From the NCBI RefSeq assembly GCF_988242995.1, contig NZ_OZ547043.1: DNA of 64,000 nucleotides, one strand, 5' to 3'. Below the pieces are notes generated by a model, which saw only the letters and a list, made by a program, of their open reading frames with translations, was not told where the DNA came from and searched no databases. This document shows, piece after piece, positions 1 to 64,000 of this stretch. Both the position numbers and the translations under genes were made by a program. Position 1 is the stretch's first letter, and the number at the start of each line of letters is the position of its first letter.

Positions 1-31
1 GTGTCGAGATGTTCTGCCGGTTTATAAGCTT

Positions 32-152
32 GTTTACGGGTTCTGTTGCCGGATGCGGCGTGAGCGCCTTATCCGGCCTACGGAGCTGGTTTGCTTGCCG
101 GATGCGGCGTGAAGGTAGGTCGGATAAGATGCGTCAGCATCGCATCCGACAG
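32..152. repeat. REP/BIME-like palindromic repeats downstream of wzc
   Basis: Repeated GCCGGATGCGGCGTGA...CCTTATCCGGCCTAC-type palindromic units typical of E. coli REP elements; lie 3' of the wzc stop. Confidence 0.5.
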
Positions 153-161
153 CGGATGTCG

Positions 162-2324
162 TTATTTCGCATCCGACTTATATTCGTATTCGTAATAGCC
201 ATAATCCTGATACGCGCTGGCGCGGCGGAAGATGGAGTTCAGAATCACCCCTTTCACCGGAATACCGTTTTGCTCAAAGCGGCTCAGACTGGTTTCCACT
301 TCTTTCAAGGTGTTGACCGCATAACGCGCCACCATTAACGTGGTTCCGACATGACGACCAACAATTGCCGCATCGGTCACTGCCAGAATCGGCGGCGTAT
401 CAATCAACACCAGGTCATAGTTTTTACTCGCCCAGTTCACCAGTTCGGCAAAGCGTTCGCTCATCAACAGTTCAGAAGGATTTGGCGGCACCTGACCGCG
501 CGGGATCAGGTCAAATTTGGCAATAGAGGTCGGTTTAGCAGCGGTAGTAATATCGCCCTGACCAATCAGAATTTCCGACAGGCCATTAACGTTATTAGTG
601 CCCAGCAGCTCGTGGGTGTAGCCTTTGCGCATATCGCAGTCGATCAACAACACCCGTTTATTGGTCTGGCTGATCACCGCCGCCAGGTTGGCGCAGACAA
701 AGGTTTTACCGATTGACGGGCTAACCCCGGTCATCATCAACACATTGTTCTGTGCCTGCATCATCGCGAAGTGCAAACTGGTACGCAGACTGCGGATGGC
801 TTCAATCGCCAGATCGGTTGGATTCCCCATCGCCAGTAGCTGGCTCTGTTTATAGCGTTTAATCCCTTTGATGGTTTTGACGCTATCGCGCGCTTTCTGC
901 CATTCCGACAGCGGGATGCTGGCATAGACGCTGATACCGTGTTCTTCCAGCACCTGCGGGCTTTCGATGCCGCGATTAAACAACGAGCGCAGCAGCACAC
1001 CCACGATAGAAAGCATCAGGCCAAGGATAATCGCGCCGAGGATAATCAGCCCTTTCTTCGGTTTCAGCACGCCAGGCTGGGTGATTGCCGGGTCAACAAT
1101 GCGCACATCGCCGACGGTGCTGGCTTCGGTGATTTTCAGCTCCTGCTCTTTATTCAGCAGTTGCATATAGACCTGCTGACCAGACTCGACATCGCGGGTC
1201 AGGCGCACAATCTCCTGCTGGGTTTTCGGCATCGCCGTTACGCGACCGTTAAGTTTGGCTTTCTCTTCTTCCAGCGCCTGACGTTTCTCCAGCAGCGTGC
1301 GGTACGCCGGGTGAACTTTGGTGTACAGCTTGGAGATTTCCGCCTCTTTAAAGGTCAGTTCGTTCAACTGCGCGTCGATGTTCACCATCGAATCGAGCAC
1401 CGCTTTCGCTTCCAGCGGCAGATCAACAGAATCTTTATCCTGACGGAAGGCATTCAGTTTGTTTTCGGCAACATCGAGGCGGCTACGTACTTCCGGTAAC
1501 TGTTGCGCGAGGAAAGCGAGGCTTTTCGACGCTTCCGCCGATTTGCGCTCAATATTTTGTTCCTGATAGTTACGGGCGATGCTGTTAAGAATGTCGCGGA
1601 TCTGTTCGCGATCTTCACCGGTATAAGTCAGGCTCAGTACGCCTGCGTCTTTGCCGTTCTCCGTTACCGTCAGGCTGTTTTGCAGTTGGTTGATCATCCC
1701 CAACGTGGAGTATTTGGTGACGGCAAACTCACTGCCCGGGCGGGCGTGAATGGCTTCAACCATCAGCGTGACGCCTTCTTTTTTCAGCATCTGGCCCGCT
1801 TGCCCACGGGCGCTAAAGCCGCCATCACTGCTCAGGGTGTAGTTTTTATTGTCCAGCACATTAAGCGTAAACACCTGGTCCGCCATCTCTTTCGGGCGGT
1901 TAAAGGTGGTCACTTTCACCGTCTCGTTCTGACGTCCCATCAAACGATCCCAGCCCGCACCGAAAATCGGGAACGTGTTTTTGCTCACCGCAATATCGAG
2001 GTCGAGATCGTCCACCGTTTTACCAAGCACCAGGCGCGAACGAATCAACTGGATCTCGGCGTCCGATGCAGGCGGTTTGTTGGCTAATGCCGAACCAATG
2101 TCCTGCACTAACGAATTGCCGCTGTTTTGCTCGATTTGTACCAGTGCGTCGGCACTATAAATCGGCGTGGCGAAGAAGGTGTAAACCACGGCACAGAGGG
2201 CAAATACAGCGGTGATGCCAATCACCCACCAGCGCGCTTCAATGACGGTGCCGACCAGGCGACCAATATCGATTTCATCACTGCCCGTTACCGGAGCGGC
2301 ATGTTGTTTTACTTTTTCTGTCAT
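162..2324 (-). CDS. wzc: Colanic acid/capsule tyrosine autokinase Wzc
   Basis: ORF track 162..2360; start trimmed to ATG at 2324 (MTEKVKQHAAPVTG...), giving 720 aa. Walker-type BY-kinase region and Tyr-rich C-terminus (YQDYGYYEYEYKSDAK). Confidence 0.9.
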   Translation of the reverse strand: MTEKVKQHAAPVTGSDEIDIGRLVGTVIEARWWVIGITAVFALCAVVYTFFATPIYSADALVQIEQNSGNSLVQDIGSALANKPPASDAEIQLIRSRLVLGKTVDDLDLDIAVSKNTFPIFGAGWDRLMGRQNETVKVTTFNRPKEMADQVFTLNVLDNKNYTLSSDGGFSARGQAGQMLKKEGVTLMVEAIHARPGSEFAVTKYSTLGMINQLQNSLTVTENGKDAGVLSLTYTGEDREQIRDILNSIARNYQEQNIERKSAEASKSLAFLAQQLPEVRSRLDVAENKLNAFRQDKDSVDLPLEAKAVLDSMVNIDAQLNELTFKEAEISKLYTKVHPAYRTLLEKRQALEEEKAKLNGRVTAMPKTQQEIVRLTRDVESGQQVYMQLLNKEQELKITEASTVGDVRIVDPAITQPGVLKPKKGLIILGAIILGLMLSIVGVLLRSLFNRGIESPQVLEEHGISVYASIPLSEWQKARDSVKTIKGIKRYKQSQLLAMGNPTDLAIEAIRSLRTSLHFAMMQAQNNVLMMTGVSPSIGKTFVCANLAAVISQTNKRVLLIDCDMRKGYTHELLGTNNVNGLSEILIGQGDITTAAKPTSIAKFDLIPRGQVPPNPSELLMSERFAELVNWASKNYDLVLIDTPPILAVTDAAIVGRHVGTTLMVARYAVNTLKEVETSLSRFEQNGIPVKGVILNSIFRRASAYQDYGYYEYEYKSDAK

Positions 2325-2326
2325 TC

Positions 2327-2770
2327 TTATACCTGCTCTGCGTTCAATGCCTGCGCCCACTGGCGGGCAGACCGTTCAAGTAATGTGTACACCGCTGCAA
2401 ACGTTTCCCGGCTTTTGCGATACGGATCGGGGATTTCACATTCGTTATCCCAGTGACCAAACAGCATCACTTTGCCGCGCATCTCAGGTGCCATCTCGCA
2501 TAAGCGTTCGATATGGCGCTTTTCCATGGTCAAAATCAGGTCGTAGTTGCGACACAGACGGCGGCTGATTTGACGGGCACAGTGACCTTCCAGAGACAGT
2601 TGATGTTCTGCGGCGACGCTGATAGCGGTAGGATCAGCGCCCTTACCGACCAGCGCGCCGAGTCCAGCGGACTCCACTTTCAGCTCCGGGTGATAACGTT
2701 GCAGTAAGCGTTCCGCCGTCGGGGAACGGCAAATATTGCCGACACAGACAACTAAGATGTTGTTAAACAT
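2327..2770 (-). CDS. wzb: Low-molecular-weight protein-tyrosine phosphatase Wzb
   Basis: 147-aa ORF; N-terminal CVGNICRSP motif (CX5R LMW-PTP signature); immediately upstream of wzc. Confidence 0.9.
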   Translation of the reverse strand: MFNNILVVCVGNICRSPTAERLLQRYHPELKVESAGLGALVGKGADPTAISVAAEHQLSLEGHCARQISRRLCRNYDLILTMEKRHIERLCEMAPEMRGKVMLFGHWDNECEIPDPYRKSRETFAAVYTLLERSARQWAQALNAEQV

Positions 2771-2775
2771 GACGA

Positions 2776-3915
2776 TTACCAGTTATGAATGTCGCTGGCT
2801 GTATCCGTCATGTAACGGACACCGCTAATAGTTGGCAGCAACTGATTGATCAGACGGTTCCAGCGGGAAACCGGGGCGGTGGTGACATACACCACGTCAT
2901 AAGGTTGCAGGCGGAATTCTGTCGCCATCACCAGCGACGTGGCATCGGACATATCCAGCTGGTAGATATTGGCAATCTTGCCGTTACGCCCGCCCTCGCC
3001 TTTCAGCGGACGAATGACAAAGATGCCGCTGGCGTTGGAGGTGGTCATGTCGATGCCTTCAGCATTGCCCAGGGCTTCGGTCAGGGTCATGCCGCTAAAG
3101 TCCATTTTCAGGGTGCTCTGTTTCTTCACTTCACCCATCACAAATACTTTCAGATCATCATTACGTGGCACGTAGAGAATATCGCCGGGGTAAAGCAGGC
3201 GATTCTGGTTGAGGTCGCCGTTTTGCATCAGCGCCTGCAAAGAAATGCGTTCTTCACGACCATTGTGTGTTAACACCACGTTGCGCCAGTCAGCGGTGTC
3301 GGTCAGGCCACCTGCGGCGTTGATGGCGTCGAGAATAGTCAGTGGCACGTTGGTGATCGCCTGTTGACCGGATTTATTCACCTGACCGGAGATATAGGCC
3401 TTTTGTGAGCGGAAGGCGGCGATATTAACGTCCACCTGCGGGTCAGCGATGTACGTCGCTAAGCGCCCGGTAATATCACTGCGGATTTCAGCGAGCGTTT
3501 TCCCGACTACGTGAACCTTGCCGATATACGGGTAGAACATAGTGCCGTCAGGCTGTACCCAGTTGCCGGTGTCGCTGGAGCTGCGGTACTGACCAGCTGG
3601 CGTGGTGAGTTCCGGGTGATCCCAGACGGTGACATTAAGAACGTCGCCCGGCCCGACGCGATACTGGTAATTCGCGATCTCACTTTCCAGCGTCATATTG
3701 GGGCGCGCTACATTCGGGCGTGGGCGTAATTGGTCAATCAGGCGCGGGGTCAACGGATAAACATTCACCATTTTGTCGAGATCGAAATCAGCGTCCTGCT
3801 GTTTGATGACGTCTTTGCCCATCGTCGACATATTGCTGCCCGGAAGTACTGTGCAACCGCTTATCAAGGTTACTGACACCAATAATGGCATCAATTTCAT
3901 TTTGGATTTCATCAT
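2776..3915 (-). CDS. wza: Outer-membrane polysaccharide export lipoprotein Wza
   Basis: 379-aa ORF; signal peptide with lipobox (LISGC); conserved wza-wzb-wzc order. Confidence 0.9.
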
Positions 3916-4093
3916 TGTTTATTTATCACTTTGGCAGAGTAATTATCCTGTGCACTATTAATAGCAATGTCGCCATGCACATTTACCTTGCAGTTAATTG
4001 AATAAAAATTTAACTGGCATCAGTCCTAAAAAAATTGATTTCATCCGCAGGCTATTGACAGAATAATTCAGACTGGTCTTTCAGGCATCCAGA

Positions 4094-4105
4094 CACGCTA
4101 CCGCC
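4094..4105 (-). promoter_or_regulatory. ops element (GGCGGTAGCGTG) within JUMPstart region of the wza leader
   Basis: Reverse complement of 4094..4105 reads GGCGGTAGCGTG, the RfaH-recruiting ops sequence; located in the untranslated leader upstream of wza. Confidence 0.6.
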
Positions 4106-4572
4106 CCTGGCTTTTTAGCTACCAATACACTGATTTAGCTTAATTTTTCAAACCCTCTCTGCATACAATCGTTGATGAGAAAGGGTTATTGCGGAAATTA
4201 ACTTCCGAATATAAGGTGACATTATGGTAATTGAATATTGGCTCTCCAATAATGCAGGAGGAAGTGTTACAGCTAACGGAATAGCAGGCAAGGTAACAAT
4301 TCGGCAATTGGCTATTTTTAAGAATTATATTAAGTGTCATTCAATATGGTTTTTAGGAGTTTCTTTAGGTTGACAATATTTAATATTGCGTCTCCACATG
4401 CGATATTTCTTAAATATGTTTTATTATTACCACTTTTAATTCAGGGATAATGTGAGGTTATTACCCTCAAATAATATGAGATAAATAGTGCTGCAACATT
4501 GCATTTTTGCCCCGATTTATCCATGATCGAATTGTGACATTTGTCATACAACGAATAGGTTTTGTACTTACT

Positions 4573-6156
4573 ATGGAATGGATTGCCGATCCGTCTATCT
4601 GGGCCGGGTTAATCACGCTGATTGTGATCGAACTGGTCCTCGGCATTGATAACCTGGTCTTTATTGCCATCCTCGCCGAAAAACTACCGCCGAAGCAGCG
4701 CGACCGCGCACGGGTTACCGGGCTGTTGCTGGCGATGTTAATGCGCCTGTTACTGCTGGCGTCAATCTCCTGGCTGGTCACCCTGACGCAACCGCTGTTC
4801 AGCTTCCGCTCGTTTACCTTTAGCGCCCGCGACTTAATCATGCTGTTTGGTGGTTTCTTCCTGTTGTTCAAAGCCACGATGGAGCTGAACGAACGGCTGG
4901 AAGGGAAAGACAGCAATAATCCCACACAACGCAAAGGTGCGAAGTTCTGGGGGGTGGTGACACAAATTGTGGTACTGGACGCCATCTTCTCTCTCGACTC
5001 AGTGATTACCGCCGTCGGGATGGTCGACCATTTACTGGTCATGATGGCCGCCGTGGTTATCGCTATCAGCCTGATGTTGATGGCCAGCAAGCCGTTAACG
5101 CAATTTGTTAACAGTCACCCGACCATCGTTATTCTCTGCTTAAGCTTCCTGTTGATGATTGGCTTTAGCCTGGTGGCAGAAGGTTTCGGCTTCGTCATTC
5201 CGAAAGGCTACCTGTACGCTGCTATTGGTTTCTCGGTGATGATCGAGGCGCTCAATCAGTTGGCTATCTTTAACCGGCGACGTTTTCTTTCCGCTAACCA
5301 GACGCTGCGCCAGCGGACTACCGAAGCGGTAATGCGCCTGCTTAGCGGGCAAAAAGAAGATGCGGAACTGGACGCCGAAACCGCGTCCATGCTGGTGGAT
5401 CATGGTAACCAGCAGATCTTTAATCCGCAGGAACGGCGGATGATTGAGCGGGTACTTAATCTTAACCAGCGTACCGTCAGCAGCATTATGACGTCGCGCC
5501 ACGATATTGAGCATATCGATCTCAACGCGCCGGAAGAAGAAATCCGCCAGTTACTGGAGCGAAACCAGCATACGCGGCTGGTGGTTACCGACGGTGATGA
5601 CGCAGAAGATTTGCTCGGTGTTGTTCACGTTATCGACCTGCTACAACAGTCACTGCGCGGCGAACCGCTCAACCTGCGGGTGTTGATTCGCCAGCCGCTG
5701 GTGTTCCCGGAAACCTTGCCGTTGTTACCTGCCCTGGAGCAGTTCCGTAATGCCCGCACACACTTTGCTTTTGTGGTGGATGAGTTTGGCTCGGTGGAAG
5801 GGATTGTGACATTAAGTGACGTCACTGAAACCATTGCCGGTAACTTACCGAACGAAGTGGAAGAGATCGACGCCCGCCATGATATTCAGAAGAATGCGGA
5901 CGGTTCCTGGACGGCGAATGGTCATATGCCGCTGGAAGATCTGGTGCAATATGTGCCGTTGCCGCTGGATGAAAAACGTGAATATCACACCATTGCCGGG
6001 CTATTGATGGAATATTTGCAACGTATTCCAAAACCTGGCGAAGAAGTTCAGGTGGGGGATTATTTGCTTAAAACGTTGCAGGTGGAAAGCCATCGCGTGC
6101 AGAAGGTGCAGATTATTCCGCTGCGTAAGGATGGCGAGATGGAGTACGAGGTGTGA
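4573..6156 (+). CDS. yegH: Inner-membrane protein YegH (TerC-like N-terminus plus CBS/CorC-type C-terminus)
   Basis: ORF track 4507..6156; start moved to ATG 4573 ([12 protein letters not shown]...), giving 527 aa; multiple TM helices then a soluble C-terminal domain. Confidence 0.85.
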
Positions 6157-6159
6157 TGG

Positions 6160-6205
6160 CATGTAGGCCTGATAAGACGCGTAAAGCGTCGCATCAGGCC
6201 TACAG
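6160..6205. repeat. REP element between convergent yegH and asmA
   Basis: Palindrome GCCTGATAAGACGCG...CGCATCAGGCCTACA typical of REP. Confidence 0.5.
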
Positions 6206-6223
6206 GACAGGTCACCTGGTAAC

Positions 6224-8077
6224 CTACATCTTCTCCAGCAACTTCTTCACATCTTTGCCATTGCGGGAATCTTTATTCCGCTCGGCCCAGTCGTTAAGAC
6301 GGCGTTTTGCTTCATCCTGTAGATGTTTACGCAGTAACTGATCCACTTGCAGGCTGTAATTAAGTTGCTGCCAGTTGCCATAAACCCGCAGCGGTACTGG
6401 CGTTTCTTTGAGGAAATCAATCAGTTTGCTTTCCCCGTTCCAGCCCCCCACGACCCGAATATCAAACTGGGTGTCACAGGTTTGATCTGCCAGATTCAAC
6501 ATGCCTTCCCCTGTCAGCACCAGCACAGGCGATTGACCTTGCATGTCGTTTAACGTCACGACGCCATCCTTCAACGTCAAATCGGTGGTAAAGCGGTCAA
6601 GACGCGTCACGTTATCGAAGTTTTCAGCGGCCTTCACATCACCACCATTACGTTCTACCGCTTGCTGAATCATCTGCTGGAAGTTCATCCCTTCCATGCG
6701 TGTATCAGTCATTTCGACATGTGCCTGCCCTTGCCAGTTGTGGCGGAATGCGTCGGCATCTATGTCAGCACCGGAGAAATCACCAGCCAGTGACATCTTT
6801 CCGGTCAACGAAATCGGATAGTTAAACGCCTTCAGAATGGTGCCAATCTCAACGTTTTCCAGCCGTGGCTGGAAGTTTATCCGCGGATTTATTGATGTCG
6901 CGTCCAACGTGCCCGGCAGTGAAACCTGTCCACCGTTAAGTTTGCCCTGCAGTTGAGTAATTTCCAGCAAACCCGACTTGTTGGTCATTTGCGTGGCAAC
7001 ATCTGTAAAATTCATTCCGCGCCAGCGCACGTTACTGGCCTGCAACAAAATATCAGCCGTAAAGCCTTGCAGTCCCTGATAGGCCGGTTCATCAATACGC
7101 GAAGAAATGACCGGGCGCGGCAACGTTGATTGGCTCTGCCCTTGCTGCGCGGCACCGTTCTCACCGTTCGCTGTTTCATTAAGGGGGATGAGGTTGTCAA
7201 GATTCAGTTGCGGGAATTGCAGTCTCAGCTGCCATTCCGGTTTCTCTGTCAACGTGACCTGTGCTTGCCCGCTCAGCGTACTGTCATTGGCGGTCAAACT
7301 AATTTGGTTAAATGAAAGGCGTTTATGTGACTCCTGCCACTGGACCTGGAAACTCCCCTGCCCCTGAATACCTTGTTTTGGTAAATCTGCACCCTGCAAC
7401 TGCCAGTTAACTTGTTCAATAGCCGCCGTTAAATCATGCGGATAATCAGAAGCATCTACCGTACCGTTAAGGGATATCGTGAGATCGCGCTGATCGCGAT
7501 TAACCCGCCCGGAGAACTCAAATGAACCACGATGTTGGGGATCTTGTTCCATTTGCAGGCGAATATTGCGGATTGTCACCTGCTCGTCATCTTCATGCTG
7601 GAACACCAGCACGCTGTCCGCCACCTTAAGACTGGATATATCAAACGACCATCCGCGATCGTCTGACAGATCCGGCAAGGTATTGTCGCGTGGTGCAACC
7701 GGGGCATCTTCACTGCGTACCGCTTCCGTCTGCGGCGTCAGTTGGATCACTGCCCCTTTTAGCATCACCTGCTTAACGCTCAGTTGATGACTCAGCAGTG
7801 GTAAAAGCGCCACGTCCAGACGCATGTTGTCTGCGCGAACCAGTGGCTGGCTCGCGCCCTGGGCAGTGAGAGACATTCGCCCGGAGAGGATACTAAGCTG
7901 CGGCCAGACGTGCCAACGCAGTGGCCCGTCGAGCTGCAATTGATAACCGCTACGTGCAGCAACTTGCTTGACCATATAGTCGCGGAAATCATTCGGATTC
8001 ACCAGCAACACTAACGCAGATAACCCGGCCACCAGCACGACCAGGAGTATCATCAGCGTCGTCAGAAATCGTCTCAT
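6224..8077 (-). CDS. asmA: Outer-membrane assembly protein AsmA
   Basis: 617-aa ORF with N-terminal TM anchor (MRRFLTTLMILLVVLVAGL); conserved position upstream of dcd. Confidence 0.9.
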   Translation of the reverse strand: MRRFLTTLMILLVVLVAGLSALVLLVNPNDFRDYMVKQVAARSGYQLQLDGPLRWHVWPQLSILSGRMSLTAQGASQPLVRADNMRLDVALLPLLSHQLSVKQVMLKGAVIQLTPQTEAVRSEDAPVAPRDNTLPDLSDDRGWSFDISSLKVADSVLVFQHEDDEQVTIRNIRLQMEQDPQHRGSFEFSGRVNRDQRDLTISLNGTVDASDYPHDLTAAIEQVNWQLQGADLPKQGIQGQGSFQVQWQESHKRLSFNQISLTANDSTLSGQAQVTLTEKPEWQLRLQFPQLNLDNLIPLNETANGENGAAQQGQSQSTLPRPVISSRIDEPAYQGLQGFTADILLQASNVRWRGMNFTDVATQMTNKSGLLEITQLQGKLNGGQVSLPGTLDATSINPRINFQPRLENVEIGTILKAFNYPISLTGKMSLAGDFSGADIDADAFRHNWQGQAHVEMTDTRMEGMNFQQMIQQAVERNGGDVKAAENFDNVTRLDRFTTDLTLKDGVVTLNDMQGQSPVLVLTGEGMLNLADQTCDTQFDIRVVGGWNGESKLIDFLKETPVPLRVYGNWQQLNYSLQVDQLLRKHLQDEAKRRLNDWAERNKDSRNGKDVKKLLEKM

Positions 8078-8098
8078 GGTATCCTCAATGGGCCTGAA

Positions 8099-8680
8099 TT
8101 AGTCTTTATCGATTCGGCTGGCTACCGCGCCCTGCTGGTTGCGATATTTCGCATCTTCACGGCGGTTGTAAGGTCGCGCCGCCGGGCCGGAAAGCGGCTC
8201 AAAGCTCAGCGCACCAATTAACATGCCCGGACGCAGCGCCAGCGGCAGCTTACCGGAGTTGTAGAACTCCAGCACAATACAGCCAGACCAGCCCGGATCG
8301 ATACGGTGCGCGGTGACGTGCACCATCAGCCCCAGACGCGCCAGTGAGGAACGACCGTCCAGCCATCCCACCAGATCGGCTGGCAGCGTCACCGACTCCA
8401 GCGTCACCGCCAGCGCCAGCTCTCCTGGGTGAAGATAAAACGCCTCGCTTTCATCGAGTACGATCTCATCGCTCATCACGCGGTCAAGCGCGGCGCTCAC
8501 TTCATCTTTGGGACCGCTCAGATCGATAAACGCTGCCGTGTGACCACGGAAGGTACGAAATTTATTGCCCAGGCGCACATCCACCGTCGCGCCATTAATA
8601 CGCTCCACTGGCGGACGTGGGTTGATCGACAAACGGCCTTCATCAAGCCAGGCTTCAATATCTCGGTCACACAGACGCAT
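8099..8680 (-). CDS. dcd: dCTP deaminase
   Basis: 193-aa ORF beginning [17 protein letters not shown]; conserved neighbour of udk. Confidence 0.9.
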
Positions 8681-8771
8681 GGCATTTTCTCCTTTCGTGC
8701 ATCACTCCCTTAACGCCAATTACGTCAAGGGCATACCAGGTTATCACTGAACGGTACACAATTTATCAAGC

Positions 8772-9413
8772 TTATTCAAAGAACTGACTTATTTTCGCTT
8801 TCAATATATCGATGGCGATGCGGTTTTTCCCGCCGCGCGGCACGATAATGTCCGCATATTGTTTAGAAGGCTCAATGAATTGCAGGAACATCGGGCGCAC
8901 GGTTTTTTGATATTGCGCCATCACTGAATCCATTGAACGCCCACGCTCGTTAACGTCACGCTTGATGCGGCGCATCAGGCAGATATCCAGCGGGGTATCA
9001 ACGAAAATGGAGAAGTTAAGTTCGTCACGCAAACGCGCATCTGTCAGCAACAAAATGCCTTCGAGAATGATGACCTTCTTCGGCTCAACCGTCACCGTTT
9101 CTTTCATTCGCGTATGTTCAACATAGCTGTAAACCGGCAGGTCAATTGCCGAGCCGCGTTTCAACGCTTGTAAATGCTCAAGCAACAGGCTGTGATCCAT
9201 CGCGCTGGGATGGTCGTAGTTGGTCTTAACGCGTTCTTCCATCGACAGATGGCTTTGATCTTTGTAATAGCAGTCTTCGGGAATTACGCCGATGTGTTCA
9301 TCACCGACTTGCTCACGTAATTCACGATAAAGGGTACTGGCAATAAGACTCTTGCCGGAAGCCGATGCGCCAGCGATACCGATAATGACGCACTGATGAG
9401 ACTGATCAGTCAT
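8772..9413 (-). CDS. udk: Uridine/cytidine kinase
   Basis: ORF track 8772..9476; start trimmed to ATG 9413 ([23 protein letters not shown]-loop), giving 213 aa. Confidence 0.9.
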
Positions 9414-9730
9414 ATATTTAGCGACCTGATTAACCTGGATGTTAGGAAGGGGGCGACGAAGCGCCAAACGCGGCAATTATAGGGATTTCATCCGCCTGAT
9501 ACCAGTCGAATAGCGTTGCCGCGCGCTCAGAGTTAATTGTTGACGAAGAATTCCCGGTGGCAAATTACGTTGATCAGTTTTATACAAGGTAAAAATTGTT
9601 ATACGCAGTTGCGCAAATTATCCGCCTTTACGTCACTTTATGAGCAATTCGCATATAAAATGTAAAACTTTTGTACTAGCATAAACACAGAAACGAATAC
9701 TGGCGACCTGGTCTTGCGGATAAAGCGGTA

Positions 9731-12700
9731 ATGAGCAAACAATCACAGCATGTATTAATTGCCCTGCCCCACCCGCTGCTTCACCTGGTCAGTTTAGGTT
9801 TAGTCTCGTTTATCTTTACCCTTTTCTCGCTTGAGCTTTCGCAGTTTGGCACCCAACTCGCCCCACTGTGGTTCCCGACGTCCATCATGATGGTGGCGTT
9901 TTATCGCCATGCCGGGCGCATGTGGCCGGGGATTGCGCTGAGCTGCTCGCTGGGAAATATCGCCGCATCCATCCTGCTTTTTTCCACCAGCTCGCTGAAC
10001 ATGACCTGGACGACCATCAATATTGTTGAAGCCGTGGTCGGGGCAGTGCTACTACGTAAATTGCTGCCGTGGTATAACCCATTGCAAAATCTGGCTGACT
10101 GGCTGCGTCTGGCACTCGGCAGCGCCATTGTTCCACCTCTGTTGGGGGGTGTTCTGGTTATCCTGCTGACGCCCGGAGACGATCCTCTCAGGGCATTTTT
10201 GATATGGGTACTGTCAGAATCCATCGGCGCACTGGCACTGGTGCCGCTGGGATTGTTATTTAAACCACACTATCTGCTGCGCCATCGCAACCCACGGTTG
10301 CTTTTTGAGTCGCTGCTCACGTTAGCCATCACACTGACGTTAAGCTGGCTTTCGATGCTGTATCTGCCGTGGCCTTTTACTTTCATTATTGTGCTGTTGA
10401 TGTGGAGCGCCGTGCGCCTGCCACGAATGGAAGCCTTTTTGATCTTCCTTACCACGGTGATGATGGTGTCACTGATGATGGCCGCTGATCCCTCCCTGCT
10501 TGCTACGCCGCGTACATACCTGATGAGCCATATGCCGTGGCTACCGTTTTTGCTGATCCTGCTGCCCGCCAACATCATGACCATGGTGATGTATGCCTTT
10601 CGTGCGGAACGCAAACACATTTCCGAAAGCGAAACCCGTTTTCGTAATGCCATGGAATATTCCGCCATCGGCATGGCATTAGTGGGCACCGAGGGACAAT
10701 GGCTGCAATCCAACAAAGCGCTCTGCCAGTTTCTCGGTTACAGTCAGGAAGAACTGCGCGGACTCACCTTTCAGCAACTGACCTGGCCGGAGGATCTCAA
10801 TAAAGATCTGCAACAGGTTGAAAAGCTGATCAGCGGTGAAATAAACACCTATTCAATGGAAAAACGCTACTACAACCGCAATGGCGATGTTGTCTGGGCG
10901 TTGCTTGCCGTCTCACTGGTGCGCCACACGGATGGCACGCCGCTCTATTTTATCGCTCAGATTGAAGACATTAACGAGCTAAAACGCACCGAACAGGTGA
11001 ACCAGCAACTGATGGAGCGCATCACGCTGGCTAACGAAGCGGGCGGGATTGGCATCTGGGAGTGGGAGCTAAAGCCGAATATTTTTAGCTGGGATAAGCG
11101 GATGTTCGAGCTGTATGAAATTCCTCCGCATATCAAACCGAACTGGCAGGTGTGGTACGAGTGCGTGCTGCCGGAAGATCGCCAGCATGCCGAAAAAGTG
11201 ATTCGTGATTCGTTGCAATCACGCTCGCCCTTTAAGCTGGAATTTCGCATTGCCGTGAAAGATGGCATCCGCCATATCCGCGCCCTCGCCAACCGGGTAC
11301 TGAATAAAGAAGGCGAAGTCGAACGTCTGCTCGGCATTAATATGGATATGACCGAGGTTAAACAGCTTAACGAGGCATTGTTTCAGGAAAAAGAGCGCCT
11401 GCACATTACGCTGGATTCCATCGGCGAAGCCGTGGTTTGTATTGATATGGCAATGAAAATTACCTTTATGAATCCGGTGGCGGAGAAGATGAGCGGCTGG
11501 ACGCAGGAAGAAGCGTTAGGTGTTCCACTCCTGACGGTGTTGCATATTACTTTTGGCGACAACGGACCATTAATGGAGAACATTTACAGTGCCGACACCT
11601 CACGTTCCGCGATTGAACAAGATGTGGTGTTGCACTGCCGAAGCGGCGGCAGCTACGACGTGCATTACAGTATTACGCCGTTAAGTACTCTGGACGGCAG
11701 CAATATTGGTTCGGTTCTGGTGATTCAGGACGTCACCGAATCGCGCAAAATGCTGCGCCAGCTGAGCTACAGCGCCTCCCATGATGCACTGACGCATCTC
11801 GCCAATCGCGCCAGTTTTGAGAAGCAACTGCGTATCCTGCTGCAAACGGTAAATAGTACGCACCAGCGACATGCCCTGGTGTTTATCGATCTTGATCGCT
11901 TTAAAGCGGTGAATGACAGCGCCGGGCACGCCGCTGGCGACGCTTTACTGCGCGAACTGGCGTCATTGATGCTGAGTATGCTGCGCTCCAGCGACGTGCT
12001 GGCGCGACTCGGTGGCGATGAATTTGGTCTGCTGCTGCCAGATTGTAATGTCGAAAGTGCGCGTTTTATCGCTACACGCATTATCAGCGCCGTGAATGAC
12101 TATCACTTTATCTGGGAAGGACGTGTACATCGGGTAGGTGCCAGTGCCGGGATTACCTTGATTGATGACAACAATCATCAGGCGGCTGAAGTGATGTCGC
12201 AGGCTGATATCGCCTGTTATGCCTCCAAAAATGGTGGCCGGGGCCGGGTGACGATTTACGAACCGCAGCAAGCTGCCGCACATAGCGAACGGGCGGCGAT
12301 GTCGCTTGATGAACAGTGGCGGATGATTAAAGAGAATCAGTTGATGATGATCGCCCACGGTGTCGCTTCGCCGCGGATCCCGCAAGCGCGTAATTTGTGG
12401 CTGATTTCACTTAAGCTCTGGAGTTGCGAAGGCGAGATTATTGATGAACAAACATTTCGTCGTAGCTTCAGCGATCCGGCACTTAGCCATGCTCTTGACC
12501 GACGGGTATTCCACGATTTTTTCCAGCAGGCCGCCAAAGCGGTTGCCAGTAAAGGTATAAGCATCGCCCTCCCGCTTTCCGTTGCCGGTTTGAGTAGCGC
12601 CACGCTGGTGAATGAACTAATTGAGCAGCTGGAAAATAGCCCTCTACCACCACGGTTATTACATCTGATTATTCCGGCAGACGCGATTTTAGATCACGCA

Positions 12701-13048
12701 GAAAGCGTGCAAAAACTGCGGCTGGCGGGATGTCGGATCGTATTCAGTCAGGTGGGCCGCGATCTGCAAATCTTCAACTCGCTGAAAGCGAATATGGCAG
12801 ATTACCTGCTACTTGATGGTGAGTTATGCGCCAACGTGCAGGGAAATTTGATGGATGAGATGCTGATTACGATCATTCAGGGGCACGCTCAGCGGCTCGG
12901 GATGAAGACCATCGCCGGGCCAGTAGTTTTACCCCTGGTGATGGATACGCTTTCTGGCATCGGCGTCGATCTGATTTATGGCGATGTGATTGCCGATGCC
13001 CAACCGCTGGATTTGCTGGTGAATAGCAGTTATTTCGCGATTAACTGA
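9731..13048 (+). CDS. dgcE: Diguanylate cyclase DgcE (MASE1 membrane domain, PAS domains, GGDEF, degenerate EAL)
   Basis: 1105-aa ORF; hydrophobic N-terminus; GGDEF motif (RLGGDEFGLL); C-terminal EAL-like region. Confidence 0.9.
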   Translation: MSKQSQHVLIALPHPLLHLVSLGLVSFIFTLFSLELSQFGTQLAPLWFPTSIMMVAFYRHAGRMWPGIALSCSLGNIAASILLFSTSSLNMTWTTINIVEAVVGAVLLRKLLPWYNPLQNLADWLRLALGSAIVPPLLGGVLVILLTPGDDPLRAFLIWVLSESIGALALVPLGLLFKPHYLLRHRNPRLLFESLLTLAITLTLSWLSMLYLPWPFTFIIVLLMWSAVRLPRMEAFLIFLTTVMMVSLMMAADPSLLATPRTYLMSHMPWLPFLLILLPANIMTMVMYAFRAERKHISESETRFRNAMEYSAIGMALVGTEGQWLQSNKALCQFLGYSQEELRGLTFQQLTWPEDLNKDLQQVEKLISGEINTYSMEKRYYNRNGDVVWALLAVSLVRHTDGTPLYFIAQIEDINELKRTEQVNQQLMERITLANEAGGIGIWEWELKPNIFSWDKRMFELYEIPPHIKPNWQVWYECVLPEDRQHAEKVIRDSLQSRSPFKLEFRIAVKDGIRHIRALANRVLNKEGEVERLLGINMDMTEVKQLNEALFQEKERLHITLDSIGEAVVCIDMAMKITFMNPVAEKMSGWTQEEALGVPLLTVLHITFGDNGPLMENIYSADTSRSAIEQDVVLHCRSGGSYDVHYSITPLSTLDGSNIGSVLVIQDVTESRKMLRQLSYSASHDALTHLANRASFEKQLRILLQTVNSTHQRHALVFIDLDRFKAVNDSAGHAAGDALLRELASLMLSMLRSSDVLARLGGDEFGLLLPDCNVESARFIATRIISAVNDYHFIWEGRVHRVGASAGITLIDDNNHQAAEVMSQADIACYASKNGGRGRVTIYEPQQAAAHSERAAMSLDEQWRMIKENQLMMIAHGVASPRIPQARNLWLISLKLWSCEGEIIDEQTFRRSFSDPALSHALDRRVFHDFFQQAAKAVASKGISIALPLSVAGLSSATLVNELIEQLENSPLPPRLLHLIIPADAILDHAESVQKLRLAGCRIVFSQVGRDLQIFNSLKANMADYLLLDGELCANVQGNLMDEMLITIIQGHAQRLGMKTIAGPVVLPLVMDTLSGIGVDLIYGDVIADAQPLDLLVNSSYFAIN

Positions 13049-13085
13049 GGCGTGCTTCCCCATCGCCTGATGCGGCGTATCAGGC

Positions 13086-13943
13086 CTACAATTCGTCCGT
13101 TCCGTCTGGTTGCCAGCCTTCCGTATACCAGATATGCAACAGCGCATAAGAACGCCAGGGCTTCCAGCGTTCGGCATAACGGCGGATTTGTGCCGGTGTC
13201 ATTCCCGGAAATCGCTGTTTAATCAGATAATCATCCGGCAGGAAAACATCTTTCGCCTGCCAGCCACGTAAGGCGAAATAATTCGCCGTCCAGCGCCCGA
13301 TACCCGGAAAAGTTTGCAGCGTTTTCATCGCTTGCTCTACGTCGCCCGGAATTGTCATTGGTAAGGTGCCCTCCAGCGCCGCATTTGCCAGATTAATCAG
13401 CGCCTCTGCCCGTTTCAACGGCATACCTAACGCTTTTAATGCCTGCGGGTCGGCTGCAGCCAGCCGCTGAGGCGTGGGGAAGCAGACATAATCCGGAAAA
13501 TCATCCAGCCGTTCGCCATAAAGCTGTGCCACTCTGGCGGTCAATTTTGCCGCCATCGCCACGCTCACCAGTTGGCCTAAAATCGCCCGCACGCCCTGCT
13601 CAAAAGCATCAACACTGCCGGGTAAACGCAATCCGGGCCGCGCCGCGCCTAACTTGCCCAACGCACCGTTAACAATCTGCGGGTTACATTGCAGATCAAA
13701 CAGGCGGCTCATTTTCGCCAGACACTCTGCGGCAACAGGTTCTAAACCTGCACTTAAATTTATGTGCAGAGTATGGCGGGCTATATCCGGAATAGCAGTC
13801 ACCACGCCGCGATATTCGCCCACCGCCAGACTACGGGCATAATAATCGTCAGCGACCGTTTCCACACCGTTCACCGCACGGGCGGCGAGAAATCCCAACA
13901 TCCACGACCAGTCATACGGCGGCTGCCAGTTCAGGGTATACAT
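13086..13943 (-). CDS. alkA: 3-methyladenine DNA glycosylase II
   Basis: 285-aa ORF beginning MYTLNWQPPYDWSWMLGFLAARAV; HhH-GPD region (TFPGIGRWTANYFALRG). Confidence 0.9.
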   Translation of the reverse strand: MYTLNWQPPYDWSWMLGFLAARAVNGVETVADDYYARSLAVGEYRGVVTAIPDIARHTLHINLSAGLEPVAAECLAKMSRLFDLQCNPQIVNGALGKLGAARPGLRLPGSVDAFEQGVRAILGQLVSVAMAAKLTARVAQLYGERLDDFPDYVCFPTPQRLAAADPQALKALGMPLKRAEALINLANAALEGTLPMTIPGDVEQAMKTLQTFPGIGRWTANYFALRGWQAKDVFLPDDYLIKQRFPGMTPAQIRRYAERWKPWRSYALLHIWYTEGWQPDGTDEL

Positions 13944-14076
13944 CGCATCTCCTTGTTAATCCGCTTTCAGCATAAACGTTATTCAGACGTTACGCTTTGC
14001 TTTCATATTCCGGTTGTCGCGACGGCAACATTTCGCTAAAGTCACGCCCCTTCTTCACCGGCATGGGGATTATTTC

Positions 14077-15429
14077 GTGTTTATTGGTTTTGATTACGGT
14101 ACAGCAAACTGTTCAGTGGCGGTCATGCGCGACGGTAAGCCGCAATTACTGAAAATGGAAAACGACAGCACGCTGCTGCCTTCAATGCTTTGCGCGCCAA
14201 CGCGTGAAGCGGTAAGCGAATGGCTGTACCGCCATCATGATGTTCCGGCAGACGACGATGAAACGCAGGCGCTGTTGCGTCGGGCGATTCGTTATAACCG
14301 CGAAGAAGATATCGATGTTACGGCGAAAAGCGTGCAGTTCGGTCTTTCCTCACTGGCACAGTACATTGATGATCCAGAAGAAGTGTGGTTTGTGAAATCA
14401 CCAAAATCGTTCCTCGGTGCCAGCGGCTTAAAACCGCAGCAGGTAGCGCTGTTTGAGGATCTGGTCTGCGCAATGATGTTGCACATTCGCCAGCAGGCGC
14501 AGGCACAGCTGCCAGAAGCGATTACTCAGGCGGTGATTGGTCGCCCTATCAACTTCCAGGGGCTTGGCGGCGATGAAGCAAACACCCAGGCGCAGGGGAT
14601 TCTGGAACGCGCGGCGAAGCGTGCCGGGTTTAAGGATGTGGTATTCCAGTACGAGCCGGTCGCGGCTGGGCTGGATTACGAAGCCACCTTGCAGGAAGAA
14701 AAACGGGTGCTGGTGGTGGATATCGGCGGTGGTACGACTGACTGTTCATTGCTGCTGATGGGGCCGCAGTGGCGTTCGCGTCTCGATCGTGAAGCCAGCC
14801 TGCTGGGTCACAGTGGTTGCCGTATTGGCGGTAACGATCTGGATATCGCGCTGGCGTTTAAAAACCTGATGCCGTTACTGGGCATGGGTGGCGAAACCGA
14901 AAAAGGCATCGCCCTGCCTATTCTGCCGTGGTGGAATGCGGTTGCCATCAACGACGTTCCTGCACAGAGTGATTTCTACAGTAGTGCCAACGGTCGTCTG
15001 CTTAACGACCTGGTACGCGATGCCCGCGAACCGGAAAAAGTGGCCCTGTTACAGAAAGTCTGGCGTCAGCGTTTAAGCTATCGCCTGGTACGTAGCGCAG
15101 AAGAGAGCAAAATTGCGCTTTCAAGCGTAGCGGAAACCCGCGCCTCACTGCCGTTTATCAGCGATGAACTGGCTACGCTGATTAGCCAGCAAGGGCTGGA
15201 AAGCGCCCTCAGCCAGCCACTGGCGCGGATTCTGGAACAGGTGCAACTGGCGCTGGATAACGCCCAGGAAAAACCGGATGTTATCTATCTGACCGGCGGT
15301 AGCGCCCGTTCACCGCTGATTAAAAAAGCGCTGACAGAACAGTTGCCGGGCATTCCGATTGCAGGTGGCGATGACTTTGGCTCCGTCACCGCCGGGCTCG
15401 CACGCTGGGCGGAAGTGGTGTTTCGTTAA
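14077..15429 (+). CDS. yegD: Hsp70-family actin-fold ATPase YegD
   Basis: ORF track 14014..15429; likely GTG start at 14077 (VFIGFDYGTANCSVAV..., Hsp70 phosphate-1 motif), giving 450 aa. Confidence 0.8.
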   Translation: MFIGFDYGTANCSVAVMRDGKPQLLKMENDSTLLPSMLCAPTREAVSEWLYRHHDVPADDDETQALLRRAIRYNREEDIDVTAKSVQFGLSSLAQYIDDPEEVWFVKSPKSFLGASGLKPQQVALFEDLVCAMMLHIRQQAQAQLPEAITQAVIGRPINFQGLGGDEANTQAQGILERAAKRAGFKDVVFQYEPVAAGLDYEATLQEEKRVLVVDIGGGTTDCSLLLMGPQWRSRLDREASLLGHSGCRIGGNDLDIALAFKNLMPLLGMGGETEKGIALPILPWWNAVAINDVPAQSDFYSSANGRLLNDLVRDAREPEKVALLQKVWRQRLSYRLVRSAEESKIALSSVAETRASLPFISDELATLISQQGLESALSQPLARILEQVQLALDNAQEKPDVIYLTGGSARSPLIKKALTEQLPGIPIAGGDDFGSVTAGLARWAEVVFR

Positions 15430-15441
15430 TTGAAAACTGGT

Positions 15442-17382
15442 TCAGCAACGGCTTAAATCAGCCTGCGCCTGAGCCAGTTTTTCTGCCGCCTGACGTAACG
15501 GTTCCATCAACGGCATGGTCCGTGCTGGAGCATGAAGGCGGAATCGCTGCAACTCTGTCGCACCGACAGTCAACGCCGATTCCAGCCGATGTCGTTTGGC
15601 GGCCATTTTTGCCATTACCGCTTGTCTGTCTGCAGGCGTTACCGCTTCGTTCGGCCTGAAAACAAAACGGCGTTCGCAACTCGCTTTCCAGTCGATAACC
15701 GCCTGGGTCAGATGATCACCAAAACCTTTCACTTGCTTAACGCTCCGTCGGGTAACGTCTGCCGCCGTTTCAATACCAAAGGACCGTAACGCAGCTTTAC
15801 GCGCAGGGCCAACGCCGGGAATAGAGGCAACATCAATAAAAAATCCCTCCAGAAACTTCTGCTTCTGCCGTTCCCTTGCGGTGTCCTGAAGTGCTGCCAG
15901 AGCGCGTTTCTCTTCTTCCGGTAACCCGAGCATTTCGTCCTTCATTTTTTCGAGCATCGTCCGTTTGGCGATAAAACCTTCCAGCCCGCCCAACCGTTGG
16001 ATCTGGCTGACTAAATGGTCATAGTCCATTTTCGCGCGATTAAACGCCTCACGGCGTTGCTGGATTTCTGCTTTGTACGCTTTGCTTGTCAGGCTGCCAA
16101 TAATCCAGATAGCCGCCAGCACAGGAACCAAAATAATATAACGCGGTTCTGCCTGAAGGCCGCAAAGCAACAGCGATAACGCTGACAGTGCGATCTCAAT
16201 CAGAATGATGTATTCGCGCCGTAACAGGCCTAAAGGAAGCGGCCTGCCAGTCAGTTGGAAATGATCGGGTAATGGCAGTTGCAATGCTGGCGGTGCTACT
16301 GACGCCATCACCATCGCCCAGACTTTCGCCAGCACAAAATCACCGCTGGTGGTAATGACCTCTTCGCCGAGATCAATAAAATAGATAACGCCTTGATTAT
16401 CCAGCGCACACCACGGGCAGTCAGTCAAATGACCGGGGTAAACATGCATTGCCGAAACGGTACATTTCTTTAACTGTTGGCGTAGTAAATCAAGTGCCGC
16501 AACCCACGCTTTTGCCGTCGGACGCCCGGTTGCCACGCCACTTTCCGTGAATGCCTGCTGAAACATGGTTTCAACATCGCCCGGTAACATCGACAGCGGA
16601 ATAGATCGTGGCGGCGGTTTTAAACCACGTCGCTGATTATCTGACGCGTAGGCATAACGGAAATGGGCAATATCCGTCTCCAGTGCATTACCCGCATCAG
16701 AGACAAGCGGTACACCGGAATAAGGATGCCGCCCACCAAACAAGACGTGAAAAATCAGCAACGCAAGGCCAAAATTATCGTGATTCGCGGTGCGTTCAAA
16801 GCCGACAAATGATGGCAAGGTTTGCAGCTCTGGCGGCGTAAAATGCGACACGCCGACTTCGCATAAATGCAGCGTGCCATTGGCGTTAATCTGAAAGGAG
16901 TCGCTATCAATCAACACCACTTTGCTGTCGCGACCTACCATAAAACTGTTCTGGTTTACGTCACCCACGACGTGCCCGTGCTCGTGAACCGTAGCAAAAG
17001 ATGAAGCAATATTGCGCGCAACATAGAGTAGAAAATCCCACGCACAATGAGGGTAACGTTGACGACGATGTGCCGGGCTATAGATCATATGAATCGGTTC
17101 TTTACCAGAAACTTTTGGCATCATAAAACCGATAACTTTTCCGCCTCGTCCACCGTGAAGCGTTGCCTGCGGCCAGGCGACATAATTCAACAATTGCGCG
17201 TCAGCTGTCGCAGCCATAAAGGCAAGTTTGTCCTGTTTTAAGGCGGGTGGCGGCGTGTGATAAATCTTGGCGACGCTATCGACAAACTCATTGATATCAT
17301 AAACCGCGCCTTCACCGCCTTTGCCCAGTTCACGGCCTGGCGTAACGCACTCACCAGTAGCAGTATATAAAGTGGGTTTCAT
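15442..17382 (-). CDS. yegI: Eukaryotic-like Ser/Thr protein kinase YegI
   Basis: ORF track 15442..17391; ATG at 17382 overlaps the pphC stop (ATGA); kinase-like N-terminal region, TM segment and C-terminal domain. Confidence 0.85.
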   Translation of the reverse strand: MKPTLYTATGECVTPGRELGKGGEGAVYDINEFVDSVAKIYHTPPPALKQDKLAFMAATADAQLLNYVAWPQATLHGGRGGKVIGFMMPKVSGKEPIHMIYSPAHRRQRYPHCAWDFLLYVARNIASSFATVHEHGHVVGDVNQNSFMVGRDSKVVLIDSDSFQINANGTLHLCEVGVSHFTPPELQTLPSFVGFERTANHDNFGLALLIFHVLFGGRHPYSGVPLVSDAGNALETDIAHFRYAYASDNQRRGLKPPPRSIPLSMLPGDVETMFQQAFTESGVATGRPTAKAWVAALDLLRQQLKKCTVSAMHVYPGHLTDCPWCALDNQGVIYFIDLGEEVITTSGDFVLAKVWAMVMASVAPPALQLPLPDHFQLTGRPLPLGLLRREYIILIEIALSALSLLLCGLQAEPRYIILVPVLAAIWIIGSLTSKAYKAEIQQRREAFNRAKMDYDHLVSQIQRLGGLEGFIAKRTMLEKMKDEMLGLPEEEKRALAALQDTARERQKQKFLEGFFIDVASIPGVGPARKAALRSFGIETAADVTRRSVKQVKGFGDHLTQAVIDWKASCERRFVFRPNEAVTPADRQAVMAKMAAKRHRLESALTVGATELQRFRLHAPARTMPLMEPLRQAAEKLAQAQADLSRC

Positions 17383-18140
17383 GGTAACCACAGCGCCAGT
17401 GCCAACGTTTTATCATCATCCGTACGCTCGTTTACCGCCGGGCTGGACAAAAACTGCTTTAACAATTCAGGTAATAAATCGAGTTGTTCCTGCGTTGCTG
17501 ACGCCAGTCCATTGAAAAACGGGGTAAAGAAAGGTACATGAGGAGAATTATCCAGCATATTTAACGCCAGTCGCTGGATACCATCCGTAAATGCTGCAAC
17601 TTTGTGCGCACGCCCAGTGCTGGTGAAAGTTTCCAGTCTGGAAACGGCATCTTCGTCGGTAATGAAGTGCGTCATATTGGCATATTCACCCACCATCGGC
17701 GTGAGAGGCAATTGCAGACCGTGACCCAAATCTACCACCATGCCGCCATCGCCAATCTGCATAATCAAGGTGCCGTCAGGCGATGAAATCAGTCCCAGAA
17801 ATGTACAGGCAAAATCGCGAACCGCTAATTCTTTGGCTTCCGCCTCGGCAAAAAGTCGTTGACGAATGGTCAGCACAATATCCGTGGCGAGGACATCATT
17901 AAGCCCCAATTCCCCGCCCTGCACTTTTTGCGACATATAAGCCATCGCTTCATTGACGGCGAGCATCGCGCCTTCGCCACCCTGCGAGACACTGCCTGCG
18001 CCATCAGCGACAAATACCGACAATAATGGCTGCTGGTCATTTAACCAGGCAACCTGCATCTGGCAGGCATCCTGGCAAGGCAAGTCCGCGCTGATGTGCG
18101 ACGTTCCAACGGTTGATGCATAGACCAGACGCCAGCTCAC
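17379..18140 (-). CDS. pphC: PP2C-family protein phosphatase PphC (YegK)
   Basis: 253-aa ORF; PP2C-like acidic motifs ([12 protein letters not shown]); translationally coupled to yegI and yegL. Confidence 0.85.
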
Positions 18141-18796
18141 ACTGACGTCCAGCCTTTTGGCGCTTCCAGCACAACTTCCGTTCCCGGCGTGGAGCGGGAA
18201 ACCGAACGCAGCGAACTGGATAACCAGCTAAACAGTTCACGGAATTGTAATCCCTGCAGTGGCAAAGGCTGACGAACGCTGATTTGTGCCAGCGTCTTCA
18301 TATCCGCCCCCTGTACACCAATGGTAAAGAAGGCAAACTTCTTATCTTCTTCCCCCTGAAACACTTTGTTGGCGGCAGCCTGCCACTCATCGGTTGGAGC
18401 GCCATCGGTGATCAGGAAAATCCACGGGCGATAATAGGAAATACCATTTGCACGATACTCACGTTTCCGCTCCTCTACCATATCCAGGGCTTTGGTAATG
18501 GCAGCGCCCATTGGTGTATCGCCCTGGGCAAACAGGATGGGCGGGAAAAAATTAGCGGCGCTGGTAAAGGGTTGTTCCACATGCACCGGGCCGAACGTCA
18601 CAATGCCGAGTTCCACTCTTTTTAAGGCTAGCGAATCGGCAAGCAGTTCATCGCGAAAGGTAACCAATCCGGCGTTAAGTTCATTAATAGGTCTACCACT
18701 CATCGAACCAGAAACATCCAACAGCAAAATGCAGGGGCAACGTGGTTCCGGGTTACTGGCAAAATCGCTGGTGGCAAACGTGATTTGTTCGCTCAT
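18137..18796 (-). CDS. yegL: von Willebrand factor A domain protein YegL
   Basis: 219-aa ORF with vWA MIDAS-type motif (DVSGSMSG); first gene of the yegL-pphC-yegI operon. Confidence 0.85.
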
Positions 18797-18979
18797 AAGA
18801 AATCCTTTCTTAGAGAATTATCGAGGTCCGGTATCATACCGATTGCAATAATGAAATAAGAGCAAACGAAGAAACTTTCAGAATTAGGCCCGGCGGCGCA
18901 GAAAATTTTGCTATTCGCCTCGCAAGAACGGAGAGCCGTCGATTGACACTAAGGGCGGAGTGACATAATTTCAGGAGTG

Positions 18980-19126
18980 AGGGTTAGGGAGAGGTTTCCC
19001 CCTCCCCCTGGTGTTCTTAGTAAGCCTGGAAGCTAATCACTAAGAGTATCACCAGTATGATGACGTGCTTCATCATAACCCTTTCCTTATTAAAAGCCCT
19101 CTTCTCCGGGAGAGGGTTTCCCGTTT
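18980..19126 (+). ncRNA. sibA: Sib antitoxin sRNA, copy 1 (antisense to ibs copy 1)
   Basis: Sigma70-like promoter TTGACA (18943-18948), 17-bp spacer, TAATTT (18966-18971); intrinsic terminator hairpin CCCTCTTCTCCGGGAGAGGG plus T-tract ending ~19126; fully overlaps ibs on the opposite strand. Ends are approximate. Confidence 0.6.
19017..19076 (-). CDS. ibsA: Type I toxin Ibs, copy 1 (MMKHVIILVILLVISFQAY)
   Basis: 19-codon ORF on the minus strand encoding a hydrophobic Ibs-family peptide; embedded in the first ~330-bp tandem unit. Confidence 0.75.
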   Translation of the reverse strand: MMKHVIILVILLVISFQAY

Positions 19127-19312
19127 CAGCGTCCCGCTGAAATCGTCGGCTTACCTCCTTTCGCCCTGAATGCAGTCTATCGCTAACGCGTGAACAAAAT
19201 AGTTTCCTCTGTGATTATTGCGTAACGACTCGCAAAGAATATTTGCTGGCAGGATCGCAGACTGCAAAGCCTGCGGATTGACAATCTTATCGTGAAGGCA
19301 TAATTTCAGGAG

Positions 19313-19454
19313 TGAGGGTAGAGCGGGGTTTCCCCCGCCCTGGTAGTCTTAGTAAGCGGGGAAGCTTATGACTAAGAGCACCACGATGATGAGTAGCTTC
19401 ATCATGACCCTTTCCTTATTTAAGGCCCCTTCCTCGGGAGGGGCTTTCCCGTTT
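19313..19454 (+). ncRNA. sibB: Sib antitoxin sRNA, copy 2
   Basis: Promoter TTGACA (19278-19283), 17-bp spacer, TAATTT (19301-19306); terminator hairpin GGCCCCTTCCTCGGGAGGGGC plus T-tract ending ~19454. Ends are approximate. Confidence 0.6.
19349..19405 (-). CDS. ibsB: Type I toxin Ibs, copy 2 (MMKLLIIVVLLVISFPAY)
   Basis: 18-codon minus-strand ORF; Ibs-family hydrophobic peptide within the second tandem unit. Confidence 0.75.
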   Translation of the reverse strand: MMKLLIIVVLLVISFPAY

Positions 19455-19640
19455 CAGCGTCCCGCTGAAATCGTCGACTTACCTCCTTTCGCCCTGTATG
19501 CAGTCTATCGCTGACTTGCGGATAAAATAGTTTCCAGTGTGATTATTGCGTAACGTCTCGCAAAGAATATTTGCTGGCAGGATCGCAGACTGCAAAGCCT
19601 GCAGATTGACAATCTTATCGTGAAGGCATACTTTCAGGAG

Positions 19641-19782
19641 TGAGGGTAGAGCGGGGTTTCCCCCGCCCTGGTAGTCTTAGTATGCTGGGTAGCTAATCAC
19701 TAAGAGCACCACGATGATGATCCACTTCATCATGACCCTTTCCTTATTTAAGGCCCCTTCCTCGGGAGGGGCTTTCCCGTTT
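19641..19782 (+). ncRNA. Sib antitoxin sRNA, copy 3
   Basis: Promoter TTGACA (19606-19611), 17-bp spacer, TACTTT (19629-19634); terminator hairpin plus T-tract ending ~19782. Ends are approximate. Confidence 0.55.
19677..19733 (-). CDS. Type I toxin Ibs, copy 3 (MMKWIIIVVLLVISYPAY)
   Basis: 18-codon minus-strand ORF, paralogous to copies 1 and 2, within the third tandem unit. Confidence 0.7.
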   Translation of the reverse strand: MMKWIIIVVLLVISYPAY

Positions 19783-19940
19783 CAGCGTCCCGCTGAAATC
19801 GTCGGCTTACCTCCTTTCGCCATGCAAGCAGTCTATCGCTAACGCGTAGATAAAATAGTTTCATGTGTTATTACTGGATGCGTGCTCGCAAATGTGCCCG
19901 TCATTCAGACGATTCCCGACAGTGTTTCATAATTCCTCCA

Positions 19941-19958
19941 TTTTTCTCCCTTATTGGC
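19941..19958 (+). promoter_or_regulatory. BaeR box upstream of mdtA (TTTTTCTCCCTTATTGGC)
   Basis: Near match to the BaeR binding consensus TTTTTCTCCATDATTGGC, about 55-70 bp upstream of the mdtA start. Confidence 0.6.
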
Positions 19959-20011
19959 TGGCTACACTAGTATCATTCCGCGAAACGTTTCAGGAAGAGA
20001 AACTCTTAACG

Positions 20012-21259
20012 ATGAAAGGCAGTTATAAATCCCGTTGGGTAATCGTAATCGTGGTGGTTATCGCCGCCATCGCCGCATTCTGGTTCTGGCAAGGCCGCAA
20101 TGACTCCCGGAGTGCAGCCCCAGGGGCGACGAAACAAGCGCAGCAATCGCCAGCGGGTGGTCGCCGTGGTATGCGTTCCGGCCCATTAGCCCCGGTTCAG
20201 GCGGCGACCGCCGTAGAACAGGCTGTTCCGCGTTACCTCACCGGGCTTGGCACCATTACCGCCGCTAATACTGTTACGGTGCGCAGCCGCGTGGACGGTC
20301 AACTGATGGCGTTACATTTCCAGGAAGGCCAGCAGGTCAAAGCAGGCGATTTACTGGCAGAAATTGACCCCAGCCAGTTCAAAGTTGCATTAGCACAAGC
20401 CCAGGGCCAACTGGCAAAAGATAAAGCCACGCTTGCCAACGCCCGCCGTGACCTGGCGCGTTATCAGCAACTGGCAAAAACCAATCTCGTATCTCGTCAG
20501 GAACTGGATGCCCAACAAGCGCTGGTCAGTGAAACCGAAGGCACCATTAAGGCTGATGAAGCAAGCGTCGCCAGCGCGCAGCTGCAACTCGACTGGAGCC
20601 GCATCACCGCACCAGTCGATGGTCGCGTTGGTCTCAAGCAGGTTGATGTTGGTAACCAAATCTCCAGTGGTGATACCACCGGGATTGTGGTGATCACCCA
20701 GACGCATCCTATCGATTTGCTCTTTACCCTGCCGGAAAGCGATATCGCTACCGTAGTACAGGCGCAAAAAGCCGGAAAACCGCTGGTTGTTGAAGCCTGG
20801 GATCGCACCAACTCGAAGAAATTAAGTGAAGGCACGCTGTTAAGTCTCGATAACCAAATCGATGCCACTACCGGTACGATTAAAGTGAAAGCACGCTTTA
20901 ATAATCAGGATGATGCGCTGTTTCCCAATCAGTTTGTTAACGCGCGTATGTTAGTCGACACCGAACAAAACGCCGTGGTGATCCCCACCGCCGCTCTGCA
21001 AATGGGCAACGAAGGCCATTTTGTCTGGGTGCTGAATAGCGAAAACAAGGTCAGCAAACATCTGGTGACGCCGGGCATTCAGGACAGTCAGAAAGTGGTG
21101 ATCCGCGCAGGTATTTCTGCGGGCGACCGCGTAGTGACAGACGGCATTGATCGCCTGACCGAAGGGGCGAAAGTGGAAGTAGTGGAAGCCCAGAGCGCCA
21201 CCACTCCGGAAGAGAAAGCCACCAGCCGCGAATACGCGAAAAAAGGAGCACGCTCCTGA
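20012..21259 (+). CDS. mdtA: RND efflux membrane-fusion protein MdtA
   Basis: ORF track 19865..21259; start set to ATG 20012 ([19 protein letters not shown]...), giving 415 aa. Confidence 0.9.
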
Positions 21260-24200
21260 TGCAGGTGTTACCCCCGAGCAGCACAGGCGGCCCGTCGCGC
21301 CTGTTTATTATGCGTCCTGTCGCCACCACGCTGCTGATGGTGGCGATCTTACTCGCCGGGATTATCGGTTATCGCGCCCTGCCCGTTTCGGCGCTGCCGG
21401 AAGTGGACTATCCGACCATTCAGGTAGTCACGCTCTACCCAGGTGCGAGCCCGGATGTCATGACCTCTGCCGTTACCGCGCCGCTTGAACGCCAGTTTGG
21501 GCAGATGTCTGGCCTGAAACAGATGTCGTCGCAAAGTTCCGGCGGTGCGTCAGTTATCACCTTACAGTTCCAGCTAACATTACCGCTCGATGTCGCCGAG
21601 CAGGAAGTGCAGGCCGCGATTAACGCTGCGACCAACTTGTTGCCGAGCGATCTGCCTAACCCGCCGGTTTACAGCAAAGTGAACCCGGCAGATCCACCAA
21701 TCATGACGCTCGCCGTCACCTCAACCGCCATGCCAATGACGCAAGTGGAAGATATGGTGGAAACCCGCGTCGCGCAGAAAATCTCGCAGATTTCCGGTGT
21801 CGGCCTGGTGACGCTTTCCGGCGGCCAGCGTCCGGCTGTTCGCGTCAAACTTAACGCTCAGGCGATTGCCGCCCTCGGCCTGACCAGCGAAACCGTACGC
21901 ACCGCTATTACCGGCGCTAACGTTAACTCGGCAAAAGGTAGCCTCGACGGCCCTTCCCGTGCGGTCACACTTTCCGCGAACGACCAGATGCAATCCGCCG
22001 AAGAGTATCGCCAGCTGATCATCGCCTACCAGAACGGCGCGCCGATTCGTCTGGGCGATGTCGCAACCGTAGAGCAAGGTGCAGAAAACAGCTGGCTCGG
22101 CGCATGGGCGAATAAAGAACAGGCCATTGTGATGAATGTTCAGCGCCAGCCCGGTGCTAACATTATCTCCACCGCCGACAGCATCCGGCAGATGCTGCCA
22201 CAGCTCACCGAGAGTCTGCCGAAATCGGTGAAGGTGACGGTACTTTCTGACCGTACCACCAATATCCGCGCATCCGTCGATGATACCCAGTTTGAACTGA
22301 TGATGGCTATCGCGCTGGTAGTCATGATTATCTACCTGTTTTTGCGCAATATTCCGGCGACCATCATTCCTGGCGTCGCAGTGCCGCTGTCGTTAATTGG
22401 CACCTTTGCGGTTATGGTGTTTCTCGATTTTTCAATCAATAACCTGACGCTGATGGCGTTAACTATCGCCACCGGATTCGTGGTCGATGACGCCATCGTG
22501 GTGATCGAGAACATTTCGCGCTATATCGAAAAAGGCGAAAAACCGCTGGCGGCGGCGCTCAAAGGCGCAGGTGAAATCGGCTTTACCATTATCTCGCTGA
22601 CCTTCTCACTGATTGCAGTGTTGATCCCACTGCTATTTATGGGCGATATCGTCGGGCGACTGTTCCGCGAATTTGCAATTACTCTGGCAGTCGCGATTTT
22701 GATCTCAGCCGTGGTGTCGCTGACCCTGACACCGATGATGTGTGCGCGGATGCTCAGCCAGGAGTCGCTGCGTAAACAGAACCGCTTCTCCCGTGCCTCG
22801 GAAAAAATGTTCGACAGGATAATCGCCGCCTATGGTCAGGGACTTGCGAAAGTGCTGAATCATCCGTGGCTGACCTTAAGCGTGGCGCTCAGCACGCTGC
22901 TGCTTAGCGTGCTGTTGTGGGTGTTCATTCCGAAAGGTTTCTTCCCGGTACAGGACAACGGCATTATTCAGGGCACTTTGCAGGCACCGCAATCCAGCTC
23001 CTTTACCAATATGGCCCAGCGGCAACGCCAGGTCGCGGATGTGATTTTGCAAGATCCGGCGGTGCAAAGTCTGACCTCATTTGTTGGCGTTGATGGCACT
23101 AACCCGTCGCTGAACAGTGCGCGTTTGCAGATCAACCTCAAACCGTTGGATGAACGTGATGATCGGGTGCAAAAAGTCATCGCCCGTCTGCAAACGGCGG
23201 TGGATAAAGTGCCGGGCGTCGATCTCTTCCTGCAACCAACGCAGGACCTGACCATCGATACTCAGGTCAGCCGCACCCAGTACCAGTTTACCTTGCAGGC
23301 CACGTCACTGGATGCGCTCAGTACCTGGGTGCCACAGTTGATGGAAAAACTCCAGCAACTGCCACAGCTTTCTGATGTCTCCAGCGACTGGCAGGACAAA
23401 GGGCTGGTGGCGTATGTCAATGTTGATCGCGACAGCGCCAGCCGTCTGGGGATCAGCATGGCGGACGTCGATAACGCCCTGTACAACGCGTTTGGTCAGC
23501 GACTGATTTCCACTATTTATACTCAGGCCAACCAGTATCGCGTGGTGCTGGAGCACAACACCGAAAATACTCCTGGGCTTGCGGCGCTGGATACTATTCG
23601 CCTGACCAGCAGCGACGGCGGCGTGGTGCCGCTAAGCTCAATTGCCAAAATTGAGCAGCGTTTTGCGCCGCTTTCCATCAACCATCTGGATCAGTTCCCG
23701 GTAACGACCATCTCCTTTAACGTGCCGGATAACTATTCGCTGGGCGATGCGGTGCAGGCGATTATGGACACCGAAAAGACGCTGAATCTGCCGGTGGATA
23801 TCACCACGCAGTTCCAGGGCAGCACCCTCGCCTTCCAGTCGGCGTTGGGCAGCACTGTCTGGCTGATTGTCGCGGCGGTGGTGGCGATGTATATCGTGCT
23901 CGGCATTCTGTACGAGAGCTTTATTCACCCGATCACCATTCTCTCGACGCTACCCACCGCAGGGGTCGGCGCACTGCTGGCGTTACTGATTGCCGGTAGC
24001 GAGCTGGATGTGATTGCGATTATCGGCATTATTTTGCTGATCGGTATCGTGAAGAAGAACGCCATCATGATGATCGACTTCGCGCTGGCTGCTGAGCGCG
24101 AGCAAGGCATGTCGCCGCGCGAGGCAATCTACCAGGCTTGTCTGTTACGTTTTCGTCCGATCCTGATGACCACTCTGGCGGCTCTGCTTGGCGCGCTGCC

Positions 24201-24381
24201 GCTGATGTTGAGTACCGGGGTCGGCGCGGAACTGCGTCGTCCGTTAGGTATCGGCATGGTCGGCGGTCTGATTGTCAGCCAGGTGCTGACGCTGTTCACC
24301 ACGCCGGTGATTTATCTGCTGTTCGACCGCCTGGCATTGTGGACCAAAAGTCGCTTTGCTCGCCATGAAGAGGAGGCGTAA
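21259..24381 (+). CDS. mdtB: RND multidrug efflux transporter MdtB
   Basis: 1040-aa ORF; 12-TM RND architecture; start overlaps the mdtA stop. Confidence 0.9.
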
Positions 24382-27300
24382 GTGAAGTTTTTTGCCCTCT
24401 TCATTTACCGCCCGGTGGCGACGATTTTACTGTCGGTCGCCATTACCCTGTGCGGCATACTGGGCTTCCGTATGCTGCCGGTCGCCCCACTGCCGCAGGT
24501 CGATTTTCCGGTGATTATGGTCAGCGCCTCGCTGCCCGGTGCGTCACCAGAAACAATGGCGTCTTCCGTTGCCACGCCGCTGGAACGTTCGCTTGGGCGC
24601 ATTGCCGGGGTTAGTGAAATGACCTCCAGCAGTTCGCTCGGCAGCACGCGCATTATTTTGCAGTTTGATTTTGACCGCGATATCAACGGCGCAGCGCGCG
24701 ATGTGCAAGCGGCGATCAACGCCGCGCAAAGTTTGCTGCCCAGCGGGATGCCAAGCCGTCCGACCTATCGCAAAGCGAACCCGTCGGATGCGCCAATAAT
24801 GATCCTGACGCTGACGTCCGATACTTATTCGCAGGGTGAACTGTACGATTTCGCCTCGACGCAGTTGGCTCCGACGATTTCGCAAATCGACGGTGTCGGT
24901 GATGTCGATGTTGGCGGCAGCTCGCTGCCCGCCGTACGCGTCGGGCTGAATCCGCAGGCGCTGTTTAATCAGGGCGTGTCGCTGGACGATGTGCGCAGCG
25001 CCATCAGCAATGCCAACGTGCGTAAACCGCAGGGGGCGCTGGAAGATAGCACTCACCGCTGGCAGATCCAGACCAACGATGAGCTAAAAACCGCCGCTGA
25101 ATATCAGCCGTTGATTATTCATTACAACAACGGCGGCGCGGTTCGTCTGGGCGATGTGGCGACGGTGACCGACTCGGTGCAGGATGTGCGCAACGCCGGG
25201 ATGACCAACGCCAAACCGGCTATTTTGCTGATGATCCGCAAGCTGCCGGAAGCCAATATTATCCAGACGGTTGACAGCATCCGGGCAAAATTACCGGAGT
25301 TGCAGGAGACCATTCCGGCGGCGATTGATCTGCAAATTGCCCAGGATCGCTCCCCCACTATTCGCGCCTCGCTGGAGGAAGTAGAGCAAACGCTGATTAT
25401 CTCGGTGGCGCTGGTCATTCTGGTGGTCTTTTTATTCCTGCGCTCGGGTCGCGCCACTATTATTCCCGCCGTTGCGGTGCCGGTTTCGCTGATTGGTACG
25501 TTTGCGGCGATGTACCTGTGCGGTTTCAGTCTCAATAACCTGTCGTTAATGGCGCTCACTATTGCTACTGGTTTCGTGGTGGATGACGCCATCGTGGTGC
25601 TGGAAAACATTGCCCGTCACCTGGAAGCGGGGATGAAACCACTACAGGCCGCACTGCAAGGTACTCGCGAAGTCGGTTTTACGGTGCTGTCGATGAGTCT
25701 GTCACTAGTGGCGGTGTTCCTGCCGCTGCTGTTGATGGGCGGATTGCCGGGCCGACTGTTACGCGAATTTGCCGTGACGCTTTCTGTTGCCATTGGGATT
25801 TCGTTGCTGGTTTCCCTGACGCTAACGCCGATGATGTGCGGCTGGATGCTAAAAGCCAGCAAGCCGCGCGAGCAAAAGCGACTGCGTGGTTTTGGTCGCA
25901 TGTTGGTAGCCCTGCAACAAGGCTATGGCAAGTCGCTGAAATGGGTGCTCAATCATACCCGTCTGGTGGGCGTGGTGCTGCTTGGCACCATTGCGCTGAA
26001 TATCTGGCTATATATCTCGATCCCGAAAACCTTCTTCCCGGAGCAGGACACCGGCGTGTTGATGGGCGGGATACAGGCGGATCAGAGTATTTCGTTTCAG
26101 GCGATGCGCGGTAAGTTGCAGGATTTTATGAAAATTATCCGTGACGATCCGGCGGTGGATAATGTCACCGGCTTTACCGGCGGTTCGCGGGTGAACAGTG
26201 GGATGATGTTTATCACCCTCAAGCCACGCGACGAACGCAGCGAAACGGCGCAGCAAATTATCGACCGTCTGCGCGTAAAACTGGCGAAAGAACCGGGGGC
26301 GAATCTGTTCCTGATGGCGGTACAGGATATTCGCGTTGGCGGACGTCAGTCGAACGCCAGTTACCAGTACACGTTGTTATCCGACGACCTGGCGGCACTG
26401 CGCGAATGGGAGCCGAAAATCCGCAAAAAACTGGCAACGTTGCCGGAACTGGCGGACGTGAACTCCGATCAGCAGGATAACGGCGCGGAGATGAATCTGG
26501 TTTACGACCGCGACACCATGGCGCGGCTGGGAATCGACGTGCAGGCCGCCAACAGCCTGTTAAATAACGCCTTCGGTCAGCGGCAAATCTCGACCATTTA
26601 CCAGCCGATGAACCAGTACAAAGTGGTGATGGAAGTGGATCCGCGCTATACCCAGGACATCAGCGCGCTGGAAAAAATGTTCGTTATCAATAACGAAGGA
26701 AAAGCGATCCCGCTGTCGTATTTCGCTAAATGGCAACCGGCGAATGCTCCGCTGTCGGTGAATCATCAGGGATTATCGGCGGCCTCGACCATTTCGTTTA
26801 ACCTGCCGACCGGGAAATCGCTCTCGGACGCCAGTGCGGCGATCGATCGCGCAATGACCCAGCTTGGTGTGCCTTCGACGGTGCGCGGTAGTTTTGCCGG
26901 CACGGCGCAGGTGTTCCAGGAGACGATGAACTCGCAGGTGATCCTGATTATCGCCGCCATCGCCACGGTGTATATCGTGCTGGGTATCCTTTACGAGAGT
27001 TACGTACATCCGCTGACGATTCTCTCCACCCTGCCCTCGGCGGGCGTTGGAGCGCTGTTGGCGCTGGAGCTGTTCAATGCCCCGTTCAGCCTAATCGCCC
27101 TGATAGGGATCATGCTATTAATCGGCATCGTGAAGAAAAACGCCATTATGATGGTCGATTTTGCGCTTGAAGCCCAACGGCACGGTAACCTGACGCCGCA
27201 GGAAGCTATTTTCCAGGCCTGTCTGCTGCGTTTTCGCCCGATTATGATGACTACCCTGGCGGCGCTGTTTGGTGCGCTGCCGCTGGTATTGTCGGGCGGT

Positions 27301-27459
27301 GACGGCTCGGAGTTGCGGCAACCATTGGGGATCACCATTGTCGGCGGTCTGGTCATGAGCCAGCTTCTGACGCTGTATACCACGCCGGTGGTGTATCTCT
27401 TTTTCGACCGTCTGCGGCTGCGTTTTTCGCGTAAACCTAAACAAGCGGTAACCGAGTAA
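24382..27459 (+). CDS. mdtC: RND multidrug efflux transporter MdtC
   Basis: 1025-aa ORF paralogous to MdtB; contiguous with mdtB. Confidence 0.9.
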
Positions 27460-28875
27460 ATGACAGATCTTCCCGACAGCACCCGCTGGCAATTGTGGAT
27501 TGTGGCTTTCGGCTTCTTTATGCAGTCGCTGGACACCACCATCGTTAACACCGCGCTTCCCTCAATGGCGCAAAGCCTCGGGGAAAGTCCGTTGCATATG
27601 CACATGGTCATTGTCTCTTATGTACTGACCGTGGCGGTGATGTTGCCTGCCAGCGGCTGGCTGGCGGACAAAGTCGGCGTACGCAATATTTTCTTTACCG
27701 CCATCGTGCTGTTTACTCTCGGTTCACTGTTTTGCGCGCTTTCCGGCACGCTGAACGAACTGTTGCTGGCACGCGCGTTACAGGGCGTTGGCGGTGCGAT
27801 GATGGTGCCGGTCGGCAGATTGACGGTGATGAAAATCGTACCGCGCGAGCAATATATGGCGGCGATGACCTTTGTCACACTGCCCGGTCAGGTCGGTCCG
27901 CTGCTGGGTCCGGCGCTCGGCGGTCTGCTGGTGGAGTACGCATCGTGGCACTGGATCTTTTTGATCAACATTCCGGTGGGGATTATCGGTGCGATCGCAA
28001 CACTAATGTTGATGCCGAACTACACCATGCAGACGCGGCGCTTCGATCTCTCCGGCTTTTTATTGCTGGCGGTTGGTATGGCGGTATTAACCCTGGCGCT
28101 GGACGGCAGTAAAGGTACAGGTTTATCGCCGCTGGCGATTGCTGGCCTGGTCGCAGTTGGCGTGGTAGCACTGGTGCTTTATTTGCTGCACGCCAGAAAT
28201 AACAACCGCGCCCTGTTCAGTCTGAAACTGTTCCGCACTCGTACCTTTTCGCTGGGCCTGGCGGGGAGTTTTGCCGGACGTATCGGTAGCGGCATGTTGC
28301 CCTTTATGACGCCGGTTTTCCTGCAAATTGGCCTTGGCTTCTCACCGTTTCATGCCGGACTGATGATGATCCCGATGGTGCTTGGCAGCATGGGGATGAA
28401 GCGAATTGTTGTACAGGTGGTGAATCGCTTTGGTTATCGTCGGGTGCTGGTGGCGACCACGCTGGGTCTGTCGCTGGTCACCCTGTTGTTTATGACCACC
28501 GCGCTGCTGGGCTGGTACTACGTTTTACCGTTCGTCCTGTTTTTACAAGGAATGGTCAACTCAACGCGTTTCTCCTCCATGAACACCCTGACGCTGAAAG
28601 ATCTCCCGGACAATCTGGCGAGCAGCGGAAACAGCCTGCTGTCGATGATTATGCAATTGTCGATGAGTATCGGCGTCACCATCGCCGGGCTGTTGCTGGG
28701 GCTTTTTGGTTCGCAGCATGTCAGCGTCGACAGCGGCACCACACAAACCGTCTTTATGTACACCTGGCTTAGCATGGCGTTTATCATCGCCCTTCCGGCG
28801 TTCATCTTTGCCAGAGTGCCGAACGATACGCATCAAAATGTAGCTATTTCGCGGCGAAAAAGGAGCGCGCAATGA
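27460..28875 (+). CDS. mdtD: MFS transporter MdtD
   Basis: 471-aa ORF, highly hydrophobic, MFS-like; part of the mdtABCD-baeSR operon. Confidence 0.9.
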
Positions 28876-30275
28876 AGTTCTGGCGACCCGGTATTACCGG
28901 CAAACTGTTTCTGGCGATTTTCGCCACCTGCATTGTCTTGCTGATCAGTATGCACTGGGCGGTGCGTATCAGTTTTGAGCGTGGCTTTATTGATTACATC
29001 AAGCATGGTAATGAACAGCGATTACAACTGTTAAGTGATGCGCTTGGCGAGCAGTATGCGCAGCATGGCAACTGGCGCTTCCTGCGCAACAATGATCGCT
29101 TTGTCTTTCAGATCCTGCGTTCATTTGAACACGAAAATTCGGAAGATAAACCCGGCCCGGGTATGCCGCCGCACGGCTGGCGTACCCAGTTCTGGGTGGT
29201 TGATCAAAACAACAAAGTGCTGGTTGGTCCGCGAGCGCCGATTCCACCTGACGGTACACGGCGACCCATTCTGGTCAACGGTGCGGAAGTGGGTGCGGTG
29301 ATTGCCTCCCCTGTTGAGCGACTGACCCGCAATACTGATATCAATTTCGATAAACAACAGCGGCAAACCAGCTGGCTGATTGTCGCCCTGGCTACGTTAC
29401 TCGCGGCACTCGCCACCTTTCTGCTGGCGCGTGGTCTGTTGGCCCCGGTCAAACGGCTGGTGGACGGCACGCACAAACTGGCGGCGGGCGATTTCACTAC
29501 CCGCGTGACACCCACCAGTGAAGATGAACTGGGCAAACTGGCGCAAGACTTCAACCAGCTTGCCAGCACGCTGGAGAAAAACCAGCAAATGCGGCGCGAT
29601 TTTATGGCCGATATTTCTCACGAACTGCGTACGCCATTAGCGGTGCTGCGCGGTGAACTGGAAGCCATTCAGGATGGCGTGCGTAAATTCACGCCGGAGA
29701 CGGTGGCGTCTTTACAGGCGGAGGTCGGTACACTGACCAAACTGGTTGACGATCTCCATCAGTTGTCGATGTCTGATGAAGGCGCTCTCGCCTATCAAAA
29801 AGCACCGGTAGATTTGATCCCACTGCTGGAAGTAGCGGGCGGCGCATTTCGCGAACGATTCGCCAGCCGTGGCCTGAAACTGCAATTTTCCCTGCCAGAC
29901 AGTATTACCGTATTTGGCGATCGCGACCGTTTAATGCAGTTATTCAATAACTTACTGGAAAACAGCCTGCGCTACACTGACAGCGGCGGTAGCCTGAAAA
30001 TCTCTGCCGAGCAGCACGACAAAACGGTGCGACTGACCTTTGCCGACAGCGCGCCGGGCGTCAGTGACGATCAGCTACAAAAATTGTTTGAACGTTTTTA
30101 TCGCACCGAAGGTTCCCGCAACCGAGCCAGCGGCGGTTCCGGGCTGGGGCTGGCGATTTGCCTGAACATTGTTGAAGCACATAATGGTCGCATTATTGCT
30201 GCCCATTCGCCTTTTGGCGGGGTAAGCATTACAGTAGAGTTACCGCTGGAACGGGATTTACAGAGAGAAGTATGA
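28872..30275 (+). CDS. baeS: Envelope-stress sensor histidine kinase BaeS
   Basis: 467-aa ORF; HAMP region, H-box ([11 protein letters not shown]), C-terminal ATP-binding G-boxes. Confidence 0.9.
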
Positions 30276-30994
30276 CCGAGTTACCAATCGACGAGAACAC
30301 ACCGCGTATTTTGATCGTGGAAGATGAACCAAAGCTGGGGCAGTTGCTCATTGATTATCTGCGTGCTGCGAGCTATGCGCCGACGCTTATCAGCCACGGC
30401 GATCAGGTACTGCCGTATGTGCGCCAGACACCACCGGATCTGATCCTGCTGGATCTGATGCTCCCTGGCACCGATGGCCTGACGCTGTGCCGGGAAATTC
30501 GTCGTTTTTCTGACATTCCGATCGTGATGGTGACAGCAAAAATCGAAGAGATCGACCGCCTGCTGGGGCTGGAAATTGGCGCTGATGACTACATCTGCAA
30601 ACCGTACAGCCCACGGGAAGTGGTAGCGCGCGTCAAAACCATTTTGCGCCGTTGCAAACCGCAGCGTGAGTTGCAGCAACAGGATGCTGAAAGCCCGTTG
30701 ATTATCGACGAAGGTCGTTTTCAGGCTTCCTGGCGCGGAAAAATGCTTGACCTGACGCCTGCGGAATTTCGTCTGTTGAAAACGCTCTCTCATGAACCAG
30801 GAAAAGTGTTCTCCCGCGAGCAATTGCTCAATCATCTTTATGACGACTACCGCGTAGTAACCGACCGCACCATCGACAGCCACATTAAAAACCTGCGTCG
30901 CAAGCTGGAATCTCTCGACGCCGAACAGTCCTTTATCCGTGCCGTTTACGGCGTCGGTTACCGCTGGGAAGCCGACGCCTGCCGCATCGTTTAA
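30272..30994 (+). CDS. baeR: OmpR-family response regulator BaeR
   Basis: 240-aa ORF; receiver domain (ILIVEDEP...LDLMLPG) plus winged-helix output domain. Confidence 0.9.
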
Positions 30995-31173
30995 CATTTT
31001 TACCTGCCGGAGAAGGCATTCACGCCGCATCCGGCAACATTATCCCGCGCATGGTCAGCAAACTGACATTATCTCTCCGCCCTGGCAACCGCCTGAAAAT
31101 CGCTCATACTTTAATCGGTAAACAGTTCTTTTAGATGCTGTTTTCGATACGCAATTTCAATCAAGGAGTCATT

Positions 31174-31506
31174 ATGGCTGGTTGGTTTGAACTCAGTAAG
31201 AGCAGTGATAATCAGTTCCGGTTTGTGCTAAAAGCGGGCAATGGTGAGACTATCCTCACCAGCGAGCTATATACCTCAAAAGCCTCTGCGGAAAAGGGTA
31301 TCGCGTCGGTGCGTAGCAACAGCCCGCAAGAAGAACGCTATGAGAAAAAAACGGCAAGCAACGGCAAATTCTATTTCAATCTGAAAGCCGCCAATCATCA
31401 AATTATCGGCTCCAGCCAGATGTACGCCACCGCGCAATCTCGTGAAACCGGAATTGCCTCCGTTAAAGCCAATGGCACAAGCCAGACGGTGAAAGACAAT
31501 ACGTAA
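31174..31506 (+). CDS. yegP: UPF0339-family protein YegP (tandem DUF1508 repeats)
   Basis: ORF track 31135..31506; start at ATG 31174 with AAGGAG RBS (MAGWFELSKSS...), giving 110 aa with an internal two-fold repeat. Confidence 0.85.
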   Translation: MAGWFELSKSSDNQFRFVLKAGNGETILTSELYTSKASAEKGIASVRSNSPQEERYEKKTASNGKFYFNLKAANHQIIGSSQMYATAQSRETGIASVKANGTSQTVKDNT

Positions 31507-31653
31507 TTACGATGCCGGGCGTGGGTTGTTGGCGTCCGGCGCTTTACCAGCTCCCCCCTACAGCGCTACAATGCCCGCCCTTAAAGTGGGGGCACTCCCC
31601 TGGCCGCTTCATCAGGTGAAGCGGATCTGACCTGTCATCAGAACGAGAGAATT

Positions 31654-33015
31654 ATGTTTAAACCGGAACTCCTTTCCCCGGCGGGAACGCTGAAAAATAT
31701 GCGTTACGCTTTCGCTTATGGCGCAGATGCTGTTTATGCGGGCCAGCCGCGTTACTCCCTGCGTGTGCGCAACAACGAATTTAACCACGAAAATCTTCAG
31801 CTCGGCATCAATGAAGCCCACGCGCTGGGGAAAAAGTTTTATGTCGTGGTCAACATTGCACCGCACAACGCCAAGCTGAAAACCTTTATCCGTGACCTGA
31901 AACCGGTGGTGGAAATGGGGCCGGATGCGCTGATTATGTCTGATCCAGGGCTGATTATGCTGGTGCGCGAGCACTTCCCTGAAATGCCGATCCATCTCTC
32001 AGTACAGGCTAACGCCGTGAACTGGGCGACGGTGAAATTCTGGCAGCAAATGGGTCTGACCCGCGTGATCCTCTCTCGCGAACTGTCACTGGAAGAGATT
32101 GAAGAGATCCGCAATCAGGTGCCAGATATGGAGATCGAAATCTTCGTTCACGGCGCGCTGTGCATGGCCTACTCCGGTCGCTGCCTGCTCTCTGGCTATA
32201 TCAACAAGCGCGACCCGAACCAGGGCACCTGCACCAACGCCTGCCGCTGGGAGTACAACGTCCAGGAAGGGAAAGAAGATGACGTTGGCAACATCGTGCA
32301 CAAGTACGAGCCGATTCCGGTGCAAAATGTTGAGCCGACGCTGGGTATCGGCGCACCAACTGACAAAGTGTTTATGATCGAAGAAGCCCAGCGTCCGGGC
32401 GAGTATATGACCGCGTTTGAAGATGAGCACGGCACTTACATCATGAACTCGAAAGATCTGCGCGCTATCGCCCACGTTGAACGCCTGACCAAAATGGGCG
32501 TGCATTCGCTGAAAATCGAAGGCCGTACTAAATCTTTCTACTATTGCGCACGCACCGCACAGGTTTACCGTAAAGCTATCGATGACGCCGCTGCGGGCAA
32601 ACCGTTCGATACCAGCCTGCTGGAAACTCTGGAAGGTCTGGCGCATCGTGGCTATACCGAAGGTTTCCTGCGTCGTCATACTCACGACGATTATCAGAAC
32701 TACGAATACGGTTATTCAGTTTCTGACCGCCAGCAGTTTGTTGGTGAGTTTACCGGTGAGCGCAAGGGCGACCTCGCGGCGGTAGCGGTGAAAAATAAAT
32801 TCTCCGTTGGCGACAGCCTTGAGCTGATGACGCCGCAAGGCAACATTAATTTTACCCTTGAGCACATGGAAAACGCCAAAGGTGAAGCTATGCCGGTCGC
32901 ACCAGGCGATGGTTATACTGTGTGGATCCCGGTGCCGCAGGATCTTGAGCTAAATTACGCGCTGCTGATGCGTAATTTCTCCGGGGAAACCACGCGTAAC
33001 CCCCACGGTAAGTGA
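31654..33015 (+). CDS. yegQ: Peptidase U32-family protein YegQ (TrhP-type)
   Basis: 453-aa ORF beginning MFKPELLSPAGTLKNMRYAFAYGADAVYAG; Cys-rich U32 motif region. Confidence 0.9.
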   Translation: MFKPELLSPAGTLKNMRYAFAYGADAVYAGQPRYSLRVRNNEFNHENLQLGINEAHALGKKFYVVVNIAPHNAKLKTFIRDLKPVVEMGPDALIMSDPGLIMLVREHFPEMPIHLSVQANAVNWATVKFWQQMGLTRVILSRELSLEEIEEIRNQVPDMEIEIFVHGALCMAYSGRCLLSGYINKRDPNQGTCTNACRWEYNVQEGKEDDVGNIVHKYEPIPVQNVEPTLGIGAPTDKVFMIEEAQRPGEYMTAFEDEHGTYIMNSKDLRAIAHVERLTKMGVHSLKIEGRTKSFYYCARTAQVYRKAIDDAAAGKPFDTSLLETLEGLAHRGYTEGFLRRHTHDDYQNYEYGYSVSDRQQFVGEFTGERKGDLAAVAVKNKFSVGDSLELMTPQGNINFTLEHMENAKGEAMPVAPGDGYTVWIPVPQDLELNYALLMRNFSGETTRNPHGK

Positions 33016-33047
33016 TTAATTTCGATTATTTTTCCCGGATGGAAAAT

Positions 33048-33069
33048 TCTTAGAAACCGATCACATACA
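33048..33069 (+). promoter_or_regulatory. Putative CRP site of the cyaR promoter
   Basis: TTCTTAGAAACCGATCACATAC has a good TCACA right half-site and a weaker left half, centred about 41 bp upstream of the inferred cyaR 5' end; cyaR is known to be CRP-activated. Confidence 0.35.
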
Positions 33070-33099
33070 GCTGCATTTATTAAGGTTATCATCTGTTTC

Positions 33100-33186
33100 G
33101 CTGAAAAACATAACCCATAAAATGCTAGCTGTACCAGGAACCACCTCCTTAGCCTGTGTAATCTCCCTTACACGGGCTTATTTTTT
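33100..33186 (+). ncRNA. cyaR: CyaR (RyeE) Hfq-dependent sRNA
   Basis: 87 nt recognised from memory as CyaR: GCTGAAAAACATAACCCATAAAATGCTAGCTGTACCAGGAACCACCTCCTTAGCCTGTGTAATCTCCCTTACACGGGCTTATTTTTT, ending in an intrinsic terminator. Confidence 0.85.
33160..33186. other. P2-type attachment-site core (27 bp) overlapping the cyaR 3' terminator
   Basis: AATCTCCCTTACACGGGCTTATTTTTT is the reverse complement of the P2 att core AAAAAATAAGCCCGTGTAAGGGAGATT as recalled; it abuts the ogr end of the prophage. Confidence 0.7.
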
Positions 33187-33250
33187 ACGCGTAACACAAT
33201 GAAATAAAAGGATTTATTTCTGGTCACGTCCACACATTGACCACATCGAC

Positions 33251-33278
33251 AAAAAAGCCCCTCGACTGAGGGGCTTCC
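33251..33278 (-). terminator. Intrinsic terminator downstream of ogr
   Basis: Hairpin GCCCCTC-GACT-GAGGGGC followed by TTTTTT when read on the minus strand. Confidence 0.6.
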
Positions 33279-33287
33279 TGTTTGTAA

Positions 33288-33506
33288 TTACATCCACATA
33301 ATTTGCTGCCCTGACGGCAACGGGTGCGGTCTTACGGCGTGGACTTCTCCCGGCTTCACGATGTATCGCTGTACCGACTCATAAGTGATGAATGTGGCGC
33401 TGCAATTCACGTTCTGACACTGGTGATAACGCTCTTTTGTCGTGTCAGTGATATAGCGGCTTGTACGCGCATGTGCGGCATGCTGGCATAAAGGACAATG
33501 AAACAT
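33288..33506 (-). CDS. ogr: Late-gene transcription activator Ogr (Cys4 zinc finger)
   Basis: ORF track 33288..33569; start at ATG 33506 (MFHCPLCQHAAHARTSRYITDTTKERYHQCQNVNCSATF...), giving 72 aa. Confidence 0.9.
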   Translation of the reverse strand: MFHCPLCQHAAHARTSRYITDTTKERYHQCQNVNCSATFITYESVQRYIVKPGEVHAVRPHPLPSGQQIMWM

Positions 33507-33587
33507 CGCGAGCACCTCTTCCGGTTTTGTTGATGGTGCCATTTTAGTTAATTTATCCTTATAAAACAAACAGATAAATAAATTACA

Positions 33588-34751
33588 TCACTCATCATCT
33601 TCTGTTTCGTACTCCACATCAGAAAGCCTGACCTCAAGCTCTAAGGACGTCGTGAAGCCGCTATTATTCAGAAAATGTGTCACCTTAGTGATTGTCCAGT
33701 CCTGCTCGTCTATGACGCGCTTAAAGCCTGATACTTTAACCGGTGTTTCCGTGTAAATATCAGCACGACCGGTAGCCAGGCTGATGGAGAACTCCGCAAC
33801 GCCCCGTTGCAGTTTATCCCACTTCGCCTGAGCGGCACGCATGGCCTGTGCTTTCGTGGCATATACCGTGGTCAGGGCAAAAACGTTGTCAGCCTCACCG
33901 GCCATGTATTCACCTTCGCGCGCTTCCGGTACTTTTGGCGCTTTCTTCTGCCTGACCGGTTTTGCTTTCGGGTGCTCCAGTGCGCGCAGGTGTTTTTCTT
34001 TCTTTTTGCGTTTCAGTTTTACCTTCTGCTTTTGCGGCTTCGGGTCTTTGGTGTGTAACCACTTTGCCGTTACGCCGGTATAGGCTCCACGGTCAGCAAT
34101 CGCAAAATGATGGCGGTCGCCGTCGCTGCGGGTGATGGTGACCTGCGGGATTTTTTTACCGCTGGCCGTCACCCCCTGCCCCGCTTTGAGAAACAGCAGT
34201 TTTCCCATTTTTACCGACACCTCACCGCCGTTGCGTTCTGCAAGACGGGTCAGGAATTTCGCATCAGACTCCTGCGACTGGTCGATGTGCGGGATTTTAA
34301 TTCCGGCCAGTGACGGCGCGACACTGGCTTCCAGCTTGTTACGGGAGGCTATCGCCTCAACAATCGCACCGAGCGTGGTGTCATGCCATGAGCCTTCACG
34401 GCGGGAATTGAGCGTCCCGCGAAAATCTGCACTCCGGGCGCGGATGGTGACCACATCCGGTGCGCCCCGGTGTTCAACCTCATCAACGGTAAATTTCCCT
34501 TTGCATACCAGGGCAAAACCTTTCCAGCCGATATACACCGTCAGAACAGCACCACGAACCGGCAGTTCGACCTGCCCGTCGGCATCGTTCAGTTCAATAT
34601 CAAGCTGGTCAGCCTCAAAGCCCCGGTTATCCGTCAGGGTCATGCTCATCAGACGGTCGCTGATATTGCCGGTAATATCCCTGCTGTCGAGCATCAGCAT
34701 GTAATCCGGCGTCAGCGTACTGCCTGCATCAAATGTCAGCGCATCCAGCAT
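33588..34751 (-). CDS. D: P2 gpD-like tail protein
   Basis: 387-aa ORF in the conserved position after ogr; lysine-rich central segment. Confidence 0.85.
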   Translation of the reverse strand: MLDALTFDAGSTLTPDYMLMLDSRDITGNISDRLMSMTLTDNRGFEADQLDIELNDADGQVELPVRGAVLTVYIGWKGFALVCKGKFTVDEVEHRGAPDVVTIRARSADFRGTLNSRREGSWHDTTLGAIVEAIASRNKLEASVAPSLAGIKIPHIDQSQESDAKFLTRLAERNGGEVSVKMGKLLFLKAGQGVTASGKKIPQVTITRSDGDRHHFAIADRGAYTGVTAKWLHTKDPKPQKQKVKLKRKKKEKHLRALEHPKAKPVRQKKAPKVPEAREGEYMAGEADNVFALTTVYATKAQAMRAAQAKWDKLQRGVAEFSISLATGRADIYTETPVKVSGFKRVIDEQDWTITKVTHFLNNSGFTTSLELEVRLSDVEYETEDDE

Positions 34752-35230
34752 TATCCTGCCCCCGTCATACCCGTGAATCTGGTCGCCATACTGCCGGCCT
34801 TACCGATGAGCGACTCCGCCTGTTTACCAATATCGCCATAAAGCGCGGCCAGTGATTCATCAACGCGGGTGAGAGACAGCGTAAAATCAATTTTCCGGGG
34901 TGTGCCGTCTGCAAAGAAAATACTCCCTGTTTCACTCACCCTGCTGATGACATACATGCCGTAAATCATGCCGGTGCCATCCAGCAACGGCCACGCCCGG
35001 CCTTCCTCTGCCATCAGCCTGAGAGTGGTCATCGTCAGCTTGCCGCCGGTCAGTTCGGGATAAAGCACACCGGCAAGCGTGATGTTTTCCTCGCCAACGC
35101 CGAGAAACTGATAGGCATCCCGTTTACCGATACGGGAATTTGAAGGCCAGCGATAATCAGATTCACGCTGCATGGTCTGGTGTGGCAACGTCTGGCGCAT
35201 AAAAACAAACATACCTAACGCGAGCATCAT
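34751..35230 (-). CDS. U: P2 gpU-like tail protein
   Basis: 159-aa ORF between T and D, stop/start overlapping D. Confidence 0.85.
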   Translation of the reverse strand: MMLALGMFVFMRQTLPHQTMQRESDYRWPSNSRIGKRDAYQFLGVGEENITLAGVLYPELTGGKLTMTTLRLMAEEGRAWPLLDGTGMIYGMYVISRVSETGSIFFADGTPRKIDFTLSLTRVDESLAALYGDIGKQAESLIGKAGSMATRFTGMTGAG

Positions 35231-35244
35231 TTTTCGTCACCTCC

Positions 35245-37692
35245 TTAACCGTCATGCATCATGCTGGCACGGGCGCGCGCACGTTTATCCCGCTCGTATT
35301 TTTCGAGCGCATCCTGTAACTGGCGGTCAAGCTGTGTCCCCGGCGCAGTACCGCCCGTCAGGTTGATGTGATATTCGTTTTTACTCTGGTCCACATAAGA
35401 GCGGCCAGCCAGTGCCGTGACTGGCTGATAAGCCTGATAGCCTGCATAAGAGCTGGTCGCCGGAATATAACCACCGGTGCCATACGTGGCGGCATGAGTT
35501 CTGGCGGCGGTCTGGTCAAGTGTGTCTGACTCTTTGTTGATGACCCCGAGCTTTTCCAGTACCCAGTCAATACCGCTGCGCAGTTTGTTGAACGCATTAA
35601 GCGGCAGCATCAACGCGTCAGCCAGTGCCTGCCCGAACATGACGCCCGTATCACGGCAACGGTTCAGGGTGTCCCGGGTGGCTTTGACCGGGGCAATCAG
35701 GTTTTTAAACCACTGCCACGCGGCCTGTAACTTTTCGCCCAGCCAGTCAAACACCGGCTTAAGTGGCGTGAACAGTTCCCCCACCGGCGCAAATGCCGCT
35801 TTCAGCCCTTCAACCACACCGCCAAAGAATGCGCTGACAGGCTCCCAGTATTTACGGATAAGTAACGCCCCGGCGACAATGGCGGCCACCACGGCCACAA
35901 CCGGCCAGCTAATCGCCCCGATGGCCGTCATAACAGCACTGCCAACCGTCGTGAAGATTGCTCCCATTGCGCCTGCTGCCGCGATGATGGCATTGATGCC
36001 GGTGATAACCGGCCAGGCTACGAGGCCAATGGCACCGATGACACCAATCAGCGCCAGTGCACCACCGACAATGATGCCGATGGTTGACGCCAGTGATTTG
36101 TTTTTCTGTATCCAGCCGTCGAGTTTTAACACATACTTTGTGGCCGTCTGCGTGAGCTTACGCAGTGCGCCTTCCTGCTGGTCAAACAGGTCAGTCCCCA
36201 CCGCCTCATAAGCGGACTGAAACTCCTTAAAGTCACCGCCGAGGTTGTCCTGCATGATATTTACCAGCTCGGCGGTCTTCCCGTCTGAGGCTTTAAACGC
36301 AGCGGTCAGTTTGTCCAGCTTTCCAGTTGAGGCGGCAGTCATCAGCACGGCGGCGGCTGAGCTGGCCTCCTCCCCGAAAATAGTTTTCATGTATTCAGCC
36401 TGCTGGGCAGTACCGAGCCGGTTTTTCTCAAAACTGGCCTGCATTTCTTTCAGAATGGTAAATACTGGTCGAGTATTCCCTTTACTGTCTGAGGTTTTCA
36501 CGCCAAGCTCTTTCAGTGCATCCCATGCTTTTCCCGTCGGTGCCTGCAGGCGGCTTAACACGGCACGGCTTCCCGTCCCCGCCATTGAACCGGTAATTTT
36601 TGCATCATGCAGCGCCCCGACCATTGCGGCGGTTTCTTCAATGCTGACACCAGCATTTTTTGCCACAGGTGCGGCATAGGTCAGCGCATCGCTCATGCCA
36701 TCAAAATCGGCGGCGGTTTTGTTCATCGTCATGGAGAGAACATCCCCGATATGAGCGACCTTATCGTTTGAAAGCTGAAAGGCGGATTTCATCCCCATCA
36801 GCAGGGCGGCGTTTTCTTCCATCGTGCGACGGTTCGCCAACGCCATATTCAGCGTGACCGGCGTTGCCGCCTGAATGGCATCAACATCCCCACCGGCTTT
36901 CGCAATAATAATCTGCGCACCGGCTGCATCATCTGCCGAGGCTGCGGTATTGTCGCCGAGCTGGCGCGCCTGCTTGCGTAGTGCAGCCATTTCGGCGGAG
37001 TCTTTTGCCACACCGAGCACAGCCTGCAATTCTGAGTTTTTCTGCGCAAACTCATAACCGGGCATCAGCAACTTAACTCCGGCCATCGTTCCCGCAGCAG
37101 CAATCCCCACACCGGCAGCGCCCACTGAGGCCATATTTCCGGCCAGTTCCTTTCCGGCCTGATAACGCTGTTTTACTGCGTTAAGTTTTGCCTGTTGTGC
37201 ACTGACACGCGCCAGCGCGTCACGCTGACGGTTAAGCTGTGCGGTGGTTTCACTGATACGGTTTTTCAGTCCCTGCTCATCATGTGCAAGATTGCGGGTA
37301 TTAATTCCCACAGCGGCCAGTTCCCGCTGCTGGCGTTTAATGGAATCTGTCAGGCGGTTATATTTCGCCTGTAAGTCCTCCGCCGCACGCTTTGCGGATT
37401 CCAGCACTTTCGCCTGAGCACGGGTCGGACGTTCAGTGTTTTTAAGCTGTGTGGCAAGGGCTTCGGCTTCCTGCCGTGCCTTTTCAAGTGCATGACCAGT
37501 CACGGCAAGCTGTGCGCTGGTCTTGCGAAATCCCTCAATACGGGATGCGTGACCGTTCAGCTCGCGCAGTGATTTTTGTGTTTCCCGGATATCCCCCGAC
37601 AGCGACTTACTCGCTGTGCGGATGGATTTAAACGGGCGGGATGCCTGGTCAACAGCCCTGAGCAATACCTGTAATTTTACATTGTTACTCAT
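35245..37692 (-). CDS. T: Tail tape-measure protein gpT
   Basis: 815-aa ORF, coiled-coil-rich with Ala/Gly-rich TM-like stretches; follows E/E'. Confidence 0.85.
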   Translation of the reverse strand: MSNNVKLQVLLRAVDQASRPFKSIRTASKSLSGDIRETQKSLRELNGHASRIEGFRKTSAQLAVTGHALEKARQEAEALATQLKNTERPTRAQAKVLESAKRAAEDLQAKYNRLTDSIKRQQRELAAVGINTRNLAHDEQGLKNRISETTAQLNRQRDALARVSAQQAKLNAVKQRYQAGKELAGNMASVGAAGVGIAAAGTMAGVKLLMPGYEFAQKNSELQAVLGVAKDSAEMAALRKQARQLGDNTAASADDAAGAQIIIAKAGGDVDAIQAATPVTLNMALANRRTMEENAALLMGMKSAFQLSNDKVAHIGDVLSMTMNKTAADFDGMSDALTYAAPVAKNAGVSIEETAAMVGALHDAKITGSMAGTGSRAVLSRLQAPTGKAWDALKELGVKTSDSKGNTRPVFTILKEMQASFEKNRLGTAQQAEYMKTIFGEEASSAAAVLMTAASTGKLDKLTAAFKASDGKTAELVNIMQDNLGGDFKEFQSAYEAVGTDLFDQQEGALRKLTQTATKYVLKLDGWIQKNKSLASTIGIIVGGALALIGVIGAIGLVAWPVITGINAIIAAAGAMGAIFTTVGSAVMTAIGAISWPVVAVVAAIVAGALLIRKYWEPVSAFFGGVVEGLKAAFAPVGELFTPLKPVFDWLGEKLQAAWQWFKNLIAPVKATRDTLNRCRDTGVMFGQALADALMLPLNAFNKLRSGIDWVLEKLGVINKESDTLDQTAARTHAATYGTGGYIPATSSYAGYQAYQPVTALAGRSYVDQSKNEYHINLTGGTAPGTQLDRQLQDALEKYERDKRARARASMMHDG

Positions 37693-37836
37693 TCGTGTTT
37701 CCGCTTCGCCGGAGCGCCTTTTCGCGCCATGTGATGAGTTCGGTCAGGCTCATGGGATACAGTTCTGATGGCGGCCAGTGAAATATCACTGCCACATCCG
37801 CCATCAGGTCATCGACCGAGAGATTTTTCGGGAACG

Positions 37837-38112
37837 TTACTGCACCGAGTTCGGCGACAAAAAACCGACCACCTTACCGGCCAGCGCCACAAGGTCAGGC
37901 AGTTCCAGCGCGGCGACTTCCTGCTCGGTCAGCATCGGTGCCGTCATGCGCGGCAGCACCTTAATCAGTGCATCGACTTCGGAGTTCGCGACCGCAGCCA
38001 GACTGACACCGCGCAGCGTCCCGGCATTAGGTTTCATCAGCGTGACCTGTTCGATAACCTGCTCACCACGCTTGACCGGATTGTCCAGGGTAATCACATT
38101 TTCTTTGTTCAT
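37837..38112 (-). CDS. E: Tail assembly chaperone gpE (E+E' made by -1 frameshift)
   Basis: 91-aa ORF MNKENVITLDNPVKRGEQVIEQVTLMKPNAGTLRGV...; C-terminal G-F-L codons form the slippery heptamer. Confidence 0.85.
   Translation of the reverse strand: MNKENVITLDNPVKRGEQVIEQVTLMKPNAGTLRGVSLAAVANSEVDALIKVLPRMTAPMLTEQEVAALELPDLVALAGKVVGFLSPNSVQ
37858..37864 (-). other. Programmed -1 ribosomal frameshift slippery site T_TTT_TTG for gpE+E'
   Basis: Minus-strand codons GGT-TTT-TTG near the 3' end of E give the canonical X_XXY_YYZ heptamer; conserved chaperone frameshift of long-tailed phages. Confidence 0.65.
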
Positions 38113-38168
38113 GGTTTTCTCACTTCTGAATCGGGGTTAACCGGTCAGCCAGGCTGACCGGATGAAAA

Positions 38169-38687
38169 TCACAGGCCGATATTGCGGCGGTGTTGCTCCA
38201 GCCGGTCGACGCCGTTCACCTTCTCAATCATGTTGATGGTGTCGATTTCGACCAGCTCCTTACCGTCCATCGTCAGCCGGAAATAGGTGCAGACCACGGA
38301 GATTTTCGACTCGGTGTCTTCTCCCTGTTTGCCCTCGCCGGTGTCGATTTCTTTCTGACGTCCACGCATGACCACCTCGACGGCCACCGTTTCGCCGGTA
38401 TCGTCGCGCTGGTAAGAGCCTGCAAAACGAATCGGTACGGAATCCACACCGGTTGCGGCGTAAAGCTCCCAGATAACCGAATCCGGGAAGCCACCGAGCG
38501 ACCACTCCATTGACAGCGCATCGTCATCAAGGCCGAGGTCTACCGGTGCGCTGCCGTTCATCCCCGCACCGCGATAGTTTTCGAGCTTACGGGTCAGTTT
38601 TGGTAGCGTGACGGACTTCGCGACGCCCTGATAGCTGTAGCCGTTCAGAAAGACGTTCATTAACTTGAGTTTGCGCGGCATTGCCAT
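38169..38687 (-). CDS. FII: Tail tube protein gpFII
   Basis: 172-aa ORF immediately downstream of FI. Confidence 0.85.
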   Translation of the reverse strand: MAMPRKLKLMNVFLNGYSYQGVAKSVTLPKLTRKLENYRGAGMNGSAPVDLGLDDDALSMEWSLGGFPDSVIWELYAATGVDSVPIRFAGSYQRDDTGETVAVEVVMRGRQKEIDTGEGKQGEDTESKISVVCTYFRLTMDGKELVEIDTINMIEKVNGVDRLEQHRRNIGL

Positions 38688-38699
38688 CGGTCAGGCTCC

Positions 38700-39890
38700 T
38701 TAATTGCTGTTAACCGAGGTGACCAGATTTGCCAGGTATTTATCGGTAATACGCTGGCGCAGGGTCAGGTTTTCAAGAGGAGGCACCGGTGTATAGTCGT
38801 AGTCGATATACAGTTTTCCGGCCTTGAGGGTTTCCGCATCGTTGGATTCTTCGCTGAACCAGCAGGTCGCATCCACGATATAGCCGTTTGTTTTCAGCTC
38901 ACGGAATTTGGCATTGATGCCGTCAACGATGTCGCGAATCAGCGTTGCGGTGATGGGCTTGTCCACCGCCCACATGTGCGCCTCAGCCATCGTGTCGGCC
39001 ATCACCTGCGCGGTGCGGGTGTAGTTTTCAAAGAGGAACAGCGGGTCATCAGAGCAGGTACGGTTACCCCAGAATCGGAAACCGTCGCGGCGAATCAGCG
39101 TAGTGACGCCTGACTCGTTAAGCAGGTCAGCATCGGTGCCGGACTCCTGCAAATCCCAGAATACAGATGCGCTGATGCCGGTAACACCGTTTACCCCGAC
39201 GTTGGACAGCGTTTTATGCCAGCCCTGCTCCTGGTCGATTTTAGCGCGCAGACCCAGCGCACGGGCGGTGGCATACGCGGTGGCGGTGGTACTGGTGACC
39301 GTATCCCATGCGAGGAAATCCGGCCAGATGACCATCAGCTCACGCTGGCTGAAATTCTGGCGGTAGGCTTTCACCTCGGAAATGGTCTTACAGCCCCATG
39401 CGCTGATATATCCGAAAGCGCGCAGCTTCTGACAGACGGATGCCAGTGCAACAGCCACCTCTTTGGTATCCAGTCCCGGCACGCCGAGAATACGCGGTTT
39501 AACACCGGTTACCGACTCCGCCGCCAGCAGGGCTTTCAGTCCGGTGTACTGACCGTTTTCGTCGGTGGTGCCGATGATATTGGAAACGGTCTGCGCAAGT
39601 TTCGTTTCCTCGTCATCACCGGTGCCGTCTTCCACGCGCACGACAACGGTGACCGGTTTTGACTGGTCAGCGATGGCCTGCAACGATGCCGCCAGCGTGC
39701 CTTTTTTACCGGCCTTTGCAATTGCGCTCTGCACATTGGTAATCAGCACCGGTTTATTGAGGGGGAAGGTTTCCGCATCCGCATCGCTGGCCGTGCAGAC
39801 CATGCCGACAATGGCAGTGGATACGGTGGAAATGACGCGGGTGCCGTCGTTAATCTCCAGCACCTGCACGCCGTGATGATAGTCACTCAT
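38700..39890 (-). CDS. FI: Contractile tail sheath protein gpFI
   Basis: 396-aa ORF beginning MSDYHHGVQVLEINDGTRVISTVSTAIVG. Confidence 0.9.
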   Translation of the reverse strand: MSDYHHGVQVLEINDGTRVISTVSTAIVGMVCTASDADAETFPLNKPVLITNVQSAIAKAGKKGTLAASLQAIADQSKPVTVVVRVEDGTGDDEETKLAQTVSNIIGTTDENGQYTGLKALLAAESVTGVKPRILGVPGLDTKEVAVALASVCQKLRAFGYISAWGCKTISEVKAYRQNFSQRELMVIWPDFLAWDTVTSTTATAYATARALGLRAKIDQEQGWHKTLSNVGVNGVTGISASVFWDLQESGTDADLLNESGVTTLIRRDGFRFWGNRTCSDDPLFLFENYTRTAQVMADTMAEAHMWAVDKPITATLIRDIVDGINAKFRELKTNGYIVDATCWFSEESNDAETLKAGKLYIDYDYTPVPPLENLTLRQRITDKYLANLVTSVNSN

Positions 39891-40257
39891 CCGTTTAACT
39901 CCGTGGTTAATGGGTGCAACTATTTTCTGTTGTGCAGAGCATGAGACGCTATTTGCCCTGGATGGTCAGTGGATGAAACAACAGATACAGAAAAGGCGGG
40001 CAATTCGCCCGCATTTCCTAATTTGTACTAACCCAGCTTCCAACTGACAATTTACGTAGCCAAAAAGCTATCAAGTCTGGCAGACTGATTTGTACGAGGT
40101 GTGGATAACCATAATTATGTGCATGCTAACATCACGGTGCATGAGTCAATCGGGTCTATGCCAAAGAATTACGCCTTGATTGACCATAGATTGCTTGCCC
40201 TTGAATTTGACCATTCCAATAAAATGAATTATGATAATCGTCAAATGGAGGTGCACA

Positions 40258-40902
40258 ATGATCAAACACACCGCAGCAGAAAGGGAAACCAACACTTCAG
40301 CTAAGCTGAATGAATACCAGTTGAACCTTCTGAAAAGAATTAACAACCTCGCTATTTCCCTGATGCCTGAATTTGAAGACAAAAACCAGGCAATTAATGC
40401 TATCACGCTGGATGATAGTTCACTGATGCAATTGCTCTACACCGTTCAACTCGAACAGAAGACTCGTGTCAATGACTACGAACTACGTAAAGTGCGCCGT
40501 CGTCGCGAAAATCTGGAACGATTTTATCGTGGGCTTCAGGAGTTAGGCGGTACGCTAAAGGTAAATGACGTGGTCGATATTCTTGGAATCACCCGCCAGG
40601 CGATCAACATTCGCGTTAAGAAGAACAAGCTTTTAGCATTCAAGCAGAACGGTGATTTTATTTTCCCGAAATTTCAGTTCACAGATAACGGGCTGATTCC
40701 CGGCTTTGAAGACGTAATGGCGGCATTTGACGAGAATACCCATCCAATGCTGAGGTTGGGTGTGCTGAAATCACCAATAGAGGTTAATAGCGAAGGCCTG
40801 AAAAAGACGCCGATTCAAATCATGCAGGACGGCGCTAAAAATAGTGAACTTAGTCTGGCTATCCGTGCCGCTAAACAGTTCGGAAATCATGTATCCAGTT
40901 AA
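40258..40902 (+). CDS. Hotspot cargo: HTH protein with C-terminal MbcA/ParS (DUF2384)-like toxin-binding region; putative antitoxin or regulator
   Basis: ORF track 40231..40902; ATG 40258 has a GGAGG RBS, giving 214 aa. Central HTH-like segment (VVDILGITRQAINIRVKKN); C-terminal SPIEVNSEGLKKTPIQIMQDG...LSLAIRAAKQFG resembles the MbcA/ParS toxin-binding domain as recalled; not in the P2 core. Confidence 0.45.
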   Translation: MIKHTAAERETNTSAKLNEYQLNLLKRINNLAISLMPEFEDKNQAINAITLDDSSLMQLLYTVQLEQKTRVNDYELRKVRRRRENLERFYRGLQELGGTLKVNDVVDILGITRQAINIRVKKNKLLAFKQNGDFIFPKFQFTDNGLIPGFEDVMAAFDENTHPMLRLGVLKSPIEVNSEGLKKTPIQIMQDGAKNSELSLAIRAAKQFGNHVSS

Positions 40903-40908
40903 TTGTTT

Positions 40909-40940
40909 TAAAAAGAGGGGCTAGCCAGCCCCTCTTTGGT
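40909..40940. terminator. Bidirectional intrinsic terminator between the convergent cargo genes
   Basis: Hairpin AGAGGGGCT-AGCC-AGCCCCTCT flanked by T-rich runs on both strands, lying in the 38-bp gap between the two stop codons. Confidence 0.6.
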
Positions 40941-41651
40941 TTACATTGGTTCTGGCGTAATTTCGAATCCAAGCAGTTCTTCGAACATCTCTTCACCTGA
41001 CATCGTTCCTTTGTGCCACCCTTTAGGGAAGATACCTTCGTCATTTTCGATGTAACTGGCATAAGGCACCATCCCCTGAGGGGTATCGGTAAAGGCTGGT
41101 GTACTATCCGGTCGTTCCCAAAAGGCATAACAGCGTTTATAGCGTTTATGCCTTGAGGTATAGGCTATCCCGTCATAGTCACGCCCGAAATGTGTATAAA
41201 GATGTTCCATTAGCCATTGAGTAAAAGTGTAATCCTCGTTCTCTAAGCTATCCAAAGGAATATGTAACAACTCACAGAGCGCTACAACATCGATCACTTT
41301 CACTGGCCTCATGACATCCACAGAGCACATATAGTGTTGTGAAAGTACCGATTCAGGATAAGAAATCGTCCCTTCGAGATGGAGCAAACGCCCATAAGCT
41401 TCTGCCGCCGCCGTTAACGCAGAGTCAGAGGCATACCATACCGCCACACATCCCCCTGGGGGGTTGTATCGCCCACATTCATTTTCCTCAATTGGCGCTC
41501 TGAAGTTGATTGCGCTTTCATACAACGCCCTTTGATGACGCTTCAAAAGACCAGAGCCTGGTTGAATGTCAATCGCCGGAATACGTCCAGATTTATTTTT
41601 TGCAGCAATTCCTTGTGCAACAATATTTTTTTCAAATGTCCATTTGGTCAT
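40941..41651 (-). CDS. Hotspot cargo: RES-domain protein (putative NAD+-consuming toxin)
   Basis: ORF track 40941..41699; ATG 41651 has an AAGGAG RBS, giving 236 aa. N-terminal CGRYNPPGGCVAVWYASDSALTAAAE matches the RES signature GGRWNPP...Y.A.S...A..E (Arg, Glu); later DGIAYTSRH supplies the conserved Ser. Confidence 0.55.
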   Translation of the reverse strand: MTKWTFEKNIVAQGIAAKNKSGRIPAIDIQPGSGLLKRHQRALYESAINFRAPIEENECGRYNPPGGCVAVWYASDSALTAAAEAYGRLLHLEGTISYPESVLSQHYMCSVDVMRPVKVIDVVALCELLHIPLDSLENEDYTFTQWLMEHLYTHFGRDYDGIAYTSRHKRYKRCYAFWERPDSTPAFTDTPQGMVPYASYIENDEGIFPKGWHKGTMSGEEMFEELLGFEITPEPM

Positions 41652-42066
41652 TTTTACTACTCCTTCTATAAACAGATTAAGCCATAGGCTCCTCTCCATA
41701 TTGATTGAAAATAATCCCTACCGTGCTTGCCCGGCAGGGGGTATGAGAACATGTGTATCTCAATCTCGATTATACCAAGCAAATTTTCTATTTTTCGGAA
41801 ATTTAGAGAGTTTTTTTAATGCTTCGCATGCCTTCTCGATGTATTGATGGGGCTGAAAAGAAGAAATAACGCAGGAAGTTTTACGGAAAGGAGAACTATA
41901 AAGATTTTTTTCAAGTGAATTAGAAATAAGAACTTCGCAGGATACTGCATTTTTAGTGAAGATGGGTTGAGTTTCTCAGCAAGAGTCCCGCGAGAGCCGT
42001 ATTGACAGCATGCATGACTCGGAGATTATTCCCCATGCAGGATGGTACACCAATGCAAGAGTTGGT

Positions 42067-42255
42067 TTACGCAAATGATTGGATGATCGCGATTACCGAC
42101 CGTACATTGCGCAAATAACGTTCTGCGTCGATGCTATTAAGATGCCCCGACCACACCGTACGACGGACGCCGTAGTGATCCGAGCTTAAGAATAGATAAT
42201 CTTTTCTCTCCGGATTCACCGTTCGCAGTGCGTTTTCCATAGCTGTCGCAAGCAC
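42067..42255 (-). CDS. Small hypothetical ORF in the Z/fun-equivalent region
   Basis: 62-aa ORF (MLATAMENALRTVNPERKDYLFLSSDHYGVRR...) without a recognisable RBS; may be a gene remnant. Confidence 0.2.
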   Translation of the reverse strand: MLATAMENALRTVNPERKDYLFLSSDHYGVRRTVWSGHLNSIDAERYLRNVRSVIAIIQSFA

Positions 42256-42345
42256 AATACTTCCGCTACAGGCACAGAGCGGACTGTCAGATTAGGTTTT
42301 ACTCTGTGCCATAGATGAGTAATCTCACACCAGATCTAATACGAT

Positions 42346-42924
42346 TTATTGTGGCATTTCAGGCCATTCTATATCCGGAGCATCTTCCGGCTGAACGCGA
42401 TTCAGTAGCACACGGTATTTTTTCCAGTGTGTCAGGCTTAACTTTTCTTCCTCGGTAGCCATATCTAAATCGACAGCATCCTGCAGCGTGGCAATAATTT
42501 CACCTGCATATGCAATCAGCTCTTTCTTCTGAGAGTCAGCCGCTCTGACAAGCGCATCACGCTCTGCATTCTCATCATTCACCCACGCATTTCCGTTCCA
42601 TTTCTGATAATCCCCATCCGGGGAAATGGCTGTCACGTCTGGAGGTAATGCGCCAAGTTCAGAAATATAAATGGCTGCTCCCGTTTTCGTTTCGTAGACA
42701 GTCTTTCCGCGATGATCTTCCATCAACTCCCATTTTATTTCATCTGCATTGAAAACGGCTGCATAACCAGCCGGTATATCAGGCGGCGCAATATCTGTAC
42801 TGTTTGCAGGCAGACCTGTATACGGTGGAATATACGCGTCACTTTCCCCAATAAATTCATTGGTTCCATCAAGTAAATTAAATACGCGGATAGTTTGTGC
42901 TTCTGCACTCATTCTGAAAGCCAT
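42346..42924 (-). CDS. G: Tail fiber assembly chaperone (gpG/Tfa-like)
   Basis: 192-aa ORF immediately downstream of and overlapping the tail fiber gene stop; conserved position. Confidence 0.7.
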
Positions 42925-45542
42925 TATGCAAGCCTCACAATATAGTTAAATGCGATGTTTTTTACGGTATTTTCTGTATTACCTGTAGCATTAACGGTAA
43001 TAGAGTGCCCGTGTGAGCCAATAGCAACCGTGTGTGAATGTGCACCAATACCAACAGTATGGTTATGTGCTCCAATGTCGACTGTATGTGCATGATTGCC
43101 TGATGAACTTGTAGTCGTAGCACCTTTATCACTTCGCGGAACACCATAATCTGCACCGCCTGATTGCACGCTCACAGCAAAACCGACGGTATGTGTATGA
43201 TTGCCAGAAGTATTGGTTGATTTTGTGCCGTGGTTAAACGTACTGACTGTTTTTGTCCCGTAATCAAATGAACTGGTTGTTTTCGTTCCCAAATCCGTAT
43301 TTGACGCACTGGCGCTGTGAGTATGCGATTTAATCCCGTCCTGTTCCTGTGACAATACGGCACGCCCACTGGCAGGTTTGCCCTTGATTGTCCAGCCGCG
43401 CATATCAGGAATAACACCTGAAGGATAGGCAACAGCCAGTTTCGGATATGCAGCCTTATCAAACGTCTGCCCCTGCATAATTGCATAGCCCGCAGGTGGT
43501 GTATCTGATGGCCACGGCAACGGAACACCTGGCGGAAACGCTTCAATATCTTTCGTCCCGTCAAACGTTACGCCATTAATCGCCCTTGCCGTTTTCAGCT
43601 TTGTAGCTGTAGCCGCATTGCCGGACAGTTCGCCTGAAAGACCGGCGCTGAAGGTTTGTTTCGCCGCCCATGTCTGAGCTTCGTCGATAATTGGCACACG
43701 TCTTGTCGTGATCGTGCGGCTTCCCGGATTTCCTGAAATACGCACCATAAAAAAGCGGTAGTTCGCTTTACTTACAGTGCTGCGCCATACATGCATTGAG
43801 CGCCCAGTACCGGAATCATCACTCGGACCAACTGCGATGTTTATCAGGTTGCCATCAATGACGCCCCAGTCCATACCGTCGGGAATATTGGTCATGTTAT
43901 CAAGCCGAACGGTTATCAGACTGCCCGGCACAAAGTCGTGGGTCTGCCAGTCCAGGCTGGTGAGTTTTGCCACTGCACCGCCGATACCCAGATTCAGGGG
44001 AAGTGAATACGAGGTGTAGACTTCCCGCCATTCGCTCCACGAGCTGCCGGTATAGACGCGCTCAAACGTGCGACCTTTAAGGGTTGCACCTGTTCCGGCA
44101 GTTGTATAACGCTGCCATACGTTAACACCATCAAAGCGCCTCAACACTTCCAGAATACCGAGGACTGTCACGCCGTTTCCGTCCAGTATTGGACCGTTGG
44201 TCGCTTTACCTGTAACGCTGTAAATACCTGGTGAAGTCACATCATTCAAATCCCCGTCGTAATAACGACTCTCTGACTGATGACCGACTCTTAACCACGG
44301 TTCCCACTGCGGATTTGATGCATCCCAGCTTGCCGCAAGGCAGCGGACATACATATTTCCACGGCGAGTGGTATAACGTTGCGTTCTTCCATAATTCCCG
44401 CCTTCGAGGATCTCAAGCGTCCCCTGAGCAAAGCCGCCTTCCTCTGGATAATTGCGTTCATATGAAGCTATAGCCGAGCTACTGTTACGCCATAAACCAA
44501 GATGTTCGGCGGCTCCAAGCGTATTCAGGTCTATAGTCGTACTCAAAGGGCGGGTAGCTGATTGAGTGTGACGCCATACGCCCCATGGACCATCAGTACC
44601 ATTCCACTGATTGGCGAGTTTACGCATGTATACATTGCCGTCTCTCGTGATAAAGCGTTGCGTGCCTGCAAAATTGCCGGCAGCAAAAACCTCAAGCACA
44701 CCGACAGCATTATCTTCCGGGAAATTTTTCTCCAGTGTTGCGTTAGTTGAGGTAGCTTTAGACCAGATCCCCAGATAAGCCTTAACGGGACCAAATGTAT
44801 TCAGATCAGCATCAACCGGCATTTCGCCGTTGTTTTTCATAAACGTCAGGCTGGTAACGCCAACATTGTCCAGAAAAGCGTCCTTATCTGGAATATCGCC
44901 ACCGTTCTGGTCTTTCTGCAGACGTTTCTCAGCATTGTCATAGGCTGCTTTTACTGCCTTTGGCGTTGCCGCCAGCTTTTCACTGGTGCTGTTTGTTGCA
45001 CTGCTTAACTGAGTAAAACCTTTTTCTGTCAGCGTGGCGTCAGGATGGCGGCGGGACTGCTCATGCTCTGCGATTTTGTCATCGACGTAATCCTGCGTCG
45101 CCATCACCGTGCTGGCATCAATACTCAGCTCAACGGACGCCACGTTGCTGAGAATAATAACCATGCGGCAGGTCTGCGCACGTCCGGAGCCTTCAGCCAG
45201 TTCTGGCTTATAGCTTTCTGCCATGTTGGATACCGCAATCAGTGTTCCGGCATCGTCATACAGACCAAGCTCACGCATCCAGAAGCCGCCCACTTCGGGC
45301 GGTACAACCAGTTCAGCCACGATATAGTTTTTATTCTTGTTATCCACGCTGACTTTATTCAGAGCGTGACGCCAGACCTCATGCACCAGTTTCGTCTGAC
45401 CGGCATCCGGCACCGGCAATTTGCCATTACCGTCACCCACGGCCATTGCAGACAGGTTTACTTTTTTCCCGCCGGGGACAGTGGCGGCTGCCAGCTTTGC
45501 GGCTCCGGCAGTAGTGATAACGGTTTTAAATTTCGTGCTCAT
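42924..45542 (-). CDS. H: Tail fiber protein gpH, mosaic, with His-box-rich C-terminal receptor-binding region
   Basis: 872-aa ORF; P2 H-like N-terminus ([40 protein letters not shown]...); C-terminal repeated GNHxHTV/GxHxH motifs. Confidence 0.85.
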
Positions 45543-45552
45543 TGTTTCTCAC

Positions 45553-46083
45553 TTATCCGGGATAAACAGTAATAACATCACCATCACAGACCACACCGCC
45601 TGTATACAGATAGCCGGGAATGTCCTGGATAATGTTCAGGCCGATAAGGTGGCGACTTGCGGGTTTGGCATCGGCAATCAGCCGTTCCATTTCCAGATAC
45701 ATCTCCTCCGTGATACCGCTTTCCAGCACACCGATATCAAGGCGAAAGGTTCCGGGCGGGTCGTTTGTCTCCCACCATTCCTTTACGTTAATGAGATAGC
45801 CGAGCGGCTCCACCACACGCCGGATTGCGCCGACAGTGCCTTTATGACAATGAATGAAATACGCATCGCGGATAACGGCGCGTTTTGTCGCTTCCGGCCA
45901 CTTTTCATCCCACCTGTCGACCGAAAACGCCCACGCCAGCCACGGCAGCAGATTTGCCGGACAGGTATCCGGGTTCCACAGCTCACGAATACTGACCGGC
46001 GTTTTTTCAATTTCCGCACAGGCTTTTGCGGCAGCAACTTCAAGCGGTGATGAGCCGGTCGGCAGCAGTCGCGAATCACTCAT
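45553..46083 (-). CDS. I: Baseplate protein gpI
   Basis: 176-aa ORF between J and H. Confidence 0.85.
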   Translation of the reverse strand: MSDSRLLPTGSSPLEVAAAKACAEIEKTPVSIRELWNPDTCPANLLPWLAWAFSVDRWDEKWPEATKRAVIRDAYFIHCHKGTVGAIRRVVEPLGYLINVKEWWETNDPPGTFRLDIGVLESGITEEMYLEMERLIADAKPASRHLIGLNIIQDIPGYLYTGGVVCDGDVITVYPG

Positions 46084-46984
46084 CCGAGCCTCCGGTCACG
46101 ACGCGGTATTCGGTACAGAAAGACGCCTGCGTACTGTTGAGCACGATGTCAGCCAGTGGTGCAGTCAGTTCGACACGCTGCACGCCTTCCACATGCAAAG
46201 CGGCATAAATGGCAGACAGACGGATGTCGCGCCCCAGCCGGTGCTGTGCCGTGATATACGCTTCCAGTTTTTTTACTGCGGCCGCGCGGATGGGTTCGCT
46301 TTCGGGACCAGGGTAAAGGTAAAGCGTGGCGTTTATCTGGTATTCAACGATGGCGGCAGACTGCACGGTCACGCGGTCGGCCACCGGCCTGACATCCTCG
46401 CCATTAAGGGCGTTACGTACCACAGCCAGCAGGTCTTCGGATGCCACACCGTTATTCTCACGTGACAGCACAGAGATGGTGACGCAGGCCGGAGACGGAC
46501 TGGTGACAGAGATATCCGCGACACGCCCGTCGGCACTGCGGCCATGATACTGATAGGCACCCACCGACCCGGCGACGCTTAAACCTTCAAACGCCTGCTG
46601 AATACGCAGACGATAATCGGTGTCAGATTCCATCACTGCCGGTGTCGGCGGGAGGGTCGAATCATCTGCCGGGGTGATAATCAGGCGCGTGGTGTTGTAA
46701 TTGGCACCAATCACATCAAGGTCATTACCGGCTGCACAGGCCAGCATCACCGCCCGTGCAGCCTCATTCACACGCTGACGCCAGATAAGCTCACGATAAG
46801 CATTTTCCTCCAGCAGTTTGACGAGAGGCTCAGATTCCAGCGTCAGGGTACGGGCGACCGCCTCCTGCTGGTCTTCCGGGTAAAGGGAAATCAGTGTCGC
46901 CTTGCGTTCGGCGAGAATGGTTTCAAAGTCCAGCTCCTCGACCACATCCGGTGCGGGTAGCTGGTTCAGGTCGATAATCGGCAT
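46076..46984 (-). CDS. J: Baseplate wedge protein gpJ
   Basis: 302-aa ORF overlapping the W and I boundaries. Confidence 0.85.
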   Translation of the reverse strand: MPIIDLNQLPAPDVVEELDFETILAERKATLISLYPEDQQEAVARTLTLESEPLVKLLEENAYRELIWRQRVNEAARAVMLACAAGNDLDVIGANYNTTRLIITPADDSTLPPTPAVMESDTDYRLRIQQAFEGLSVAGSVGAYQYHGRSADGRVADISVTSPSPACVTISVLSRENNGVASEDLLAVVRNALNGEDVRPVADRVTVQSAAIVEYQINATLYLYPGPESEPIRAAAVKKLEAYITAQHRLGRDIRLSAIYAALHVEGVQRVELTAPLADIVLNSTQASFCTEYRVVTGGSDE

Positions 46985-46988
46985 GGTT

Positions 46989-47336
46989 TCAACTCACAGG
47001 GATGGTTAACGAAAGTGGCTGGCCGGTGTCGTTGTGCTGGCCGGTTAACGTGACCGTCATTCGCCCGTCAAAACTGCGCGCCGTGGTGACAGATGACAGC
47101 GTGACGCGGGGTTCCCATTTCAGCACCGCCATGTAACAGGCGACCTTAATCTGCAACTCAAGCGCCGGGGTCTGCGGCTGGTCAATCATTGACGCCAGCA
47201 ACGAGCCGTAATCACGACGCATCACCCGTGAGCCGACCGGTGTGCGCAGGATATCGCCGATACTCTGGCTGATATGCTCAAGGTCAGTGACAGTCAGGCC
47301 ATCACTGCGATTCATTCCGAGATAACGCGCTGTCAT
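46989..47336 (-). CDS. W: Baseplate protein gpW (gp25-like)
   Basis: 115-aa ORF, conserved position. Confidence 0.85.
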   Translation of the reverse strand: MTARYLGMNRSDGLTVTDLEHISQSIGDILRTPVGSRVMRRDYGSLLASMIDQPQTPALELQIKVACYMAVLKWEPRVTLSSVTTARSFDGRMTVTLTGQHNDTGQPLSLTIPVS

Positions 47337-47968
47337 AGAGGGCTCCCGGTTGTGCCGCCGCTGTCGCCGGGGTGTTTATGGGTATGCAGTACCTTACCGT
47401 TTGATGAGAGTTCACCGCCGGTGTGTTCAATGTTGCCGCGCATCGTCCCGCCCTTCTGCACTTCCAGCGTGCCGGTAATCAGCCTGTTGGTGCAGACCAC
47501 CTCCGGTGTGTCCAGGGTGACGCGGGTTGATGCTTTCACCATGACCACCGGCACCGTGGCAGTAACAGAATCAGAAGCCGTCACGCTGGCCGTTTTAATT
47601 CCGCTTACCGTGAGTGCACTGGTTTCAGGTTCATATTCAATCACCGCCCCGTCAGGGAAACGGATATGCAGGGCATCCGCCGACGCAGACGGCGCGGGGT
47701 TATTGCCGGAATAAATCCCCGGCAGAACGAACGCCGTGTCGAGTTCACCGCCCACGGCCAGAATCAGCACCTGCTCCCCCACGGAAGGTGCCCACCATGT
47801 GCGCGAACGACCGGCACGATGGGTCAGCCACTGAAGCCAGTCAGTGCACATGCCGCCGGTCTGCACACGGCAGCGACCGGCGTTAAGGTCGGTTTCGACG
47901 ACAAGGCCGGTGCGGATCATGTTGCGCAGTGCGCGCGCGATTTCCTGAATATTTGCGAGAGTGTTCAT
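47333..47968 (-). CDS. V: Baseplate spike protein gpV
   Basis: 211-aa ORF beginning MNTLANIQEIARALRNMIRTGLV. Confidence 0.85.
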   Translation of the reverse strand: MNTLANIQEIARALRNMIRTGLVVETDLNAGRCRVQTGGMCTDWLQWLTHRAGRSRTWWAPSVGEQVLILAVGGELDTAFVLPGIYSGNNPAPSASADALHIRFPDGAVIEYEPETSALTVSGIKTASVTASDSVTATVPVVMVKASTRVTLDTPEVVCTNRLITGTLEVQKGGTMRGNIEHTGGELSSNGKVLHTHKHPGDSGGTTGSPL

Positions 47969-48034
47969 AACGGGAAGGATGCCGCCGGGTCATACCGGCG
48001 GCAATGTGACGATGAGGTGTCGGGAATGGCACAA

Positions 48035-48487
48035 CTAACGGTCGAGGTGAGCCAGGATAATCTCTTCAATCATCTGTACATCCTCACCGGTGAAGCCGAG
48101 CAGAGGGCGCGCCGGATAATCAATTTTCTTACCGTCTTTCCGGTTTTCTTCCGACAGACCGAACTGATGCACACTGGCGATTTTCGGTGACTTCCCGCCG
48201 TAAAACTCCATTGATGCCTGTTCCGGGCTGGCGCGGATATGCAAAAAACGACTGGTGATAAGTTTCGCAAACATTTTTCGCTTAACACGACCGGTCTTTT
48301 TTCTGGCGCTCTGCTGCTGGCGTGGCGCATAGGGTGTGCCGTCCGGGGCTTTCTGTGCCATCACCCGACGCTGCTGACTCTGTCGCAGACGTTTTGCCAG
48401 TTCGGCACTCAGTCGCCGACGCCCTGATGGTGACAGTGATTCAATCAGCCCGGTCAGCCGGTCTTCAAAACGCTTAAACTCATTCAT
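48035..48487 (-). CDS. S: Tail completion protein gpS
   Basis: 150-aa ORF, conserved position. Confidence 0.8.
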   Translation of the reverse strand: MNEFKRFEDRLTGLIESLSPSGRRRLSAELAKRLRQSQQRRVMAQKAPDGTPYAPRQQQSARKKTGRVKRKMFAKLITSRFLHIRASPEQASMEFYGGKSPKIASVHQFGLSEENRKDGKKIDYPARPLLGFTGEDVQMIEEIILAHLDR

Positions 48488-48947
48488 CCCACTTGCTCAC
48501 CAGTTCGCCATTGATATAAAGCTCCATCGGGCGGGTGACCGGCTCCGGCGGCGGAGGTTCCGGGATATTCTTCACATGCAGTGCGCCGTCCACCTCACTG
48601 ACCAGCGTGCGCTCGGTCAGCATCAGGCTGATGCTGATATCAAAGCTGCTGTCATTGTTGATGTCCGCATAAAACGTGAAGCCCTTTTTCTGGCCTTCGT
48701 CGGTGGTCATGATGTCGGGCTGATTTTCCCGCAGCCACGCCAGCACCGGCACGATGAGCAGGTCAAAATCACCGGTAAAGTCGGTCACAATGACATTGAG
48801 CGTGTAACGCTTTTCGAATGACAGCGACGTCGCCAGTGTGGAGGCAATACTCCCGTTATCCACGAATATCCGCAGCATCTCTGGACTGGTTTTCAGCACC
48901 GTGACGGCATCAGTCAGCGCCCTGCGCAGGCTGTCGGGTTTGAGCAT
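48480..48947 (-). CDS. R: Tail completion protein gpR
   Basis: 155-aa ORF, conserved position. Confidence 0.8.
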   Translation of the reverse strand: MLKPDSLRRALTDAVTVLKTSPEMLRIFVDNGSIASTLATSLSFEKRYTLNVIVTDFTGDFDLLIVPVLAWLRENQPDIMTTDEGQKKGFTFYADINNDSSFDISISLMLTERTLVSEVDGALHVKNIPEPPPPEPVTRPMELYINGELVSKWDE

Positions 48948-49200
48948 CGTTTTCGTCCTGACAGTGTTTAATCATTTTTACCTGGCTGGCACAGCGTGCC
49001 AGCGCGTTCTCAAGCTGCCGGATATCGGCACTTAAATCGCCGTTCTTCTGCGGGTCACTGCCCGGCATCGGGCAAAGACTCACTTTCGGGCAGGCGTTGT
49101 GGACAATCACTGGCGTCGGCGCAGGCCGGGCGCTGGTGCAACCGGCGCACAGCATCAGGCAGGTCAGCACCGTACCAGCGGCGGAAATCTTCGTTTTCAT
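48910..49200 (-). CDS. lysC: LysC (Rz1-like outer-membrane lipoprotein spanin component), nested out of frame in lysB
   Basis: Start at ATG 49200 (MKTKISAAGTVLTCLMLCAGCTS..., lipobox LCAGC), about 96 aa; overlaps lysB in another frame. Confidence 0.7.
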   Translation of the reverse strand: MKTKISAAGTVLTCLMLCAGCTSARPAPTPVIVHNACPKVSLCPMPGSDPQKNGDLSADIRQLENALARCASQVKMIKHCQDENDAQTRQPAQGAD

Positions 49201-49480
49201 TAAGTAACCTCGTGATGGTTTTCTCGCGCAGTGCTTCACGCTTCGCGGCGTTCTCCAGTTCCTGACGCAGTGCCACCTGCGCCAGCTCGTTTTTGTCTGC
49301 CCTGGTGAGGGCAACATGAAGCTGGTTTTTCAGCATGGTGATGGTCGTCTGCTGTTCACTGGCGACGTTGTTCACCCTGTCCAGCGAGGCGCGCAGGCTG
49401 GCGTTTTCATGCTTCGCCAGAAACAGCCCCGCCACCGCCAGCGATAACAACACAACCAGCACAATCATCAGCTTTGACAT
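49055..49480 (-). CDS. lysB: LysB (Rz-like inner-membrane spanin component)
   Basis: 141-aa ORF with N-terminal TM segment (MSKLMIVLVVLLSLAVAGLFLA) and coiled-coil periplasmic region. Confidence 0.8.
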   Translation of the reverse strand: MSKLMIVLVVLLSLAVAGLFLAKHENASLRASLDRVNNVASEQQTTITMLKNQLHVALTRADKNELAQVALRQELENAAKREALREKTITRLLNENEDFRRWYGADLPDAVRRLHQRPACADASDCPQRLPESESLPDAGQ

Positions 49481-49893
49481 GGTTCCCGCCCCTCAAGACG
49501 TTGACGGCAGGCCGTACGTATCAGCCGGAAGAACACCGACGCCACGAGATAAATCAGCGCGGTAAAAATCCACCCGGCAGCGACCAGCGAGATAAATGTC
49601 GCCACCATCACCACCAGAGCCGCCGCCCGTCTGCACCACGGCACCGGCTGCAAAAACAGCGACATGACAATCTTCACGGCCAGCGACTCCGGTGGCAGCT
49701 CCCACCCGTAGCGTTCCAGCGCATACTCAGTGGCATAAACGCCGACACCACCGGCAACCACACAGATAACCGTCGCCAGAATCGCCCAGGCAGCGACAAA
49801 ATTGACGGCCACGCTCTGCGGGTAAATCAGGGACAGTGCCAGCATCAGCGCCAGCGACACGTGCAGCATCAGTGAAAGGGATAATTTCTTCAT
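49468..49893 (-). CDS. lysA: LysA (membrane protein, lysis timing)
   Basis: 141-aa hydrophobic ORF between K and lysB. Confidence 0.75.
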   Translation of the reverse strand: MKKLSLSLMLHVSLALMLALSLIYPQSVAVNFVAAWAILATVICVVAGGVGVYATEYALERYGWELPPESLAVKIVMSLFLQPVPWCRRAAALVVMVATFISLVAAGWIFTALIYLVASVFFRLIRTACRQRLEGREPCQS

Positions 49894-49907
49894 GGTGTTT
49901 ACTCCGT

Positions 49908-50405
49908 TTAAGCCGGTACGCCGCCAGCGGTACGCCAGACGGTGACCAGTTTTTCCAGTGAATGCTCACGCTGACCGTAACCGGCACCCGGCAGGGACGC
50001 CCAGATATTGCGACAGCGTGAAATGGCGCGCTCAATGCGTCCCGCCCGGATGTCATCCAGTGCACCGCGTTCGCGGATCAACTGAATGGCGAGTCTGTCC
50101 TGCGACAACGGACTGAAATCCGGCAGGGCAAGCTGTTTGCGGTAGTGCGGCCAGAACAGGTAAAGCTGCTGATAGCGACCGGAGGCCGTGGATTTTTCAC
50201 CGCGACGGTTAAACACCTTCGCCGGTCGGCCATGTGCGAACGGGTGGTCACTGTAGTCGGTGAAGATTTCCGGCTTCCCGTCCAGTCCGGTGACTATCAC
50301 GTCATAGCCCCGGTTTTTCGTCAGCGGGTGATTCGCCGTCCCTTCGGACACGGCCAGCATGTCGAGAAAGGCAGCGATATTCTGATGCGTGTTAATTACC
50401 GGCAT
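49908..50405 (-). CDS. K: Endolysin gpK
   Basis: 165-aa ORF downstream of holin Y. Confidence 0.85.
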   Translation of the reverse strand: MPVINTHQNIAAFLDMLAVSEGTANHPLTKNRGYDVIVTGLDGKPEIFTDYSDHPFAHGRPAKVFNRRGEKSTASGRYQQLYLFWPHYRKQLALPDFSPLSQDRLAIQLIRERGALDDIRAGRIERAISRCRNIWASLPGAGYGQREHSLEKLVTVWRTAGGVPA

Positions 50406-50686
50406 TACTGTTTCCCCCTGCCCTTAAAGCGGCGCTGAATGGCAATCTCAATCACCTGATAACCGGCGATACCCAGCATGGAGCCGATGCCGCACACCGC
50501 AGGCAGTGACAGGTCAGGAAACTGCACCAGAACAACACCGGCAACCATCGAGACAAAACCACCGAGCAACATGCGCCCGATAAACAGACGCGGGGTGATG
50601 GGTTCACCACCGGCAAGCACCTTGCCGACAACAATCAGCACCCCAATCATGAAAAGCGACAGGACGCTTTTTTCTTCTGCTGTCAT
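50405..50686 (-). CDS. Y: Holin gpY
   Basis: 93-aa ORF with TM segments and charged C-terminus (RRFKGRGKQ). Confidence 0.8.
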   Translation of the reverse strand: MTAEEKSVLSLFMIGVLIVVGKVLAGGEPITPRLFIGRMLLGGFVSMVAGVVLVQFPDLSLPAVCGIGSMLGIAGYQVIEIAIQRRFKGRGKQ

Positions 50687-50689
50687 GCG

Positions 50690-50893
50690 TTACTCCCACA
50701 GATTGACAGTTTCAGCCACGGGCGCGGTCTGAACGTCGGGCAGTTCGACGGCGGTGCTGTGCGGCAGCACCGCACCCAGTTCAGCCAGTCCCGGATTTGC
50801 GGCGAGCACGGCCTCAACCACGCCCTCAGTGCGCCCGTAATACCGGACACAAATGGCGTCGAGCGTGTCGCCCTGTAGCGCAAAGGTCTTCAT
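50690..50893 (-). CDS. X: Tail protein gpX
   Basis: ORF track 50690..50962; start at ATG 50893 (MKTFALQGDTLDAICVRYYGRTEGV...), giving 67 aa. Confidence 0.8.
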   Translation of the reverse strand: MKTFALQGDTLDAICVRYYGRTEGVVEAVLAANPGLAELGAVLPHSTAVELPDVQTAPVAETVNLWE

Positions 50894-51402
50894 CAGATTT
50901 GACTCACGATGCAGCGCGGCTTGTCCTGGATACGCGCCACCGCCCAGCGCATATCCCGCCACAGTTCATCAATGGTGCTGTCAATGCTGTCGGCCTTCTT
51001 GTCGCCTTTCGCACTGGCATCCACGCCGCGATAACGCTCATAAAGCGACGCGGTCGCCATCGCACACACGGCGCGCTCGTAGTAAAAAACTTTGATGCTT
51101 TCACCGTCGATATCGTCTGCCGGGACGTCAGCCAGACGCGTAAAACCGGCGGCAATTTTCTGTTCGCGGTACTCGTACAGCTCCGCATTCGTTTCAGCCA
51201 TGCCTGACTTGATGGCCTCACGCAGACGGGCGGGGGCGACGGTCTGCTCAAGGCGCATACGTTCCCGGACGCGCTTCGGGTCGATATCGGGAAAAAAGAA
51301 CGTGTTTTTAATCACCGGCTCGTCGCCTGCCGGTTGCGGGATGACCACCGTACCCTCACCGGACACGGGAGCCTCCTTTCGCGGAATAATCAGCGTCATC
51401 AT
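50893..51402 (-). CDS. L: Head completion protein gpL
   Basis: ORF track 50893..51462; start trimmed to 51402 (MMTLIIPRKEAPVSGEG...), giving 169 aa. Confidence 0.8.
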   Translation of the reverse strand: MMTLIIPRKEAPVSGEGTVVIPQPAGDEPVIKNTFFFPDIDPKRVRERMRLEQTVAPARLREAIKSGMAETNAELYEYREQKIAAGFTRLADVPADDIDGESIKVFYYERAVCAMATASLYERYRGVDASAKGDKKADSIDSTIDELWRDMRWAVARIQDKPRCIVSQI

Positions 51403-51501
51403 GACTACCTCTGAAAAGTCGGGCGGTGGACGCCGGTACAGTGTCAGGTGATTCACCCTCACTGACCGGCGTGCCGCCCTGGCGCGGGGCGCATTCGGTT
51501 G

Positions 51502-52245
51502 TTAACTGGCTTTCTTTTTCGGGCGTCCACGTTTTGCCGGTGTCACGCTCCGGGTCTTACGCGGGGTACGGGTGGCCGCTTTTGGCTGCGGCTCCGGCTT
51601 CGGTTTCAGCTCCCGCTCCAGTCGTTCAATCTCTTTTTTGACGCCTGCCTGACAGTCGAGCTGCGTCGCACGTTGCAGGTGAGCCAGCGCACCGGCGGCA
51701 TCACCACCGTCACGCAGAAACAGACCGGTGATTTTGTGCAGCTTTGCGCGCACTTCATCAGGCATGTCAGCCGTGGCGGTCAGTTCAAGGGTCTCCGTCA
51801 GCAGGCGGGTATCCACAGACTCACCGGCAGCGTGAGCGCGCATGGCCGCAAGCGCTACCTCCTCGGTGAACATGTACGGCGGGGTACGGCGGTGTTTACC
51901 CGGCATGGTCAGACCGTACTTCAGGGCATAACGGGCAATCTCCAGCGCACCGGCAATATCGCCGGTATCCAGACGCCACAGCATGACCGTCATCAGAATG
52001 TCATCCTGTGCACCTTTGCCCTGCTCCAGCACGCCGTTCACCCACGGCAACCAGAACGGCAGCAGTTCGCGTTTTTTCGCGGCCTTCAGCTCTTTTGAAT
52101 AAATCGCTTTCAGTGTGCGCTGGTCTGCGGCGAGCTTAACCAGCATCTGCTCATAGACAGTTGCATGTCGCAGCGGGGCGGCTTCCCGCTGCGCGGTCAT
52201 CGCTGCCGAGACCCGCATCATGTGGCGCTGTGCGGGACTCGTCAT
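51502..52245 (-). CDS. M: Terminase small (endonuclease) subunit gpM
   Basis: 247-aa ORF with basic C-terminus. Confidence 0.85.
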   Translation of the reverse strand: MTSPAQRHMMRVSAAMTAQREAAPLRHATVYEQMLVKLAADQRTLKAIYSKELKAAKKRELLPFWLPWVNGVLEQGKGAQDDILMTVMLWRLDTGDIAGALEIARYALKYGLTMPGKHRRTPPYMFTEEVALAAMRAHAAGESVDTRLLTETLELTATADMPDEVRAKLHKITGLFLRDGGDAAGALAHLQRATQLDCQAGVKKEIERLERELKPKPEPQPKAATRTPRKTRSVTPAKRGRPKKKAS

Positions 52246-52248
52246 CGG

Positions 52249-53322
52249 TTACGCTCCCGGCTCTGCGGTCGCTTTAGCCAGTGTGGAGAAATCACCGACC
52301 TTAATTTTTTCCACCAGACAACCGGCGGCGTAGTCTTCCACCACGTAATCAATGTTCATTGACTCGTAGTTCTCCACGCGGTCGAGTTTCGGGTTTTCCT
52401 CAATCACGCGGCGATGGCTGTCATCCATGTAGTAGATGGACAGGTTTTCCAGCTTTGTGATGAGCATCGCATCCGCCGGGAAGTACGGGACGCGTACCGC
52501 CGGCAGGTTACCGATGCGTTTCTGGCTGATGATGACGTCAGCGGCCAGCATTTCGCTGTTGTCCTGCTCCTTGTTGACGATGGGAAAATACTTGTCCGCC
52601 AGTAGCTGACGTCCCACAATCACCACAAGGTCAGGGTCTTCCTGATACCACGGCTCAATCAGGTTGTTGGTCGCATCCATCACCAGTGCGTCAAGGCTGG
52701 CATAATCACCGCCCTTACCCACGCGGATAACCTCAGAGGTCGTGCGGCCTTCCTCGTCAGTGACCTTGCTCATCACGCGCGCCGGGGCTTCATTGCGGTA
52801 TTTCTGCAGCCAGCCGACCGCCACATCCTGCAGCATCGGATTGCTGCTGCGGTCAGAGGTTTCTGCACGCTTCACGCCGTTAAAACCGGCCATAATGAAA
52901 TCAAGGGACTGGCGTTTGATAATGGCGTTACGGACACGGAGCTGGAAATCCTGATAACGCGCCCACAGGTCAAGCGTTTTGTAGCGGATATAAAAATCGA
53001 AGTTAATCTGGTCGCATTCGTACTTGTTTGACGCCAGCTTCGAGAAGTCCTTCGGCTGACGCTCGGTGCCACCGGCAGTGTCGGTGGTGCTGGCGATTGA
53101 GCCGGTGACACCAATACCAATTTTTTCCCCTTTCATTTCGCTGACCGGCACAATGTTGATGCGGGTCAGAAAATCAGAGGACTCCTGCATGGTGTTCATC
53201 AGGGTCTGGGTGACCGACGGTTCAACGGTGAATTTTTTCGACACATCACCGGCGTCGATGCCGTTCAGTTCGGCAACACGGGACAGGTAGGCATTAAATT
53301 TAAAGCGGGTTTCCTGGCGCAT
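52249..53322 (-). CDS. N: Major capsid protein gpN
   Basis: 357-aa ORF, conserved position. Confidence 0.9.
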   Translation of the reverse strand: MRQETRFKFNAYLSRVAELNGIDAGDVSKKFTVEPSVTQTLMNTMQESSDFLTRINIVPVSEMKGEKIGIGVTGSIASTTDTAGGTERQPKDFSKLASNKYECDQINFDFYIRYKTLDLWARYQDFQLRVRNAIIKRQSLDFIMAGFNGVKRAETSDRSSNPMLQDVAVGWLQKYRNEAPARVMSKVTDEEGRTTSEVIRVGKGGDYASLDALVMDATNNLIEPWYQEDPDLVVIVGRQLLADKYFPIVNKEQDNSEMLAADVIISQKRIGNLPAVRVPYFPADAMLITKLENLSIYYMDDSHRRVIEENPKLDRVENYESMNIDYVVEDYAAGCLVEKIKVGDFSTLAKATAEPGA

Positions 53323-53380
53323 AGTTTTTCCTGAAATTAAGGGTTAATCGTGAAGGTTTTCCCGGACTGACTGACGCCGG

Positions 53381-54235
53381 TCAGCAGTTCGTCATCAGGG
53401 CGTCACCGCCACCGCCGGTGGCCTTGCTGCGGCGCTGCTGGGTCAGACTTTCGGTGTGGTCGAGACTGTTTTTCAGGCGGGTGAATGCCTGGCTGGTTTC
53501 ATCCGCCCTGTCTGTCACCTCCTGCTTAAGTGCGGAAAAGGCAGTTTCCATCTCAGCGAGGCGCTGCTCAGTGGCGCTCAGTTTTTCCTGCACATGTTCA
53601 GCAACAGCGGTCACCGCTTCATGCACGTCATTCAGACGGGCGTCATCGCTGGCCTGTTTGCGGCCAAAAATGGACTTCACCTTTTCGGTCAGGGCGGTGA
53701 ACACGGTTTCAGGCAGGTCTTCAAATTCCAGCTCAACGGGCGTTGCCACTGAAATCAGGTTTTCAGGGCTTAATTTGAAGCGGTTCAGGGGGTTGTGTTT
53801 TGCCGTGCGGCAGAATTCCAGGTATTCCGTGCCGAGGCTTGCCGGGTCATCGGTGACGGCCAGTCCCACCAGATAACATTTGCCGGTGTTGGCAAAGTTC
53901 GGCTGAATTTCCATTGAGGTGTAGACCTTCTGCGCGGCCTTGTTCATCGCGATAAGGTCATCGGTCGGGGTGATTTTCGCAAACAGCGCCCATTTGCCTT
54001 TCAGCGCCGAATCATCGTCAATCTTTTCGGCCTTCAGTTCGACCACATCGCCATAACGCTTAAAAATACCGTCAGGCAGGATGCCGCGCAGATGTTCCAG
54101 GTTAATGCGGCAACCATAGACTCGCGGGTCAAAGGTTTCGGCCATTTCCTGAATATCCTGCGCACTGATGACACGCCCGTCACAGGTGTCACCCTCAACG
54201 CCGATACGAAAGAATTTTGAGACTTTTTTTGCCAT
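53381..54235 (-). CDS. O: Capsid scaffold protein gpO
   Basis: ORF track 53381..54301; start at ATG 54235 (MAKKVSKFFRIGVEGDTCDGR...), giving 284 aa. Confidence 0.85.
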   Translation of the reverse strand: MAKKVSKFFRIGVEGDTCDGRVISAQDIQEMAETFDPRVYGCRINLEHLRGILPDGIFKRYGDVVELKAEKIDDDSALKGKWALFAKITPTDDLIAMNKAAQKVYTSMEIQPNFANTGKCYLVGLAVTDDPASLGTEYLEFCRTAKHNPLNRFKLSPENLISVATPVELEFEDLPETVFTALTEKVKSIFGRKQASDDARLNDVHEAVTAVAEHVQEKLSATEQRLAEMETAFSALKQEVTDRADETSQAFTRLKNSLDHTESLTQQRRSKATGGGGDALMTNC

Positions 54236-54408
54236 TGTCAGGAGTCCTGAATAGTGATTAGAGGAGTCACATGTCGGCATCAGTTTCCCGACGATACGCA
54301 TCCTCCGCCATCAGTCCCGGATGGCTTATCACTGACACAACAGCACCTTAGCGAATCGCGGGGCGCGACTCAGTAGCCTTGCCGTGTATTCATCACGGCG
54401 AGGTATTC

Positions 54409-56181
54409 ATGACCATCACCACAGACACCACTCTTTTACACGACCCGCGTCGTCAGGCGGCGCTGCTGTACTGGCAGGGGTTTTCCGTGCCGCAGATTGC
54501 CGCCATGTTGCAGATGAAACGCCCGACGGTGCAGAGCTGGAAACAGCGCGACGGCTGGGACAGCGTTGCCCCCATCAGCCGTGTCGAAATGAGTCTGGAA
54601 GCGCGGCTGACCCAGCTCATCATCAAACCGCAGAAAACCGGCGGTGACTTCAAGGAAATTGACCTGCTCGGACGCCAGATTGAACGACTGGCACGGGTCA
54701 ACCGTTACAGTCAGACCGGCAACGAGGCAGACCTTAATCCGAACGTCGCTAACCGCAACAAAGGCGGGCGTCGCAAACCGAAAAAGAATTTTTTCAGTGA
54801 CGAGGCCATCGAAAAGCTGGACCAGATTTTCTTTGAGCAGTCTTTCGAATATCAGTTGCACTGGTATCGCGCCGGGCTTGAGCACCGCATCCGCGATATC
54901 CTGAAATCCCGCCAGATTGGCGCGACGTTTTATTTTTCCCGCGAGGCGCTGCTGCGCGCCCTGAAAACCGGTCATAACCAGATTTTTCTGTCGGCCAGTA
55001 AAACGCAGGCGTATGTGTTCCGCGAATACATCATCGCCTTTGCCCGGCTGGTTGACGTTGACCTGACCGGTGACCCGATTGTCCTGGGCAATAACGGCGC
55101 AAAACTGATTTTTCTCGGCACCAACTCCAACACCGCGCAGAGCCATAACGGCGACCTGTACGTCGACGAGATTTTCTGGATCCCGAATTTTCAGGTACTG
55201 CGTAAGGTGGCATCAGGTATGGCCTCACAGAGTCACCTGCGTTCGACCTATTTCTCCACCCCGTCCACGCTGGCGCACGACGCCTACCCGTTCTGGTCGG
55301 GTGAACTGTTTAACCGGGGACGCGCCAGCGCCGCCGAACGCGTGGAAATCGACGTCAGTCATAACGCCCTTGCCGGTGGACTTCTCTGTGCGGACGGCCA
55401 GTGGCGGCAGATTGTCACCATTGAGGACGCCCTGAAAGGCGGCTGCACGCTGTTCGACATTGAGCAGCTTAAACGCGAAAACAGCGCCGACGATTTTAAA
55501 AACCTGTTCATGTGTGAATTTGTTGACGACAAGGCGTCGGTGTTCCCGTTCGAGGAGCTGCAACGCTGCATGGTCGACACGCTGGAAGAATGGGAAGACT
55601 ATGCGCCGTTTGCCGCGAATCCGTTCGGCTCCCGCCCGGTATGGATTGGTTACGACCCGTCACACCGTGGCGACAGCGCCGGATGCGTGGTACTGGCACC
55701 GCCGGTGGTGGCCGGTGGCAAATTCAGAATACTTGAGCGTCACCAGTGGAAAGGCATGGACTTTGCCACTCAGGCTGAATCCATCCGCAAACTCACCGAA
55801 AAATACAACGTCGAATACATCGGTATTGATGCCACCGGCCTCGGTGTCGGCGTGTTCCAGCTCGTGCGCTCGTTCTATCCCGCCGCGCGCGACATCCGCT
55901 ACACGCCGGAAATGAAAACCGCAATGGTGCTCAAGGCAAAAGACGTTATCCGCCGTGGCTGTCTGGAATATGACGTCAGCGCCACCGACATCACCAGCTC
56001 GTTTATGGCTATCCGCAAGACCATGACCAGCAGCGGGCGCAGCGCCACCTATGAGGCCAGCCGCAGCGAGGAAGCCAGCCACGCCGACCTCGCCTGGGCG
56101 ACCATGCACGCCCTGTTAAATGAGCCACTCACCGCCGGTATCAGCACCCCGCTGACATCCACCATTCTGGAGTTTTACTGA
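54409..56181 (+). CDS. P: Terminase large (ATPase) subunit gpP
   Basis: ORF track 54379..56181; start at ATG 54409 with GAGGT RBS (MTITTDTTLLHDPRRQAALLYWQG...), giving 590 aa. Confidence 0.9.
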   Translation: MTITTDTTLLHDPRRQAALLYWQGFSVPQIAAMLQMKRPTVQSWKQRDGWDSVAPISRVEMSLEARLTQLIIKPQKTGGDFKEIDLLGRQIERLARVNRYSQTGNEADLNPNVANRNKGGRRKPKKNFFSDEAIEKLDQIFFEQSFEYQLHWYRAGLEHRIRDILKSRQIGATFYFSREALLRALKTGHNQIFLSASKTQAYVFREYIIAFARLVDVDLTGDPIVLGNNGAKLIFLGTNSNTAQSHNGDLYVDEIFWIPNFQVLRKVASGMASQSHLRSTYFSTPSTLAHDAYPFWSGELFNRGRASAAERVEIDVSHNALAGGLLCADGQWRQIVTIEDALKGGCTLFDIEQLKRENSADDFKNLFMCEFVDDKASVFPFEELQRCMVDTLEEWEDYAPFAANPFGSRPVWIGYDPSHRGDSAGCVVLAPPVVAGGKFRILERHQWKGMDFATQAESIRKLTEKYNVEYIGIDATGLGVGVFQLVRSFYPAARDIRYTPEMKTAMVLKAKDVIRRGCLEYDVSATDITSSFMAIRKTMTSSGRSATYEASRSEEASHADLAWATMHALLNEPLTAGISTPLTSTILEFY

Positions 56182-57215
56182 TGAGCAAGAAAAAAGGGAA
56201 AACACCGCAACCTGCGGCAAAAAAAATGACCGCCAGCGCCCCGAAAATGGAGGCATTCACCTTTGGTGAGCCGGTGCCGGTACTCGACCGCCGTGACATT
56301 CTGGATTACGTCGAGTGCATCAGTAACGGCAGATGGTATGAGCCACCGGTCAGCTTTACCGGTCTGGCAAAAAGTCTGCGTGCTGCCGTGCATCACAGCT
56401 CACCGATTTACGTTAAACGCAATATTCTGGCCTCGACATTTATCCCGCATCCGTGGCTTTCGCAACAGGATTTCAGCCGCTTTGTGCTGGATTTTCTGGT
56501 GTTCGGTAATGCGTTTCTGGAAAAGCGTTACAGCACCACCGGTAAGGTCATCAGACTGGAAACCTCACCGGCCAAATATACCCGTCGTGGCGTGGAGGAG
56601 GATGTTTACTGGTGGGTGCCGTCCTTCAACGAGCCGACAGCCTTCGCGCCCGGCTCCGTGTTTCACCTGCTGGAGCCTGATATTAATCAGGAGCTGTACG
56701 GCCTGCCGGAATATCTCAGCGCCCTTAACTCTGCCTGGCTGAATGAGTCGGCCACGCTGTTCCGCCGCAAGTATTACGAAAACGGCGCACATGCCGGATA
56801 CATCATGTACGTCACCGATGCCGTGCAGGACCGCAACGATATCGAAATGCTTCGCGAAAACATGGTTAAGTCGAAAGGCCGCAATAACTTTAAAAATCTG
56901 TTTCTCTATGCCCCACAGGGGAAAGCCGACGGCATTAAAATTATCCCGCTCAGTGAAGTGGCAACGAAGGACGATTTTTTTAATATCAAAAAAGCCAGTG
57001 CCGCAGACCTGCTGGACGCGCACCGCATCCCCTTTCAGTTGATGGGGGGCAAGCCGGAGAACGTCGGGTCGCTGGGTGATATTGAGAAAGTGGCAAAGGT
57101 CTTTGTCCGCAATGAGCTTATCCCGTTACAGGACAGGATCCGAGAGATAAACGGCTGGCTCGGTCAGGAGGTCATCCGCTTTAAAAACTACTCACTGGAC
57201 ACTGACAACGACTGA
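56181..57215 (+). CDS. Q: Portal protein gpQ
   Basis: 344-aa ORF overlapping the P stop. Confidence 0.9.
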   Translation: MSKKKGKTPQPAAKKMTASAPKMEAFTFGEPVPVLDRRDILDYVECISNGRWYEPPVSFTGLAKSLRAAVHHSSPIYVKRNILASTFIPHPWLSQQDFSRFVLDFLVFGNAFLEKRYSTTGKVIRLETSPAKYTRRGVEEDVYWWVPSFNEPTAFAPGSVFHLLEPDINQELYGLPEYLSALNSAWLNESATLFRRKYYENGAHAGYIMYVTDAVQDRNDIEMLRENMVKSKGRNNFKNLFLYAPQGKADGIKIIPLSEVATKDDFFNIKKASAADLLDAHRIPFQLMGGKPENVGSLGDIEKVAKVFVRNELIPLQDRIREINGWLGQEVIRFKNYSLDTDND

Positions 57216-57384
57216 ACATCGCCGCCTGCGGGCGGCTTTTTTACATCCCGTCATCACGCCCTCACACGCTCACCACCGCACAAAACACCCCTTAGACACA
57301 CCAACGCCCCGACGCACAATCTAAACGCCATCACGACGCGCTCAGACGCTGAAAAAATAAAATCAGCACCACCGCCAGCGCGCA

Positions 57385-57403
57385 GTGCTTTCCCCGCCTC
57401 GCC
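57385..57403. other. P2 cos cohesive-end sequence (19 nt)
   Basis: GTGCTTTCCCCGCCTCGCC is the reverse complement of the P2 cohesive end GGCGAGGCGGGGAAAGCAC as recalled; located just past Q. Confidence 0.75.
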
Positions 57404-57554
57404 CGCCCGCTTCATGGGTCGGTTTGAATGCAGTTGAATTACAACTACCAAACCAAGCAATCCCTACTATTACGCAGAAAATGCATACTGAAATACCTCG
57501 TGCAAATTGATGCAGCTAAGTATGCATAGGTTTTATGCCTCAACGTATACGTTA

Positions 57555-59387
57555 TCAAACAGAGCCCTGTTCAAAAACAGTATCAAAATATGGTAGGAGA
57601 GGATAAGCACACAGAAAGAAAATCAGGATGCATGCATATGTCGTTGTTTCATCGTAACAAGCATTAGTATATAAATTACCATGTGCTAATTTATGTCTTA
57701 AGGTTGCCCCACTCTTTCTGTTAAAAAGAACATCGATAGTCAAAACAAGATTTTTAGAAAAGATACTTTCCAAATCATCTCTGCATTTATCTAGAAGCTG
57801 AGAAATACTTGTTGACTCCTCTAATCCCTTATCCAAATATCTAGTAGCATCCTTTCCACTAAGCTCATAATAATAACGAACCATACCTTCCATTTGTGGT
57901 ATTAAAAGATAAGCTGCACTGATGTAATCTCCCTGCCATAATTTGTAAAAGCCCAAATTAAAAATCTCCCTAAACTCCGGCTTGACAATTGGACTAGTTG
58001 TAACCAATTTAACGAATGTTGACAACGTCAAGCCATGTTCTTGAGAAAGTACATAGCGAGCAGGTTCAAAGACACCGTTTACAAAAATCTTATGAGTAAT
58101 CTCGAAATTTCTTAGATATTGATCAATAACAACATCATCACTCATATCTTTTTTATTATCCAACGGCGGGATTGTATATATCTTACGCCCACTCTCATCA
58201 TTAATTTCTGTTCCAACAAAACTAGAGAATAAACTTTTTTCTGATAATCTTAAAACTTGTTCCCTCATGCTTTCAATATTTTCAATCGGTGTTTCACTCA
58301 TTAAAACTTTGAATATATCGGGCAAAGAACGCCCCGTCAGTTTTTTTTCACTTTCAGCAACCAAGTCACTAATATCAATAGAATGGCTTAAAGTGACATA
58401 TTCACTCCTTACTTCTTCTCTCAAATTAGCAAGTTGTTCCTTTAAATCTTCTATCTGTTGGCTATCACCACCGTACTGTCTTAATTCAGAGATAGCTGTT
58501 CTTAACCAAGAGATCTTACCCATATTATCAGGTCGTTCTGTTGCAACTTTAATAGTAATATTTGCAGATGCCAGTTTACATCTCTTGGCACGTTCATACT
58601 CACCATTTTTTTCATAAATAACTGCACTTGTCATATAAAGTGATTTTACAGCATCATAATATTTTTTATCTTTATGCTGCTCAGCCATCTTCTCAGCATT
58701 TTCCGCATACTGCAGATTATACCCATCAAAATCACGCACCATAAACCAAGTCAAATTATTGAAACCTTCAAAGATTAATCTTTCATTTTGAATACTATAA
58801 AGAGAATGAATGGCATTTTTAATCGCCATGTTTCCTTCTGATTTTCTAGGGTAGACCATTTTATTAATGTGCAAAGCCCTAGCAATATAATCACGAGCAA
58901 AAATAAAGCAATTTAAATCACTTTCATCCATGCTTTCGTTTTTTATTATTAGCTTTTCAATTGCTATATTTAGCATTTCAGCATAGGAATCAATTGCTTT
59001 AATTGCCACGTCTTTATTTTTCCGATTATTACACCAAACAACATCATATATTCTTGATAACAAAAATGGATTGGTTATTTTTTGAGAAACATATAAAAGA
59101 CAGTCATTCACCTGCTCATCAAAATCTTCAGGCAATATTGATCTTTTATTACCCCAAATCATTTGGGGTTCAAATGCTGGAGTGTTGTTAACAACTTGCA
59201 AATTGAAACTATATAGCATACCAAAAAGAGATGCTAATTTTTTCTCTTTGGGGTTTTCTGATGACTCAGCAATCCCATCCAGATATTTTTTTATTTTATG
59301 TGCATGAAATGTAACTGGTATATACATAAAAACACTATAATCTAGTGTTTCAAGCTCTTCCCTTGTAAGAACAAAGATATCATTCAT
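57555..59387 (-). CDS. Hotspot cargo: large AT-rich protein of unknown family with C-terminal HEPN-like Rx4H motif; candidate anti-phage effector
   Basis: ORF track 57555..59492; likely start ATG 59387 with AAGGTGA RBS (MNDIFVLTREELETLDY...), giving 610 aa. Occupies the position of P2 tin/old; codon usage visibly AT-rich; no Walker A, TOPRIM or RT motif seen; LRHKLAHG near the C-terminus. Confidence 0.6.
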   Translation of the reverse strand: MNDIFVLTREELETLDYSVFMYIPVTFHAHKIKKYLDGIAESSENPKEKKLASLFGMLYSFNLQVVNNTPAFEPQMIWGNKRSILPEDFDEQVNDCLLYVSQKITNPFLLSRIYDVVWCNNRKNKDVAIKAIDSYAEMLNIAIEKLIIKNESMDESDLNCFIFARDYIARALHINKMVYPRKSEGNMAIKNAIHSLYSIQNERLIFEGFNNLTWFMVRDFDGYNLQYAENAEKMAEQHKDKKYYDAVKSLYMTSAVIYEKNGEYERAKRCKLASANITIKVATERPDNMGKISWLRTAISELRQYGGDSQQIEDLKEQLANLREEVRSEYVTLSHSIDISDLVAESEKKLTGRSLPDIFKVLMSETPIENIESMREQVLRLSEKSLFSSFVGTEINDESGRKIYTIPPLDNKKDMSDDVVIDQYLRNFEITHKIFVNGVFEPARYVLSQEHGLTLSTFVKLVTTSPIVKPEFREIFNLGFYKLWQGDYISAAYLLIPQMEGMVRYYYELSGKDATRYLDKGLEESTSISQLLDKCRDDLESIFSKNLVLTIDVLFNRKSGATLRHKLAHGNLYTNACYDETTTYACILIFFLCAYPLLPYFDTVFEQGSV

Positions 59388-59506
59388 CGTTTTCACCTTT
59401 TTCAGTATAAATTTGCACGCATTATTATTAGCAACATAATCATCAATAGTTAACACATGCAGATAGACAGCAATTTTACTATTATGCAACAAATTAAATC
59501 AGATGT

Positions 59507-61789
59507 TTATTGCTCTGAATAACAATAAAACCAACTCCACTCATCAGCGACCGGATACGTAAATTTTTTCCCGTTGTAATTTACGGTCGCTCCACGCGCC
59601 AGCGCCTCCATCTCCCATCGCTGCGGCCTGATACCGTTCTGAGCAAGGTCAACGCGGATACGGGTAATTTGCATTCGTTCCGACCGGGTCAGTCTGGCCG
59701 ATGGCGCTATTTCATGCGGTTTTAGCGGGCTTCCGTTTCTTTGCTGACGATTTAGCGTTCTCAGCCCGTGTTTTAATGCGCCCCTGAGCGCCTTCACGAC
59801 CTCCGGGTCATTCCATTCGATAACACCGTCATTAACCAGATTAAGCACTGCTGCGGCGTGCTCAGAAGGTGTGGGAGCCGGTAACGAAGTATCACCACCA
59901 GTGAGCTTTCCACAGTTATTGACAGGACTCCGAGGCGCGGCGATGCCGCTTTTTAAAGTCAAAGGCTCAACGACCGGAACTTTCGGCACAATGCGCCAGT
60001 CCGTCGTTCTGGTGATATGAATATGACGCGCGCCGAGATGCGGCGCGTAAATGCCGACCACTCTCTCAACTTCTTCCTCGTACTCGTTAACGTCATCCGA
60101 CGGGCTACGGGCAACCCTGACAGTCTGACAATCGCGCGGGACATTTGCCCCACCCTGCGCGCTGATATACAACGCAAAATCACCACTGTCTGCGGCGGCG
60201 CGTGCAGCCTCGACGCGTTCGTCAAACTCATCAGCAATGCTGACGCCGCGAGGCAATTTGCGTAGTTCACGGTAAGCCCCCATTGTCGGCAGGCCAACCG
60301 TTTTAAATTGCGGGATGCGCCACGTTGACGCCCATGCGGTAACAGCCGCGGCAGTGTCATTCAGCGGTCTGCCGGTATCATTATCGAGCTGACCATCCAG
60401 TGCATATCCGTCGATATTTTTTGAGATGTATTTCGCGATATACCCCGCAGCACCGCCCCGGTTAAGGTGTTTCGCCTGAAAACGGTTTCGCGCGGCTCCT
60501 CTTTCGTCGCCATCCTCTTTGAGCGCGTAGCGACGCATGATTTCAATAATCTGGTTACGCTGGCGTGGATTACAAAAAAGCATCATATGCCAGTGCGGCG
60601 TTCCGTCGTGGTGTGGCTCGACGACTCGCAAACCGTAGACCTGTAAATCATTATCCTTGAATGCCGTGCGCATCAGGCTCCAGATACGGCAGAGATAACG
60701 CTGCGCATCCTTTGGATTAAATGCCTCATCGTTCCAGCCGTGATTAAGCTGGACGGTTTTACTTTCGCCTTTTCCGACCTGACGTGTCGGGTGATACTTT
60801 GACGGCGCGGTCAGCGTGATAAACATCCCCACATCACCCTCTGCGGCGGCGTAACGCTCAATACCGGCAATGGTGTTCATCAGCTCCATCCGGCGAATTT
60901 CAGGATTAGAAATACTGCCCATCACCTTACTGATAAGGTCGATGCGCTCGCCGGTTTCCCTGTTTTCAAGGTCACACGATTTAAGAAATTCCAGATTTGC
61001 CTGGCGGCGTGCACGTACATCACGAATGGCATGTTTACTGGCATAAGGAGAACGGTCTTTATTCACCTCCCCGACAGCAATCAGTAACGCCTCATGCCAG
61101 CGCATACGCTGGCCTTTAAGCTGATGAGTCCACCACTCATCGTTAAACAGACGGGCAATGGCAGAATATGCCTGCCTCGTGGTCATCTGTCCTTTACGGT
61201 ATTTTTTCCAGTAGAGAGGGGAAATATTGAAAGCACGTGCAGCGCCAGCAACATGACCATAGAGGTGAGCCTGCGCCTCATCCGTAAACAGCGATTCTTT
61301 CTCGCCATGCGCATCCACCCAGGCATCGCAGAGTTCCTCATACATCATGAAAAGCTGCGATGAGATACGGGCAGCAAATTTTTTCAGCTCCTTGTCATTC
61401 ATTCCCGGCAGGCGCGCATACTGGTCGCGCTCTGCCAGAAACAGCAACGACGCATCGGTGTTCATTTCATGGCGCTGATTCACACGATCAATGCGCGGCC
61501 ATAAACGACGCTGAAAAGTGGATGTGAGGAAATAAAACCCGTGCACTGGGCTTTTATTGCGCCTGATGTAGTCATAGCGTGAAGTAAACAGCGAGCGCAA
61601 AAAGTAAGGCAGGCGGTTAATCGTGGATAAAACACCTTGCACCTGACGCATCTCATCACGTGTAAGAGGTCTTTCGCGCCCGACAGCCTCGCGTGGCGCG
61701 TTCCATGCATAAGCACCGGTAAACATCTTACCGGTGCCTGCGGCAAATGCTGACGGAGGGACAAAACGCCCGGAGGCTTTAACGGCCAT
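59507..61789 (-). CDS. A: Replication initiation protein gpA (rolling-circle nickase)
   Basis: ORF track 59507..61831; probable start at 61789 (MAVKASGRFVPPSAFAAGTGKMF...), giving about 760 aa. Confidence 0.85.
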   Translation of the reverse strand: MAVKASGRFVPPSAFAAGTGKMFTGAYAWNAPREAVGRERPLTRDEMRQVQGVLSTINRLPYFLRSLFTSRYDYIRRNKSPVHGFYFLTSTFQRRLWPRIDRVNQRHEMNTDASLLFLAERDQYARLPGMNDKELKKFAARISSQLFMMYEELCDAWVDAHGEKESLFTDEAQAHLYGHVAGAARAFNISPLYWKKYRKGQMTTRQAYSAIARLFNDEWWTHQLKGQRMRWHEALLIAVGEVNKDRSPYASKHAIRDVRARRQANLEFLKSCDLENRETGERIDLISKVMGSISNPEIRRMELMNTIAGIERYAAAEGDVGMFITLTAPSKYHPTRQVGKGESKTVQLNHGWNDEAFNPKDAQRYLCRIWSLMRTAFKDNDLQVYGLRVVEPHHDGTPHWHMMLFCNPRQRNQIIEIMRRYALKEDGDERGAARNRFQAKHLNRGGAAGYIAKYISKNIDGYALDGQLDNDTGRPLNDTAAAVTAWASTWRIPQFKTVGLPTMGAYRELRKLPRGVSIADEFDERVEAARAAADSGDFALYISAQGGANVPRDCQTVRVARSPSDDVNEYEEEVERVVGIYAPHLGARHIHITRTTDWRIVPKVPVVEPLTLKSGIAAPRSPVNNCGKLTGGDTSLPAPTPSEHAAAVLNLVNDGVIEWNDPEVVKALRGALKHGLRTLNRQQRNGSPLKPHEIAPSARLTRSERMQITRIRVDLAQNGIRPQRWEMEALARGATVNYNGKKFTYPVADEWSWFYCYSEQ

Positions 61790-62054
61790 ATGAGCCAAAA
61801 GCCTCTGAGCAACGCTTGCTGAGTTGCTCAACCTGCGCGTTTAAATCAGCAAAAGACTTTGCGCTTCCGGTCAGAATATCGTGATGCATCAGGCCGGAAA
61901 CGAGCTGGCTTAATTTCGGGTAATAACCAACCACCGCCAGCCATTCCTGACCGGCGTTTTTACCGCTTTCCGCTCTCTTTTTCTCGTGGAGAATAAACTG
62001 AAAGCTGTCACTGGTAACGACATAACGTTCGCCAATTTCGATACGAATACTCAT
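61779..62054 (-). CDS. P2 orf83-like hypothetical protein
   Basis: 91-aa ORF in the conserved early-operon position. Confidence 0.6.
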   Translation of the reverse strand: MSIRIEIGERYVVTSDSFQFILHEKKRAESGKNAGQEWLAVVGYYPKLSQLVSGLMHHDILTGSAKSFADLNAQVEQLSKRCSEAFGSYGR

Positions 62055-62275
62055 GCCATTCTCCGGTAATGCTTGTTTTTTGCTTCAAAGACTGACTGAC
62101 AGGAAACACAACGCGTGGCTGACGGATAAGCCGCACGACGGGCAGCAGGTATTGGCGCGTCACACTCTTCGCAAACCAGCGCAGAAACACCGCAATGTTT
62201 CCCCCTTGCCGCGTTAATCTGGCGCTCCAGTAATTCAGCCTGTTGTTCCTGAATAAAATCCACGTTGTCCGGCAT
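62051..62275 (-). CDS. TraR/DksA-type C4 zinc-finger protein (P2 orf82-like)
   Basis: 74-aa ORF with CxxC...CxxC (CEECDAPIP...CVSCQ). Confidence 0.7.
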   Translation of the reverse strand: MPDNVDFIQEQQAELLERQINAARGKHCGVSALVCEECDAPIPAARRAAYPSATRCVSCQSVFEAKNKHYRRMA

Positions 62276-62277
62276 TA

Positions 62278-62580
62278 TCAGCTCCTTTTATCGTTAAGTT
62301 TCCTGGATACATCAACGCAATAACTGGCAAGTTCTGTCGTTAATTTTGTTAGTTCATCCACTGAGGAAATTTGCTTGTGGAATACAGCGCGTTTAACAAG
62401 TAAATTGACCACATCAGACAGGAGGTTTAATTCATTCTGATAAATCGCGATAACAGATTCAGTTATGTCGCGTTTTTCTTTATCAAGACAAAGTTGAATA
62501 AGAGACAAATCGCCATTTTTCATAACGGCGATTTTTAAGGCGTTATTCAGTAATACAACTGAACGAGAACAGGACATCAA
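62278..62580 (-). CDS. P2 orf81-like hypothetical protein
   Basis: 100-aa ORF in the early operon. Confidence 0.6.
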
Positions 62581-62834
62581 AGCACCTCCCCGCGAGACAA
62601 TCCGATATTGTGAAATTTTTCCGACTCCTGACTGAGCAGCTCGACTATCTCCACGCGGGATAACTCCGCCTTTGTGATGTGGCGAATCATGGCGTCAAGA
62701 TGAGAAGAAAAGCGGGTCGCAGCGTCGGCCTGTGCTTCGGTTCTGGCCTGTTGCAGCAGTAATGCGTATATACCGCACTGATTTTCAGAAACTGTATGCA
62801 TGACTTTCTCCAGGCAAAAAGAAGCCCCGCACAA
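62577..62834 (-). CDS. P2 orf80-like hypothetical protein
   Basis: 85-aa ORF in the early operon. Confidence 0.6.
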
Positions 62835-62864
62835 TTAAGTGCGTTAAAAACTCTGGTTAATTAC

Positions 62865-63365
62865 TTAATGCAGATATTGCTCTGGTTTTACCGACGTCAG
62901 AATTGTCGGTGCATACTCAAACAGACTGAATAATTCACGTAATGCACGGAATAAAGCATCACGCCAGTAACATGATTCTTCATTAATTCGCCAGTATGGC
63001 TGGTTAAATTCTTTTTCTGTCAGTCGTGCGTGCATAAATAAAGTGCGACGCTGACTGACTGTTAAAAAACTAATATATGCATACTCACTTGCGCCAACCT
63101 GACGGCGTTTTGAGAATGCCCCACGCAATTCATCAATTGCACATACCAGTCGTTCACGTTCGACATCATTCATTTCTTCAAAACGCATCGTTGCGTGACG
63201 CTGTTTTAACTGAGCATGGAAGCAAACCGTTAGCCGTTCGCGTTCCATCATCTGATTATAATAATCACATGTCTCCTGCCAGCGAGGGACGGCAAGATGC
63301 TTACCAATTATCCGGCGCATAGTTGCTGGCTGTTTTTCAACGAGATTGAGCGTCATCACTGTCAT
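62865..63365 (-). CDS. B: Replication protein gpB (helicase-loader-like)
   Basis: 166-aa ORF in the conserved position. Confidence 0.8.
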   Translation of the reverse strand: MTVMTLNLVEKQPATMRRIIGKHLAVPRWQETCDYYNQMMERERLTVCFHAQLKQRHATMRFEEMNDVERERLVCAIDELRGAFSKRRQVGASEYAYISFLTVSQRRTLFMHARLTEKEFNQPYWRINEESCYWRDALFRALRELFSLFEYAPTILTSVKPEQYLH

Positions 63366-63556
63366 TTCCAGACCCTCCGGCTTTTCAGAAAGGTCAGAGC
63401 CTTTTTTAACGGACTCTGTTTTTTGGTGCGGATAATGATTCCCTTACGCCCCTTACCGTGGGTGATGGTGAAGTCAATCGCCCTGGGGCTTTCGTTACGC
63501 AGTAACTGAGCAATACAACGAGGCTCATTCATACGGTTCTCCTTAACGTGGTTCAC
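63362..63556 (-). CDS. P2 orf78-like small protein
   Basis: 64-aa ORF between cox and B. Confidence 0.6.
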   Translation of the reverse strand: MNHVKENRMNEPRCIAQLLRNESPRAIDFTITHGKGRKGIIIRTKKQSPLKKALTFLKSRRVWK

Positions 63557-63818
63557 CGAGACCTAACCACATCAACCAGCCGTCACGAATCTCTTTAGGA
63601 CGGCTTTCATAAGCCAGTTTTAGTCCGTTATTCCATGCCGGAAGGTATACCCAATATTCACCTGCACGACCTGAAGCTGATTGTGGATCGGTCATATCAA
63701 TTACTGGCAGCTTTCCTTTATCGATCATCCGACGAACCGCTCCTGTCGATTTTCCTATTAGTTTTGCGAACTCCTGATAAGGAATCGCATCAGTCATGAG
63801 TGTTACTTGCTTGCTCAT
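63543..63818 (-). CDS. cox: Cox (excision directionality factor / repressor of Pc)
   Basis: 91-aa ORF MSKQVTLMTDAIPYQEFAKLIGKSTGAVRRMIDKGKLPV... recognised as P2 Cox. Confidence 0.9.
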   Translation of the reverse strand: MSKQVTLMTDAIPYQEFAKLIGKSTGAVRRMIDKGKLPVIDMTDPQSASGRAGEYWVYLPAWNNGLKLAYESRPKEIRDGWLMWLGLGEPR

Positions 63819-63899
63819 GTCGTCCTCCAGCCCTCATGAATTGCGTTTAATGCCTTATAATGCCTTTTAGTGCCCACATCCAAGCACTAAACAATCTAC

Positions 63900-63929
63900 A
63901 TCTAAACTAAATACTATTGAGATCTAAAC
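63900..63929 (+). promoter_or_regulatory. Immunity operator: two ATCTAAAC direct repeats 22 bp apart in the Pe/Pc switch region
   Basis: ATCTAAAC at 63900-63907 and 63922-63929, directly upstream of the C start; P2 repressor C binds direct repeats spaced about two helical turns apart. Confidence 0.55.
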
Positions 63930-63932
63930 ACC

Positions 63933-64000
63933 ATGTCAAACACGATAAGCGAGAAGATAGTCTTAATGCGAAAATCAGAGTATTTGAGCAGACAACAACT
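63933..64000 (+). CDS. C: Immunity repressor C, 5' fragment (continues past window end)
   Basis: ATG at 63933 followed by MSNTISEKIVLMRKSEYLSRQQ, matching the P2 C N-terminus; truncated by the window. Confidence 0.8.
   Translation, partial: MSNTISEKIVLMRKSEYLSRQQ

Follow-up and report, generated by a model that had tools for sequence, protein, structure and literature searches.

Cargo module between cos and gene A

The stretch analysed here, termed the window, comprises 64,000 nucleotides of contig NZ_OZ547043.1 and contains a P2-like prophage. Between the cos site and gene A of this prophage lies a single cargo gene encoding a protein of 610 amino acids. The main features of the locus are as follows.

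56181..57215, plus strand: P2 gene Q (portal), which borders the hotspot on the side of cos
57385..57403, unstranded: P2-type cos site forming one side of the hotspot, an exact match to the 19-nt cohesive-end sequence given by the reverse complement of GGCGAGGCGGGGAAAGCAC
57555..59387, minus strand: the single cargo CDS, 610 aa plus stop, with DUF7380, TPR-like repeat and DUF4209/HEPN regions
59388..59506, minus strand: upstream intergenic region and presumed native promoter, with a Shine-Dalgarno sequence (AAGGTG) and two sigma-70-like matches (consensus matches only)
59507..61831, minus strand: P2 gene A (replication endonuclease), the opposite hotspot boundary

The 19-nt sequence at 57385-57403 is that of P2 cos. 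The same cos sequence adjoins the homologous gene in 11 related loci, and the A-cos-Q arrangement is alike in 19. A previous annotation of this DNA, made from its letters alone and referred to here as the sequence-only reading, had placed the gene in the variable old/tin hotspot, and the locus bears this out: cos and the flanking genes A and Q are in position, and the interval almost equals the mapped module. Rousset et al. (2022, PMC9122126) describe the P2 hotspot as sitting beside cos, with gpA and gpQ on its two sides.

Module borders were mapped by megablast against 75-78 P2-like phage records. Homology to these phages stops at ~57446 and is back at ~59530 (query 57000-57700, in which the match ends at query position 447, and query 59250-59950, in which it restarts at position 281). 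This comparison of the cos-to-A interval, which had been suggested beforehand, delimits a variable, AT-rich cargo module of ~2.1 kb (~57447-59529) between otherwise homologous flanks. The module takes the place of P2 old/tin and extends over the final ~8 codons of gene A. GC content is 0.30-0.35 over 57500-59500 against 0.52-0.58 on either flank (GC profile), and the CDS itself has a GC content of 0.332 and a GC3 of 0.255, compared with a GC3 of 0.54-0.72 in genes A, Q and P. The horizontal acquisition previously proposed from AT-rich codon usage is borne out. The gene is a single-gene, horizontally acquired accessory ('moron') cassette in the A-cos-Q hotspot.

The maximal open reading frame in the mechanical ORF list spans 57555..59492 (minus strand), and the ATG at 59387 yields the 610-aa product. 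A Shine-Dalgarno sequence, AAGGTG, lies 6-7 nt 5' of this ATG, which is the start common to all homologues and to the construct of Rousset et al., in agreement with the single ORF of ~610 aa first noted. The antisense ORFs within the CDS are mechanical. No second or partner gene was found in the module, whose 108-nt and 119-nt flanks are too short. An Rfam scan of the module returned a single match at E 0.32, far below threshold, with no sign of an RNA antitoxin. A search for repeats around the ORF gave only short inverted ones with imperfect pairing (57479-57511 and 59400-59426, 80-87% complementary), judged to be chance in AT-rich DNA.

Distribution and earlier descriptions of the gene

NCBI lists an identical protein under the name 'DUF7380 domain-containing protein', and its 90% cluster counts 810 members from E. 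coli and Salmonella; GenBank and UniProt label close copies DUF4209. Purifying selection acts on the gene: no close copy has a disrupted ORF, and close alleles give a dN/dS of 0.16-0.22. The gene occurs patchily, in 54 of 5426 complete E. coli genomes. The family as a whole comprises 3358 clusters at 50% identity (E<=1e-3), mostly full length.

Homologues ranging from 99% down to 26% identity recur between gpA and gpQ in all of the 15 IMG/VR loci, as well as in four further loci (L001, L002, L003 and L008), and the slot is kept even where gpA identity is as low as 36%. One homologue adjoins PARIS, and another has Mrr and DpnII-like nucleases as neighbours. Several distant homologues occur singly, surrounded by metabolic genes.

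The novelty implied by the sequence-only reading does not hold, as the literature and PADLOC already cover the gene, the hotspot and the putative HEPN assignment. 'DUF4209' ranks 13th by frequency among the systems catalogued in the P2 hotspot of E. coli, with 193 occurrences in 18,150 loci (Rousset et al. 2022, PMC9122126). The same study cloned a copy as pFR103, labelled 'Putative HEPN', with the homologous upstream region included as 'native promoter'. The pFR103 gene is the same gene as the one described here: upstream region and slot agree, and the 399 residues given in the supplement are 98.5-98.7% identical (98.7% for the cloned copy). Relative to it, the 610-aa protein carries only a few substitutions: Y22H, E44G, A71S, E284D and S364R. 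On a panel of eight phages, pFR103 is among the 'additional tested systems' and not among the validated ones (PMC9122126); no phenotype is reported for it, and the description of structure and motifs given below comes from the present analysis.

Family assignment

The 610-aa protein was previously assigned to an unknown family, which no longer applies. It consists of DUF7380, TPR-like repeats and DUF4209, the last a C6orf70/ERMARD-type HEPN domain. Pfam DUF7380 (PF24098) matches aa 4-184 at E 5.7e-38 and is matched in all 113 members of the conservation set, a collection of diverse relatives at ~20-25% identity. Pfam DUF4209 (PF13910) is weak with the query alone (E 0.0034, with aa 524-590 aligned to positions 23-87 of the 89-position model); among relatives it matches 67 of 113 at E<=1e-3 and 105 of 113 at E<=0.1, the strongest match reaching 5e-14. 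Two PADLOC PDC-S39 profiles match at near full length (E 2.4e-84, profile 44-583 of 595; E 1.6e-83, 27-599 of 615), the locus at 57555..59387 has the PDC-S39 single-gene organisation, and the protein also matches phrog_5183.

NCBIfam has no match to the protein. The PDB gave nothing meaningful in sequence searches, be it with the protein alone, with the full-length profile or with the C-terminal one, and the family has no solved structure. The best 50 AFDB50 matches are only uncharacterised bacterial DUF7380/DUF4209 proteins, with no eukaryotic protein and no ERMARD among them. A literature search found no characterisation of DUF7380/PF24098, the ERMARD HEPN or phrog_5183. Consistent with the initial view that the protein is not Old, Tin, a retron or an ATPase-nuclease, Pfam, NCBIfam and PADLOC contain no ATPase, TOPRIM, RT or Tin match to it; SIR2 and TIR families are likewise without a match in these three collections.

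Domain architecture and HEPN motifs

The AF2 models are confident (pLDDT 94.8 and 94.0). The protein has three regions, within which the motifs and helix discussed below are located.

58836..59378, minus strand: N-terminal DUF7380 domain (Pfam PF24098), aa 4-184, alpha/beta with a beta-hairpin pair
58113..58829, minus strand: central all-helical repeat, aa ~187-425, with TPR/alpha-SNAP/Rap-like hairpins
57558..58025, minus strand: C-terminal HEPN domain, aa ~455-610 (DUF4209 match aa 524-590)
57876..57890, minus strand: E500-G-M-V-R504, the Ex3[KR] motif of HEPN helix 2 (translation verified)
57681..57698, minus strand: R564-H-K-L-A-H569, the HEPN Rx4H catalytic motif (translation verified)
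57573..57647, minus strand: hydrophobic helix aa 580-604 (TTTYACILIFFLCAYPLLPYF), which follows Rx4H in the position expected of HEPN helix 4

The DUF7380 domain, inferred to be a putative sensor or regulatory part, has several near-invariant residues: R82, D88, R112, D115, W118, Y135 and R170. The central region had been read as a coiled coil; the model instead shows TPR/SNAP-like helical hairpin repeats, and a structure search with this region retrieves TPR/SNAP/Rap proteins. It is presumed to be a ligand- or protein-binding scaffold.

Taken alone, the C-terminal domain finds hardly anything but HEPN structures in a structure search, aligning with soluble HEPN proteins over 100-127 residues. 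It forms an up-down four-helix bundle of the kind that defines HEPN domains (~100-120 aa, inserts allowed). HEPN domains place Rx4-6H at the end of helix 3, with a polar N, D or H after the arginine, and Ex3[KR] in helix 2 (PMC3710099). Here, R564 and H569 are kept in 113 of 113 relatives and are located on a short helix (563-568) directly ahead of the last long helix. R564 is followed by H in 87 of the 113, by N in 24 and by D in 1. E500 is kept in 113 of 113 and R504 in 112 of 113 (99%), both on modelled helix 498-509. The identification of RHKLAH as an Rx4H in a helical C-terminal region was therefore correct: residues 564-569 are a genuine, invariant HEPN Rx4H motif, and the predicted active site is intact. 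E500, R564 and H569 are the sole invariant columns of the whole protein among the 113 relatives, suggesting that the site is maintained by selection.

Proposed function and alternative readings

The reading we favour, with moderate confidence, is that the 610-aa protein is a self-inhibited, sensor-gated HEPN RNase that serves in defence, a function inferred from the features above. In the lysogen, the cytoplasmic protein would be expressed from its own promoter and held inactive. Its N-terminal and repeat regions may detect infection, through a phage protein or through a change that infection brings about. Detection would let the composite HEPN site form, probably by dimerisation, and this site would cut RNA (mRNA, tRNA or rRNA) in a metal-independent manner. 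RNA cleavage would then arrest the infected cell, and the lysogen population would be protected. That a near-identical gene could be cloned with its native promoter and assayed indicates that it is not constitutively toxic, which fits a self-inhibited effector.

A second reading, unlikely but deserving serious weight, keeps the HEPN RNase and removes the defence role. The protein may serve in lysogenic conversion or in a housekeeping-type task (stress-linked RNA turnover or quality control, for instance), or it may act on host or prophage transcripts in prophage maintenance (addiction or competition). The housekeeping version is drawn by analogy with the predicted role of eukaryotic C6orf70/ERMARD. 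The absence of the near-identical pFR103 clone from the validated systems is consistent with such a role, as are the distant homologues that stand alone among metabolic genes. Approximately a quarter of P2 hotspots hold non-defence cargo such as partitioning systems, and some hold toxins (Rousset et al. 2022, PMC9122126). The family is also large and conserved in length, and the literature traces it to the last eukaryotic common ancestor (PMC3710099). However, the gene recurs in the old/tin slot over diverged P2-like lineages, homologues lie beside PARIS and restriction nucleases, and the family was detected by guilt-by-embedding in BREX, DISARM and RM systems. Its patchy occurrence and foreign composition are typical of defence cargo and not of housekeeping genes.

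A membrane-anchored protein, in which aa 580-604 would be a transmembrane helix and the protein an effector or an RNase tethered to the inner membrane, appears improbable. This reading, also suggested by predictors of the Phobius type, draws on the '1 TM' comment for the DUF4209 system in Table S5B of Rousset et al., on the Kyte-Doolittle maximum of 1.78 at aa 587-605 (19-residue window), and on the single transmembrane region described for C6orf70 by Anantharaman et al. (PMC3710099). The hydrophobicity of aa 580-604 probably accounts for the '1 TM' comment. However, the segment comes right after Rx4H, the exact place of HEPN helix 4, and is modelled at pLDDT 96-98 inside a compact domain (pTM 0.90) that, in the models, aligns with soluble HEPN proteins. 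The helix also carries conserved aromatics and a proline typical of a core helix (Y584, W587 as the family consensus, and P596), and the protein has no signal peptide or further hydrophobic segment.

It is very unlikely that the HEPN-like domain is non-catalytic and serves as a binding or scaffold module, as do the HEPN domains of nucleotidyltransferases or MtlR, making the protein an adaptor or regulator; non-catalytic HEPN families have lost Rx4-6H (PMC3710099), whereas R, H and the upstream E are invariant here. Membership in AbiD/AbiF (Abi_2), ApeA or DUF4145, a likeness raised by the sequence-only reading, is highly implausible, since the resemblance is only the general one of a single-gene HEPN protein in a defence locus, Abi_2, HEPN_Apea and DUF4145 give no Pfam match at E<=10 and no Abi or ApeA PADLOC match at E<=1, and DUF7380 with DUF4209/PDC-S39 matches end to end.

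Returning to the sensor-gated RNase, a bolder and more tentative version holds that the DUF7380-TPR-DUF4209 family (PDC-S39) is a genuine anti-phage system with a narrow trigger missed by the eight-phage panel, and a prokaryotic immune relative of eukaryotic ERMARD/C6orf70. If so, the 'transmembrane helix' of the family would be the buried HEPN helix 4, and the human protein would have to be reinterpreted.

The value of the locus is that of a well-defined open case, with nothing new about what is present there. It concerns a large family (more than 3000 clusters at 50% identity) of conserved architecture, whose invariant residues are the HEPN catalytic residues and which recurs in phage defence hotspots, and the one screen that included the family did not validate the clone (Rousset et al. 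2022). Its trigger, once found, would add a new sensor module, DUF7380 with TPR-like repeats, to those of HEPN effectors, and might inform the biology of a human disease-associated gene (ERMARD, the reported eukaryotic branch).

Comparison with known systems

The phage defence candidate (PDC) systems of PADLOC go back to genes that lie inside BREX, DISARM or type I RM systems (Payne et al. 2024, 10.1101/2024.01.29.577857). PDC-S39 agrees with the 610-aa gene in its full-length HMM match and single-gene organisation; the two differ in setting, as the PDC-S39 candidate was defined from BREX, DISARM and type I RM loci and the present gene is prophage cargo. PDC-S39 members have been reported in P. 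aeruginosa PAO1 and in an E. coli O157:H7 strain. The strings 'PDC-S39' and 'DUF4209' are absent from the supplements of the PDC paper (10.1101/2024.01.29.577857).

DUF4209/C6orf70 has been described as a catalytically competent HEPN family with TPR fusions and R-M-related operons (Anantharaman et al. 2013, PMC3710099). The C6orf70/ERMARD-type HEPN shares with the 610-aa protein the Rx4H and Ex3R motifs, a TPR-like fusion, R-M-linked bacterial members and a hydrophobic helix predicted as transmembrane. For eukaryotic ERMARD, the proposed role is ER-associated RNA degradation and not defence, and its putative link to the 610-aa protein runs via the family description.

Among HEPN systems, the protein has no sequence-level membership in RnlA/LsoA, PrrC/RloC, Csm6/Csx1, the AbiA C-terminal HEPN, HEC-08 or DS-11. 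Unlike sensor-coupled HEPN defence RNases, it is without a CARF, ATPase, CBS or Zn-finger domain or an antitoxin partner, and its sensor candidates are DUF7380 and the TPR-like repeat. The DefensePredictor preprint reports four validated E. coli systems that contain HEPN. P2 old and tin have no homology to the 610-aa protein, in which ATPase, TOPRIM and Tin-like sequences are all lacking; what they have in common with it is the genomic slot and the presumed role in exclusion as genes carried by a prophage.

The cargo gene and its boundaries

The interval between the P2 cos site and gene A contains a single long ORF in a mechanical ORF list (57555..59492, minus strand), in line with the single-gene content proposed by a sequence-only reading. 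An in-frame ATG at 59387, with AAGGTG upstream at the right distance, yields a 610-amino-acid product, and this start is common to all homologues and to the published clone, pFR103. Longer N-terminal extensions through region 59388-59492 occur in public records (632 and 643 amino acids) and, from a TTG, in the ORF list (645 amino acids). The Shine-Dalgarno sequence, the homologue alignment, and RefSeq all support the ATG. The two neighboring genes are annotated in a 99.4% identical Peduovirus record and in a RefSeq E. coli chromosome:

56181..57215, plus strand, portal gene Q
59507..61831, minus strand, replication gene A

On the Q side of the cargo gene, positions 57385-57403 carry the reverse complement of the P2 cohesive-end sequence (cos), GGCGAGGCGGGGAAAGCAC. 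In megablast searches of both junctions, homology to ~75 P2-like phage records stops at ~57446 and restarts at ~59530; the swapped module therefore spans ~57447-59529, which agrees with the extent first read from the sequence. The AT-richness noted in that reading is also confirmed, with a GC content of 0.30-0.35 over ~57500-59500 versus 0.52-0.58 on both sides, and a GC of 0.332 and GC3 of 0.255 for the cargo CDS versus GC3 values of 0.54, 0.65, and 0.72 for genes A, Q, and P. Imperfect inverted repeats of 15-20 nt (80-87% complementary) lie on either side of the ORF, at 57479-57511 and 59400-59426. They probably reflect chance in AT-rich DNA, but could be remnants of a cassette boundary.

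Two further observations concern other prophage sites. At locus L008 (NZ_CP042903.1, E. coli CFSAN061761), an otherwise 99.8% identical prophage carries at 2234-3235 an extra 333-amino-acid hypothetical gene, not in the window, between portal gene Q and cos, suggesting that there is a further insertion point on this side of cos. A second lower-GC interval of the window (39,900-42,340; GC 0.39-0.47 versus 0.55-0.60 nearby), which we take to be the P2 Z/fun slot, lies between a tail-sheath-like ORF (38700..39890, minus strand) and tail-fibre genes (42346..45542, minus strand). It holds two ORFs, neither with an NCBIfam or PADLOC match:

40231..40902, plus strand, 223-amino-acid ORF with only a weak excisionase-like PHROG match
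40941..41699, minus strand, 252-amino-acid ORF, the second of the interval

Family assignment

The protein had initially been considered of unknown family, a view that profile searches overturn. Both PADLOC models of the phage defence candidate PDC-S39 match nearly its whole length (E 2.4e-84 and 1.6e-83), phrog_5183 in PHROGs matches end to end, and Pfam places DUF7380 at residues 4-184 (E 5.7e-38), along with a weak DUF4209 match at residues 524-590 (E 0.0034). NCBIfam returned no match. Membership of AbiD/F, DUF4145, or ApeA, also suggested initially, is rejected, as none of them matched in Pfam or PADLOC.

Searching 1.84 billion representative proteins with a profile recovered 3358 clusters at E<=1e-3, of which 615 reached E<=1e-30; most are 600-640 amino acids long and align end to end, so the family is large and its architecture fixed. 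In individual scans of 113 diverse relatives, ~20-25% identical to the query protein, DUF7380 was found in all 113 and DUF4209 (E<=1e-3) in 67, with a best value of 5e-14; for the family as a whole, DUF4209 membership is thereby settled. DUF4209 (the C6orf70 family) is classed among the HEPN families, its Rx4-6H motif being conserved; it includes TPR-repeat fusions and bacterial members in R-M-related operons, and has been dated back to the last eukaryotic common ancestor (Anantharaman et al. 2013, PMC3710099). A second DUF7380/DUF4209 lineage, 33% identical, occupies the same hotspot in the ECOR46 P2-like phage (AM157366.1, Enterobacteria phage P2-EC46, 2192-bp record), and may correspond to the second 'DUF4209' entry in Table S5B of Rousset et al. 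(rank 55, 76 occurrences).

Predicted structure and active site

An AlphaFold2 model built with the 113-sequence alignment is very confident (pLDDT 94.8, pTM 0.86) and predicts an alpha/beta N-terminal region, a long series of helical hairpins at the center, where a coiled coil had been anticipated, and a helical C-terminal domain with a small beta-hairpin insert. Over the whole protein, the only columns invariant among the 113 relatives are E500, R564, and H569; R504 is kept in 112 of 113, and the position that follows R564 holds H, N, or D in the same proportion. HEPN hallmarks comprise the Rx4-6H motif, a polar N/D/H after the arginine, and, upstream in helix 2, Ex3[KR] (2013 survey, PMC3710099). 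Because the conserved features equal these hallmarks, four independent tests back the HEPN call for the C-terminal domain, upholding the original suggestion based on the RHKLAH motif, which is present at 57681-57698. As these are the most strongly conserved positions of the protein, conservation argues that the putative catalytic residues are in use. Residues R82, D88, R112, D115, W118, Y135, and R170 of DUF7380 are nearly invariant.

The helix at residues 580-604 (57573-57647) is very hydrophobic (Kyte-Doolittle 1.78) and sits at the HEPN helix 4 position, modelled confidently inside the compact domain. This helix is most likely the source of the '1 TM' comment of Rousset et al. C6orf70 was likewise given a single TM region in the 2013 HEPN survey (PMC3710099), and, judging from the model, the TM call may be a prediction artefact for the DUF7380-DUF4209 family.

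Distribution and genomic contexts

Of 5426 complete E. coli genomes, 54 contain the cargo DNA, chromosomal every time, and the exact 610-amino-acid sequence is present in NCBI, where it falls in a 90% cluster with 810 members from E. coli and Salmonella. Among close alleles the ORF remains intact and dN/dS is ~0.16-0.22 (small counts). A naturally disrupted allele is found at locus L016 (IMGVR_UViG_2563366973_000012, 6755-9571), where an IS21-family element encoding IstA-like (513 aa) and IstB-like (249 aa) proteins interrupts the homologous gene at codon ~585 and replaces the last HEPN helix.

Homologues lie between gpA and gpQ in 15/15 IMG/VR loci and in related loci L001, L002, L003, and L008. 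This slot is kept for homologues of 66%, 54%, and 26-37% identity, even where gpA is only ~36% identical; the family has therefore been captured there repeatedly, or retained, across diverged P2-like lineages. At L002 (8326-10431), a 37%-identical homologue adjoins a PARIS system (AAA_15/AAA_21 + DUF4435), beside an Ogr/Delta gene, a remnant of gpA, and a gpQ-fragment match (tblastn); the locus looks like a decayed P2-like element keeping a two-system defence islet. Another homologue, carried on a mobile element, is flanked by Mrr-type and DpnII-like nucleases, and others are solitary amid ordinary genes.

Earlier cataloguing and proposed function

The cargo gene is already known, having been catalogued, labelled putative HEPN, and carried through one phage screen without validation. 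Rousset et al. (2022, PMC9122126) surveyed exactly this A-cos-Q hotspot across 18,150 loci of E. coli; their Table S5B ranks the single-protein system 'DUF4209' 13th (193 occurrences) and comments '1 TM', and the sequence listed is 98.5% identical to the window protein over the 399 residues shown. Plasmid pFR103, which Table S2B names 'Putative HEPN', carries a gene taken together with its native upstream DNA from the P2 hotspot of E. coli S88; over the 399 residues given, its product shares 98.7% identity with the window protein. Table S2A holds validated systems and Table S2B 'additional tested systems'; three of eight additional P2-hotspot systems were active, 'Putative HEPN' not among them (PMC9122126). 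The gene was thus tried on eight coliphages and is not among the reported actives, and the published results include none specific to the pFR103 clone. The PDC models were introduced in a 2024 preprint by Payne et al. and represent 145 untested candidates whose genes were located inside BREX, DISARM, or type I RM loci. A literature search, to which DefensePredictor's four validated HEPN systems were external, found no paper characterising the DUF7380-DUF4209 family. The residual value lies in the function of a large, conserved family with a reported eukaryotic branch.

The main alternative for that function, a HEPN RNase serving a purpose other than defence, is less likely. We lean, with modest confidence, toward a self-inhibited, sensor-coupled HEPN RNase acting in defence, for which we infer RNase activity, dimerisation, sensing, and the defence outcome alike. 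The cargo module contains no partner or antitoxin gene. The resting protein is not lethal, since the near-identical pFR103 gene could be cloned and then assayed with its own promoter. Under that promoter, it would be held inactive by self-inhibition. DUF7380 and the TPR-like repeat, the two-thirds upstream of the HEPN domain, may form a recognition and regulation module. By analogy with characterised HEPN enzymes, activation would assemble a composite HEPN site, probably across a dimer, whose cleavage of RNA would bring about defence; this cleavage would be metal-free and leave 2',3'-cyclic phosphate ends.

Follow-up and report, generated by a model that had tools for sequence, protein, structure and literature searches.

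The spacer between the genes cox and C (63819-63932, 114 bp) is, as judged from its bases, the known lysis/lysogeny switch of bacteriophage P2, here part of a prophage that sits in a chromosome of the E. coli type. The window, i.e. the whole stretch of 64,000 nucleotides that was analysed, ends within the C gene. The switch, its repeats and its sites are already known and nothing in them is new. The value of the result is one of annotation: by this assignment, the prophage carries switch DNA of P2's own immunity class.

Identity with the P2 switch

The segment 63400-64000 of the window is identical to P2 (AF063097 / NC_001895) at 597 of 601 bases, with no insertions or deletions. The features annotated in AF063097 were transferred to the window by adding 61899 to the locus coordinate. 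The operators O1 and O2 and the hexamers of the early promoter Pe and of the repressor promoter Pc all map onto the window without indels.

The four bases that differ from the reference P2 are at 63600, 63705, 63828 and 63853, and two of them lie inside the 114-bp spacer. The first two fall in cox and are synonymous. Position 63828 is C here and T in P2, so that the Shine-Dalgarno sequence of cox reads GGAGGA instead of AGAGGA and is longer here. Position 63853, also C here and T in P2, is placed 3 nt upstream of the Pc -10 hexamer, at position -15 in the Pc spacer, and corresponds to the N position of the second Cox box described below. A published P2 primer ending in ...TTTAATGTC agrees with the P2 reading of this site, AATGTCTT (PMC1904263). 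The four differences from P2 are natural variants.

Genes flanking the switch and prophage context

The spacer was delimited from the list of open reading frames and from the sequence. On its left side is cox (63543-63818, minus strand), a 91-aa ORF that is, according to the P2 GenBank annotation, the first gene of the early (lytic) operon. In the protein comparison, all the 91 residues are those of P2 Cox (100%). The protein is both the repressor of Pc and the excision directionality factor. The hexamer GGAGGA at 63823-63828 (minus strand), 4 nt before the ATG, is seen in the sequence and in the P2 alignment and is, from its position, the putative ribosome-binding site (Shine-Dalgarno) of cox.

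On the right side is the 5' end of C, the gene of the immunity repressor (63933-64000, plus strand). Its start codon is at 63933, and the window contains the first 22 of the 99 codons (translation MSNTISEKIVLMRKSEYLSRQQ), with the remaining 77 beyond base 64000. All the 68 nt of C within the window are the same as in the DNA of P2, and the 22 codons are thus identical. The earlier note had described cox and C as divergent. This holds for the genes; the picture is refined for their promoters, which are placed face to face, with Pe abutting the start of C and reaching partly into it, and with Pc adjoining cox.

From the position of the attP core, the prophage has its left end at about 33159 and its right end past the end of the window. 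The P2 attP core is found at 33159-33186 with 27 of 28 bases matching (one mismatch), directly downstream of baeS, baeR and trhP (yegQ), which occupy 28872-33015. In a genome with an identical switch, int is followed by yegR. The yegQ-yegR site is presumably the classical P2 site, the one at which K-12 carries the ogrK remnant.

Most of the DNA between about 33.2 kb and 64 kb belongs to one P2-like prophage, in the order ogr-D...Q-cos-cargo-A-B-cox-C. In P2, the slot between gene A and cos is the one in which tin and old sit. Here, the cargo slot between the replication gene A and cos contains a 645-aa ORF (57555-59492, minus strand). The ORF matches the Pfam family DUF7380 (E 3.8e-38) and the PADLOC candidate defence family PDC-S39 (E 2.9e-84), and also gives a weak match to DUF4209, a family treated in an analysis of the HEPN superfamily (PMC3710099). 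By its sequence matches, it is probably an anti-phage cargo gene.

The repressor promoter Pc and the Cox boxes

Next to cox, the earlier note had pointed to AATGCCTT, present twice and 10 bp apart, as a possible site for Cox or for another regulator. The exact search places the two copies at 63849-63856 and 63859-63866, 10 bp from start to start, and a script shows that the tandem is in fact of the 9-mer TAATGCCTT, at 63848-63856 and 63858-63866. The tandem is perfect only here, owing to the C at 63853; the reference P2 has AATGTCTT in the first copy. The repeat overlaps the promoter Pc. The Pc -10 hexamer, TATAAT, is at 63856-63861 (plus strand), as given by the P2 annotation and by the sequence. 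The -35 hexamer, ATGAAT, was transferred from AF063097 to 63836-63841 (plus strand), where the bases are the same as in P2. The annotated spacing between the two hexamers is only 14 nt, and because of it the exact assignment of the -35 is weak.

The consensus of the Cox box is TTAAA(G/C)NC(A/C), with starts 10-11 bp apart and at least six boxes per site (PMC3936717). The consensus scan of the spacer yields three boxes on the minus strand, each matching at least 7 of the 9 positions. Box 1 (63842-63850, TTAAACGCA) matches at 9/9. Box 2 (63851-63859, TATAAGGCA) matches at 7/9 and box 3 (63861-63869, TAAAAGGCA) at 8/9. Read as reverse complements, the cores of boxes 2 and 3 give the first and the second AATGCCTT copy, respectively. 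The starts of the boxes (63842, 63851 and 63861) are 9 and 10 bp apart, and overlapping matches of 7/9 are present on the opposite strand at 63846-63855 and 63867-63875. Together, the three boxes (63842-63869) overlap the annotated Pc region, from the -35 to the -10. The suspicion that Cox is involved was right: the repeats fit the Cox-box consensus, and we read the AATGCCTT tandem, on this fit, as the cores of two of the three phased Cox boxes over Pc.

In P2, the stretch protected by Cox measures at least 70 bp. At Pc, both the -35 and the -10 are overlapped by boxes and the Cox filament blocks the promoter; at higher concentration, Cox spreads toward Pe (PMC3936717). Since the DNA of the boxes is the same as in P2, save for the SNP at an N position, what holds for the P2 array holds here.

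It is very unlikely that the tandem is instead a by-product of Pc, made of TATAAT and its flanks, or the site of another factor, such as C itself in an extended form of binding at high concentration. Such a reading would draw on the overlap of the tandem with the Pc -10 and on the imperfect first copy of the reference P2, which means that the 8-mer repeat, in its exact form, is not conserved. It would also draw on phased triples of Cox-box matches of at least 7/9, which are seen at four more sites across the 64 kb. These triples arise by chance, and for this reason enrichment was left out as evidence. Against it, DNase footprints locate Cox over both the -35 and the -10 of Pc, with boxes at a spacing of 10-11 bp (PMC3936717), and the boxes found here reach the scores given above. 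Moreover, the C/T polymorphism is at the N of the consensus, where variation would be expected if it is the Cox-box positions that are constrained. Finally, in a P2 Hy dis-like relative, whose cox gene is 91% identical, the corresponding position is taken by a comparable tandem with 10-bp phasing, GCTTCTAATG / GCTCCTAATG.

The early promoter Pe and the C operators

Two copies of ATCTAAAC, at 63900-63907 and 63922-63929, are recovered by the exact search at the places and with the distance that the earlier note had reported (22 bp from start to start). One further copy is present in the 64 kb, at 57319. On the early (minus) strand, each copy reads GTTTAGAT. The first one coincides exactly with the "O2 repressor binding site" of AF063097, and the second one with its "O1 repressor binding site", each being a half-site for the C repressor. 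The promoter Pe is found around them on the minus strand. Its -10 hexamer, TAGTAT, taken from the P2 annotation, is at 63911-63916 and is flanked by O2 and O1. Its -35 hexamer, TTGACA, given by the P2 annotation and by the promoter scan, is at 63934-63939 and overlaps codons 1-3 of C. An independent consensus scan recovers Pe as TTGACA-17-TAGTAT, with 10 of 12 matches.

The P2 C repressor recognizes two direct 8-bp repeats, 22 bp apart from centre to centre, which flank the Pe -10 (PMC1904268, PMC2995052). The O1 half-site of P2 is given as GTTTAGAT, the reverse complement of ATCTAAAC, and its change to ATCCGAGT abolishes repression in vivo as well as binding in vitro (PMC1904263). According to the same work, P2 C does not bind to a single half-site, both being needed, and the operator is bent; the presumed start of Pe is backed by primer extension, and a weak Pc transcript was detected (PMC1904263).

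The ATCTAAAC pair is the P2 operator because it coincides with both O2 and O1 of AF063097 and with the published half-site, base for base, as had been supposed from the fit of the repeats to operators of the P2 C type. The earlier note had also held that the operator would indicate the immunity group. The group can indeed be named, and it is that of P2. The two GTTTAGAT half-sites, the distance of 22 bp and the Pe -10 between them are all seen in the window, and on these features the switch DNA is assigned to P2's own immunity class. The published criterion of an immunity group is a cognate C protein at least 95% identical, for this class to P2 C (PMC3448106).

Conservation of the switch and of its repressor

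Among E. coli genomes, the P2 switch is common and varies very little. Among 5426 complete E. coli genomes, 404 (~7%) carry the 115-bp spacer at an identity of at least 95%. The 40-mer at 63853 is present with the C allele in 191 of the 5426 genomes and with the T allele in 212, and both alleles together account for 403 of the 404 genomes that bear the switch; the dimorphism is a common natural one. The exact 52-mer with both spacer SNPs of the window (63828 and 63853) is found in 117 genomes. The 40-mer 63893-63932 is matched in 362 genomes, in 345 of them at 99% or more over at least 95% of its length and in 17 with one mismatch.

The switch was also aligned in six sequences: those of the window and of P2, that of a genome whose spacer is identical, and those of three genomes from among the most divergent matches. 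O1, O2 and all the promoter hexamers are invariant in this alignment, and the variants are located at 63828, 63853, 63899, 63910 and 63932. On the other side of the comparison proposed in the earlier note, the ATCTAAAC pair is absent from the switch of both heteroimmune relatives that were fetched (vB_EcoM-569R9 and vB_EcoM-720R8). The switch of vB_EcoM-569R9 contains CCTATATAGG twice, 34 bp apart, and in the spacer of vB_EcoM-720R8 no operator-like repeat pair was found. The repeats are thus conserved among the aligned switches of P2 immunity and missing in the two relatives, a pattern that fits repeats by which immunity specificity is defined. The outcome favours the earlier note, against which a lack of conservation in related phages would have spoken.

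In the phage collection, the match of most P2-like phages to the window stops at about 63533-63546, the 3' end of cox. From these alignments, we take 63533-63546 as the left boundary of an exchangeable cox-C immunity cassette. These phages, peduoviruses of Yersinia, Salmonella and E. coli, keep an identity of 97-98% through orf78, and their similarity breaks off exactly at this boundary.

A fragment of E. coli CM2 (NZ_CP114891.1, 1480-1560) was considered as a natural recombinant and rejected, as it is an engineered construct. In this record, deposited as a complete genome, the short piece of P2 comprises O2, the Pe -10, O1 and the beginning of C. It is bordered on one side by a polylinker and an rrnB-terminator-like sequence and on the other by a bla-promoter-like sequence.

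A C gene that is recombinant or broken beyond the window would leave the operators orphan, and the prophage would then have P2 operators with another immunity type, or be immunity-defective. The window does end at codon 22 of C, the regulatory regions of P2-like phages are mosaic, with most relatives losing similarity at the 3' end of cox, and a 20-kb segment of the prophage has no match of at least 99% among the complete E. coli genomes. Nevertheless, this is highly improbable. In every natural genome with the switch that was sampled, the C gene downstream encodes WP_001306384.1, 100% identical to P2 C: the translated C of strain 504838 is identical to it at 99 of 99 residues, and in three other sampled genomes C is annotated under this same accession. 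Chimeric regulatory regions were not found in the published analysis, as operators and repressor are co-adapted (PMC3448106), and the part of C that lies in the window is that of P2 at 68 of 68 nt. Because the end of the window cuts the gene, we infer, rather than read directly, that the prophage expresses an intact C.

The repeats by themselves are only suggestive. One exact short-range 8-mer repeat is found in 5% of the shuffles of the spacer and in 8% of the sliding 114-bp windows over the 64 kb, whereas two independent such repeats are found in 0.1-0.3%. The counts of ATCTAAAC and AATGCCTT over the whole window are not significantly above those of shuffles, and a generic repeat finder applied to the region reported neither 8-mer pair; the coordinates of the repeats come from direct pattern searches and from the script. 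Consequently, the functional case rests on the identity to experimentally mapped P2 sites and not on statistics. That ATCTAAAC recurs here by chance, in a promoter region rich in AT, and that C binds elsewhere is extremely unlikely in spite of the 5-8% of comparable 114-bp stretches with one such repeat, given that the pair is the same as the mutationally and biochemically defined P2 half-sites, of which O1 loses binding and repression by the change cited above (PMC1904263).

The inverted repeat and the spacer variants

A perfect 8-bp inverted repeat, TTTAGTGC / GCACTAAA, was located by the repeat finder at 63866-63873 and 63884-63891, with a 10-nt spacer. It is placed between the Pc -10 and O2, within the predicted overlap of the transcripts from Pe and Pc, and the alignment shows it to be the same in P2. 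The corresponding RNA folds with -7.6 kcal/mol on the plus strand and with -11.0 kcal/mol on the minus strand, which is the leader of the early mRNA (z about -4). Taken together with its flank, the right arm (CACTAAAC, 63885-63892) agrees with the operator half-site at 6 of 8 bases. When 62500-64000 was scanned with Rfam, nothing meaningful came up, the only hit being SraB with 18.7 bits against a gathering score of 130.

To our knowledge, no function is known for the inverted repeat (63866-63891), nor for the SNPs at 63853 and 63828. It is conceivable, though rather doubtful, that these variants, the inverted repeat, or both, tune the set-point of the switch. If so, the variants at 63853 and 63828 might shift the balance between Pc and Pe and, hence, the frequency of spontaneous induction among prophages of P2 immunity. 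In the same event, the inverted repeat might be a stabilising hairpin at the 5' end or a determinant of transcriptional or antisense interference.

Working of the switch

The region is almost certainly a bistable switch of transcription in a prophage of P2 immunity, and it should work as in P2; the data contain nothing that speaks against this. The identity of the sequence and the positions of the sites relative to the P2 annotation were computed here, whereas what is said on binding, cooperativity, bending and repression comes from the P2 papers.

The strong promoter Pe (63939-63911, minus strand) would drive cox, orf78, B and A leftwards, and the weak promoter Pc (plus strand, -10 at 63856-63861) would drive C and int rightwards. 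From the positions of the -10 hexamers, the transcripts are expected to start near 63904 (Pe) and 63868 (Pc) and to overlap by some 35-40 nt, or about 37 nt when counted between these two starts. In the lysogen, dimers of the 99-aa C would occupy O1 and O2 cooperatively, two helical turns apart, around the Pe -10. The repressor would then bend the DNA and shut off Pe, which would leave the prophage silent and bring about immunity to phages with the same operators. In lytic growth, Cox would polymerise on the phased boxes (63842-63869, minus strand) and on weaker flanking sites. It would cover the -35 and the -10 of Pc, and the synthesis of C and Int would be turned off.

The prophage is predicted to confer immunity to P2. 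As a lysogen of the P2 class, it would have no immunity to P2 Hy dis, to WPhi or to phages of the 186 type, would not be inducible by the SOS response and would be derepressed by the satellite P4.

Comparison with known switches

In the pR-pL switch of phage 186, too, the lytic and lysogenic promoters are face to face and lie between divergent genes, and the Apl protein is a recombination directionality factor (RDF) that binds helically phased direct repeats between the promoters (PMC7498355). The 186 system differs in its repressor CI, which is unrelated and larger, in the logic of its operators and in having an establishment promoter dependent on CII (PMC1904263). A switch of the 186 type (CI / Apl) was considered for the present region and rejected: the gene that starts at 63933 encodes the N-terminus of P2 C and not CI.

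WPhi is closer in design, with a C-type repressor that acts on direct repeats flanking the Pe -10 and with Pe and Pc face to face (PMC1904263, PMC1904268). On the other hand, its half-sites have 10 bp and are 34 bp apart, and its C protein, 43% identical, binds to a single half-site (PMC1904263, PMC1904268).

The P2 Hy dis-type switch, represented by vB_EcoM-720R8, likewise has divergent genes for Cox and a 99-aa C, a spacer of ~120 bp and a 10-bp-phased tandem beside cox. Its C is 65% identical to P2 C, and its operators are formed by 8-bp direct-repeat half-sites (PMC1904268). The operator itself differs and is without ATCTAAAC, and the type is heteroimmune to P2.

The Pe-Pc switch of P2 (AF063097) has the same O1 and O2, the same -35 and -10 hexamers of Pe and of Pc, the same Cox and the same first 22 codons of C as the region described here.
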